NCBI GenBank assembly: GCA_973895155.1
Contig: OZ316892.1
Location: 1,068,917-1,132,916 of the forward strand
DNA length: 64,000 nucleotides
From: Marsupella aquatica
Taxonomy: Eukaryota > Plantae > Marchantiophyta
Direction: 5' to 3'
The position numbers and the translations under genes were made by a program. Shown in pieces: positions 1 to 64,000 of this stretch (position 1 is the stretch's first letter; the number at the start of each line of letters is the position of its first letter). The notes below the pieces were generated by a model that saw only the letters and a program-made list of their open reading frames with translations, was not told the DNA's origin and made no database searches.

Positions 1-26
1 TGGTGAAATGTAATAGAGAATCTCAC

Positions 27-237
27 CTTGGATGAACTTTCTGGTTTCTCATCTTCATTGTACTCAATGTCACTATCATAATCTGATTCAGAGCCCTCAT
101 CACTAGACTCTGCCATACTCATTGAGACAATTCTTGATAGGTTGGAGTTTTGTCTCCTCTGTGTGGTAACCTCACTTTTAGAAGTTTGACGTGCACTTGT
201 TCCCTTCTTGCGCCCTATGGTCTGTGTTGCACCTAGT
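27..237 (-). CDS. Probable internal exon of an unidentified gene (Ser/Asp/Glu-rich peptide) running off the left edge
   Basis: Open frame LGATQTIGRKKG...SSDEGSESDYDSDIEYNEDEKPESSSK bounded on the minus strand by an acceptor (ctgatgtag|) and a donor (AAG|gtgaga). No family recognised. Confidence 0.35.
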
Positions 238-1358
238 CTACATCAGAGAATATCAATTTATGAATGACAATGACAAAAACCAATTGATATTGCTGATGAG
301 TAGCAAGGTGATAAAGAGATAAATGACTATTTACTCCTTAACAACTCGATTTCGTTCCCATTAGGAGTGGATAAGATCGAAAAGACTGAATTAACACAAT
401 TTGAGAAGTTTACACCAACATTCTTAGGTTGGAGAGATTTCTAGTGATCTCCTTAACATAAGTGTTTAACCACAACTCAAGTGGGTAATCCTTAGGATTC
501 ACAGTGCAATAATAAAGACTAGAATTAATAAAGATTGAAACTAGAGAGAGAGTAGATAGGAGTTTTCAAAGTGCAAGGAAATTGAATTTCTGACCATCAC
601 CACTCCTTCAATAAGGATTATGGCCTAATTTAAGATTCAGAAATCAACATTTTCTATGCTTTTTGATTTCTCGTAGCAACTCTTCTCCATCTATTGAATT
701 TAGAAGACAACAATGTAAATCAACCCGGGACACTTTTCTGGTCTTGTTAAGGACGGTACTCGGATACTCAAATTGGCTTACTCTCCTACAATCCTTAAGA
801 TTGCTTGTTTGGATTTTGTGCAAATGTCAATTTCCTCTTTGGTGAATCTTCCAAATGTATTGATCACAAATCTCATTGATCTTTCAATATCATTAAGGCA
901 CACTCTAGCATTCATTGAACACTTCACAACAACTCAAGGGTTGCTAAACTTCTTCCTTTTACTTAACCATGGTAAAAAGGAAGGGAAGAAAAGACATAGA
1001 TTCCTTCAAAGGCAATGAGGAAATCAAAATGTATGTTTTCTCTCTCTGTTGACTTTGGGTTCTCCTCCTTTTGTACTAAAAGTGGAGATTATGAAAAGAC
1101 ATGCCTCTTCAAAACCCAAGTCTAAAGAAATATGTAAATAAAAGTGAACTATCCTGGTCAAAAATGGAGTAGAGTCTCCAATGGATACATCAACAAAATA
1201 CTGGAGTCTACTTACTCATATACTAATCTATATAGATATTTCTAAGTCTAAACTAATGTGGCTCTAACTCTCTAAATATAACTCTATTATGGTCCTAGCT
1301 TTTGGGAAGGAACCTCCTCAGGGTTAGCCATGGCAAGGGGTTCTAGTCGAAGGAAAAC

Positions 1359-3025
1359 TCATTGCTGGCCAGTGGTAAAAGGGATGGACGGGTCAATATC
1401 CATGTTCTCTTGATGGGCACTTGGGTCATGAGAATAGGTGTAAGAATGGGAGTGGAAGTGTGTACTGGGAGTGGGGAAACCAGGAGGGTTGAGGGGTGAT
1501 GAGGGGCCAGTGGAATAGACTCCTTCATAAGGACTAGGGGAGAAAGATCTGGTAGTAAAGGGAGGAATCTCAGTATCAACTAATAGCTCCTCAGTAGTCA
1601 AGTCACTCATCTCCCTTAAGGCTTCACAGGTCTTTGAGAGGCCTGTAAGTGCATCATCCACCTTGGTACTCACATCTACCACTAAATGATTAATCTTGGA
1701 GAAAAGGATGGGTGTGGTGTTCTTGGCCAAATACTCATCATAAATTTGGGCCTTAAGAAGATCCAGAGAAGCTATCTTAGTCAAAGGCTCAATCAGATCC
1801 AAAGATTGAGTGATACTGAGTTGGAGAGTATGCTCAAGCTCATTCTTCTTCTTACTCCTTTCCAACTGCTGTTTGAGTTCAGATACCTTCTTCTTGAGGA
1901 ACTCATTCTCCTTCTCTAACTTCCTCTTATCTGTGGCATCACTCATGGTGGAGATCTTCTCAAGAATCTGCCCTGGTTTCACTCCTAACTTCTGAGAAAT
2001 GTCAATGATGGCCTTCTCCATCACAGTGGTCTTCCTCTTCACCTTCTGGAATGTGTCTGAGATGATCTGGAAATCAGCTAGGGTGTCTAGGGAGGCATGG
2101 CCGGGTGCATCCGGAATTCAGCCGAGTCGACGAAGGCCGGGTCGGAAAAGTCCGGGTCGAGGTTCCGGGCAGCAGACCGGGTCTTTCGAAGATTTGTCTC
2201 TGCTGGCTCCTCATCCTCACTGTCATCAGAGGTGGCCTAGGTGATATCTGGATCTGTCTCTCCATACTTGATGAAGTTGTACTTGGCCAATAGTAATTTC
2301 TTCTCCTCTCTGAACAAAACTCCTTCAAAGCTATATAGATGTACCAGGTAGCAGGAGAGGGGAGTAGGACTCTTGTTGGATAGGTTCTGTACCAACTTCC
2401 TTATCAAATCAAAGATAAGCTTAGCCCAGTTGACTTTTCTTTCTCCCTTGTAAGCAGCAACAATGGTAGAGCCAACTCCAACAGTAACTCTTCTTGGCTT
2501 CTCAGGGTACAGCAGGGGTAGTAGAAAGCTGAAGACTCGTCTCAGATCAAGATCCAAACACTTAGAAACATTGAACCCGTCCTTACTGTTGATGGCTCCT
2601 TTGAAGTAAGGAAGGATTAGATTGACAGCTCTCCCCATTGGACCTTCTCCTTCATCTTCCAATACAAAAGCTCCTGCAATCATCATCTGAGTCCATCGCT
2701 CAGGTTGGCCTCTGGAGGTATCCTTAAACTCAGCCGGATACTCCTTAGATCGGATCTCTCTGATCATATCTTCGCTCTGATAACTCCAAGGTAGCTCCAT
2801 CAGAGACTCACAGCCCATCCTGAGCAAAGACTCCCTCAGTTTAACCTTCTCAGCTTCACTGTCCGGAATAGCTGGCCTCAGAATTTTCATGGCAATAGGG
2901 ACCTCCTTTCTCTTCGATCGTCTCACAGGGGCTTTAACCGGAGTAGGTGCAGGTGATGTTGAGGTTGAATGCCCCTTAGAGACGCGAGAAGTGGACATTC
3001 CGGCTGGATCCGCCCCTTGCTCCAT
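1359..3025 (-). pseudogene. Extra ORF 3' of pol (plant retroelement accessory protein with coiled-coil C-terminus), broken by a stop at ~2237 and a frameshift at ~2090
   Basis: ORFs 2237..3025 (PLLYPEKPRRVT...VNWAKLIFDL...PTPLSCYLVHLY) and 1359..2042 join through a readable linker. Same strand as pol and in the env-like position. Confidence 0.65.
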
Positions 3026-3934
3026 AGGATTTCTGGAAGCAGAAAATTGATTTCTGGTAACTGTTCTGCCTCCTCTACGGCAAGCTCTACAATGTTACGA
3101 CTTCAGACTATTCAATCTCTTTGATGTCGACCACTGGTAGAAAAGTCCGGGTCGACCTGGCCATAGTGTTTCTGATCAACTGAAAATTGTTTCGGAAGAA
3201 TTGCATCAAGTTTTCGTCAACCACACTGCAGGGTCATCTAACGTGGGGAAAATTTGGACCAATCAGGCCTGCAATGGTGATATCCGGGTCGACCTGGCCG
3301 CCCTTCTCACAACCGATGTATCCACGATCAGGATCTCAAACTTCCTGCCTTCACTTCCAGCGGTGGAGTAGGCATTCCCCTCACAACGAATCAGTCAGTA
3401 CCCTCATATCCAGGCTCTCATCATGCAATGCAAGATTGGTCCTATAATCCGGACCCAAGATCCTCTACCAAAAGGGTAGAGCCTCCTCACTCTACTGCTT
3501 AAACAGCCTAATGCACTCGGGAGCTCAAAACCTACTAAGTTCGGCTTTGAGAGGTGTGAGAGGCCGGATCGACTCTCCTTCCTTATATCCGGATTCGACT
3601 GTGGTCGTGCCTGTGTTTGACTTATGGTTTTAAAAACTTTGGCAATGGACAGCTATTGTTGAGTAGAGTCTCGGTATAAGATTTTTATCTCATTCCAGGC
3701 TTATAACAAAAAGTTTCGGGTCGATCCTCCTTCTCTAATATCAATCCGGGTTGACCTCAGATGGGCTTGAAAGTCTCATAACACTTCAAAGTAGTCTTCA
3801 GGTCCCTCTTCAGCATTATTTAAGATCTTAAACGTAAAAATTCTAAAATTTATGGTTAGTTAACCCTTCTTTTATAAACATCCTTATCTCACATAGCCCC
3901 CTCCTCAACTGGTGCAGTGCCCTCGCAAACCTCA

Positions 3935-4999
3935 TTAAGGTGGCATGTGATATTTCTTGACCCTAGAGCCATTTACCCTAGTAGGTAAATCTTCACCTTC
4001 TAAATCTGTTAATTGTAGTGATCCATTGGGAAAGACTTCTTTCACCAAGTATGGTCCTAACCACCGAGTATGCAACTTCCCCGGGAAAACCATGTGCCGA
4101 TTATCATATAATAAGACATAATTCCCTGATTCTATATCAACTTTCTTCATCTTCCGATTGTAACGAACAGTTCTCATTTGTTGTTGTTTATTTGTTTTGG
4201 TTAAAGCAAGGTATCTATCCTCTTCCAAATTTTCCAAAGCAGCAAGCCTGAGATCTTGATTGGTTTCAATGTTTAATCTATTAATGGAACTAATTCGGTG
4301 GGTAGGAAGATCAAACTCAATGGGCACAATACTTGCTAAGCCATAGACCAAGTAAAAAGGTGTGTGTTTAGTTGTGATCTTCTCTGCTGTCCGATATGCC
4401 CACAAGGCAGAATGGAGTTTTTGGTCCCAGTCAGTTTTGTGTGCGGACACAATCTTGGTTAAGATTCGCCCCATTAGCCCATTTGCCCTCTCCGTTAATC
4501 CATTTGCTTTGGGATTATAGGGAGTTGCTTTCCTGTGCTTGATTAAATATAAGTCAGTGATATGTTGAATAGTTTGGTTAAGAAAATGCAAACCTTGATC
4601 GCTGACCAATTCCAATGGGCATCCAAACCGGGTGATGATGTCTTCAAATAGAAACTTGGCGGCTGTTGCTGCATCATTTTTCTTAGTCGCTCGAGCTTCA
4701 ACCCATTTTGTGGCATAGTCGGTTGCTAAGATAATGTATCGAGCCCGTGTCCGAGCGACAGCAGGTTGGATAGGGCCTATGAAGTCAATTCCCCATTTTT
4801 CGAAAGGTGCCAATGATAGAATTGGGGTTAGTGGCCAATGAGAAGAGGAAGAGGGTCTGCCATACCTTTGGCAAGGATCACAAGCTTTGATATACTGATA
4901 GGTGTCCCTATGCATAGTCGGCCACCAGTATCCGGCCGCGTGAATCTTCTTGATAGTCACATTCACTGCATAATGCCCTCCAGCTTCTTCGGTGTGCAT
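3935..4999 (-). pseudogene. Ty3/Gypsy integrase (frameshifted from RNase H)
   Basis: H..GGH...WWPTM...CDPCQ zinc finger; WGIDFIGP, SDQG and NGLTER DDE core; WLGPY motif. Confidence 0.95.
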
Positions 5000-5873
5000 C
5001 TGAAATAACTCGAGAGATTTCTTTGGTTTCTAGACATCGTTTCAATTTCTGGTCAGGGGTGAGTTTATACAAGATCCCATTTTGCAAAGTGTAAGGGGAA
5101 ATCTTGTGGATAAAAACAGCTTGTTGCTCAAGGCTGAGATTCTTAGGAAGTGTTCCCGTGAGCAAAGCTTGGACTATATCAAAGTATAAGGATTCAGATC
5201 CTTCTATATGCCATAGGTGCTCATCCGGAAATACATCTGTTAAGGGAGTGACACTTTCTGGACCGGGGAGTCTAGATAAATAATCTGCATTTTCATGATG
5301 TTGGCCCGGTCTAACTACCACCTCAAAATCAAATTCTTGTAACAACAATACCCAACGAGCAATTCGTCCGGATAAATCTGGTTGGTTCACTAAGTACTTA
5401 AGAGCAGAGTGGTCGGTGTGGAAGATAGTTTTATACCCCAGGAGGTAATGCCTGAATTTTTTGCAAGAAAAAACCACTCCCAAGGCTTCTCGTTCAGTTA
5501 CTGAATAGTTCTTCTCTGCCACATTCATTTGTCGGCTGGCATAATAAATAGGGTGGTCCTTCTTATTGTCATCTTGTTGGCTTAGGACCGCTCCTATACA
5601 AAATGCTGACGCATCAATGTATACATGGAAATCTTTATTCCAATCAGGTGGAATTAAGATAGGTGCGGAAGTAAGTTTACTCTTGAGTTTCTCGAAGGCG
5701 TGTTGTCTCTCCTTTGTCCATTGGTATTCCACGTCTTTCTTTAGCAGTTGTGTTAAGGGCATGGCCAGATCTGCATAAAGGCGGATGAACCTCCGGTAGT
5801 AACCTACATAACCCAAGAAACCTCGAAGCTCTCTAAGGTTAGTGGGCGGCTTCAGATTTTCAATAACTCTCAC
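4908..5873 (-). pseudogene. Ty3/Gypsy RT connection / RNase H
   Basis: LRGFLGYVGYYRRFI, YIDASAFCIGAVLSQ, NYSVTEREALGVV, TDHSAL and NADYLSR motifs. Confidence 0.95.
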
Positions 5874-6867
5874 CTTCTCTTTGGGAAATTACATGTCCTA
5901 GAAGAATTCCCTCTTGCATCCCAATGAAACACTTATCTGGGTGTAAACAAAGTTGAGCCTCTCTACACTTCTGAAAAGTAAGTCTTAGCTTTGCAAGATG
6001 AGATTCGGCAGAGGAGAAAACACAAAAATCATCTATAAATATTTCTAGAAATCTATGAAGATACTCTTGGAATATGATCATCATAATCCTTTGGAATGTT
6101 CCAAGAGCGTTACACAATCCAAACGGCATTACATTAAAAGCATAAGTACCCCAATCTGTTGTAAAAGTGGTTTTATCCCTGTCTTCCTCCCTCACGGAAA
6201 CTTGGTTGTATCCTGAATACCCATCAAGGAAACTGAATAGAGCATGACCGGCTACTATGTCCAAAACGAGGTCAATAAATGGTAGAGGGTAGTGATCTTT
6301 CCTGGTAACCGCATTGAGCTTGCGATAATCTTGACACACACGGATCTTGACCTTGCCATCAGGTCCAGACTTCTTGGGAACAATGACAATGGGGGATACC
6401 CATTCGCTGCTGAGTACTGGAAAAATAAATCCTACTTCAGTTAGCTTATCTATCTCTTCTTTAACCATAATGAAGTACTTAGGGTTGAGTCGATACTGTC
6501 TTTGCCGGATTGGTACCGATCCTTCAAGAAGATCAATTCGGTGTTGTCCCAAATAAGGATGAATTCCCTTGATGTCCTTGTGGCTCCAGGCAAACACGTC
6601 TCGGTATTGCCTCAGCAGATCTATGTATTTTTCCCTCAAATCTCCTTGAATGTGTTTACTTATGTTAAGGAATTTGCCAGGTTCTATTTCAATTTTTTGA
6701 CAGGCTTTTGGATCCACAATCCCCTCCGTAAACCCCATAGGTTGAAATTCTTTATAGGTGTCAGCAGACTCATCAGTTGAACTTAGAATTTTACCAGTAG
6801 GTGCCTTACTTCCGTCGTTATTCTCAGAAAAAAATTCAGAAGATTTTGAGTTCCGGAAGTCCTCCAT
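5860..6867 (-). pseudogene. Ty3/Gypsy reverse transcriptase
   Basis: WVSPIVIVPKK, RVCQDYRKLN, LDGYSGYNQ, MPFGLCNA and FIDDF motifs. In frame with the upstream gag-PR ORF across two premature stops. Confidence 0.95.
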
Positions 6868-7014
6868 TTCTCCTTTTTGAGCCGGGTTCGGGTCCTTTAA
6901 TTGTCAATCCGGACTTTTGTTCGGGTTCCGGGTCTCATAGAATCCGGGTCCGGGTTGAGTCTCCCTTGTTAAATGGTGCAAGTTTGGGTGGACCAGGGAA
7001 CTAGCTCCGTTGGT

Positions 7015-9968
7015 TTAATTTAATGTTGGTGCTTCAAACTCAAAAATATCTAAAAATCTTACATCCTCTTCCCTTAGTTGCACTTTGGACTTCTTGCTCC
7101 TGGAAGGTGTTTCTTCCCCATCAGAAGATGTGATGGTGGACTCAGAGGTATATCCCTCATCTTCTTCTGTTTCTCCTTGGTGGGGTTCGTCTTCCCAACT
7201 TAGGATAACTCGAGGCGAACCAAATGAAAATTGCTTAGCATGCCAATTAACTTTAACTTGGGCCATGTACAGCCATGGTCGTCTAAGAAGAATTGGGAAG
7301 GAAGAAGGAGTGCTAGGTTGAATGATGATATAATCTAATTTGAAATTTCGCCCTCCAATTATAGTATCCACCTTTTTTATGGCTCCAGCGGGTATCACTC
7401 TGGTCTGGTCGGCCATTCTCAAAATTTTTGGAGTAGGATCAAACTTAAGGAATCCCAACTCTGTTGCAGTAGCCTCTGTCATGATATTTACACTAGAGCC
7501 ATCATCAACGGGTACCTTGGTGATCACACAACCTGCAATTTGAACTTCAATTTCTGGGGGTCCATAGTCCTTTGATTCAATTTGCATACACTGGTGAACA
7601 CTGGGCAATTTGAAGGATCTTCGCCTAGAAGAAACTAGAGTCTTCATTTGTTTCCAAAAATTTGGATTGGAGCGCAATAACTCCCCAAAGGTAATGTTGG
7701 CTTTTAAACCACTAACATCCTCAACAATATTGTAAGGAGAACGAAGGCCATTAATTCTTAGTCGAACAGGATCTACTTCAAATTGAACTTTCTTAAGAGG
7801 GATATTGTCACCAGGGCTTTGCTTCTTTCCTACCATAGGACCTTCTGCTACTGGTGCTGATTCTGCCATTAATTCTTCTTGGAGTATCTCCTTTACTTCC
7901 TTTGAAATGTCTGGCAGAAAATACTTAGGGTCATAGCGGTCATATGCCGCATCATCCTTGTCCTCCGCCAGAGCTACCAATCCTTTAGGTTTGTCTTGCT
8001 TCTTTTCAGATTTCTTTCGAGGTTCCTTTTGTAATTCCTCCTTTTCTTGTGTCTTTTTGGACCTGGTGGTTGCAAAAACATTCAGGATCCTGTCTCTATT
8101 GCGCATTCTTAGATTTGGCTGTCCTTTTTCTTCCTCCTTTATTAAATGTTCACAATCACGGTCATAGGTAATACCCGCCAATGGTTGTAACCGTATGGGA
8201 TCCTGCCATTTCTTCACTTCTGGAAGCTGGTCGGGAGTCACTTCTTCACTTTGATCTACAAGCCGACATTGTTCAAAATGGGGGTCCGAATCTTCTTCTA
8301 GGTAAACCAACCTGACGGCTGAGTCTGTTTTTATTGGTGTAGCAGGCGGGTCCTTCACATATCGTACCATCATCTTGGCCTTGGGTGGTTGGGGACATTC
8401 CAATGGAAGATGCCCTTCTTGTCCACAATTACCACACATTGGTGAATACCCCGTATCCCTCTTTGGCCATGGGCATGAAGGGGAATAATGATCCTTTGAT
8501 CCACAATTCCAACACTCACCCCTATTCATTTGATTTCGTGGGGGATATCCTCCTGGTGGTGCCATAGGAGGTTTATATACTGGCCTATTGAAATTGGAGA
8601 TTTGTCGTGGCGGTGGAAAGTATTGAACAGGAGGGGGAGCTGATGGTCCGGTCTGGATTTGATACGCCACCTCAGGGAACACAGTCTGGTAAGAAGGGTC
8701 CTCATAATTCCCTTCTACCATTCCTTCATCATTGAAGACATAATTGACTCGGGAGGCCGTGGGACACTCATGGGGATAATGCCCCATCTTTCTACAAAGG
8801 GAACACCAAACATTGTGTCTTAAAACTGGTGGTGTTTTCCTTGGACCTTTTATAGAAGCTAAATTCACAGACAGACTTTTCATTTCCTTAGTGAGTGAGG
8901 ACAACATTCCTTTCATTTTTTCCACCTCCTTCTTTGCTTTATTGGTTGTGTCCACCTTCTTAGGTTTTATGTCCTTATCCGAGTCCGAGTTCGAAGATGA
9001 GTCATCTGAGTCGTTACTGGAGGTGCTAGAAGAGTCGTCACTATTGGAATCCGAAGAGGAAGTCTCAGACGAAGAGGATTCGTCTTTCCTCTTACTTTTC
9101 TTCTTTCCCTTCTTCTTCCCTTTCTTCTGTTTCGCTTTTTCCCGTCTCAGCTCCTTCACCAACTGTTTCCTCTGGCTCATTTCTGAATCAACATAAGATT
9201 GGGCCTTGGAATAGGCTCTAATGTAGCAGGTTCTGATCTCCGCACAAAATGATTCATCTTTGGATACAATCCTTGGATAAACCATTCCTTTACCAAGTGA
9301 GCGCCAGGTGTGGGGGTTACTCTCCGAGCCAACTTACTTACTCGTTGCATATAGGCTCTAAGGGAGTCTCCTTTCTTCATTGCAACAGAACTGAGTCGAG
9401 TGAAGGCCCGAGAAGTAGCTCCTTCTTCCTTGAATTCATTAAGAAATTCAGTCTTTACAGTGGCCCAATCTATTTTGTCCGGCAATCCTGAATACCAGGT
9501 TCTTGCTTCTCCTTTCATTAATCCACCAAAGATTTTAGCTTTCATATCGGGTGTGTCATCGCCATTTGAAGTGGCAATGGCTTCAAAGTCTTCAATCCAA
9601 GTATCAGCATCTGCCTTCTTTCCACGGAAGTTTTCGTACTTAACTCTTCCTCTACTCGTCATGGTGGAGGTAGGATTTCTTTGGGAGGAAGTACTACTTA
9701 CAGAATTCACAATTGCACGCGGTGTACTAGGTGGAACACTTGAATTGCTAGTACCGCTAATTGTTGGAGGGCTTGGAGTCACAAGTGATTCTGGATCAGT
9801 GGTGTTATATTCGTCCTCCGAATATGCTTTATTTAGGTCAACTTCATTATCTCCACCCGATTCCTCTGGATGTTGTTCCTCAATTTCTGGAGCCAGAAGT
9901 AACAGGACAACGACAATCCGGGAAGGAAACATCATCCAAAATACCATCCGAATAATCGTCCGACTCAT
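7015..9968 (-). pseudogene. Ty3/Gypsy gag (three CCHC zinc knuckles) plus aspartic protease; frameshift near 9250
   Basis: Capsid-like WIEDFE...GEARTWY; knuckles CSLCRKMGHYPHEC, CWNCGSKDHYSPSC and CGNCGQEGHLPLEC; protease VPVDDGSSVNIM...ILLRRPWL. Confidence 0.9.
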
Positions 9969-10027
9969 GACAGGCTGTCATTTCAAAAATTGCACAAAAA
10001 TCACAAGGGAACACCTAAAACACCAAA

Positions 10028-10326
10028 TGAACTCAAACTGAACAATTGAAATGAGATAGAGTCATGAATAAGAAGCCCCTTTTATAGGTTTTGGAAATAA
10101 CTCAAAAAATTAATTAGCAATAAAATTAAGAAATGTGCCATGCCGTTCATTAGGAATTAGTGACAAGGAAATAAATCTTTCATGAGAAAATAGTTTATTA
10201 TTTCTCCAAATCTCACATGTTAACTTATGTTTTCAGGTTTCTAATACTCATTAGAGTTCTTGGAGACTTGGATAACTCATTGCTGAAGTCTTCTCCTGAA
10301 ATATTGTGAGCAAAGGTGTCATAACA
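10028..10326 (-). promoter_or_regulatory. Candidate unpaired 5' LTR / promoter of the Gypsy element
   Basis: On the minus strand: TATA-like CCTATAAAAGG (~10078-10088); end ...GTTCA followed by tt-TGG (PBS-like position); possible starts TGTCAC (10165) or TGTTATG (10326). No second copy in the window. Confidence 0.3.
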
Positions 10327-10576
10327 TTCATAATAAAAGCATATGTTTTCATGCCAACATCTTAAGATAGTGTAGTACTAATGCATTGGTCATTTTTACC
10401 CCATGTTTTCTTTAATGTTTTTGCAGACTATTCAATTTCAAGCAAAAATGTCTTAGATGACCCCTGTTTTAGGCGTTTCGTGGTTTTTACTTGTATTTCT
10501 TTTCCCCATTCTATTGGTTATTTTGGGCACAAATTTCGACTTTTTACTAGATTACATGATACTTGTCTAATTCCCT

Positions 10577-10627
10577 TTCATGAATTCATGAAGGGTTACG
10601 ACCTTCTGGAATTCATGAATTCATGAA
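10577..10627. repeat. Two copies of the perfect 16-bp palindrome TTCATGAATTCATGAA
   Basis: Copies at 10577-10592 and 10612-10627. Confidence 0.9.
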
Positions 10628-11049
10628 CCCAAAAATTGAAAATTGCTAAGTTTGGGACAAATTGGATTGTTAGTTGCTGGGAGTATGGGCGTGCATTTGC
10701 AAAGCGTGAAGGGAAAGGAAGCTCGGCAAAGAGCTATGGTGGGCTGATGTTTGGTGCTGTGGAAAGCTCTTCCCTTAGTGATTGGTATGGCCTGAATAGG
10801 AATTGAATTGAGTCTTCGGTTGAATCCCTAACTGGAACCAAAACTCAGGGCCGGACCAACATCTCGTGCAGCTATCTAATCTTGCAGTGGAATGGAAGCT
10901 CGCAGTGGAATGGAATAGCGTGACTATTGAGGCGTAGATCAATTGTGGAAGGGAGGATCAATCGTGGAAGGGAGGGGTTCAAGAAATTTGGTTAGGTATT
11001 GTTGGCTTGCAAGTTTATGTTGGGGAGATTTTTGAGTGAGCGCAACAGG

Positions 11050-11400
11050 CAATTGATTTCGGGGAGGGATTGTTGAAGGCCTGGGAGTTCTAGCAATAGT
11101 TTTTGGGGAGGAGAAATTGTCGAAGGCTGGGGGAGGGAGGAGAAATTGTCAAAGACTAGGGGAGGGAGGCAAAATTATCGAAGGCCGGGGGAGTGAGCAG
11201 AAATTGTCGAAGGCCGAGGGAGAAATTGTCAAAGCGCCAGGGGAGAAGCAATTGTCAAAGGCCGGGGGAGAGAAATAGTCGAAGGCTAGGGGGAGAGAAA
11301 TAGTCGAAGGCGCAGGGAGGAGAATTTTTTAAGGTCGGGGGAGGGGGCAGTAGTCAAAGGCCAGGGGAGGGAGCAACAGTTGTAGGCCAAGGGAGGAGCA
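11050..11400 (+). repeat. Degenerate G-rich tandem repeat (~24-31 bp, core GAGAAATTGTCGAAGGCNGGGG)
   Basis: About 10 variable copies. May encode the low-complexity N-terminus (LSKAGGEK-like) of the downstream gene. Confidence 0.8.
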
Positions 11401-14400
11401 AGCAACGCCGGTGGAAGGGAAGAACCACCGGCAAAAGAGAGGCGTGCAAAGAAAGGAGAATTAAAAGGGGGCGAGACAATCGGGAGGCCTTTGGAATCGG
11501 GACCAAGAGAGGGACGAACAACATTAAGTTGGGAGGGATCAATCGGCTCGGGCATTGGCCAGGGAGGTGGAGGAGATAAGCTAAGCCAAAATCAGGGAGA
11601 AAAATACCTGTGATACACTTTTGAGCGGGAATAATTGTCTAGGCTCGGGCGCTGCAGATTCAACTTCCAACTCCACTATTAAGGTAAGAACCTTGCTTCA
11701 TGAAATCATGAACTTGAATTCTACAACTGAACTTGCCAAACAAACAGGGCTAACTTTGAAATGTTGGACTTGATTTCAGGAAGTTAGAATTGTTGAACCA
11801 AAATCACAGGAGAAGGTGTTAGACTCAATTTTTGGAAACTCTTCTTGGACAATATCATTGGGGACAGAATCGTGGAAGAAGTCTTTTTTGATGTTCTGGA
11901 GACCTTGCCTTTTGGAGGTCTTGGTTGGGTGAATTATGGCTGGATTGATGTCTTTTGACAAGGGGGCAATGTCCTCAATATGCTTATCACAACAAAGGAG
12001 ACGTCTACACTGATTGTTGTTGACATTGAGAGATTTTCTGGAAGAGCTGCGCATTGTTACTTGGCTAATGACATTGAGATGATTAGTCAGAATATGAAGA
12101 ATCTGTCGGCAGAAGAAAGCTATGATGAGATTGCACAGCTCATTGCTGGTTATGTGTTTGAACATCACACCAGCACATTGAAGAGTGCAATTTGAAAGTC
12201 TAGGGAGATACTTTGAAAAGCAATAGAGAAGAGTGCTAATGCCCGTCCACCAAAGTCTGGTCCTTCTTTTGGACCTTCTGGATCTCGTCCGAGCTCTATC
12301 CCGGCAAGAAAGATGGTTGTTACATCTCCAATATCTATTGGTGGTTCCGGGGGTGGTTCACAAATTGCAAGATCGCAAGAGGGGACAACTGTGACTGGAG
12401 GATCAGCATAGGGCACTGCCGGTACTCGAACTTCATCAAACAAACGTGGACCAGAGGGTTCTCAAAGTGCAAGACCAAGTCCACCAAAATCCAAGAAGCA
12501 GACATTGGAAAAAGTCTCCACTCATTTGGAGCATAAGGCTCAATCTATGTCCATGGATGCTCGAGTGGTCTACCAGGAAGGTATTTTGATGAGGTGTGGA
12601 GTTCAAGAGGAGATAATCACAATTGACATTGGACAACTTCACCCACCTGTTCGTGAGAAATTTTTGGAGTTGCCAGTGTACTAAGTAAGGCATATCCAAC
12701 CATACTTTCTTACACAATTGACCACAAGGATGAAAGCAACTGGAGCTAGTCCACTAGTAGCACCTTTTGTTCTCTTGGTTGATCCCAATGAGTGCCCAAC
12801 TCGAGGTGATTTTGATTTCTAAAAAAAGAATGATTACCACTATTACGTGATTGGGGGAAATCATTTTGCTTGTGCAAAGGCAGACCTGGCATTACAATTT
12901 CCCAACAACAAGTCATACAAGAGAGTGCAATCTTGGATCTTTGCAGGCTTGTCTATCCAGGAAGCAAGGAACTTAGCTTGGAGTCATAATATAGACTCTG
13001 AATTTCATCAACAGATGAGCACCATCCAAAGAGTGAATTACATTCACATGCGATTTGTGGAGAATGGATCATCATCAAATGTTGATTTCAAGGAGTGTGT
13101 CACTGAAATCAATCTAAAGGACTGGGGTGAACGTAAAGATTCTGAGGTTCTGAATGCCAATGATAATTTATTTCAGTTGATATTTCGTAAGGATCTTGTT
13201 TGGTCTTTCATACGACACATCTTTGACAGATGGGAGAATTATGAAATAAAAGGACAGAAAGGAGATAAGACCAAGAAAAAGATATCCAAGTCTGGAGATG
13301 CACAAATGCTATGTGAGGATATGAAGTTGACTGAGTGGAGACACATGCAAGCATTGAAAGATCCAGACATGATGTGTCCAGTGCTACAAAGGGTTTTGGC
13401 AAAGGAACTATCTCTTCAAGAGATGGGACAGGAATTTCAACGACACAAATTCCAAATGCAAGTGCAAAAAACATTTCTTACTTGTCTTCACGAAGATAGT
13501 TGGAAGAATTGCAAAACCAAGTACCCAGAACACTGCACTGATAATGTGCTGAAGAATTTTGTTCCTGTCTTCCAGACTTGGGTAAGTTTATTTGAGATAA
13601 TTGATTGAGCATTTGTTTTACAATTTTATAGTTGAGTATGTAGGAATCTCATACCCCAATTATTTCTCTCAGAAAGATAGCAGCTCCCAAAAAAAGAAGG
13701 GAGAGAGTGAATAAAGCAAAGAGTTGAAGTCCTTCCCAGATAAGTTCAATGCGCATATTGCACAAGCACAGAACTGGTGGGCAATGAAGACATCTTGCCG
13801 AGAGACCCAGGGAAGTGAACTCCACCCTAATGCTTTTGAGCATCCACAGTTTGGGGATGTGTACTATGATATCTTTACACATGATGCTCAACGGTTGCAC
13901 AAGGTAGTCCCATCACGAGCTTACACATTGGCTTTGGCAGATATTCTTTATGGGTTTGAAATGACTACTTGTCTTCATCAAGACAATGTTGGATGGGGTG
14001 TGGAAGAGATGACCAAGATGGTTCAGTGTTTCAAGGTTGTCACCAAGGCCAATCTTTGGCGAATTATCATTCATCATAGTATTGACTAGTACGATGCTAT
14101 CAAGACTGTCTTGAAAGCTGAGTGTAATGGTTATTTCCAAAATTGTATTTGGTAAGAAATATTTCAAAACATGAATATCTTTTTTTGGTGTTCATGATTT
14201 CATGATGTTGGATTTTTAAACAAATGCATAATGAAAGTTTTGGTTTTTGCAGGGTGAAAGACAATGTTAAGAATGTAGGAGGTGCAAGGCTTAACAACAA
14301 TTTAGAGTGTTTTACCATTGGCTTTCACAGTCAGGATGGGAAACGATCTTTGGAGCATTTCAATTTTGAGACTAATGAGTCTCAAAATAATGTGGTTGTG

Positions 14401-14811
14401 TGTCCAGCTGTGACCAATAAGTTGAAACACAATGGGGATAATAACATGGTGAACTTTAACCAGAAGCCAAGGGTATTATTGGATTGGGAAGTTACTCATT
14501 TTAGCTAGGTTGGAGACTGGGTGCTAAATATTTGGTCAGGGTCAGGCACAGGATTGTCTTCCTCTTTGGCACAAGGAAGACATTGTGTTGCTGTAGAGAT
14601 TGATGAGCGCCAGAGCAGTGTCTTGAAAGGGAGAATTCTAAACCTGGTGGACAACATTGAGGAAGATGACGGCAAGGGCATGGTGGATTCAGATGTTGAT
14701 GTTGAAGAGACCATTCTACCAATACCAGAGATAGGAGTTGAAGAGGAGGAAATCATTGGACTTGACTCTTCAGGAGTTGTAGCAAGTGTTGAGGAAACAA
14801 GAGATGCTTAG
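11100..14811 (+). pseudogene. Intron-containing ParB/Srx-like domain + beta-class N4-cytosine/N6-adenine DNA methyltransferase fusion (start approximate)
   Basis: ParB-like region ~12610-12990: IITIDIGQLHPP...LTTRMKATG..PFVLLVD..YYVIGGNH..A...LSIQEARNLAWSHN. MTase: LADILYG (DPPY-equivalent, 13940-13951), CIWVKDN...NNLECF, then NQKPRVLL..FS*VGDWVLNIWSGSGTGLSSSLAQGRHCVAVEID. GT-AG introns at 13582-13672 and 14152-14252 restore the frame; another is probable at 11684-11779. Multiple premature stops and a few frameshifts. Confidence 0.85.
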
Positions 14812-15221
14812 ATGAGGATATTTCTGTAAGACTTTTTACGGTTGTTTTAGCTACAAAGAACTAGACTTAAATAATGGCAAGTTTTGAGATGTCAATGGCC
14901 TTTGAGCCTAGACTATGATATTTATACTTGTTTTGAGAGGTCTATTCTATTAAAATCAGGTTTTGAATATATTTTTGTCTCAAACAGTGGTGTAAACTCT
15001 AGTTTAAAAATGCAAAGGGTGAATGTTAGTAAAATATGCTGATTTATTGCCTGTTTTAGTACTCAATTTCTCAAAATCATGATTTTTTGGAAAAAGGAAT
15101 TAAGGCCTTAGACCCATCCTTTAAGGTTTTGTGTTCTATGTGAAACTTGGCATTGTCATCCATAGTATCATGGAAATCAACTTCCATGTAATCACCTAGC
15201 ACCCTTGTAGACCTGGATTCC

Positions 15222-15566
15222 TGTTAGGATTTACTCTTAGGTCTAGAGTTACGACTGTACCATAGTTAAGGCTAACCTTAGTTGCAGACTTGGTTAGGTT
15301 ACTCATGCTGTGCTCACTCTATAACCAAGTGGTGTTTGCTTGGAGAGATGGAACTCAGGCTCATTCTTACGGAGCTAGTTGAGAGATAGAGAGAGCTTGT
15401 GCTGTTGATGCTTGGTATGGCCGGTCGGCCTAGAGTGCAGTAAAGCTCTTGTGTGTTCCCATGGACATAGCCTCATGTGGAGGTGAACCACGTATCTCTC
15501 TGTGTCGACTCTTGTGCGTTGGATGGTTCATGGGCTTGCCGTTGCGATTGTCGTTGATTCTCATCA
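15222..15566 (+). repeat. 5' LTR of Copia-A
   Basis: Matches 21085-21429 with about 10 substitutions counted by eye. Confidence 0.95.
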
Positions 15567-16572
15567 ATTGGTATCAGAGCATGCCTGGGAGGAGACGAGG
15601 TCTTTTTTGTGACGGTTTTCCAGCGTTCATTGTCGGTGTTACATTCAGAGTTTCATCGCATGAAACTTGAATGTGTGTGGCTGAACGGATAGATTAGTGA
15701 GAGGGCTTTCTAATGGTGGTTAGAACTCGCTGATCGGTATCCGTGGTGCGGAGGAATCAAAGTTTGCGTTGATCTGGAGTTTTTTTGTGTTTGACGGTAG
15801 TTTGGGGGAGAAACCAGAGATCGTTTTTTCAACGGTTTGAGTTGTGCGGTGCGGGAGGCATCACATGTTATAGCTCATGTTGGAGGTTAAAGCGAGCTGT
15901 TGATTTTGGTAGTTGAGTTGTTGTCGAGTGGTTACCGAGTGCGTCTTGACGAGTGAAGGAGACGTTCAGATTTTTTCACAGGCTATGGAGCTTGTTTTCA
16001 TCTGAACCGGGTTACTCGTCGTCACGTCCATCTTGGAGGAAGAAACGCAAAGTGCTATGGCTCAATGTTTTGATCGCGTCAAGGCGGTCATTTTGAGTCC
16101 GGGATTGGCACTTGACGCGGAGTGAGTGTGACACGATGGAAGATTTTTTCTCTGCTGAGCTCGCAGATTGTGCCGGTGCAATTTGGCAACTTTTCCCCAT
16201 CAGCGGTCATCATTTTTACTCATGGAATTGGCAACAGCAAGCAACGTTGGATGTTGGCAAATTGTGTTTCCTACGACAACTTTGCGCACCACGAAGCTCA
16301 GGTGAGGTGAGGGCACAAGGAAAACGACAAAGTTAGTGAACAGTAACTTTGTTCGGGAATTGCGGCGGGATTTTCGTAGCAATAGGGTTTTAGAGGGCGA
16401 CTTAAAGGGCGCCTCGCTCCAAGGGCAACCCAAGGGAGCCTCGCTCCAAGGGTGACCCGGAGTGACCAGGGGGAGCCTCGTGGACTCCTAGCCTCGTGGG
16501 CTACGCGGCGGTGATTAGTTTTGAGTTTTTTAAGAAGTTGTGAAAAATGTCATTTTTTCATGATTTTCTCAT

Positions 16573-19500
16573 ATGAGTGATTCAGAGGAGATTTTTGAAG
16601 ATGTGGAACTTGAAGCACGAGGATCATCACGGCGGTTTGAGGTGGAGAGAGAGGAGAGAGAGGAGCAGGAGGAAGAGCACGTGACACTGGTACCATCACC
16701 GGTGCGACGAGTGGTGGAGGAAGCTGTTCTACTACCGGAGCTCACGGTAGTGCCAAAGAAGAAGATGGGTACGTTCAAGCTTGGGGGACCCAAGTATGAA
16801 GTGACAAAGTATGATGGGCGCTCTGACTACTTGCTTTGGGAGAAGCAGGTGAAGGGAGTGCTCTATGCTTTAGGGATGGGCCAACTGCTAAGCCCTCATG
16901 AAGACGATGTTGATGAGAAACAATGGGACCGCATGCAGGAGCAAGGAGTGTGGTGTGTTACACTCTATCTCATGCCTCCCATCATCAAGCAGTTGGGTGC
17001 ACATAAGGACTGCATGTCCTTAGTTGCGGAATTGCAGAGCAAGTATCATCGCAAGGAGTTGTCGAACCGGCTCTATACTTCCTACAAACTGATGAGTTTC
17101 AGGATGAAGGAATCCGGTACGAAGTTGCAGGACCATGTGGATGCTTTCAACGACATGGTCGTTGACTTGGAAAACCTTGGGGAGACTTTGAATGATGAGC
17201 CGAAGGCTCTACAGCTTCTCAGTTCATTGCCTCCATCTTACCAATCCCTATCATGGGTGTTGTTGCATCGTGATAGGGATACCATTTCATACAATGACGT
17301 GGTAAGTTCTCTGCTTAGTGATGATCTTCAGCAGAAGATGCACATCACGTCACAGCCTTCATCCTCTGGTGCTGCCCTCAATATTAATCGTGGGAGGAGT
17401 ATGCAGCGACCAACTGGGGACCATAGAACCCAGGTTAGATCTAAATCCAGATCCAAGTCCAGAGGCAAATCCCCTCAGAGAAGGCAGGTGACATGCTGGA
17501 AGTGCAACCAAGTTGGACACTTCAAGCGAGACTGTAAGGGAAAGGCAGTTGAATCTTCATCGGCAAATGTGGCTAGGGTTGATTGGAGATGCTGATTTAC
17601 TCAATGATGAGTATTATTATGAAGCCAGGGGTATGCCCTGTGCACGTCATCTAGAATAGCAGATGATGTGTGGATTCTTGATTGTGCTTGCTCTTTTTAC
17701 ATTTGTTACATTCGAGAGTTTTTCAGTTCTTACTCTATTTCAAAAGGTTCAGTTCTGATGGGAAATGATCACTCTTGTCAAATTGAGGGTATTGGGTCTG
17801 TGAAGATTCAAATGTTTGATGACACTGTGCGCACAGTGTCCGGAGTCAGGTATGTACCTGGCATGCGTAAGAATCTAATTTCACTGGGTGTGTTGAATTC
17901 AAATGGTCATCAATGGATCGTTATTGATGATGAACTTCAAGTCAGGTCGGGAGAGACAGTGATCTTGAAGGGGAGCAAACATAATAATTTGTATGTGTTG
18001 CAGGGCAATACTGTATGTGAAGAGGTCAATGTAACCAAGTCTCACGAGGAGATGACTCATCTGTGGCATTCACGGCTAGGCCACATGAGTGAGAAGGGTT
18101 TGGCTATCTTACGGAAGAATGGACTCATTTCTAATTTGCAATCTTGTAAATTAGAGTTCTGTGAGCATTGCATTCTTGGAAAGCAGCATCGTCGTGCTTT
18201 CGGTGTTGGAACACATCGTTCTAAGGCGGTTCTTGAGTACATACATAGTGACGTGTGGGGTCCATCCTCGACTTCCTCACTCTGGAAAGTTGTACTATGT
18301 ATCATTTATTGATGATTACTCAAGATTTGTGTGGATTTATTTCATGACGCATAAGTCTGATGTCTTATCCATTTTTAAGAAGTGGAAGGCCCAGGTGGAG
18401 AATCAGACTAGAAACACGGTCACGTGTTTGGATACAAGGGTGAAGAGTCTGAGGTCAGACAACGGCGGGGAGTACACTTCAGTGGAATTTGAAGAGTACT
18501 ATTCAGAACAGGGGATAATTCGCCATCTCACCACAGTTTATACTCCACAACAGAATGGTGTCACTGGGAGGCTTAATCGAACACTATTGGAGCGGTCACG
18601 GAGTATGTTGAGCCAATCAAGTTTACCACAAGAATTTTGGGCAGAAACTGTCAATACCACAGCTTATTTGGTAAATATTTCTCCTTCTAGTGCTATCAAT
18701 TTCAAAACGCTGTTTGAGATGCGCTATAAGTGGCAAGCAGACTATCATGGGTTGGTAGTTTTTGGAAGTGATGCATATGCTCTCACACCAAAGCAGAATA
18801 GGACCAAGTTGGATCCTACATCCAAGAAATGTGTTTTTCTTGGGTACCAGAGTGGTGTGAAAGCCTATAGGCTATGGGATCCTATTACCTGTAAGCTCGT
18901 TCTCAGTAGGGATGTTTCCTTCAATGAATCCAGATTATTGAATGAGGGCGAGAATACTCAGGTCTCCCATACTGACAAAGGAAAATCTCTTATCTCGGAT
19001 CTCGTTGAGGGGGAGATTGGTCATGAGGTGCATGATCGAAGAGAAGGAGTTGCTCCAATTATGGAGCTGGTTCCTGTGCCAGAGGAACCAGAGGAGTTTG
19101 TTGATGGTGGTGAGCAGCAAGTGGATGCTACTAAGCTTCAAATATGTACCAGCTAACGCAGATCAACCGGAGTCATCGGCTAGAAGAACATCTGGTCGCA
19201 CTGTACGCGCTCCACCAAGGTATGGACAGTGGGTTGATTCATCTCAGTTGCAAGAGGAGGATTTTGTTACTGAAGATGAGGGTGATGCGTTGATACTAGA
19301 AGAAGGGGAACCTTCTTCATTTCATGAGGCAAGTGCTTCTAAGGAGAAGTAGGAGTGGACTACAACAATGCAAACGGAGATGCAGTCACTGAAGGACAAC
19401 AAAACTTGGGAGCTTGTCAAGCTGCCTGAGGGACAGCAAGTGGTGGACAACAAGTGGATATACAAGCTGAAGGATCAATCCACGGGAGGTGGATTGAAGG

Positions 19501-20894
19501 TCTACAAGGCTAGGTTGGTAGCCAAGGGATTCACACAGGAAAAAAATGTGGATTACAATGAGGTCTTCTCACCAGTTGCTAAGTACTCAACAATACGCCT
19601 ATTGTGTGTGCTTGTTGTAATGTTTGGTCTGCTGCTAGATCAGATGGATATTGTCATAGCCTTCCTCTATGGCACCTTGGAAGAGGTGATCTTCATGAGA
19701 CAGCCACTAGGTTTTGTGAAGAGAGGGCAAGAGGATTTGGTTTGCAGATTGCTCAGATCCTTGTACGGGTTGAAGCAATCACCAAGACAGTGGAATAAGC
19801 GGTTTGATGATTGGATTTGTGCGCAAGGCTTTCATAGGAGTGTGTTTGACCCTTGTGTATATCTTAAACCAGTGAAGAATGTTGTCTTTGGGTTCATTGT
19901 TTTAGTACTTTATGTGGATGACATGCTTATTGCGACCAAGGATAGGTCTGAGATTGTTAAGCTCAAGGCACTGCTTAGTGCAGAGTTTAAGATGAAGGAC
20001 TTAGGGCCAGCTAAGAGGATTTTGGGTATGGAGATCACTAGGGACTTGGAGGCTGGCAAGCTATGGTTGACACAAGGCAGTTATGCGAGGAAGGTAATTG
20101 CAAGGTTCAACATGGGGGATAGTAAGCCAGTGAATACCCCATTGGCTCCACACTTCAAGTTGTCATCAGCTTTCTGTCCTACGGATGAGATAGAGAAGGG
20201 GCTGATGTCAAAAGTTCCTTATGACAAGGCAGTGTGGAGTCTCATGCATTTGATGACTTGCACTAGACCTGATCTTGCCATGGCTATGGACAAGGTGAGC
20301 AAGTACATGTCGAATCCAGGGAAGGTACACTGGGAAGCAGTGAAGTGGATTATTCAGTACTTGAAGGGTACCGTGGATCATGGTCTATTGTTTGATGCAC
20401 ATGCTGATAATGCTAGATCATTGATGGGCTATGTAGATGCTGACTATGCACAGGATCTGGATCGGAGGAGGTCAACAACAGGTTATGTGTTCACATTAGG
20501 AGGTGGATGCATAAGTTGGAGGTCTACTATGCAGAAGTGTATTGCTCAGTCTACTACAAAAGCGGAGTATGTTGCAGCAGCGAAAGCAACAAAGGAAGCG
20601 ATTTGGTTGGATAGACTTATCACTGAGATGAGATTGCCACAGGGGAATGTGAAGCTCCATTATGATAGTCAGAGTGCGCTCCATTTTGCTGTGAACCAGG
20701 TAATGGATAGTAGAGTGAAGCATATCGATGTCAGGTACCATTTTATCAGGCAAGTTGTGTTTGATAATCAGTTTGAGCTAGTCAAGATTGACGGTAAACT
20801 CAACTCGGCTGACGCTTTTACCAAAGTAATTTCTTTGGAGAGTTTTTCTAGACATTGTGATGCGTTGCAGGTTTTGCAATTGCCTCACAAGTAG
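16573..20894 (+). pseudogene. Copia-A gag-pol (gag, PR, IN, RT, RNase H) with stops and frameshifts
   Basis: CWKCNQVGHFKRDC, WILDCACS, WHSRLGH..CEHC, SDNGGEY, YKARLVAKG, LYVDDML, YVDADYA and KHIDVRYHF motifs. Confidence 0.95.
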
Positions 20895-21084
20895 GGTTAC
20901 TTAACATTTGTGTAGATACTGAGATATGCTCTTGCTCATTCCTTGTATAGGCTACGGCTTAGTTCTGGTCTACTCTCGTATAAAGAGGGAAAAACCAGTT
21001 TGGTTTTTCTTTCCAGAACTTCCCGCTGAGCAATCATATAGGGTGCAGTCTTTACCCTCCCTAGACCAGAGTCAAGGGGGAGAT

Positions 21085-21429
21085 TGTTAGGATTTACTCT
21101 TAGGTCTAGAGTTACGACTGTACCATAGTTAAGGCTAACCTTAGTTGCAGACTTGGTTAGGTTAGTCATGCTGTGCACACTCTATAACCAAGTGGTGTTT
21201 GCTTGGAGAGATGGAACTCAGGCTCATTCTTACGGAGCTAGTTGAGAGATAGAGAGAGCTTGTGCTGTGGATGCTTGGTATGGCCGGTCGGCCTAGAGTG
21301 CAGTAAAGCTCTTGTGTATTCCCGTGGACGTAGCCTTATGTGGAGGTGAACCACGTATCTCTCTGTGTTGATTCTTGTGCGTTGGATGGTTCATGGGCTT
21401 GCCGTTGCGATTGTCGTCGATTCTCATCA
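21085..21429 (+). repeat. 3' LTR of Copia-A
   Basis: Direct repeat of 15222-15566, followed by the TSD. Confidence 0.95.
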
Positions 21430-21434
21430 ATTCC

Positions 21435-22198
21435 TTGTGGAGGATTGTCCTCTATGCAATCCTGGTATCATTTGGGTAAAAAAACACTTGTTCTATCTGC
21501 CGTACACCATACGCCATGGACCAATATCCCCGCCAATATTCCACGTTTCTCTACCCTTCACCCCTCTCTTGAGGTGTTTGGCTGTCTCCGGTCCCTCATC
21601 CCTGCACCATGCACGAGGGCACCTACGACATTGTCTGGATAAATTCGCAATTGCCATCTCGATCGATACTCCTTGCAAACATCACAATAATGCCTTGGGC
21701 ATATTAGAGCAACGGGATGTGCATCTGAGTCTCCGTGTACCCCATGAGAGGCAACTCCCTTGCCCTCAGTATGGTCCGCAGACAACCCATGTGATAAAAA
21801 GAAAAGCAGTCATATATCCTATGCACGCTGGACCACAAGTGGCTCATCCTCGGACTCATTTGTAGTGGGCTTTAGGGTTTGGCCAAGTAGTCCACAAGCA
21901 AAGCAGCGACCTTTGTTTTGCTGATAGAGGTCACAAAGCCACTCCTTGGCCCAATCATGCCCTCTAGAAATGACAACACTTGTGCACTCAGGCCCATGGC
22001 CATCAGGCTCCTCAGGATCCTGCTCATCGGCTAAGTAATGGAAATGATGGCTGCAAGGCCCATCGCAGAACAAAACAATACCTCCCTCATCACATTCAAA
22101 ACAACAAGGGGGATCCATGCGAAGGTGCTCTTTATGGGCAAACCTTGGATCCAGCCAGGCAGCAGTAGCCTTGCCATGCCCGATGTGCAATGTACTAA
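21435..22198 (-). pseudogene. EDM2/NSD-like tandem PHD-finger protein, frameshifted and interrupted near its 3' end by Copia-A
   Basis: CFECDEGGIVLFCDGPCSHHFH..C..WLC; CFACGLLG...DCFSFYHMGC (shifted frame)...ICPRHYCDVC; QCRRCPRAWC. Acceptor ctctctcacag| at ~22199. Confidence 0.75.
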
Positions 22199-24074
22199 CT
22201 GTGAGAGAGCAAAAAGTCCATTGAATTAGGAGATGTCCTGTCCACCTAAGTCTCACGGAGTACAATAACTTGGCAAGTACTGCTTGTTGTGTGCTCTGCA
22301 CAAAGAGCAAAAAGTTAAACATGGTTTGTTGAGGATTGACTCTCTCAAAATGTGTTGACTAACACTGGCTATCTATTTGTCTTCTATCAAAGTTGTTGAG
22401 AAATAAACAAAGTAAAAGAGATTGACCTAGCTTACATGCTCAATCAAGAGATTGAGAAAATAGGGGTCATTCAATTGCAGTGGAATGGAAGGACAGCAAA
22501 GTGGCGGCAATCAGGGCCCACCATTTTGGGACCCTTTGTTCTGATAGGCCACCTGTCCCCTACCAGCCTGCCTGAAAATTTGAAATTAAAAAATTTCCCT
22601 TCAGCCAATCAGAAAGTGCCATTCTTTTTCTCCTTTTTTTTCTGACTCATTCCTTATGATTTTTGGGTGCTGTTTTCTGTAAGCCGTAGATCTTTGTAAG
22701 ATCTTCTAAATGAACGATAGATTGCCAACTTTCATTGACAAACAAGATCAATCTGAGCTGTGATTGAAGGCCGTGGACAAGTGCCTGTTCAAAAACACAA
22801 CTAAATCGCGTTTGTGGTGTGCCAACTCTGGGTCACTTAGAGTATAAGTACACTTAGTTGTGGTTTAAGAATGTATTTGCGGTCCTTTGGTACAAAATCA
22901 TCACATCATTATACAACAAAATTACATGCATGCCAAAACTAATCTTACTTGGTTGGGAAGTGTGGCCTAAAACAACCCACATCCAAAATATCCATCATAA
23001 CAACTCCTTCCCGGTGTTGGAAATAGAGCTGAAGCTAAGCGAAAGGACCCTGGCACGGGATTTGGCTAAATATAAATCATAATCCCTAGGAAATACTACA
23101 CCATCAATTTATGTGATGAGAACATGGTCATTGGTGTGAAAACACCATGAAACAAATTAAAATCTGCCAAAACTAAACTCAGTAGGGACTCACATGAAAT
23201 TGTCAGTTCATTAGATCTCTGTTGCACTTGCAAGTCAGGAATATGTTACCTGGCTTGACAAGTGTTACTACTTTTGAGCCAATGTGACACTAGGAGACCC
23301 ATTCAGCAATGGCCTGAGCATTCTGGCATTCCTTCAATTGTTACACGAATACTTTGCTTTGCTGGTCAAAGTCAACATCATGGTTATCACAAAATAGTTA
23401 TCAAAATCAAGACTTTGTGATGTACATGCAACCAAATTCTCAAGCTAAGAGAGTCCAAATTCAGTCCGTGACAAGTCCATTTGAAACCAGATCAATGTTT
23501 GATCAAATGAATTGTATTAGTTTGTTGAGTTCAAGTTCCAATCATAGCTAGCAGTTGTCTTGAGTGCAAAAGGCCGCAAATCTCCCTCCAGGTGCCAATT
23601 ACCCTTTAACAAAGAGGTTATTAAGTTAGTTATTAGTCATTGCTTTGTATACGAAAAAAACTTTTTTCAGCTGAGCCTGCAGCCTCCGATCAACCATGAA
23701 CCGAACTATTAGGTGCCATGGATTTCTGGATTTGTGCCTAAACTTGCGAGATAGTTACAAATTAAGTGTTGATTCGGCTAGTTTTCTTATGATAGTCAAA
23801 GATCCGGTCAGTGCCATAACTTTTATGAGTTTTCATTATATTTGAGTTAGAGGAGGACCTTATCTTGTAAAACTTGGTTTAGACACCCTAATGTGATAAT
23901 ACAACATGGTTCTTCTGGTTAGGCATGTACCATGGTTCTAACCAGACACATAAATATGCACTCTGTTGACTTCCTGTAGTCACTTTTTCATCTGAACCGC
24001 ATAAAGGCCTTTTACAGTTTTGAACTCTCATGATGGTTATGGACAGTCAAGTGAAGGGTGCCCGAACACAAACC

Positions 24075-24310
24075 AGCCAAAGGAGGTAGTAAACATTGGA
24101 AGTGGGCTGAACAGCTAACGGCATTCAAGAAGGCTACTGTAGGGAGCAAATGGGGCATGGTTTTTTTTGGTACCTGTTGTGTGCCATGGTTCGGCCAAAG
24201 GAGATAATAAGAATTGGAATTGGGATGGACAGCTAACTGGCCTCAAGAAGGATACTGTAGGCAGGAAATGGGGCATGGTTCTTTTCGTACCTGTGTACCA
24301 TGGTTCGAAC
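24075..24310 (+). repeat. Two diverged direct copies of a ~118-bp unit
   Basis: gccaaaggag...acagctaac...tcaagaagg.tactgtagg...aaatggggcatggtt...ccatggttcg occurs twice in tandem. Confidence 0.8.
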
Positions 24311-25692
24311 CAGACATTGTTGAGACCGATCTCATGGTTAAATTCGGATCGTCAGGACCGGGCGGATTGATAAGAGGTGACCACACAGGACTGTATTATT
24401 ATTACGACTTCCGTACGATAAATGCAGAGGCTGGGGCCGCCACTCTATAACCAGTTGACCAGTCTACGACTGTACCCGAAAGTACTCTTTCACTGCGGCC
24501 ACAAGTTCGTAGCGGCCATAGTGGGCATCATTATGCCCCAGGTTCGAACCCGGATAGTCTCAGGTTCAGATTCCTCGTCAAATCTATTGGAATCGAGGGT
24601 CGACATGGTCAGAGATCTCGTTAAACACAGTCCCGAGCGTCGATCTTGGCGAAGGTAACCAGGTGGTTGAGGGAGGGGGTGATGAGGTGGACATTATCGA
24701 GGGACGCAAGATTAAATTAACATCACTCTGAGTTAATTAATGCTTGTTGGCGTAATTGCTCGCTTGCTTTGGGATGCGTTTGCCGCGAAGAGAGAAGTTC
24801 ACTGCGCAATTGACGTGTGAGACACATGGGCATTGGAGATTGGAATTACGGTAATCGGTGATGCGCAATTAATGTCATTTCAGCCGATGGCCGCCTCCCC
24901 TGTTTCTGTTCACTAGTAATCTTGAATGCACAATTACAGCAGCACACCCACTCCTCAGTACAGCTTTGCCGTGGTGCCGTGGTGGTACTCTGCCGTACTT
25001 CGCCTAACGATGTATCCCCTATGCGCTCCAGGTCGAGCATTCGATCGTCTCCTCCTTTTCTTACTCTTTCCCCACTTTTGGATTCGGAGATTCGCGGTGC
25101 CTCCAGCGTTGCGCACTTGTTCTGATTGATTGATTGATTGATTGATATTGAGGAGTTTCTGAGTTCTTTCGCGGCTGGCTGGGTGCGTCATGGTGGTAGA
25201 AATCTTTGTTTTGATTCTCGCAGATCTTCGTGTGACTTTCTGCCTTCCTACCTAGAACTGGAGCTCTGTTCCTAATCCCCATTGCACCCCATTGCAGAAG
25301 CTTTGGTCCCTCGTTCGTGTCGTAAGACCGCGGGACTACAGTGAACTGATGAGCGCAGAATCTGTTTCCTTTATGTTAAGGAACTACAGTGACAGCACAG
25401 CCGAAGTGAATGCATAGAATGGTTTACACAGTGATCGTGCAATTGGATTGAGTTCGGGAAGCGAGCTTGGATTTTGCGGGGAACTGCGGACAGGCTGACG
25501 TACTAGGGTGAGGAGACCATGTGCAAGGGATGCATTTTGCTCTATGACTCAAGCATTTGGACAGGTTGAATCGTCAGGATCGCGGCTGTTGGTTTCCGGT
25601 GCGGAGTGGACTCTGTTCGTTGCGAGGTGCTGATTTGGCACTTGATTGATTACCAGCCGAACGTTGTCGCCAGTTCTGGCTGCGGAGGAATC

Positions 25693-27204
25693 ATGGCCTT
25701 TCGACCTTCTGCCGTGATTGGGTTGATATGGCATCATCCGATCGTATCACTCTTTGTGGTCCTTCTCTTCACTCCTCCACTGTTCCCAATCGTGGTCTAC
25801 TTTTCGCCTCTTCTGATTTCCACTGCTCTGTTTGTTCTTGCGATGATCAGCATGGAATCCGATCACGCTAACGATCCTAGTCCGTACAGCAGTGACATTC
25901 CTTACAGCAATAGTGTATGGATTGAGGAAGTTGAGTTAGATGGTCCGTTACTTGATGGGGAAAGAGTGCCAAAGAGACTCAAGGCTTCGTCCAGCGATGG
26001 GAGGTGGTTTGATAAGGTCAAGAACTGGGAAGGGACAGGCCGGGCGTGGGTGGAAAGTGTTCTTAATCAAGAGGCTAGGAAAAGTGTTGATGACATTACG
26101 TTCTCCAGAGATGATTCCATCCCTCTGCTTGACAAAGCGAGAGGATTCTTTGTCGAGGATCTTCGCAAACGGTCTCGAGACGATGAGCCCAAATCCAGCA
26201 AACCGTCTGACGGGGCCCAAGCCACGATTGTTGCCAACGATTCTGCACCTAGCTTGCCTGTACAGAAGCCAGAGGGTGTGGAGGATTCTGCCCGTCCAGT
26301 GTCAGAGGGCAGCGGGAAGTCTAGCAGCAAAACTACTCCTGGTTTAGTTCCTGATCTAGAGTCTGAAGACGAACTCATCGAGATTGCACCAGCGAGCATT
26401 CCTGCTTCTCCTCTCTTCAGAAAGAAATCGCTACCGAAAGCAGATGCAACTGTCAACGTCGCAGCGGACCTCGCGAAGAAGTCCGAAGCCTCCTCATCAG
26501 AAGCTCCGTCTAAAACTGTAGAATCAATTGGTGGGTCAGTGCCAGGTACGGATTCCGAGGATGGAGACAAGATTGCTCATCTCGTAGGTTCTATCAACGA
26601 GAAGGATAACTCTACCCCGGTTGTCGAGCAGAAGTTCGTTAAACTTGAACCTGCGGATGTTGAGAAAAGTTCAAGTAGCGGGGAGATTGCAACCCCTATA
26701 AATGTGTCGGTATCCAAGGAGAGTAATTCAGTTGCTGAGAAGACGGCTCAAGGTTCGGGCGGGGAGATTATCCCCGAAATTCAAGCTGTCGCCTCGGGAT
26801 TGAGTCCGACCAATGCAACCGATCGGAATCTCGCTGAGAAGTCCCAGACCAAGGTCACGGCACAGGGTGACGGACGAAAATCCGGCTTCCAACCTAAAGA
26901 GACCAAGTCTGCTGGAGAATTGCTTGGCCCTGCCAGGCAGGGTCGAGGATCGTATGGTTTGGGAACCCCTTCAGCTGCTGTAGCACTTTCTGAGAAACTA
27001 AAAGTCCCACTGGAAGACATTATCTCTCTTCTCGCTGGTGATTGCAAGGAGAATGCCTCAAATGAAGGTCCCCCTCATGTGCAAGTATCGTCCTCTTCGG
27101 AGTCCACAACCTCTCAGGAGGAAGAGTGGTCCAGTTCCGATGGGGAGCCTTCTGCACCGCCCAAAGCAGTGAGAGGTCCAGAATCAGCCGAGAAGGATCC
27201 TTGA
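25693..27204 (+). CDS. Intronless uncharacterised protein with N-terminal transmembrane hairpin and long disordered Ser/Glu/Lys-rich tail (~503 aa)
   Basis: Intact long ORF, first ATG at 25693. HHPIVSLFVVLLF..FPIVVYFSPLLISTALFVLAMIS resembles the N-terminus of a plant membrane-anchored family (HP...SP.L..TA). Confidence 0.75.
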   Translation: MAFRPSAVIGLIWHHPIVSLFVVLLFTPPLFPIVVYFSPLLISTALFVLAMISMESDHANDPSPYSSDIPYSNSVWIEEVELDGPLLDGERVPKRLKASSSDGRWFDKVKNWEGTGRAWVESVLNQEARKSVDDITFSRDDSIPLLDKARGFFVEDLRKRSRDDEPKSSKPSDGAQATIVANDSAPSLPVQKPEGVEDSARPVSEGSGKSSSKTTPGLVPDLESEDELIEIAPASIPASPLFRKKSLPKADATVNVAADLAKKSEASSSEAPSKTVESIGGSVPGTDSEDGDKIAHLVGSINEKDNSTPVVEQKFVKLEPADVEKSSSSGEIATPINVSVSKESNSVAEKTAQGSGGEIIPEIQAVASGLSPTNATDRNLAEKSQTKVTAQGDGRKSGFQPKETKSAGELLGPARQGRGSYGLGTPSAAVALSEKLKVPLEDIISLLAGDCKENASNEGPPHVQVSSSSESTTSQEEEWSSSDGEPSAPPKAVRGPESAEKDP

Positions 27205-29453
27205 TTGGAAAGTAGTTGTGGTTGATGGTCGACCCTTATCTTTCAGGACATGACGTTTTTTCTCGTCACGAGCTCATGTTTAGTTGCTTTGAGCAAGTTG
27301 TACGCATGTCATTCATGGACAGGACGACGTGGTCTAGAATAATTGTGCGTCTCACGATAAACGATCCGGTTATGATTAGGCTAATTTTTGTGATAGCGCA
27401 AGTTTTGAAGAGACAGATCGATGTTTAGCGGCTTGAACCGATCGAACTCAAAAGTCTGTAGTCTTTTGTTGGAGTTAGGGCTGAAGCGTCTTATGGCGGA
27501 TGGGGGTCGTTAACGAGGATAAATTGTCATCCAGCGGCCAGCTCGCATTTTGGTACATGATTATATTGTACATCAGTGCTGTGAGGTAGTCAGATATGGG
27601 ATGTATTGGCGGACGGATGGTGGATAATTGCAAAAGAATACCTCATCTCGAGAGCAGCACGCTTTTTGGAATGCCAGCATTATCGGTGCCCTCGGGTACT
27701 GCAGAACAGATCTTCAGTGGTAGGGGTTGGACCAACGTACTGTCAGGCGCTGAGTCTTAGAACCTGCTTTAGAAGCTGGGGTCCATTTACTGTAGGAATC
27801 TTGTTCAGGGTGTAAGTTTTGCTACAATGTGGCCCCATCGTCGGATGTATGATGTAAATTTGGACGTCGGGGCTATCCTTTGTGGTGGCAGGAAGTGCAG
27901 GGACGGTAGCATTTTGCTGCTTATGATACAAATTAGGTTGTAACTTTGTAAAGTAAACGCTCTAGAAAGTGGACTCTCCACTCAGTCGACTGAGTTTTCG
28001 TACGAATAACCTCTTGTGCTGTTCACTGCCACTATGCACATCGTCGTCACTTCCTGACTTCCATGTACTAAAATGTTCAAGAGGTCAGAATTGATACTCA
28101 GATTGTCATTCCTATGTCATTTAGGCTTGGCTTATCAGCTCTCGTGCATTTCTGCGTGACAGACAATAATAAGTCCAGACTAAATTGCATGCAGGTGTTT
28201 CTCGTTTCCATTCCTGGTGACTTCTCTTCCCGGATATTGACTGACCAGCTCAACATTGTGACACAGTACAGTACCTTTCAGCGGTAGCACACCTGCATAA
28301 TCGGTTGGAGTGGTTCGTAATTTCTCCGTGGTACAGTTTGCCACATCGTGGACTCCAGTCGCTTACCCTTCTGTGAAAAGTAATGTGCATCCTCATGTCA
28401 GGAACAAATTAGCGGAGATTTTTGTTACCTTCAAAGTATTTCAGGTCTTCTCCGGTGGGCCAAACATGGAGCCCCAGTTAGGGATGCCCGTAATAAACCC
28501 ACCACTTGTCTCACAACAGTGATATCTATTGCCTCGTCAAGATGGCCCGTCTCAAAGGAACTACGCCACATGGAAAGATTTGACCCAAGTCCAAATTGAG
28601 TGCATCATTCATTTCTGAAAACCCACACAAGAACTAGCTTCCTAAAAAATTGACGTACATAAACAAAATGGGGTTTTTTCGGAAATGTGCATGCAGCCAA
28701 CTTGTCAGATCACGCTTGGGGGAGCGGATCAGCGCCATTCTTGGAGCCATCTACACTTGTGCCGTCATCTCAATCATGTCCCGGAGGAAAGATGGTTCGT
28801 CCGACATATCAGTCCCTAACGATTTCTCTGCACTCAAGAGCTTTGTGCAGAGCAGAGGACAGAAATACTGTACTGGAAACTCTAAAGCACTACAGTCGGT
28901 TCTCCTGTTTCTCTCGTCTAAAGGGAAGTATTTATTGTAGGTGTTCTTAGGCTGGCAATCACATTCGCTTGGAGTTTGGACTCCTTGGAGAGAGGTGCCT
29001 CCTTGGAGAGAGGTGCCGAATCATCTTGCAGTTCGTCGGTCATTGTCACTATGAGCCACTCTAGAGGGAGACCCACGTCAGTCTGTGGAGCAGCATGCCG
29101 GCGATCTGTGTCTATTGTGATGATGGCCTCTAAATTATATGTTTATATCGGCTTCTGAGTTGAGGTGGTGGGGAAGGGTGCACGACATTCCAGTATCATG
29201 GGGGGAACTGTGGCGGCCTATGCAATCGTGACGGATAGTCGTTTGGACTGTGGTCTCTCCAGAAGCCGACCACGTTGTAGTCTACAATTCTGGACTCGTG
29301 AAAAGACCGGAGAATTCAGCAACATAGCAGGACAGGAGCACATGGGACGACAGCATGAGAATGATTTCCGTGTCAGGCTTTCTCGATTGGATCATATCGT
29401 GTAAAAGGGCGTCTTCAGAAAGCTAGCTCGGTGTCACGTAAAAGCTGGGATGC

Positions 29454-29682
29454 TCTCCATATTTTTTGTTGGGTTGCCTTGAAAGCCTAAAGTAGCCCAT
29501 CTCCATTTTTTTGTTGGGTTGCCTTGAAAGCCTAAAGTAACCCCTCTCCGTTTTTTTGTTGGGTTGCCTTGAAAGCCTAAAGTAACCCATCTTCGTTTTT
29601 TTGTTGGGTTGCCTTGACAGCCTAAAGTAACCCATCTCCATCTGTTTTGGTGGGTTGCCTTGAAAGCCTAAAGTAACCCATC
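29454..29682. repeat. Minisatellite, 5 x ~45 bp (TTTTTTGTTGGGTTGCCTTGAAAGCCTAAAGTAACCCATCTCC)
   Basis: Near-identical head-to-tail copies with no unique spacers. Confidence 0.95.
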
Positions 29683-29698
29683 CAAACAGAGGATAGAG

Positions 29699-30009
29699 GT
29701 TCTACTTTGGAGTATGCACCACAGTAGCATAGTCCAGATAGCTGGGAAGGGGGGACTATACAAAGGGATCCCACAAGGACCCGACCAGGGAGAGAGGGAC
29801 GTTCTACTTTGGAGTATGCACCATTGTAGCGTAGCCCAGAAGGCTAGGTAGCTCGGAAGGGGTGACTATACCCAGGGATCCCACAAGGACCCGGACCAGG
29901 AAGGAGAGAAGACGTTCTACTTTAGAGTATGCACCACTCTAGGGTAGCCCAAAAGGCTGGGGGGACAATACCCAGGGATCCCACAAGTACCCTGACCAGG
30001 AAGGAGAGA
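29699..30009. repeat. Tandem repeat, 3 x ~100-113 bp
   Basis: Units start GTTCTACTTT.GAGTATGCACCA at 29699, 29801 and 29914, and each contains AGGGATCCCACAAG. Confidence 0.9.
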
Positions 30010-30580
30010 TGGTTGAACCAAGGTCCCGAAGCAGCTAGCCAAAAACAGAGGAGAAACCAGTACTCCCACCACTATACCCCATCCACACATATACACACCC
30101 TTCACACACCTTTATCCCTTTGCATGGATGTTTGTTCAATGAATGTGAATTTTACATAGGATGAATTTCTTTTAGATAAGGGAAACGTCGCTGTCACCGC
30201 CAGAGCCTGAGGTGGTGTTGTATTTGAAAATGTATATATTATGTCAATTTCATTCTAGATGAATTTCTTTTAGGTACTCTAATGAGTTTGGGTGATCCAG
30301 TCTAGCCTTCTCATTGACCCTGCATTAAATTTCCATGAATTTAATGCTCCCCAGTTTCTTGGGGCCTTTCCCAATCTCCAACGCATGCTGCTTGCTTAGG
30401 GCCCAATTGACATTGGTTTGTGTTCTGGCACCCTTCACTTTTCGCTGTTAACAAGTACTTGGCAATAGACACCAATCAAAGCCAATGAAGAATGGTGTGG
30501 CTAAAACCCTGCCTAACTTCAAATTGGGTGCATAAGGGCTGCTAAAAGTGAAGGGTTTGAGACGGCTCACATAGTCTTGG

Positions 30581-30911
30581 TGTTGAACTAAGACGTCATT
30601 CGCAATCACCATACAACCATGATTCATTCATGCACACGTAGTCGACACAATCTCTACGTGGTTCACCTCTTCACCAAGGCTACGTCCACACGAACACTCA
30701 AGCTTTACTTCAAGAGTAGACGAACACACATGCTCTCCCTCTTCTTCAAGTTGCTCCGTTACTATCAGTAAGCACCACACTCCAGCGGCTTACACTAGAC
30801 CTGGTATATACAAGGTCACACACGACTAACCTAACCTCAGCTAAGACCCTAACTGTGGTTAGCCTAAGTGCCGTAACCTTTGAGTCACAAGACTAAGAGC
30901 AATCCTTAACA
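30581..30911 (-). repeat. 3' LTR of Copia-B
   Basis: Differs from 43312-43642 at one position by my reading. Confidence 0.95.
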
Positions 30912-31115
30912 AACTCCCCCTTGACTCTAGTCTTGGGGACTGCAATTTCTGCTATCCATACGAGATACTCAGCGGGAAATTCTAGACAATCACCTAAAAC
31001 CATAGGTGTCCCCCTAAAAACCATTTAAGGTTAACTAAGGGTTAACTAGAATTAAGCCGTAGCCATAACATGATTGAGTAACCCATATACATAAATTACA
31101 TATTGTTAAGTTACT

Positions 31116-34100
31116 CTACTTGTGCTGCAAATGCAAAACTTGCAAAGTAGCACGGTGTCTTGAGTAACTCTCCAAAGGAATCACTTTGGTAAAAGCATCA
31201 GCCGGGTTGAGCTTTCCATCAATCTTGACTAGCTCAAACATTTTATCAGACACTGCTTGCCTAATAAAATGGTACCTGATGTCAATGTGTTTCACCCTGC
31301 TATCCATAACCTGGTTAATAGCTAGGTGAAGCGCACTTTGGCTGTCACAATGAAGAGTCATTTTTCCATGCTCCAATCCCATCTCAGTGACCAGCTTATC
31401 CAAACCAAATTGCTTCCTTTGCTGCTTCTGCTGCCGCAACATATTCTGCTTCTGTAGTAGACTGAGATACACACTTCTGCAAGGTAGATCTCCAACTTAT
31501 GCATCCTCTTCCAAGAGTAAACACATACCCAGTCGTTGACCTCCTTGTTTCCAGACAGCCTCCATAGTCAGAATCTACATAGCCAACCAAAGATTTGGTT
31601 TTGTTTGATCTACTATCAAACAATAGACCATAGTCTATTGTGCCCTTAAGATACCTGAGAATCCATTTCACAGCCTCCCAATGTACCTTCCCTGGATTTG
31701 ACATGAATCTACTCACTTTGCCCATTGCTAGGGCTAGATCAGGCCTGGTACATGTCATCAAATACATTAGACTGCCCATTGCCTTCTCATATGGAACCTT
31801 AGTCATCAAGCCTCTCTCCACTGGATCCGTGGGGCAGAAAGCCGATGATAACTTGAAATGTGGAGCCAAAGGAATACTTACTGGCTTACAATTTTCCATG
31901 TTTAATCTTGCAAGTACCTTTTTAGCATACTTGCCTTGATTCAGCCACAATTGTCCAGTTTCAAAGTTCCTCGTAATCTCCATACCTAAGATCCTCTTGG
32001 CTTTCCCAAGATCCTTCATTCGGAATTCAGAACTCAATTTTGCTTTGAGTTTGTCAACCTCAGTTTGATCCTTAGCCGCAATCAACATGTCATCCACATA
32101 GAGCACCAGAATGAGCAAACCAAACACACCATTCTTGACTGATTTCGTATACACACAAGGGTCATACACCATCCTAGTGAATCCTTGTGCAAGCATGAAA
32201 TCATCAAACCGCTTGTTCCACTGCCGAGGAGCTTGCTTCAATCCATACAACGACTTAAGTAACCTGCAAACTAAACTCTCTTGGCCCTTCTTCACAAAGC
32301 CCAGTGGTTGCCTCATGAAAATTTGTTCTTCCAAGGTGCCATAGAGAAAAGCAGTAACAACATCCATTTGATCTAACACCAGATCAAAAAACACAACAAG
32401 TTGACACAAAATTTGTATCGTGGAATACTTGGCAACTGGAGAGAAGACCTCATTGTAATCCACTCCCTTCTCTTGAGTGAATCCCTTGGCAATAAGCCTT
32501 GCCTTGTATATCTTGTCTCCTCCATCTGAAGAGTTGTCCTTCAGCTTGTAAATCCACTTGCTATCCACCACTTGTTGATCACTTGGCAGTTGCACCAGCT
32601 CCCATGTTCTGTTGTCACTTAAGGATTGCAACTCCCTCTGCATCACTGCATTCCATTCATCTTTCTCGTCTGAAGTGCACGCCTCATGATAAGAAGAAGG
32701 TTCTCCTTCTTCCAAGATCAGTGCTCTGTCATCATCTTCAGGTGCAATGTCAACATCATCTAACCTTGATGAATCTGTCCATTGTCCATACCTTGTAGGA
32801 GCTCGAGTAGTATGTCTTGATTTTCTAGCTGATGATTCTGGTTGATCTTGTTCTGTTGGTTGAATTTGAGGTATTCCAACAATAACTTGCTCCTCTTGTT
32901 CTAATACCGGAACCAGCTCCATTCTCGGAGCACCTCCTTCATTTATGTCATGAAAACTCTCATGACCAATCTCCCCCACAACATGGTCCAGGATAGGAGA
33001 TTTACCTTTGTCAGTACGGGAAGCTTGAGCATTCTCCCCCTCCTTTGATGATCTGGATTCATTAAAGGATACATCTCTACTGACAAGCAACGTACAAGCT
33101 TCTAGATCCCATAGCCTGTAAGCTTTCACACCTGGTTGATAACCAAGAAAAAGATACTTCTTGGAAGTAGAATCTAGTTTAGATCGATTCTGCTTAGGTG
33201 TGAGAGCATATGCATCACTTCCAAAGACTCTCAAAACCTGATAGTCTGTGTGCCGTCCATACCTCATTTCAAACGGCGTCTTGAAATTGATTGCACTTGA
33301 AGGAGAAAGATTTACCAAATAAGCTGCCGCATTTATAGCTTCAGCCCAAATTTCATGCGGTAAACCTGATTGGCTCAACATACTCCTTGATCGCTCCAAT
33401 AGTGTTTGGTTTAGCCGCTCACAAACACCATTCTGTTGAGGAGTATAAACTATCGTGAGATGACGAGTAATCCCTTGCTTTGCAGAATATAGTTCAAACT
33501 CACTTGAACTGTACTCCCCGCCGTTATCTAATCACAGATATCTCACCTTGGATCCAATCTGATTCTCAATTTGGGCTTTCCACTTCTTAAAAGTGCCAAA
33601 ACTTCAGACTTGGCGTGTAGAAATGTGATCCACACATACCGTGAGTAATCATCAATGAACGTGACATAGTACAATTTTCCAGAAAGTGAGGGAGTTGGGG
33701 CTGGACCCCACACATCACTATGTACATACTCAAGTATAGTTTTGGTATTGTGAGTTCCAATACCAAAGGTTCTCCTGTGCTGCTTCCCAAGCACACAGTG
33801 TTCACAAAAATCTAGCTTAGTAGATTCCAAATTAGAAAGAAGTCCGTTCCTGCGAAGTACCGCCAAACCCTTTTCACTCATGTGTCCCAATCTGCAGTGC
33901 CATAACTGAGTCATCTCGCCTTGAGATCTAGTTACATTGGCTTCTTCACAAATCACGTTGCCCTCCAACAAATATAGATTCCTGTGTCGCTTACCCTTCA
34001 TGACAACCTTGCCTCCGGTTGACACTTGAAGAATCATCAGCAGAACTCCACCGACATCCATTTGCTTCCAGCATTCCAAGAGAAATCAAGTTCTTCTTCA

Positions 34101-35229
34101 TGTCAGGTATGTGTCTGACATTACTCACTGTTCGCACAGCTCCATCAAACATCCGAATTTTCACGGATCCAATTCCAATAATTTGACAAGGATGATCATT
34201 CCCCATCAACACGGAACCGGTTGATACTGAGTAAGAAGTAAAAAACTCTTTCATACAACAAATATGATAGGTACAGGCTAAAATCCATTCATCACCGTTG
34301 TTACTGATGATTGCAACATCTTGACTTCACAAGATTTCATCATCAAGCAAGTCAATCATATCAACATCAGTGGCTGCGTTCGTTGATGGTTGATGAGTTT
34401 GCTTGACTCGACAGTCTCGTTTCATGTGGCCAGGCTTGTTACATTTCCAGCATATAATTGGTTTTCTTTCGAGAGATTTCTCTCTAGACCTCGATCTAGA
34501 CTTAGATCGAGCCTTCTCCTTGCCTCTATTTCGTGAGGGGTACATTTGTGAAAAGGACCTATTTTCGCTAGTCATCCGCTGTTGAGTCCTCCCATAGTTC
34601 ACATTCAATGCACTGCCAGATGAAGATGGTGTCTGGGTATGACCCAGTTTCTTCTGTGCATCATCTGACAGCAAAGAGCTTACCACCTCATCATATGAAA
34701 TAGTTTTGAGGTCTCTATACAAGAGAACCTGCTTCAAACCTTGATACGATGGGGGTAAGGAGCTGAGAAGAAGCAATGCCATATCTTCATCTTCCACTCC
34801 CTTGCCAAGATTTGACAAATCTACAGCCAGGCTGTCGAATTCATCCAAGTGATCTCGAAGTTTGCCTCCTTCTTTTAGCCTCAAGCTCATCAAGAGAGAC
34901 TTCTTGTACAATCGATCTAAGGCATCTTCACGGTAGTACTTCTCTCTAAGGGCCTTGAATAAGGATACGCAATCCTCATAGTCGTCCAACTTCTTAATGA
35001 TATGCGGCTTCAGATACAGCATAACCGCATTCACAGCGATCACTTGCTCCTGCCTCCATTTCCTCAACGGAATCTCTTCCTCACTGCTAGACTCCTCCCG
35101 AGTCGATAGCAGATGATCTAGGCCCATAGCACGAAGAATTCCCTTAACCTGCTTCTCCCATAGCAAATAATCTGTGCGCCCATCATATTTTTCCACCTCA
35201 AACTTGACACCTCCAAACTTGGATGCCAT
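31116..35229 (-). pseudogene. Copia-B gag-pol with several frameshifts
   Basis: MASKFGGVKFEVEKYDG, CWKCNKPGHMKRDC, WHCRLGH..CEHC, YKARLIAKG, LYVDDML, YVDSDYG and KHIDIRYHF motifs. Confidence 0.95.
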
Positions 35230-36573
35230 CGTTGTCCTCCCAACGTTCTCCACGTGCTATTGCTGTGCTGCTCCCTATATGCTTTTATCGCTTTTTCCTT
35301 CCTTCCTTCTCGTTGACTCAAATCCAAATCACGAAAAAATGTCGTTTTTTGCAACTTTCCAAAAAACTTGAAACTTGTCACCGCCACTTAGCCCACCAAC
35401 CTAGCAAGCCAATGCTGAAATTCGAAATCGAAACCGAGTTCCGACGAAAAACTATTTCACATTTCGGTCGGGGTGGGTAAAACTCCAAAAAGTCTCCCCC
35501 GTTTTGACCATCTCGGGGAATAAGAAAAATTCCAAGTACCACCCGTCGTTGGAAATGGAAATTGAGTGGTGCACCGTGTTGCTAGCTTCAGTGGCTACGT
35601 TCTCGCCAAAAAAGATCCGAAAAAAGTTACCGTTTGGACCTTGGAATCTGCGACTAAAGGCCAAAAAACAGCTCTCTGTTTTTTTGGAATATTCCTTGGA
35701 CTGTGCAACAGGTCTCACAGGGGGCTGTTCCCCCTGTCCAAGCGGTTAATTTGATGGGTCACAGGGCCCGGGATGCCGCTTAACCAATGAGGAGCCTGAA
35801 AAGGATTAAAAAACCGGGCCTAAGGGGGTTTAAGCCCCTTAACACAAAAATACTGTCTTAAAAAAGGTGACGGGCCAGGCAGTGCACAAGTGGTCGGGGA
35901 GTAAAAAACTGAGTCAAAATGGGCAGGGATGGAGTTGCGACGGCCAGGACGTCTGCGCCGTCCGTGCCGGCCGTGACGTCTGGGACAGCCGAGACGTCTG
36001 GGACGTCCGCGCCGTCCGCGATGGCTGGGACGTCCGCGCCGGCCGTGATGGGAGTATGAGTGAGGAGGAGGAGGGGGTCACCAACGGGGTATTGACAGGG
36101 GTGCAAGGGTCGGGAGGGTGTGTATACACACCACCAAAAAGGCCCTATTCTAAGGCAAAATGTGCACAAAAAATAAATTTGTTGGGTTACTCACACTGCC
36201 GTTATCACTTTACACCAGATAAAGACTAGTTGTCGACGGGAAATATTACCGAATTGCACCGGCACCGTTTGCAACTCTAGCAGAGTGAAAAATTCCCGTC
36301 ATGACTCCTTCACTCCGCGTCAAGTGTCAATCTTGGACTCAAAACGACCACTGCACCGCGATCTCTCCGTTGAGCCGTTGCACTTCCCGTTTCTTCCTTT
36401 GAGTCGAACGCAACGACAAGAAACCCCGGTTCAGTCAAAAGAAGACTCCATAGCCAGTCAGAAACTCAGAACGGCTCTTTTGCTTGGTACATCGCACTCA
36501 CTACACCCTCGATAGCAAACCAGCTACCGAAATGATCAGCTTTTCCCGATCTACAATTTGAGCTAAAGGTTGT

Positions 36574-36875
36574 TGTTAGGAATTGACTCGAGTTCCCGAC
36601 TTAGTTTACTTAGTTTGGCCTTACTAGGGTTAGTTAACCCTGGATTACATTAGGATAAGATCCGCTTTGTTTAGGCCCACTCATCTTGGCCCCCTTGGGG
36701 GGTATAGGCTGGAGGGAGAGAACTCTCTCCCTCATTCTTCACATGTACTCTTATTTGCTATGGAGCCTTCAGGAGTTTCTCCACTCGGGGTGTCTTGTTG
36801 GTGTAGCGTCTGATTGAGTGAGTCTCTCTCATGTTTCCGCATTGTTGTCTAGTCCGGAGCCGACGGTTTCTTACA
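36574..36875 (+). repeat. 5' LTR of Copia-C
   Basis: 302 bp. Roughly 15 substitutions plus several indels relative to the 3' LTR, counted by eye. Confidence 0.93.
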
Positions 36876-38581
36876 AGTGGTATCAGAGCTTCGTGTTCGT
36901 GGTTTGGTGGCTTGGGCAGTGATGAGAGCGTTCGTTGTGTTGGATCGTGGTGGAAGATTGAATCATCGTCGATGATTGTGTGATTGTTTCACTGGTCGTT
37001 TTGCGTTGAAGATTTTGTGAATACAGTGACGGTTTCCCGATTGAAACTTCAGCCTGGAGTGTCGGATGTGTCTCTGTTCTTTGATGTACTGTCAAGAGGA
37101 CAGTCTAGCGATCTCTTATGCGCGTCGGTGGGCACTACGTTTTGGTGAAGGTTTCACTGCTTTTCATCATTGGTGTGCCGAGTAATCTTGTAGATTGAGG
37201 TTGCTGTTTAGAGCTTGATGCTCTAGGTTATGGCTTGTATATGTTTCGACTTAATCTTGTGTGGGGCGGAAAAAAAGTTGTTTTCTTTGTAAAAAGGTCG
37301 TGCGTTGAGGGACCGGTGTTGCAATTTTTTTTCTTTTCGAATACTTTTGTTTGTGCCGTCTCGCAACAGAATACGGCGGTGCGGACGGGTTTCTTTGCAT
37401 ATGTGCGGAGAGAGGGCGAAAGGGAGATTTTATTGCCCGGGCACGTTGCCCTATGCGCGCGAGTGAGCCAAGAGGGCTCGGAATACAAAGGATTGAAGGA
37501 GGAGCAGAGGAGAAAGTCAAGCCCCTGGCCCGAGGCCCATGACCTACTAGAGCACGGCCTTACGTCTATGCAGGTACAATCGTAACTGTAAGTACAGTTT
37601 TAAAGTGAGGGGAGGGGGAGTTCAAAGCTCCCTTCTCTTGGGAGCTTTAAGGGGGCCATTGCCCTATGCAGAAGCAATAGGAGGGGAAAGGGGAAGCGAG
37701 CATACTCCTTTCCTTAGGGAGCACTTATTAACATGGGCACGAGGCCCTATGGTTGTACTTTAAGTGAGGAGGGGGAGCATACGAGGCTCCTTTCACTTTG
37801 GAGCCTTTAATTAAGGCTTGCGTCAGGTGGGTGGCCAAGGACACAAAAGGTACTACTGTCCCTACACAGTACAGATTTGGGAGGGGGTACGAGGGGGTAT
37901 TATATATCCCTGTACTCTGCCAGGTACAGCGTACATAAATAGGTGAACAAGGAGATGGGCAGGCGCGCGACCCTATGTGCGAGAGTATTTTTTTTGAAAA
38001 GAAATTGAAGGCCGGGAGGACGATTGTAGTCTTTTCGTTCTTAATTTTTTTTGTAAAAGCCAAAGGGTTTTTACTTGTTTTCTTTTATTTTCCTTCCGTG
38101 TTTGGATCTTTTCTTTTCCAATTGGACAGGTGTCAGCTCCACGTTCTTTCTGCTGTACATTTTGACTGTACTTTGATTCCCTGGAAAAGATACTTTTCCA
38201 GAGAGCTGATTTTTGACTGAAAATTTCAATTTCGGCGGTCGTCGAGGCAGAATTTTTTCGCGACACTTTGCAAGGGGATACTCAAGGGAGTTGAGCACGG
38301 GCTAGTGAAATTGATTTGTGCGTTGCTGTTGCGAAATTTTTTCGGGACCTAAGGTACCTGACTGGGGGTCAAAACAGCCATTTTGACCCCCCTCTGGTTC
38401 GGGTTGAATAAGTTTTTGCTGAAGAAGTTTTTCGCCGAATTATTTTCAGATCTTGGCAGTGTACCTTGCAGGCTACACGGCGGTGCATTCCATTTCCACT
38501 TTCGCCAACTTTCAATTTTTGGTGAATTTTTGGGTGGAGGTATTTCAGTTGTGTATTTCCTGTGTGTTTGTGGCAGCATCA

Positions 38582-41500
38582 ATGACTTCAAGAAAGCTTG
38601 CGGCGCCAAAGTTTGAGGTGGAGAAGTTTGACGGGAAGGTCAGCTTCAGCCTCTGGACTCGGAAGGTGACCAATGTGTTGATCCAACAGGGTCTTGAGAA
38701 GACCCTCACTAGAGTGAAACCCTCAAATCTAACAGATGAGGAGTGGGAGATGAGGAGTGGGAGGACATGTCGGTGCAGGCGTGTAGCACAATTGAGTTGT
38801 TCTTGGCAAACAACATTCTCAAGAACGTGTTGGGGATGGATCGGAATGCCAAGAAGATCTGGGATATGCTTACTCAGCTATACCAGAGTACTTCGTTGAC
38901 TACTCGCATTTATCACTTGGAGCGGCTGTTCAGGTTGAAGTTGAAGGATGGTGGCAACATGCGTGATCACCTCAGTCTCTTCGATGAGATTGTGCACGAG
39001 GTGGTCACGGCAGGAGACAAGTTGACCGATGAGTATCTTGCGATGCATTTGTTGATGTCGCTTCCTCAGACCTATTCAACATTGGTGACGGTCATCACAC
39101 ATGACAAGTCTACGTTGAAATTGGATGAGGTGAAGGCTACCGTTCTTGCAGAATGGGGCAAGCGACAACTTTCTGGCCGTGACAATGAGTCTGTTGCCTT
39201 AGTGGTTAGAGGCAGATCGACGGAGCGTACTACGGATCAATCTAGATCTAAATCACATAGTAGATCTAAATCCAAGTCCCGTAGTAAGAAAGTTCAGTGT
39301 TGGCATTGCCATGAGAAAGGCCACACCAAGTGGATTTGTCCTTCTCTATCGAAGCAAAAGCGTCATGCTTCCAATGGTGCGTCCTCATCGTCAGCTGGCA
39401 TTGTGATTGCTGATAATGAGGATGCTGCTGAAGTGCTATGTATTGGTGCTGTGAATTCTGTGTATGACAATAAATGGATGTTGGATTCGGGTTCCTCTTA
39501 TCACGTGTGTCCAATGCAATCATATTTCTCCACTTACCAACCTTGTACTGGTACTGTGGAAATCGGAAATGGAGTCCGATGTGCGATTGTTGGCATGGGG
39601 ACTATCAAATTCCGGATGTTTGATGGTGTTGTGCGAGCACTGACGCAAGTCAGACACATACCAGACATCTCTAAGAATTTGATTTCTCTTGGTGCTTTGG
39701 AAGCCGGTGGATCTCATTTCACTGCACGTGATGGTGCGCTCTTTGTCATCAAAGATGATGTATCTTTGATTAAGGCGCTACGGCAGAATAATTTGTAGAT
39801 CTTGGAAGGAGATGTCATTGCTCCTAGAGTGGAGCATGTGGATTCTGTGATGGAACGTTCGGATGCAGCGGCAACATCTGCTATAGAGTCATTTACGGCT
39901 GCTCCAATTGAAGCACCCTCAACATCTGGTCGCACACAAGCCATAGATTTGTGGCATGCACGGTTGGGGCACTTAAGCGGTAAAGGATTGGCAGCCTTGG
40001 CAAACATAGATTTGCTGCAAGGCGCTCAATCTGGTAAACTCTCTTTCTGTGAAGATTGCATCTTCGGCAAGCAGAGGAGAGTGAGTTTCAGTTCTAGTTC
40101 ATACCATTCTCATGAAATTCTTGAGTATGTACATTCGGATGTTTGGGGTCCAGCGCCGGAGCCGTCGTTGGGTGGAGCCAGATATTTTGTGACGTTTGTA
40201 GATGATTACTCTCGAATGTGTTGGTTGTACTACATGAAGGAGAAGTCTCAAGTCTTTGAGATTTTCAAGGAGTGGAAAGCCATGGTAGAGCTACAAACTG
40301 GGAAGGAGTTGAAGTGTGTTCGGTCCGATAACGGTGGTGAGTATAAGTCCAATGAGTTTGATCAATTTGGTCGGGACCTTGCCCTCAAGCGTCATTACAC
40401 TGTACCAGAGACCCCGCAGCAGAATGGAGTTGCAGAACGGTTGAATCGGACATTATTGGAGAAAGCACGCAACATGCTATGTAAGTCCAAGTTGCCCAAC
40501 AACTTTTGGGCTGAGGCTGTCAACCAAGCTGCATACGTCTACAATCTGTCATCGCATAGTAGTAAGTTGATGCAGACTCCATTTGAGTTGTGGTATAAGA
40601 GACCTGCTGATTACTCTAGACTCCGAGTTTTTGGTTGTGCTACCTATGTTCACATTGAGCAGACACACAGGTCTAAGTTGGATCCCAAGTCTAAGAAATG
40701 TATTTTTCTAGGCTTTAGTCCTGGGCAGAAGGGCTATAAATTGTGGGATCCTGTCGATTGCAAGGCAGTTGTGAGCAGAAATGTTGTTTTTGACGAAGAA
40801 TGGTTGTCAAGACCCCAGGATATTCAAGAGGAATAGGTGGAGGAACCCACTACGGTGGAGCTTGGTGGTAATGAGGAAGCTGCTGGTCCCTCTGGTAGAG
40901 GAGCAATTCCTCAACCAAGGCGCTCCACCAGGGCCAATTTTGGCCAACCCCCTGATAGATTTGGTTTTGCAGATCCTCGTGTTCATGTTGTTGAACATGA
41001 CGATGATCCCGGTGTTGTTTTGCTTACTGAAGATGGAGACCCCTCTAGTTATGAAGAAGCTATGGCCTCTCCAGAGAAGGATAAGTGGTTGGAGGCAATG
41101 TTGAAGGAGATGAATTCTTTGAAGAAGAATTCAACTTGGCGCTTAACTGACATGCCTCACGGGAAGACACTGGTTCCGTGTAGATGGTTGTACAAGAAGA
41201 AGCAGGATGGCACTTACAAGGCACGCCTTGTGGCCAAAGGATACACCCAAAAGGAGGGCTTGGACTACACGGAGATTTTCTCACCAGTTGTCAAACTCGC
41301 CACTATCCGTGTTTTACTTGCGATTGTGGCATTCTATGATCTTGAGTTAGATCAGATGGATGTAATTACTGCTTTCCTACATGGATTGCTTGATGTGGAG
41401 ATTTATATGACTCAGCCTCCAGGTTTTATTCACGAGAAGACCAGACACTTGGTGTGTAAACTCTTGCGCTCGCTATACGGATTGAAGCAGAGTCCCAGAC

Positions 41501-42612
41501 AGTGGAATAAGCATTTTGATTCCTTCATGTTATCTCAGGGGTTCACACGAAGTGAACATGATTGTTGTATTTACATGAAGGAGGTGGAGAATTACTCACG
41601 CTTTGGTTACATTGTGTTGGCATTGTACGTGGATGACATGCTGATCCTGGCTGAGAATAAGTCTGATGTTGCCCATCTGAAAGCAATGCTGAGTAAGGAG
41701 TTTTCAATGAAGGACTTGGGTCAGGCCAAGAAGATACTAGGGATGGAGATTCATCGTGACAGGGGGCAAAGGCAATTATGGTTGTCTCAGAGGCAGTATT
41801 TGGAGAAGGTACTTGCCAAGTATGGAATGGAGAATGCAAAACCAGTTGGTACTCCATTGGCTTCTCACTTTAAACTCTCAAATAATGATTGCCCTTCTAG
41901 TGAGAGTGATAGATTGGCGATGAAACATGTTCCCTATGATAGTGTTGTGGGTAGTTTGATGTATGCGATGACATGCACTAGACTTGACATTGTTAGCATT
42001 GTTAGCATTTTGAGCAGATTTATGGCAAATCCTGGTAAGCTTCACTGGGAAGCAGTGAAGTAGGTTTTGCGGTATCTGAAAGGTACCTTAGATTGTGGGA
42101 TCTTATTCGACGGTAAAGCAGACTCTACATTAGAGTTGGAAGGTTTTGTAGATTCAGATTATGCTGGTAACTTGGATAACAGAAAGTCTACTACAGGCTA
42201 TGTGTTTATGCTGGGTGGAGGTTGTATCAGCTGGAAGTTGACAACTCAATCTTGTGTTGCGTTGTCTACTACTAAGGCTGAGTACATGGCTGCATGTGAG
42301 GCAACCAAGGAGCTGATCTGGCTACGGAGATTGGTGAGTGATCTGGGTCTTTCACCTGAAAGACCGGTGCTGTTGTGCGATAGTCAAAGTGCTTTGCATC
42401 TGGCTAAGAACCCTGTGTTCCATGCCAGGACAAAGCACATTGATATTCGTTATCACTTCATTCGTGAGGTGATTGAGACGAAGCAGATGTTTCTGGAGAA
42501 GGTGGCTTCAGAGGAGAATACGGCAGACATGCTTACCAAAGTTTTACCTACTAGTAGCTTTAGTCATTGTGTGGATATTATTAATGTTAGGGCCAAACCA
42601 GTGACTATGTAA
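38582..42612 (+). pseudogene. Copia-C gag-pol; 14-bp duplication frameshift (38735-38762) and in-frame TAG stops at 39796, 40834 and 42061
   Basis: CWHCHEKGHTKWIC, WMLDSGSS, WHARLGH..CEDC, SDNGGEY, LYVDDML, FVDSDYA and KHIDIRYHF motifs. Confidence 0.95.
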
Positions 42613-42679
42613 ATATGTTACTTAGTTACATATTGTATATCACCTGACTCATTGTGTGAACTTGAGTCAAGGTGGAGAT

Positions 42680-42972
42680 TGTTAGGAATTGACTCTAGTT
42701 CCCGACATAGTTAGCTTGGCCTTACTAGGGTTAGTTTTAACCCTAGATTATATTTGGATAAGATCCGCTTATTTAGGCCCACTCATCTTGGCCCCCTTGG
42801 GGTTATAGGCTGGAGGGAGAGCACTCTCTCCCTCATTCTTCACATGTACTCTCATTTGCTATGGAGCCTTCAGGAGTTTCTCCACTCGGGGTGTCTCGTC
42901 GGTGTAGCGTCTGATTGAGTGTCTCTCATATTTCCGCATTGCTGTCTAGTCCGGAGCCGATGGTTTCTTACA
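42680..42972 (+). repeat. 3' LTR of Copia-C
   Basis: 293 bp, followed by TSD GTTGT. Confidence 0.93.
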
Positions 42973-43311
42973 GTTGTGACGCCTCGCGCACCACAAAGCT
43001 CACACCGTCGGGAAAACGATCTCAGTTCCCCCCCAAAAGAACCATCGAAGAAAACCGTCGAACACGAATCACAAAAAATCCAGAACGACGGAAACGTGAA
43101 TTCCTCCGCACCACGAACTCCGTTCAGAGATTTCTTTGCACCATCGGAAAGCCCTTCCCCCGATCTATCCGTTGAGCCCAACACCTCCAAGTTCCATGCA
43201 ATAGATCTTCGTGAAATCCACCAACTCTAACCGCTGGAAAAACCGTCACCAACACGTCACGAAAATTTTGATCACCTCAACGTCACCTCCCAGGCTTGCT
43301 CTGATACCAAT

Positions 43312-43642
43312 TGTTGAACTAAGACGTCATTCGCAATCACCATACAACCATGATTCATTCATGCACACGTAGTCGACACAATCTCTACGTGGTTCACCTC
43401 TTCACCAAGGCTACGTCCACACGAACACTCAAGCTTTACTTCAAGAGTAGACGAACACACATGCTCTCCCTCTTCTTCAAGTTGCTCCGTTACTATCAGT
43501 AAGCACCACACTCCAGCGGCTTACACTAGCCCTGGTATATACAAGGTCACACACGACTAACCTAACCTCAGCTAAGACCCTAACTGTGGTTAGCCTAAGT
43601 GCCGTAACCTTTGAGTCACAAGACTAAGAGCAATCCTTAACA
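43312..43642 (-). repeat. 5' LTR of Copia-B
   Basis: Adjacent to the PBS and followed by TSD CTTGG. Confidence 0.95.
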
Positions 43643-43717
43643 CTTGGTTCATGCAAGTCTTGCCAAACACTTTTCCCCTGTGGAGTCCTGCTTGCCATTC
43701 TTGCAGCACAAATTTGT

Positions 43718-44434
43718 TCCAAGATTTGTGGTGGCTTTTAAAGAGTGTTTGGATTTGGGAAATCTTGGGTTGAAGCAAACAGGGTCCAAAACAAGCACTG
43801 TAAGTGAGGGATTCATCCCAAATGCAAACACTCTTTAAAAGCCACCACAAATCTTGGGGTGAAAATTTGCTACATGGTTGCTTGGCTAACAGAGTCTGAC
43901 CATTCGGGCAAAAGCCAGGGAAATCTATGAAACACACATAAAGGGAACAGTCATTCACAACATTTGAACTCCAAACTCAAGTGAACTATCACACAGCCAT
44001 GCCTCTTTGGGTTTGCATTTAGGGTTTATCTTTCTAGACACTCTGTCTAAAGATATTGCAGGTGGTACCTTGCCTTAAAGCGCCACTGTCCCCAAAGCAA
44101 AACCTGGTGGATCCAGGTTACTAAATTGAGTGAATACACAAACCAAATTCAATCGGGCTGAAGCGAGAAGCACATATTGAGGACTGGGACAAGCAGTGTA
44201 TGGGCACCCAAGAAAGTGGGGAGCATTAAAGTGACATAGATTTAATGCCTTGTTTCTCATGGTGATGGCTTTTGGCACAATGATTTGGTCCTAGTTGGAT
44301 CCTCCAAACAGTTGCAAACAGTATTTTATTATGTGGCAAATTTTCACCCCAAGATTTGTGGTGGCTTTTAAAGAGTGTTTGGATTTGGGATGAATCCCTC
44401 CCTTACAGTGCTTGTTTTGGACCCTGGTTGCTTC
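43718..44434. repeat. Inverted-repeat (MITE/foldback-like) structure
   Basis: 43772-43875 is the reverse complement of 44331-44434. A third partial copy at 43718-43760 is inverted relative to 43816-43857. No TSD seen. Confidence 0.8.
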
Positions 44435-44937
44435 CCTACATGACCAACCAACGGAAAAGCACTGGATGCAAATAACTGGATCATGGTTCCTCAGAGTAAG
44501 TTGGAGGGTGTGAAGCCCCTGCTTGGGAGTTGATGGAACCTTTCTCTCTCACTCCTTTTCAGCCTCACCACAAACTCTCATCCTATATACTTACACGTTA
44601 AGAAAATCTGGTAGTTACATAGGTAGACTATTAACTGTACCTATCTCAAGTTTGAAATTTTTCCCAGTTTGCGTATGGTTTGGGGTTTTGGGCTAGTTTC
44701 CCTCCTCTGTCAACCTTGATAAATAAATAAAAGGTAAATTTTACTGGGTATCTCTCTAAAGTAAGCTGCGACAACTTTGTTTTGAAAAGGTGTTGATTGA
44801 AAATTTGGAACCTGTACTCACCCGCTTCATAAGGACTACCCATACCAGAGAACACATGCTATTCGCCCCCAGTTCCCCAGGCAACTCTAATTACAGTAGC
44901 GAATACTGTGCTGCCACGAAGAAGGGAAGTGGAAAAA

Positions 44938-45011
44938 CGACCACGATGGGATTCGAACCCACGACCTTCAGATCCGAAGTCTGACGCGCTAATCCACTGC
45001 GCTACGCGGCC
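44938..45011 (-). tRNA. tRNA-Arg(UCG)
   Basis: GGCCGCG/CGTGGTC acceptor stem; anticodon arm TCAGA-CTTCGGA-TCTGA; GGTTCGAATCC T-loop; followed by a TTTTT Pol III terminator. Confidence 0.97.
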
Positions 45012-47302
45012 CCTTATGATCACCTAACGGATTTAACTAGATATATTTATAATATACTAGCATTCCTCCCTGTGTTTCACAGTGCATCAAGCGCACTTGG
45101 TTTTTACGTTTTGGTTAACTATCTTCCGTGCCACAATCGCACATGCTGCTGGCAGAAAGTAGCGCTGGTTGCTCCCTCTAATGCGTGCTTGAACCTCATC
45201 GATTGACGGTCGATTGGAAATACTTGACTGCCCCGGAGTCGAAAGATTGAGAATATACAAGTGTCATTATTACTGTGCATTTAAAGCGCATATGATCGAC
45301 CGTCCTGGGCACGCCGATAGCTTGACATTCGAGCTGGCTCCATCTGATTTTGGGACTGGTATATATTGGTCCCAAAAAGAGAACGTGAGATTAGAACGCT
45401 GAATGAAAGTTTGCAACACGGTTTGTCTGATCTTTAGTCCCCTTTTTGCAAACTTTCTTAAGCGTTCATGCAGTCCTTCCGATTTCTAAATTTTGCCCAG
45501 CAATTCCACAATTCCCAGACCTTGTCGAATGGTGGCCTTTAATTCTTAATCAAACTTGACTACACTATTTCTGTATAGCAATTGTACCGATAAATCACGA
45601 CGATTGAAGGCTGACTGTCGTCGACCATTGGCAAGTGGGAGTCCCAGAAGGATAACCATTTAGATATTTGATGGAGTCTTAGACGCACAGCGGGACTGGA
45701 CATCCATACCGTAAGCTGTACGAAGTCAATTAAAAAAGCATCCGGCCAGAGTCTTGAGCATGTTTAGAGTTTTCCCTAGGAAATGACACAGCCCGACCAA
45801 TCGACTGAAACGGACTGCATATGGAATTGGGATATCGTTGAAGGCACTTGAAATAGGCGAGTAAATGACGAGCTGAACCCGAGGCAAACGAACGTTTTCT
45901 TCTACACTAAACTAGATAGTCGAAACAAACTCAATCTGGACTTAGGATGTGGTTGATGAAAGTCACGTGCAAACCAGGTGACTGGATGACGAGCTCAACA
46001 CGAGGGAAACGAATGTTTTCTTGTTCAATGCTCGAGTCAAAACAAACTCACACCTGTGCACATGTGAAGGGGCACGTCCGTTGGAGCACACATGTGGGAC
46101 TTATTTCCGGGTCGGGTTCCAAGAAATCTGCCATGAAAATAACAATGAAGACCTTCCGACCCAATAACGAACTGCAACCTTTGCCAGGTTCTTTCGTCGT
46201 GCAACGAAATTTTCAACAAGGGTCTCCTAGCTCTCTGAAAAATCTCGCGCGCATGACAGGCAGGTACTTGAGATGCGAAGGACGGAGCAATTTGGGGGTT
46301 AATTATCCTATGGCCAACATTACAAGGTAATTCCTTAGCAAAACAAGTAGTGCACCGTATTGAATTTTATCAGTTGGCATACTCTAGCTGTGTAAACACT
46401 CCGATCGAGAGGATAAGCATGTATGGAATACGCTTTCCCAGCTCTTATGGTGCATGCCGCGTGCTCAATCATGAACCACTCTGCATTCAGGGGCTGGAAG
46501 GTGCAGCCCATGGGTTTGATTAAGTTGGACGCACGTACAAGATTTAAGGATTCATCTGAATTTCACTTGATGCTAAAAGCTCGGTTGTGGTCAGGAGAAT
46601 TGGCGCTAGACAACTTTTCCTGTTGACAATGCCTTACGTGGGACTTGATTGAGCCCAGAGGCTTCGCAGTAAACTATCTTGTCGGTTAATTGGTACGCTG
46701 TCGTGTTTGCCTGCCTGATTGTCAGACTATCGAAACAATTCACCTCGTGACAGCCAGAATTGCAATTTCGTCGCAACCAACCATTAATTTTAGACGACAG
46801 GTTGCAAAACCAAGGTGCTGACTCAAGGTGGGACATCTGATCCCTTGCGACCTGGCATCAATGCGTTCTCTAGCACCTGCAGAAGTCGGAATCTATTCTG
46901 CACGTTTCCAGGAGGCCACAACAATTTCACGGCCTAAATCCAGTCTTCGATCGGGGCCGATTACTAAGCAGACGCCATAGCAAACTGCTGGGGCTAATTT
47001 ACCGTTGGGTAAGGGAACATGGGCATTTACTGAGCTGCGGTAGGACGCAGCAAGCCCAAAATGTCAACCTCAAATCTTCGGGTGAAAATTATTGGCGCAT
47101 GGGCAACCGATGAGGGACAAACTGTAGAGGATTCAAAGGAAGGGAACCTGAGCATTCAAAATTCATTTATGGTAGACACCCACTGTATATCCATATTTAG
47201 ACTGGGACAATCGCATGATTTGGTTCCGAAGGCTTTTTAGAGTGGTATTCAAAAGCATCTCACGAATCCATCGTCACACATCAAACCCTGGGTGAAAATC
47301 CA

Positions 47303-48823
47303 ATGTCGGATACTAAGAAAGAACTAAGCAATCCCGGTACTAACGAGCGCACGCAGGACCTAATAACTATAGAGCGCCAACAATGGTCAGCTCTTGCTCA
47401 TCTAACTCATCAAACCGGTGACACGCAAGACCCGCATGAAGATTCAAGCTTGGCGGAAGACACCACCCAGCCGAAACTCGTAAAAGAGATACACTCTCGA
47501 ACTGACGTCATAGAGAAGCCACCACGGACCACAGGTATTGGACTAATCGAACCACTCGAGGGTACCAACCACAATTCTGAATCGCCTCCTCTCCCCGACC
47601 AATCCAATCATTTTGACGAGGATGACTTGAACGCCATCTTAGAGAGATCGGAAGATGGGCACGACGTAGAACAGCTCCTACAACAGTTTGAGAAACCTAA
47701 AATTATTCCCCAAAAGTTCTGTCCGAGTGTAGGAGATGTGATCATAGCTGCTAAGCCTAAGAGATCCAGTCTGACACTTGACATTGCCGAAGCCACTAAC
47801 GCACCATCTACGGAGGCAAAGCCACTGGAATTTTACCCTTCTAATGATCCAAGTGAACTCAACGGGCTCGTTGCATTGTATCAGGACTCGTTCTATTTCA
47901 TAGATGATGGGGAGTATAGGAAGAGCGTCTCTGAGGTTTATGAATTCCAGCAAGGAGATATTGTTGTCCGTCTAGGCAATTTCAACCAGCATTGGCATTG
48001 GTGTAATGCCTCCAGATTTCATGTCTACTTGTACTACCCTAAACGGCTGGAAGGTGAATGCTGTCTAGGCCCTGGCGAAGTAGGTCGTTGGTTCCTCCTC
48101 ACTAATAAGCAGGAAACCAGTCAACATGGAGGTCTTGAACCCGATCCACCACCCGTACCTTATCCCTCGATTACACCTAGCGATCTTCTGCCTTTCTCCA
48201 CGCTATCATATCCCTTTGAATTTAGGGACGGAGACATCTTGCTGCAACAAACGAATGACAACACTTTGTTTAAGCCTTGGAATGTGTGTTTGGATGTCAC
48301 TGTGGAAAACTCGAAGAAGAGAGGGGAACTCGAGAAAATTCTACAGCCCATGGATAAGATACTCAGATATGGCGTCCACGTGGAACACGACGTAAACAAC
48401 GGTAGAGAATCCACCACTATTTACGTCGAGCTGTTTCAGTACCACGGCGGTTCTGAGTGGAAATTCTTGGGCAAGAATGAAAGCCTATACAATTATGTAG
48501 CAACTCTCCCCGCAATGATTCGATTCAATGTGAACACTCCACACCCGGGGGACATTTTCATCAACAGACATTCCTACAGAGAATGGGATACTACAGAGCA
48601 AACGGGCGGTCTAGTGGAGATCCTTACAGACGAGAGCTTCTTCTCTTTACTGCAGGAACCTCGCGAGAAGTCAAGAAATCATGTCTGGGGAATTGGAAGT
48701 GAGACTACGGTTGTCCGTTTTGGCACGTTTGCCACGAAGGAATGGAACTGGATGCCAAAACCAAGCGTGGATATTTTCATTCTGAATGCCAGGTATGGTC
48801 CTTGGACAAGTTCTGCAATCTAA
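47303..48823 (+). CDS. Intronless 506-aa protein of unknown function with internally repeated GD-hydrophobic / aromatic-rich domain
   Basis: Intact ATG-initiated ORF with repeated motifs FCPSVGDVII, FQQGDIVVRLG, FRDGDILLQ and PHPGDIFIN. Confidence 0.7.
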   Translation: MSDTKKELSNPGTNERTQDLITIERQQWSALAHLTHQTGDTQDPHEDSSLAEDTTQPKLVKEIHSRTDVIEKPPRTTGIGLIEPLEGTNHNSESPPLPDQSNHFDEDDLNAILERSEDGHDVEQLLQQFEKPKIIPQKFCPSVGDVIIAAKPKRSSLTLDIAEATNAPSTEAKPLEFYPSNDPSELNGLVALYQDSFYFIDDGEYRKSVSEVYEFQQGDIVVRLGNFNQHWHWCNASRFHVYLYYPKRLEGECCLGPGEVGRWFLLTNKQETSQHGGLEPDPPPVPYPSITPSDLLPFSTLSYPFEFRDGDILLQQTNDNTLFKPWNVCLDVTVENSKKRGELEKILQPMDKILRYGVHVEHDVNNGRESTTIYVELFQYHGGSEWKFLGKNESLYNYVATLPAMIRFNVNTPHPGDIFINRHSYREWDTTEQTGGLVEILTDESFFSLLQEPREKSRNHVWGIGSETTVVRFGTFATKEWNWMPKPSVDIFILNARYGPWTSSAI

Positions 48824-49154
48824 TAAATGTAGATCAATGCATGATTTCCCCCACGTCGCTACCCTTCATAAACAGAGTGATGCTTTCGACGGGCATCAAT
48901 TTTCGTCGTCAACTGTTGCCACTCGATTCCATTTTGTTTCCTCGCAAAGTTCGACAATTTAGTCCAGTCAACCTGTCAAGGTCGGTTGAAAAACGTCAGC
49001 TCTTTATTTTCATGCTTTGTGTTTAGGCCAACACATACAGATTAGGCTAACCCGGGATGCAGCGAGATTAGATTAAGGCTCTGGAACAAATATATGGTAG
49101 AGAGAGAGATGCAAAGATGTCAAACCAAGTTAATCATGCGCTTCCTGAGCCTTG

Positions 49155-49365
49155 AGTTCGGGTTGTTCAATTTCTCCAATACAAGGACCGCAGACCGGGC
49201 TACAGCCATGAGCACTGACGGGATGATTAGATTAAATCAAAATTCATAGATAGGTGGGTTGTAGAGAGTTCGGGGTGTTCAAGTTCTCTAATACAAGGAC
49301 AGCAGACATGAGCACTGACGGGATGATTAAATTAAATCAAAATTTATAGACATGTGGGTCGTAGA
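49155..49365 (+). repeat. Two direct copies of a ~100-112 bp unit
   Basis: gagttcggg.tgttcaa...aatacaaggac...catgagcactgacgggatgatta.attaaatcaaaatt occurs twice. Confidence 0.85.
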
Positions 49366-49370
49366 TTAGA

Positions 49371-50171
49371 GTGTATTGGCCATGGGAGCCCAAATCTCCC
49401 ATTGCGTTCTACCTGAAGCATAGGACAATGGTTGCTGACAAAGCGTTGATAGTGAATACGGAGGCATTAACTGGTCACCGTTATACTTACCTCAGGGGTA
49501 TTTCATTAAGGCGACACTGTCGGATTCTGTGGGGTAACCATTGGAGACCACCGGCCAATTACAACTTTAACGTACACAACCCCCAAAACATATGTGAAGT
49601 GCCAGCCGATTTCAAACCGGCAACTGGGGATATAATCATTCGTTACTTGAGCAAGAATCTGGTGTGGGACGAAACTGCTCTTGAGGAGGTTGGAGAACCG
49701 AGCGTTAGGATTGAATTTTCCAATGCAACACATTTCGTTGGAGACAAGCTGGGCGACGGAGATTGACTCTTGAGAGTTGGCTACGAACGTAGTGATCAGA
49801 ATAGGCAGTGGACACACGCTACCGCGGAACTGTATCGGTATGTGCTGAATCCTCGCAGTCATTGTAAGTTTTGGAAATTTATGGGCAGAGATACATACGT
49901 GTTTGGGGCACTGCCATGGCCTGAGAGACATGGGCTGTTCTCTGGAAAGGAACAAGAACAGCCATATCAAGATCCAGATAATGATTTGATGAGAGAGGAT
50001 TCATTAGCTAGAAAGACCGAAATAGATAATTCTCGGGCTGTGAGCTCATTTATAAATGGTCTCGGTTTCCAAAACATGGCCTATCCACTCAGGTGCCCAT
50101 GGTGGTATGACATTGCTAATCAGATGGCAAATATTCAGATTGGTGGGCATGGGGGAGGATGCTCCAGCTAA
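49371..50171 (+). pseudogene. Probable paralog of the 47303 repeat-domain gene with one in-frame TGA (49764-49766)
   Basis: ORFs 49371..49766 and 49770..50171 are in the same frame. FKPATGDIIIR...GDGD*LLRVG...ELYRY...WKFMG parallels FRDGDILL...ELFQY..WKFLG. Confidence 0.55.
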
Positions 50172-51276
50172 ACAGATAGTGTAATTCAGATGACGATACC
50201 TCAAATTGCTGCTTCGTCAAAATGATTCTCCCGCCCATTGCTATTCAGACATATTACCTAGATTGCTGGATCTGCAACAGCATCCTCCAGCCAGAAGCTG
50301 AATCAGACCAAGGGAGCTCCAAATGATGGTTTGTCCATAAGTACCCCAGCTAAGTCTTGTTTCAAAGGGAGAAAGCTGAAATTCTCGAGACAGAAATAAA
50401 TTATGCGGAACAGTAGCTTATTAAGAGTGACTGTTGGGAATGTAGAAGTTTCAGCCGAGTTGGACGGATACAAATGCGTCCTAATCTCTGTTGTCTGTGG
50501 TACTGCTTGTACATCGAACACACAGCAGTAGGTTTCTGCGAGGTGCATCTTACAGGGGTTGATACCTTGCACTTCCAGTGGCCGGCAAAAATTAGCAAAC
50601 ACATCTCTGACTCGGACCCGATAGAGGTGTGCGCCAAAGGAAAGCATCAGGATTACTTCCCATCTCCTTGACCCATTCAATGAAAAACGATCACTTTCGG
50701 AGAAATTCACAAGCTTAGATAAATTTCACACCTTGTCTAAATGCAAGTTTCCGTCACTTTCTGTTATCTGTACAGCGAAGGCAACCCTCGTAGACCTGAC
50801 TGTATTGGTAGACCAATAAGAGAAGTCAATAAGACTACGAACGGGCTCAATCACAGGTCTGAGGGCTAGAGAAGTACCACCTGAATGGTCTTCATTTTTC
50901 GAAAATGGACTGGAGCGTCCAAAACATTTGGCAAGTTTCCCAGCAAATCCTAGTCTAGCTAACCACAAAGCATGTCAATCAAGGAATAAGTATGATATCA
51001 AGCGTTCGATTCCTGTCAAGAGAGTGCTAATCAAGAAACAAGGATGTTCAAAGGGACACACTGATATAATCAAGGGTCCCAACCCTATCAACACTTTTGA
51101 GCCCTAGGACCGGAATTTTATTGCTGATCTAGCCATCGCAGACATGTCATTTAAAATGCGACGATACAAAATTTGAATTCAATATATGCACACTGAAGTG
51201 CAATCCTCAGCGCAACACCCAATTCGTACAAAATTATTCCACCAATGTATACTACAAAGTTAAATTTCTAAGGTCT

Positions 51277-52910
51277 TCAATCCGGACAACCAACCGCATC
51301 TCGCCATTTCAGGTATATAAGACCTGCTTCATAATGAGTGTAAGCACCAGCAACAACAAGAATATGAAAGATTTGATGGCTGTGGCCTACAATGTCAAAA
51401 AATCCAGGCTTCAGCCGCTCAGGAATTCTAGTGGCATACAATAATGCCCCCACTCCATAGAAAGCTCCCATCCCAACCTCATGAAGTATCGTGCTGAAAG
51501 CAGCGGGATCATCCTTGAAGAGAATCAGCTTGTGCACACCAGGAATCATACCTGAGATTCCCATACTGAAAAATAAGAGAGCTCGAACAGGTCTGAATTC
51601 TGGAGTTCTAAACATGGGCAAAGATGAAAATAGGATTGTTGATAGTCCTAAAAACGTGATTCCAAATAGGTAACCCTTCTGCAAGACAGGATGGCAGATG
51701 AAAGAGTAGTACAAAGGGGGATAGAAGGATGTTGCGATCAAGATGGCAATGCCAGCATGGTCCAGTCTGTGCAATATAACATGCCAGCGTTTGGAATGGC
51801 AATTGAGAAGGTGGTAGGTGCAGCTAAAGAGCAAGCAGCACATTGCACCGCCCAAGAAAACAAAGAACGGCCACCGGGTGATTTGACTTTGTGCTGAAGA
51901 GAACGGGATGACCAAATTGGTGATATTCTCTTCCACTTTCTGCAAAAACGGTCCCAACCAATCCACGCTTAACATTCTGTAAATTCCAAAGCAATATTGG
52001 AAAATGGTAGACACTAAACATAAAACTTTCCAACCTTACTCCAAACGGGACTAAATGTCCTCAAAGTATCTATGGTATCATTCGTCAAAACCTATTGGTA
52101 ATCCTCATCGTAAGATGAACAGCTTGGAACTACGAACCACAACCTTAGAGATCCAACCTGAATCTACCTGGTGCCAATGTGGTGGGCCTAAGGATGCGCC
52201 AACCTTCTGCTTACCATGCGTAGTTTCTCAAAATTAGCGGAGTAGGGGAAATCCACCACCTTCGGCAGATGTAAAACAGTGTACGATGTAAGGCTTAAAA
52301 AAATGAAGAAGCCCACCAAATGCCTGCAGCCAAAAGCAGGACAATTTTTTGCCGTGAGAAATAAAGAAATTTCCACCTCATTGAGAACTCTGGACACATG
52401 TGTCTCTCCATTTTCACAACTATTCTATGTAGAGTAAATGAATGAGAACGGAATTGCCTCAACAGGACTAAGAGGACTTGCGCTCCACCAGCCGGTACCA
52501 AGGGCCTAGAAACCAAGATAAACTAGCCACTGAGAATTAAAAGGCAGCTGCGCATTGTGGGACAGAGAGGTAGCTGCTGGAAACGTTGAAGAGATTTTCT
52601 TTTTCAATTAAATATAGCACTTTCTATAAATGAATGAGGGTATAACGGAATGAAGGCCTTACGTCCATATGTTGAGAGTCTCGTTATGTATACTGAACAA
52701 GCTGCCAAGCGCTTGCTTGAAAGGCCAATCAGAGCGATAGTGCCTCAGAATGTATTCATTGGTTTTCAAATGCTCAGGTAGATCCTGGTATTTCAGAAGC
52801 TTGTATTTTTTTTGCCCACCCACCGCCTTCGTCGACTGGTCTTTGGGCGTATCTGTGCAAGGTCCTGGCGGAGAATCTACATACTCTAAACTTATTCTCT
52901 CCCCGTCCAT
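51277..52910 (-). CDS. HHP: Heptahelical transmembrane protein (PAQR/AdipoR/HlyIII family); exons 52910-52663, 52323-52215, 51939-51277
   Basis: LPEHLKTNEYILRHYR, SLFSIHNETLNIWTH, TRWPFFVFLGGAM, HLLNCHS, LDHAGI, RIPERLKPGFFDIVGHSHQIFH motifs; GT-AG boundaries keep the frame. Confidence 0.93.
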
Positions 52911-53120
52911 CGCAATCTACAAATATCAAACCCGTCGATGTCTTGTAAGTCTGGCCACTACGGTTCGGCAACCGGTGTTTTATCAGACATCCCAACGGCT
53001 CTGCCCCTGCACAATCGACAACCAACAGGAACACAAAATAACCTGAGATCCATAACCCAAGTGTCCAAGCAAGAGAGATGATTATACCTCATAGATCGCT
53101 AATGAGCACTTCAGGGACCT

Positions 53121-54951
53121 GTGGAACATAATGCCATCGTACGAGAAGAGTAAACATGGACCTGGGCCTCTGTCTGATATTCCGGACGCGGCGGGAGGTC
53201 TCCTAAAGAGTAGGATGCAATACCACCCCAAATGCACAGACTCGGCAAATGAAGTATGACAAAGCAGTCAAACATTCAACAAAGAAATTAAAAATTGTCT
53301 CAAAGCGGTGCTAAAAGGAGGACCGAAGTTAGAATTGTACACCATTGACTAATTAATAAAGAATTTGCAAATCCATCAAAAAATAGACATTAGAATTCTC
53401 AAAATAGTCCAAAAGAGAAATTCCCAAAGAACCCCCCTCTGGGTAGAGAGCAATGCAGGGAGCTGCCCAGTCTTAAAATTGAGTGCAACTACAGGAGGGA
53501 AGGCATGGATCGATGCCTGTATGCATGGATAGACGAACGAATTCGAAGAAAGACAGATGGCAAGTGCTCCTGACTAAATGGTAGCTAACCAACCCGATGG
53601 TGAATGCTATCCTACCCTAAACCCAGACATTGAAAACTCTCAAAATGGTCCAGTAGAGAAATCCCAAATAACCCCGCTCTGGGTAGGAGAGCAATGCAGG
53701 GACTGCTCAGTCTTGAAATTGAGTGCAACTACAGGAGGCATGCATCGATGCCCGGGTGCATCGATAGATGAACGAATTCGAAGCAAGAAAGATGCCAAGT
53801 GCTCGTGAATAAAGGTAGCTAACCAACCCATGGTGAATGCCATCCTACGGATGTAAGTGCGCCCACTTCATGTATGAGAGAAGTGGATGTAACTCGCAGT
53901 GGGACAGAGCTAAGAGAACGAGGGTGAGTATGGACCATTCAATAGATGTATTCCGTTTCGCGAATCTCAAATGGCAGATAAAACCCACGGCAGAGATGTG
54001 GAACAATTCTGTTGCAAGCTCAGATCTGCAAATGGTGAAGCGCATGAACGTACGTTGCTCGCTCCATGCCTATTGATGGAATATATCAACCAGGTCACAA
54101 ATGGTTTGTCCTCTACTTACTCTCTCGTGTGGAAGGATAGAGTTCACGATGGAGCGGATTAACACTACAGCCGAAGGTGTCCACCATTAACAATAGTCGG
54201 ACAAGCACCAACATGAAGGAGCGATGCTTCACGCGTGAATGGTGACTAGATTTCTAATGGAAAGGCTACTGGACAAAGGAAAGTCCCAACAAACTCAAGT
54301 CACTCTCCAGCTTGGCTGACTGTCTGCAACAGCAGAACGCGAAAAGAAACGGGACGAATGCGTCTTCCTCTCCGCTACGTGGCGCGAGAGGTCGCGAAAA
54401 GTCCATCACCTTGGCAGGGCAAACACAGGAGAGGCGTACGGACGGAACTAGAGAGCAAGACTGCGAAATCGACAAGCTCTATCGACGAAAAATTGACCTC
54501 GGCCACATCGCAACGTTTTGACAGACACCAATCTTTCCCAAACAATCCATCGCACCAGGCAAATAACACAGACCAGAGGACCAGAGCCGAGATTTCATAC
54601 CCAATATTACAGTCACACACACGTCGAGACCACGATATTAACACGCCAACAGCACGCACTGTCGAGCCTTCCCCTTCCCCTTCCCCCGAGACTTCCTTCC
54701 TTCCTTCCTTCCTTCCTTAGAGCTTTCTCCACAATCTCTCCTCTCAAAAAGCGCACTCGAAGCAGAGCCACTGAAAAAATGTCGGGTAGGAAAAACCCAA
54801 GTTGGTTAGAAAGACAGCAACCATTCCCTTCCTTCTCAATTGATCGAAGAACAATTAGTGAGCGACAATTTCAAGCAAGCCACACACATGCGCTCTGCAA
54901 CGGACGCTCCTGCACAAAGCTAATAAATTGTGCCAAAAGCAGAAGAACACC
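53121..54951. repeat. Left arm of a ~1.8-kb diverged inverted repeat (contains an internal ~230-bp tandem duplication)
   Basis: Reverse-complement matches to 59272-61073 along its length, e.g. aaagcagtcaaacattcaacaaagaaatta and gcatgaacgtacgttgctcgctccatgcctattgatggaata. Confidence 0.9.
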
Positions 54952-55439
54952 GCCCATGAACGTTGCTGAGCTGCAAGAGCAGGGGGACGGTGTAACGGTG
55001 GCAGGGTGAGGTGGAGGACACTGCCTACTTCATTGCTCGGAGTATGATACCTCGACGAATCGTGACGCAGTCGGTGACGCAGTGTGGGGAGATGGTTTCT
55101 TCGTCCGCAAAGGAAAGACCGCCAGCAGAGTGTAGAAGAATTGAAGAAAGGTGAGAATTGAGGAAAAAGTAAATCCCAAAGACAAAACTCTCAGAATTTC
55201 TTGACCACACCTCGTTGACGTCTCGTTCCTTTCCAATTGCTCTACTACTGTACAGCCGATCGATCTTGAGAGAAATTGAGCTCCATTGCGGGGACAGGCC
55301 GTGCCCCACTTCTCTGATGTGTCCTCGCCCTGGACCTCCATCATACCGTAGCCGCCTCTACGAAAGGTAAAACGTGGGGCTACGGTTCGAGGAAGAGCTT
55401 TCATGGACTACAAAATTTAAGCCAAAATGTATAAGTATT

Positions 55440-56070
55440 CAGTATGTACGGTGAACTTTACGAGGTATAGGGTGACAGTATGTCAACCCGTGTATGTGAG
55501 GATAAATACGGGAGACTCTATGCTCGTGAAGAAATACTTATTTATTGATTGTATCTTCAGGTAATGTGTTTATAAACCACCACTGTCCATATAAAAAGAG
55601 AAGTGTCCAAGACTCTTCACTTTTTCACATTAGTCTCGACTAGCGTGAAACTTTGCTCCACAATTTCAGGAAAAGTATACTAAAAATGGTGTAACCTGGT
55701 TTTGTCATGGACAGTGGCGGTTGTCAAAACATATAGGATTAGGGACTTAAGGTGAACTTTACTAGGTATAGGGCGACCATATATGGACTTTACTAGGTAT
55801 AGGGCGACCATATATGGACCTGTGTAAATGAGGAGAAATATGGGAGAATGTATGTTAGTAAAGGAATACTTACTTTCAGATTATGTGTTTAGTTATGATT
55901 GGCTTACAATGACCCTGTCAATGTCAACGTTATGAGCTATAGGGTGACCATATGTCGACCAGCTTATGTGGGGAGAAATATGAGAGACTATATGCTTATC
56001 AAGTAATATGACTATGTATTTGATCTTACTTTCAAGTTATGTGTTTATTATTTATAATTGGCTCACAATG
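55440..56070. repeat. Three degenerate copies of a TATAGGG.GAC.ATAT...GAGAAATA unit around a small inverted repeat (CCACTGTCCAT/ATGGACAGTGG, ~55580-55718)
   Basis: Copies near 55450, 55750-55800 and 55940. Confidence 0.6.
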
Positions 56071-59000
56071 ACCTCATTTTCAAAGTGTTTTCAACACTCA
56101 GCTTTGCACACAGTCAGGAGATCTTGTAATGAGACATTAAAACTTATAGGTGGAGTCCTATCAATATAATGGACAAGGACCATCAAGCAAAGGGTTACAA
56201 CTACAGCTCCATGTGTAAAGGGAAGAGCTGAGAACTAGGATGGAACTTCCATTGTTTATGCAAACTAGCCTTATTACCAGAGCTATTTTTAGTGGCAACA
56301 ATTAGCCAAATTTCACCTTCCCAAAAAGCTGTGGCAGTTAGGCTAAAATTTGTTCGTATTGTATTTTTCTGTCGCTTTAGCCAGTGTCCCACCTAATGGT
56401 CATCCTTAAATCTAGGGAAATCTGACAATCAGGAAAATAATCAGATAAATAATATTTTGAGCATTTTTTCCTTCACACACTGGACATTCAACACTCTGGC
56501 AACAAAGTAAAAACCTTAAAATATATGCTGCACCTTAGTTCTTACAAGTTTATTGAAGGCCCTTGCTATTCCCCTAATGTGTTGCCCAGAAGTATCCTTT
56601 CTCTGGACAAAAATTAAGTACTACAATCCATGTATGGGCAGAGATTTTAGCTTGAACGCTGTGACCAAGAAAGCTCAAAAAATCTTTCCCACTGTTGTGT
56701 TGTCAGTAAAGTTTTTTTTCACTTTCTGGTCACAAGGTTACTGGCTAGTATTTGCATTATTCTATACAAAAAAAGAGATGAGGAGACAAAGAAAACTTTG
56801 CATGTACTAGCCTTAGAACTAGTGCTCAGTATGTAAGGGAAGAGCTAAGAACTAGGACAAAATTTCCATCTTTTATCTAACTAGCCTTATTACCTGTTTA
56901 TTGAACATAAATAGAGATGAGGAGACAAAAAAAAGCCTTGCAGAAGGAAGGAGATATATGCTTGATGGGTGCTTGATGGGCCCTCGGGTGAACCTTTCTT
57001 ACCTGATGGGCCCCTAGGTAACTTTTTTTACCAAGTAGGACCCCTCTTAATGACCAGTACAGCTGTTCTTGTGTGGTGCCTACACCTGTCCTTGTGTGGT
57101 GCCTACTATGTATGGTGACTCCAAGCAAACTGCACAGTTAAACCGTGCAGTCAACCTTGCATGGTCGACCGAGAAACCACGGAGATGATTTGGGAGAAAC
57201 CGCGAAAAGCGATTGCCGCTGTCGAAACTATGATTTGAAGGCAATATGCATTATGTCTTCGGATTCAATGGGTTAATGCCTGAAGACTCAATCTGTTTGA
57301 TTCACTCGCGAGTACTTTCACTCCCAACAATACCATCTGGTCTCTCTATGCCTGTCTCGCGCCTACGCCTGCCTCGCGTCGCCATCAATGAGGGGATAAC
57401 AATGCCTCATCATTCCCCCTCCCCTCCGTGCCTCATTGTTCCCTCCCTCCCTTGCGAATCCCTTTGACCTTAGCAATTCCCTCCCTCCCTTCATTATGGA
57501 CAATCCCCCCTTGCAAATGCTCCCTCTGATATGGGCGAGCCCTCCTTGCACAGTGCAACGCACTGGCATAGGGTTCGTATAAACATAATAGGGTTTATCA
57601 TGATATGAGGGTATGGAGTGAACGAAGGATGATTGTATTGACATACTACAAATAACACCCAATGATTTAAACAAAACAATTGGGTTTATCATGACGTGGA
57701 ATGAATGCTTGGGAGGTTAACTTACTGCATATTTTGGGCTACCATATAGAATTTTAAACTAATGTAAATACTCCTATTTCATAAAAAAGATTCTAACAGA
57801 TTCTCTATCTCCTATGAATGATTTATTTTAGTTTATTGCAGATATTTATTAGGAAATATTCTACAAAATGGTGAGAGTCCAGTAACCGAAAGCATTACAA
57901 GCTTATGCTCTAACCCGAGTAACATGGGGCACGTGGAATCCCGTGTGAATCAGCAAGGACCACCTTGCAAGGCTACATACTCCTGGGTGACCGATAGCGA
58001 AGTTTATAATGCCTTCTTTTATGGCCTATGTCCTTTTCGGAGTTTAGCCAATTTCTATCAAAAATACAAATTTTGGGTTGCACATGGTTCATATAAATTT
58101 TGACAATCAACCCCTCAAGAGTAAATGGTATGAATTGAACAAGGACTAGTGTATTGGGGCCTACAACAAATAACATTCAATGATTTAAACAAAAAAACCC
58201 AAGTTTTATAAAGATGCGAGCTCAATCCCCGTGTGTTACACAAAAGTTGTTGTTGCGTACAAGTATGTTGATGGAGAAGGGTGTGCAAACCAAACATAAT
58301 TATTTTCTTCATATACCTTTCTCTTTTTCCAGTTCCTTTTTCTTTCACTCAAAAAGCCTTGCCAAATTTGAATCACAACCACTTTAAAAAAGGGCGCAAC
58401 TTCTTATTATAGTTTTTGATTGATGATTATAGTTTTCGATGGAGTGAATGGTGTGGAGTGAACCAAGGATGACTATATGGGGCCTTTAAACCGCCAGTGT
58501 CCGAAACTGTGGGAACACCAACTAGTCACTTTTTTTCTCATGGTAAAACTAATTGTGGTGAACAGGTTTTGCTTAGGTTTAGTTCGAACTACAATTATGG
58601 AGCTTGTGTTGGGCCAGGTTTAACCTGACGGGCAAGTTTATGGCTTGCCTGGCACATAAAACCGTCAAATGACGGTCCCAAAACGGTCAGTTTGACGTAT
58701 ATTCTTGGATATTCCCCCAGACTCCCGACCCGACCCGGCTCCCGACCCGCCCGGGACCCCACCCGGACCACGCCCCAGCCCACCCAAACCTGGCCCGGTC
58801 CTGGCCTCCCAATCCGCTCCCCGGCCTCCCGAACCCTTCCCGGACCCCTCCCCAACCTCCCGAACACCTCTCGAACCCCTACCAAAATGCTCCCGGCCTC
58901 CCAAACCCCTCCCCTGCCTCCCGAACCCATCCCGAACTCATCCGGAGGGGAGACCGGTTTATGTGGTTTCACGGGAAAATCCCCCAGTTTGACGGGCAAG

Positions 59001-59271
59001 GTCAATCGGGGGACCAGGGGGTGGGAGAGGGAGTGTCAGTCCGCCTCGAACCTAGAGCATGGAACCATGCTAAAATATTTTGTCCTGCCCTCCACAAGAG
59101 AAGACCAGCAAGGGAGAGGTAGTGTCAGTACTGCTTGGCTTGAATCGATCCAATAGGCAGTGAATCCTTTTTGGCTTTCCTTCGTCAAGGAGCTACTGAT
59201 TTATAATCGAGCCAAATCAAGTCCTCCGATATTGAACTCGATCACCCCTGTATCAAGCAACATTTATGGAA

Positions 59272-61073
59272 GGTACTCTTCAGCTTTCGGCACAATTGAT
59301 TAGTTCTGTGCAGGAGGCTCTGCTTTGGAGCGTCCAATGCAGAGCTGCTTGTCTGTCCCTTGCTTAAAATTGTCGCCGCTCACTAATTGTTCTTCGATCA
59401 ATTGAGAAGGAAGGGAATGGTTGCTGTCTTTCTAAGCATTTGGGTTTTCCTTCCCGACATTTTTTCAGCGGGTCTGCTTGGAGTGCGCTTTCTGAGAGGA
59501 GAGATTGTGGACGAAGCTCAAGGAAGGAAGGAAGGAAATCTCGGCGGAAGGAAGGCTCGACAGTGCGTTTTATTTGCGTGTTAATATCGTGGTCTCGACT
59601 TGTGATTGATCGTATTATTGGGTATGAAATCTCGGCTCTCTTCCCCTGGTCTGTGTCATTTGCCTGGTGCGATGGATTGTTTGGGAAAGATTAGGGTCGG
59701 TCAAACGGTGCGATGGGGCCGAGGTCAATCTCTCGTAGATAGAACTTGTCGATTTTGCAGTCGTTGCTCTCTTGTTTCGTCCGGAGGCCTCTCCTGTGTT
59801 TGCCCTGCTTAGGTGATGGACTTTGCGACTTTTCAAGCCACGTAGCGGAGAGAGACAGGCGCATTCGTCCCGTTTCTTGCCTCGTTTTACTTTTGCAGAC
59901 AGCCAGCCAAGCTGGAGAGTGACTTGAGTTTGGGAGTTTCCTTTCTCCAGTAACTTCTCCACTAAAAATCTAGTCACCATTCACGCGTGAAGCATCGCTC
60001 CTTCATGTTGGTGGTTGTCCAACTATATTTTATGGTGGACACCTTCGGCTGTAGTGGTAATCCGCTCCATCTGGAACTCTATTCTTCCACACAAGAGAGT
60101 AATAAGAGGACAAACAATTTGTGACCTAGTTGACGTATTCCATCAATAGGCATGGAGCGAGCAACGTACGTTCATGCGCTTCACCATTTGCAGAGCTCAG
60201 GTTGCAATAGACTGACACTGGATCTGAGCTTGCAACAGAATTGTGCCAGGCCTCTGGCGTAGGGTTTTAGTGGCTGCCTTTTGAAATTTGCGAAACGGAA
60301 TACCCCTATTTATGCATCCATACACGCCTAGTTCTCTTAGCTCTGTTCCATTGCGAGTTATATCCACTTGTCTCATACACGAAGTGGGCGCACTTACATC
60401 TATAGGATGGCATTTACCATGGGGTTGGTTAGCTACCTTTTCATCAAGAGCACTTGGCATCTTTCTTGCTTCGAATTCGTTCATCTATCCATGCACACGG
60501 GCATCGTGCATGCCTTCCCTCGTGTAGTTGCACTCAATTTCAAGACTGGGCAGTTCCCTGCATTGCTCTCCTACCAGCGCGGGGTTCTCTGGGAATTTTC
60601 TTTTGGACCATTTTGAGAGTGATCAATGTCTAGGGTTTAGGGTAGGATGGCATTCACCATCGGGTTGGTTAACTACCATTTAGTGAGGAGCACTTGTTAT
60701 CTTTCTTGCTTCGAATTCGTTCATTCTATCGATGCACCCGGGCATCGATCCATTCCTTCCCTCCTGTAGTTGCACTCAAATTTAAGGCTGGGCAGCCCCC
60801 TGGATTGCTCTCCTACCCAGTGCGGGGTTCTTCGGGAATTTCTCTTTTGGACCAGTTTGAGAATTTTGAAGATTCTCGTTTTATGGATTTTCAAATTCTT
60901 CACTTAATTATTCAGTGGTGTACATTTCTAACTTCGGCCCGTCTTCTTTTACCACCGTTTTGTGACAATTTCTAATTTCTTTGTTGAATGTTTGACTGCT
61001 TTGTCATGCTTCATTTACCGAGTGGTGTGGATTTCCCTGTTTACTCTTCGAGTAGGATGGCATTTATGTTCCA
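59272..61073. repeat. Right arm of the ~1.8-kb inverted repeat
   Basis: Reverse complement of 53121-54951, with substitutions and indels. Confidence 0.9.
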
Positions 61074-61165
61074 TAGGCATTTATGTTCTTGCGGTCTCCA
61101 GTGAGTGACGGGTGCACGGCGGTGGTGAGCTTATCGGGCACGAGAAGTGCATTCGTCTGTCGGAG

Positions 61166-62703
61166 ATGGCGGGTGATAAGGAACAAGGGAAGAAAGGGGC
61201 TGGCGGAAAGGAGGTTGCCAAAGACGAGAAGCCTAAGGCCATCAATCTCGATGACCACTACTCCATCAAGCGTGTCCTGGATGATGCCGTCTCTGAGGTT
61301 TGTTCAGCATAATATTGTCTTCATTTCATAAACTACCCCTCTTGAACCCAAACCCTAATCTTAAGAGCTAATTATTCACAGAATTCCAGCCTTGTCAGAG
61401 CTTGCAATGTATCACGTAATTGGAATTCCCTGTTCTCGAGAAGATTATAATATGCCTGGTAGAATAAATCTAGAGTTTGTTTAATTGGCTTGGATGGGAG
61501 TGATGCAAGAAAAGTCGACAATGCAGTTGGCGTTCTTTGGAATCATTCCAAAGAGCGTTGTCCTTTCACTTATGCCTTCTAGGTTAGATAGAGGAAGGTT
61601 TGTGATCCTGATCTTGGATATTAGCATTACAGGTGGTGTTGGGGCGAGGTTATGTGGAAAACGTGACTCTCAGCAACGTGAAGATGGGTATTGGTCTCAT
61701 AACTTGTTTAATTGCTGCGGCTGCACAATTCTACCCGAAGAAATTTCCCGACAACAAGACCTTTTTAATCGGCTGCATTGTTCTATATCCTTGCTATTTC
61801 CTTGTTTTTATTTCGAATGAAAAGTTGTGGCAATGCGCTTCAAACTTTTTTCAATTTTTGCATTCACGTGTATTGGAAATCCTTCCTGGTCGTCGAGCTC
61901 TCTCATCCCTCGTTCAGATTGGAACAAGTAGAACTTGTAGATCCAAGTGTTGGAATATGACATTCCTGAACTCGTCGAACAAGGAGCACTACTTTTCTTT
62001 TAGTTGCTTTTCTAGTCCATGTTGCAACCTTTGGTTCTTCCTTAATTAGCACACATATGTGTTCTTTAATGCCTTGTTGCAGTACATCATCTTTACACAA
62101 GAAAAGAATCATATTCTATTCACATATGCTTTTCCGGTATTTGCCCTATTCCCCGCTCTCTCCATTTCCACATCAGCATTCCTTGTGTCTTGTTTAAGTT
62201 CACCTTGTGTTCTTTTCGACGTTATCAGATATCTGAAGCTCTTAATGCTGGCCTGTCACAGGGTTCTTTCAGCAGCACTGGGCTTGCCATTTCATCGAAG
62301 CTTCCACGGTACTCTGACATTTACACTTTGACCATTGCAAGCGCTGACCCACAGTCCATTGCTGCTCATCCCCCAGCAGAGATTACCAAAAGTGTGACAA
62401 AGTGGTGCGTCCTCCTGCATATGATGCCTCGGTTACTTAGGAGCAGGGATCTCGAACGTCCTTCAAGTTCAGTTGTGATCTGCAGTCCATGCTCATGAAT
62501 CTCCTAGCATTGAGTGGGATTTTCAGATCATCAGAGTGTTTACAATGAGCCATTAGTCAGACTTTTCGATCTTAACTTTTCATATGGGTTGTTGCAGGTT
62601 TACCAAGGGTGGAGTTTTTCTAGAAGATCTCTTTTTCAGCGATGTTGAGAAACTGTTGGATGACTACAGCATTGACCCGAAGGAATCTCGTAAATCCAAA
62701 TAG
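61166..62703 (+). CDS. SPCS2: Signal peptidase complex subunit 2 (SPC25 family); exons 61166-61297, 61633-61784, 62055-62136, 62262-62404, 62598-62703
   Basis: NLDDHYSIKRVLDDAVSE, GYVENVTLSNVK, AQFYPKKFPDNK, EKNHILFTY, SSKLPRYSDIYTL and TKSVTKWFTKGG motifs; splice phases are consistent. Confidence 0.95.
61785..62054 (+). other. U12-type (minor spliceosome) AT-AC intron in SPCS2
   Basis: 5' end ATATCCTT, branch site TTCCTTAAT at 62038-62046, 3' end AC. Removal gives in-frame CIVL|YVFFN. Confidence 0.93.
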
Positions 62704-64000
62704 CTCTGATCATGTGTTTCCCATTGTCACAATAGGTTTGTCTTATCCCAGAATCGGGATCCCGAGTGTAATTTAAATCGTTTGGAAACCCCAAAGTAAG
62801 CTGGAGCAGGTATATTGGGTGACACGAAGGATGAGCCAGGTAGTGTCGACAGGGACTGGGACGTTGGATTTGTGATTCTTTTCCCCCTGTTGATCACATC
62901 TAGGTGTTTTCAGTCTTGGAGGCTTACTACACATGTCGTATTCAGGGTTTGCACACATTTTATTGTCGAGGGATAAGATACAATGTTTGTCAAGAGCTCC
63001 CTTTCGTCCAGCTGTTTCATCAATGGATCGCAGTGATTAGACCTTTAAGCCAAAGGTCTAACACAAATTCGTTAACAATCACTCGGCATTCCATTTACAG
63101 TTTGTATTATTGGTGGCATGAGAGAAAGCTAGTAATCTGGGTGGGGCCAATCTGCACGAAGAAATATGGATCCATGTTACCTGAACAAGGTGTTCATTGG
63201 ATGCTGAATGTAAATCCAAGTTTCCTTTGTCCAGGTACTCAGTGTTCCTGTGAATCCATGGACACATTCCAGGACACGAGAACGACATATGAGATGACCC
63301 CAATGTTGAGGACACGGACGTAATTTTTGGAATCATAGCCTCGTGCCCATGATGGTGCGAGGTTAGGAATGACCCATCATAGGCATGCCCAAATTTCCGG
63401 GTTGACAGTGAAGAATTAGTCAGTTTTCTGATTTCCTATGCAACAATTATCTATCTACCATCTGGAATAGAAAGGTGCCTAACGCACTGCTGTCAGATAG
63501 CTACAGTACATAAGACCTTTGGTTAGTAAATGAGACCGTGGCACAAGGCAAATTTCAATCTAGAACCGTGGAAACGCAACAAAACTCAGTTTGGACCTTG
63601 CGACTTCTCATTGAGCGATAGTTGTATTTTTCTCCAACCTGTAATCTGTGAAGGGCCCAAATTAAGATAATCATGAGTACTGGTGATTTCCGATTCTAAG
63701 TCGTACACCTCAACCTTTTTATCCTGCAGTCCAAGTGTTGCATGCAACAATGGCGCCCCAGCTGCATGAGATATCTTTGTTGAGGAGTGAGCTGCATCGG
63801 TGGCGAATCTTCTACTTGCTTACTCTTTTTCCTATAAGATGTTGTTTGGGTAGCTTGGGTATCTTGGACAAGTGCCCTACATACCTGCCAAAATAGGGAT
63901 CTAATATATAACCATTTCATGGAGGCAAAAGTTGGGTGATATTTGTTGGGGGAGGCGCCCCTCCCCTCCCCTACCTGCTTACATGATGTCGTCAAGAATG

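Follow-up and report, generated by a model that had tools for sequence, protein, structure and literature searches.

A decayed ParB-methyltransferase gene with parS-like palindromes beside an EDM2-type PHD gene in Marsupella aquatica

Overview

In the 64,000-nucleotide stretch of the liverwort Marsupella aquatica analysed here (the window), two decayed genes lie tail to tail and are split by a Copia insertion: a methyltransferase (MTase) gene on the plus strand to the left, joining a predicted ParB-fold part to a beta-class amino-methyltransferase part, and a triple-PHD gene on the minus strand to the right. We tentatively read this locus, with chances a little short of even, as a dead multi-gene mobile element in which the ParB-MTase is the core gene and the EDM2-derived PHD gene likely accessory cargo. 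The MTase gene is probably element-borne, whereas membership of the PHD gene in the same element is only slightly favoured, and direct reader-writer coupling of the two is speculation with rather poor prospects.

Neither abundant 6mA nor the enzyme that usually writes it is believed to occur in land plants (bioRxiv 10.64898/2026.05.21.726589). If our reading holds, an element-borne ParB-methylase together with its own palindromes would constitute a local, sequence-addressed 6mA system in plants, and a new anti-silencing or self-marking route beside that of VANC, with a directly testable protein-site pair. If the PHD pairing is also true, the element would have captured a host heterochromatin reader; if it fails, the methylase family and its palindrome remain valid. 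No description of the ParB-MTase family or of the MTase-PHD pair was found in the open-access literature searched.

Locus architecture

Copia-A, a later insertion, occupies 15222-21429 on the plus strand between ATTCC target-site duplications (TSDs) at 15217-15221 and 21430-21434, and its LTRs (15222-15566 and 21085-21429, TG...CA, 345 bp each) differ at 10 of 345 positions. Excision at the TSD leaves the MTase gene (stop codon at 14809-14811) and the PHD gene convergent, as the first-pass annotation had proposed, and the decay that it described is present in both: the MTase gene carries stops and a frameshift, and the PHD gene has frameshifts and is missing zinc ligands. The window is a nest of repeats, a setting in which unrelated dead elements often abut and which speaks against our preferred reading; it contains at least four LTR elements. 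CpG is depleted along the whole of both genes and as far as about 24300, with an observed/expected ratio of 0.09-0.42, against 0.78-0.93 further right; we count this shared depletion in favour of the preferred reading.

The first-pass annotation had also taken a minus-strand frame that crosses the junction, ending about 270 bp from the MTase stop, for the tail of the PHD gene. This frame does read through the junction without interruption and ends at 15077-15079, leaving 265 bp to the MTase stop, but it is not continuous with the PHD gene, because a stop of its own at 21452-21454 precedes the junction by seven codons. The frame bearing the last PHD finger, which contains one premature stop, crosses the junction, continues for six more codons and stops at 15196-15198, 384 bp from the MTase stop. 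Compared with ten correctly cut homologue tails (three of 13 were omitted, having been cut at the wrong finger), the finger-bearing frame outscored its rival in 10/10 cases at offset 0 and in 8/10 at the rival's best offset; since absolute alignment scores are low, the choice is likely rather than certain. The frame stopping at 15077-15079 is probably not the PHD gene's own tail, and homology favours the one ending at 15196-15198, which places the likely last PHD codons and stop, along with the left TSD copy, at 15196-15221 (minus strand).

The methyltransferase gene and its family

The MTase gene spans about 11790-14811 on the plus strand and contains two introns. Exon 1 (11790-13581; start approximate) shows 52-63% identity to 11 clusters; it is decayed and encodes, in order, an N-terminal beta/alpha domain, a disordered linker, a predicted ParB/Srx fold (about 12600-12990, with a GGNH motif at 12853-12864), and a helical KorB/Noc-like DNA-binding part. 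Intron 1 (13582-13672, GT-AG) has an identical position in three related loci, L001-L003. Exon 2 (13673-14151) carries amino-MTase motif IV at 13940-13951, which reads DILY in the window copy and DIPY in L001-L003, and, beyond intron 2 (14152-14252), exon 3 (14253-14811) holds SAM-binding motif I (about 14527-14550; degenerate in the window copy, DLCxGxxT in L001-L003), an acidic tail, and the stop. Catalytic motif IV lies N-terminal to motif I, as a beta-class amino-MTase (PF01555) requires; the Pfam N6_N4_Mtase match (E 1.1e-5) scores 25.9 bits, below the cut-off of 26.7. With DILY, a degenerate motif I, nine in-frame stops from 11902 on, and a frameshift near 11890, the window MTase lacks intact catalytic and SAM motifs.

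Relatives of the MTase comprise 11 clusters with 81 sequences in all; they share 51-64% identity with it and most lie on contigs only a few kb long. The wider family has 445 representatives at E<=0.001. Named members come from liverworts (Calypogeia, Riccia), a fern (Adiantum), Ginkgo, Chara, and one animal (Ptychodera). Motifs are intact in L002 and L003, and the comparison of L001-L003 gives pN of 0.11-0.13 and pS of 0.64-0.73, a pattern of purifying selection on the MTase among these loci. By sequence, the closest solved MTases are DpnA, CcrM, RsrI, and MboIIA; judging from the DIPY motif and these structures, the predicted mark is probably 6mA rather than 4mC. Scans aimed at linkage to a PHD gene gave nothing: metagenomes returned 0 loci and then 3, and viral and prokaryote-genome scans were positive in 0/91, 0/22, and 0/20 candidate stretches.

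For the ParB part, the model of an MTase relative (P0008) matched Noc/ParB in Foldseek at E 2e-5 to 7e-4, and aligned with PadC at Z 9.2 (rmsd 2.9, 95 aligned) and with KorB at Z 7.3 (rmsd 14.1, 186 aligned); the fold predicted for this relative is of the ParB/Srx type. A GxxR arginine motif is the defining mark of the ParB CTPase clamp. This arginine is absent in 23/23 rows (of a tree of 24), which show GGNH followed by S, T, G or F, and variants; CTP clamping by a ParB part with GGNHS in place of GxxR is therefore doubtful. The closest Atlas clusters include ParB_N (0.91) and fungal DUF3723 (0.96), the latter named as a Starship gene in passages of PMC10128009.

Weak Foldseek rows had suggested that the N-terminal domain of the MTase is a reader of the RFTS type found in DNMT1 and EDM2, and this was not established. 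Folded alone (pLDDT 85), the domain compared with RFTS at E 0.08 and TM 0.21, and a fold search returned PH-like folds with Z up to 4.5. It gave no profile match to EDM2 N-termini and no match to PDB sequences, with Atlas scores under 0.9.

Palindromes and upstream repeats

A perfect, parS-like palindrome, TCATG-N4-CATGA, occurs four times in the 64 kb, always within 10578-14205, against 0.11 expected (0/100 shuffles). Two copies lie at 10578-10591 and 10613-10626, the third at 11698-11711, just 5' of the MTase coding start, and the fourth at 14192-14205, inside intron 2; none was found within 21430-25000, on the PHD side. The enrichment concerns the exact form only, as five copies against 3.7 expected were found when one mismatch was allowed. 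The shorter form CATG-N4-CATG is present six times in L001 and three times in L002 (0/500 simulations for each) and once in L003 (41/500 simulations), and no CATG pair at any other spacing from 0 to 8 was found in these three loci. The intron 2 palindrome is present in 4/4 copies (window, L001, L002, and L003), though silent sites are near-saturated. In the parS-type layout, palindromes cluster near the parB gene. The palindrome around the MTase genes is new here, and its distribution makes it a rather likely candidate for the binding site of the ParB-MTase.

A G-rich tandem array with a 25-29-bp unit lies 5' of the MTase at 11105-11401 (plus strand), and its 14-nt core also occurs 5' of the L002 gene, beside a palindrome (one of three loci, exact match only). 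A 14-mer, GCAGTGGAATGGAA, chosen after the fact, was found only upstream of the MTase and PHD genes, in two copies at 10884-10915 and a third at 22477-22490 (all plus strand), the last of these some 300 bp 5' of where the PHD gene starts. In a targeted comparison, a 17-nt stretch common to both upstream regions gave E=0.018.

The PHD gene

The EDM2-type triple-PHD gene is stand-alone, intronless, and decayed, with about five frameshifts plus lost zinc ligands; it runs on the minus strand from a likely ATG at 22177 down to about 15196, interrupted by Copia-A, with its main part at 21430-22177. Its Cys/His spacing is of the EDM2/NSD type, in agreement with the earlier assignment to the composite PHD fingers of EDM2. 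EDM2 and liverwort PHD-terminal EDM2 paralogues are its best long matches, with 24-32% identity to EDM2-family proteins, whereas two stand-alone PHD-only proteins, 53-62% identical to it, form a clade with it (100/100). This contrast supports the view that the gene was not recently derived from host EDM2 as a processed fragment, the possibility named in the first-pass annotation as fatal to its proposal.

The PHD-only frames of the window gene and its relatives P0214 and P0215 measure 226-247 aa and appear to lack the N-terminal and C-terminal methyltransferase-like domains of EDM2. Within this stand-alone clade the third finger has changed ligands. PHD relatives form two clusters with four sequences in all, far rarer than those of the MTase, in a search whose query was shorter than the MTase query and frameshifted. 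An N6_N4_Mtase domain is listed in 0/19 longer PHD matches.

Gene X and the element ends

To the left of the MTase gene, the window and L001 share a divergent gene, termed gene X, as judged from DNA and protein matches. Its start (first ~21 codons) at 9915-9981 on the minus strand resembles L001 636-761 with 59% DNA identity over 126 nt (0/500 shuffles; the best match window-wide) and has a protein score of 56 against the L001 divergent ORF (0/2000 shuffles). Its likely continuation at 1-224 (minus strand), off the window's left edge, is a weak protein match to residues 143-188 of that ORF, with a score of 47 reached by 11/2000 shuffles as the best of three frames in low-complexity sequence. 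The L001 divergent ORF has no Pfam match, and no gag match in its 230 residues.

Between the two parts, at 225-9914 (minus strand), ORF calls place a Gypsy-type LTR element, whose ORFs we take to be gag, protease, RT, RNase H, integrase, and two extra ORFs. It appears to be a nested insertion, because the L001 divergent ORF resembles the DNA on both its sides. A putative 3' LTR (TGTTG...CAACA) lies at 225-649, with no second LTR copy anywhere in the window that could be the 5' LTR. No terminal repeats or TSD were found for the proposed element within the window, the left end lying beyond it, and 25 read-through frames of the flanks gave no Pfam match of any kind, transposases included.

Linkage and alternative explanations

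The mobile part of the earlier proposal, a mobile two-gene module, fits the MTase family, which has many relatives, a conserved divergent neighbour, and cis-palindromes. A fixed pair of genes is not supported: no second linked MTase-PHD locus was found, PHD relatives are far rarer, and the unit exceeds two genes. Among the related loci, L001 and L002 stop inside exon 3, and L003, which is only partly informative, shows no PHD; its sequence of about 500 bp beyond the MTase stop has no similarity to the window spacer or PHD, and contains a different convergent open frame of 69 codons. A PHD fused to the MTase occurs in 0/224 other proteins (of 229 compared).

The lack of a second linked copy, the differing downstream DNA of L003 and the rarity of PHD relatives suit chance neighbours, with the ParB-methylase on one element and the PHD-only gene on another or in a retroposed host family. 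This explanation, which we hold unlikely though not negligible, also draws on the lack of a palindrome near the PHD gene, the presence of introns in the MTase and none in the PHD gene, and the tendency of dead elements to pile up, as the LTR elements of the window do. It leaves two uncommon chromatin-related genes only 384 bp apart with no repeat boundary found between them, as well as a 14-mer common only to both upstream regions (chosen after the fact, E about 0.02). A fixed reader-writer module would be a two-gene counterpart of EDM2 or rotifer N4CMT, with the PHD protein directing the methylase to H3K9me2 chromatin. It accounts for the adjacency of the genes, and a reader and a methylase are known on one retrotransposon (bioRxiv 10.64898/2026.05.21.726589). 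We nevertheless regard it as improbable: fusions are missing from the 224 other proteins and from the 19 longer PHD matches, the ParB part and palindrome probably give the MTase a targeting device of its own, L003 seems to have no PHD next to it, and the third finger of the stand-alone clade has changed ligands. Complex prediction for the MTase N-terminal domain with the PHD (median 0.00) counts neither for nor against pairing.

Much the least probable is a single giant Gypsy-type LTR element with the PHD gene sense, the MTase antisense, and gene X as the start of gag. The PHD gene, sense to the genomic RNA, would therefore have lost its introns and the antisense MTase kept them, so orientation and intron pattern agree; moreover, no LTR separates the gene X start from the gag frame, which follows almost directly, and methylases are known in Gypsy elements (PMC5890265; bioRxiv 10.64898/2026.05.21.726589). 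However, no partner of the putative 3' LTR at 225-649 lies to the right of the PHD gene, and the L001 divergent ORF lacks a gag match and resembles DNA flanking the Gypsy on both sides, which makes the Gypsy nested.

The gene structures, their decay, the MTase family, the palindromes, the shared divergent neighbour and two later LTR insertions are observed; the mechanism proposed under the preferred reading of a multi-gene element goes beyond them. In it, the ParB/helical part would dimerise on the TCATG-N4-CATGA palindromes of its own element, in the manner of ParB on parS, and the tethered MTase would write 6mA on the element, marking self. Such a mark would likely resist host silencing or license mobilisation, much as VANC proteins bind VANDAL intron motifs. 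An EDM2 paralogue of the liverwort type is the likely source of the PHD-only protein, which may serve as an adaptor or decoy by binding the tails of histone H3 in silenced chromatin. It is conceivable, though doubtful as a whole, that the locus represents an undescribed mobile-element class in seed-free plants and, more distantly, animals, with self-recognition of a bacterial style: its ParB-methylase would load on the element's parS-like palindromes and write 6mA there, and in one lineage a PHD reader captured from EDM2 would help by either targeting it to H3K9me2 chromatin or protecting it from such chromatin.

Comparison with known systems

Like the beta-class N6-adenine MTases (DpnA, CcrM, M.RsrI, M.MboIIA; PF01555), the window family has motif IV before I and D-x-P-Y; unlike these bacterial enzymes, it is spliced and eukaryotic, has an extra N-terminal domain and a whole fused ParB/Srx fold, and ranges over streptophytes and an animal. 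It shares with ParB/Noc/KorB the predicted N-domain fold, the helical part, and palindromes of 14-16 bp grouped around its own gene, but differs in GGNHS/T for GxxR, the methylase fusion, and no ParA partner seen. Passages of PMC4738411 describe ParB-linked methylases in phage loci and, within another MTase group, in chlorophytes and chytrids, and do not name the family of this locus.

The PHD gene has the three-finger NSD-type module and tail of EDM2 and liverwort PHD-terminal EDM2 paralogues (e.g. MPTK1_1g03210); unlike EDM2, it is an intronless PHD-only ORF of about 230 aa on a long branch, at 24-32% identity and without the N-terminal and methyltransferase-like domains. Rotifer N4CMT and Marchantia MpDN4MT1 are likewise bacterial-type amino-methyltransferases in eukaryotes, and N4CMT carries a histone reader; they are, however, domesticated host genes that have SPPY and write 4mC, whereas the window family combines DIPY with a ParB part and leaves the PHD to a separate gene, and the parallel with N4CMT drawn earlier fails on the motif.

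Among mobile elements, the DAM-LTR/EpiLTR retrotransposons also bear a methylase with a chromatin reader, but DAM belongs to another methylase group, is encoded within retroelement ORFs, and reportedly does not occur in streptophyte LTRs; the window MTase, of the PF01555 type, has a spliced gene of its own, on the strand opposite to the nearby Gypsy. The giant fungal Starship elements have a look-alike domain in DUF3723 and differ from this locus, where no recombinase was seen. In VANDAL elements, VANC binds motifs in the element's own introns and upstream arrays, a feature predicted here; VANC removes 5mC and is no methylase, whereas the window family encodes a predicted methylase.

The ParB-methylase family and its predicted chemistry

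The main weight of the finding lies with a family of proteins combining a predicted ParB fold with a beta-class amino-methyltransferase, together with its palindrome. The window copy (the MTase gene, plus strand, ~11790 to a stop at 14809-14811) contains two GT-AG introns, at 13582-13672 and 14152-14252, and is broken by a frameshift near 11890 and nine in-frame stops from 11902 onward. Among 883 candidates, its first exon matched 11 clusters with 81 members in total, 51-64% identical, the same intron site being reached by 10 of the 11 cluster representatives, and a profile search recovered 445 representatives at E<=0.001; N6_N4_Mtase was present in 8 of the 30 representatives scanned against Pfam. 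Named members include Calypogeia, Riccia, Adiantum, Ginkgo, Chara, and Ptychodera, and the window copy adjoins Calypogeia in a rapidly built 24-row tree (SH 86), making a liverwort or other bryophyte the likely host. Across three related loci from metagenome scans (L001, L002, and L003), pN of 0.11-0.13 against pS of 0.64-0.73 indicates purifying selection on the family; the window copy has a pN of 0.27-0.28 and has lost CpG heavily. L001 (~2040-2260) and L002 appear to have, in the N-terminal domain, one intron more than the window copy and P0008-type relatives, which suggests that the family has gained or lost an intron. In one relative, P0120, a SAM (sterile alpha motif) domain precedes the helical part.

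Comparison of a structure model of another relative, P0008, picked out 11 Noc and ParB chains at E<=0.001 and PadC at Z 9.2, with residues 309-592 matching KorB. The GxxR arginine of ParB is absent from all 23 inspected of the 24 tree sequences, and Atlas look-alikes include fungal DUF3723 and ParB_N. The N-terminal domain has a confident fold, yet no clear match was found in comparisons of predicted fold. The methylase part shows the beta-class motif order, with a catalytic motif of DIPY in L001-L003 and DILY in the window copy, and the closest solved sequences to the relatives are DpnA, CcrM, RsrI, and MboIIA; motif order, DIPY, and these nearest enzymes favour 6mA as the predicted product.

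An intron-borne palindrome

The exact palindrome TCATG-N4-CATGA occurs four times in the 64-kb window versus 0.11 expected, always between 10578 and 14205. Absent from the first-pass annotation, it was first spotted by comparing the window with L001, and L002 and L003 provided independent checks. CATG-N4-CATG was counted six times in L001, three times in L002, and once in L003, and 4 was the sole spacing in the range 0-8 to occur in these three loci. In all four copies of the gene, one palindrome lies within intron 2, the remainder of which has diverged. A G-rich array at 11105-11401 shares a core with the upstream DNA of L002.

In parS-type layouts, palindromes cluster near the ParB gene, and clustering of a 14-16-bp palindrome around a gene with a predicted ParB fold is reminiscent of parS. 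The intron-borne palindromes also resemble the targets of VANC, described as motifs in the element's own introns (PMC5735166). The ParB-methylase may work like a self-marking element enzyme.

Extent of the unit

The unit extends beyond two genes, to a divergent neighbour (gene X). In L001, a divergent ORF lies ~1 kb upstream of the methylase; its start matches window 9915-9981 (0/500 DNA shuffles, 0/2000 protein shuffles), and its residues 143-188 weakly match window 1-224 (11/2000 shuffles). Because gene X thus matches both sides of a Gypsy element (225-9914), the latter is likely, judging from these alignments, a nested insertion whose 5' end has been lost. The L001 ORF of gene X gave no Pfam match, the left end of the unit lies beyond the window, and neither termini nor a transposase was found within it; that the MTase-bearing unit is a mobile element is therefore something we only infer. 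The Gypsy gag comes almost straight after the gene X start, with the 5' LTR seemingly absent, and two additional ORFs past the integrase (2237-3094 and 1359-2117) have no convincing Pfam matches. Two of the L001 palindromes (283-359) sit within the gene X coding frame.

The convergent PHD gene

Copia-A (15222-21429; two 345-bp LTRs with 10 differences, flanked on each side by ATTCC), as described in the first-pass annotation, separates the MTase gene on its left from a Cys/His-rich, EDM2-type triple-PHD gene on its right (minus strand, start ~22177), which has ~5 frameshifts and has lost zinc ligands. The annotation's claims that both genes are decayed and lie tail to tail hold, although its detail of a single PHD frame running through the junction probably does not: that frame does cross the junction to a stop at 15077-15079, yet opens only after a stop at 21452-21454 and is probably not the PHD tail. 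The frame with the last PHD finger runs to a stop at 15196-15198, which leaves 384 bp to that of the MTase gene. Of 13 homologue tails, three were mis-cut and left out; against the 10 usable ones, the last-finger frame was better in all 10 at offset 0 and in eight at the best offset of the rival frame.

PHD-only relatives were rare (two clusters and four sequences among 33 candidates, with frames of 226-247 aa), and an EDM2/NSD-type PHD was present in 19/19 longer matches, the best five being liverwort proteins with the module at their end. A tree of 22 rows places the window gene in one clade (100/100) with the two PHD-only proteins, on a long branch, with 53-62% identity inside versus 24-32% to outside proteins and altered ligands in the third finger; the clade joins liverwort PHD-terminal paralogues, though its placement on such a branch is uncertain, and the root of the tree is arbitrary. 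The clade, its identities, and its position argue that the PHD gene derives from EDM2, and not as the recent processed fragment of host EDM2 that had been the alternative.

Linkage and comparison with known systems

Linkage is the central claim of the first-pass annotation. The 384-bp gap between the stops and the CpG depletion common to both genes speak for it, as does a 14-mer, chosen post hoc, whose three copies (0.05 expected) all lie upstream of one or other gene. Against linkage stand the rarity of PHD relatives, the lack of any palindrome near the PHD gene, and the lack of an MTase-PHD fusion among the family proteins and longer PHD matches examined. Only L003 passes the MTase stop (L001 and L002 break off within exon 3), and its ~500 bp beyond bear no likeness to the window spacer or PHD gene, having instead a different convergent open frame, which also counts against linkage. 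This frame (1777-1986, minus strand; 69 codons, entering from the contig end, with its stop ~300 bp from the methylase stop) is possibly a different convergent neighbour. On balance, we lean slightly towards the MTase and PHD genes sharing one element, and direct coupling of reader and writer, as in the two-gene module first proposed, seems unlikely.

Element-borne methylases with chromatin readers are already known from DAM-LTRs and EpiLTRs, in a report whose accessible portion mentions neither ParB nor PF01555 (bioRxiv 10.64898/2026.05.21.726589), and from DNMTs in retrotransposons (PMC5890265). Other sources describe N4CMT and MpDN4MT1 as SPPY 4mC writers (PMC8885841; bioRxiv 10.1101/2021.02.12.428880), and ParB-linked methylases of other clades (PMC4738411). 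The ParB-methylase/PHD locus is no member of EDM2, N4CMT, or DAM-LTR, and searches of the open-access literature turned up no account of the family, of its palindrome, or of the pairing with the PHD gene.

Other features of the window

Further nested Copia elements occupy 30581-43611; a direct repeat there (30581-30880 and 43312-43611) is identical over 300 nt, and one of the elements, on the opposite strand, is related to Copia-A at 74-80%. Long inverted repeats at 53240-54864 and 59377-61023 (82-93%, with internal 240-bp units) constitute a foldback or Mutator-like element, and tandem arrays of 45-bp and ~100-bp units lie at 29462-30009. Of three long host-gene-like ORFs, those at 25570-27204 and 47219-48823 have no convincing Pfam matches, and that at 51277-52035 resembles a seven-helix PAQR-type membrane protein. 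A tRNA-Arg gene is located at 44938-45011.
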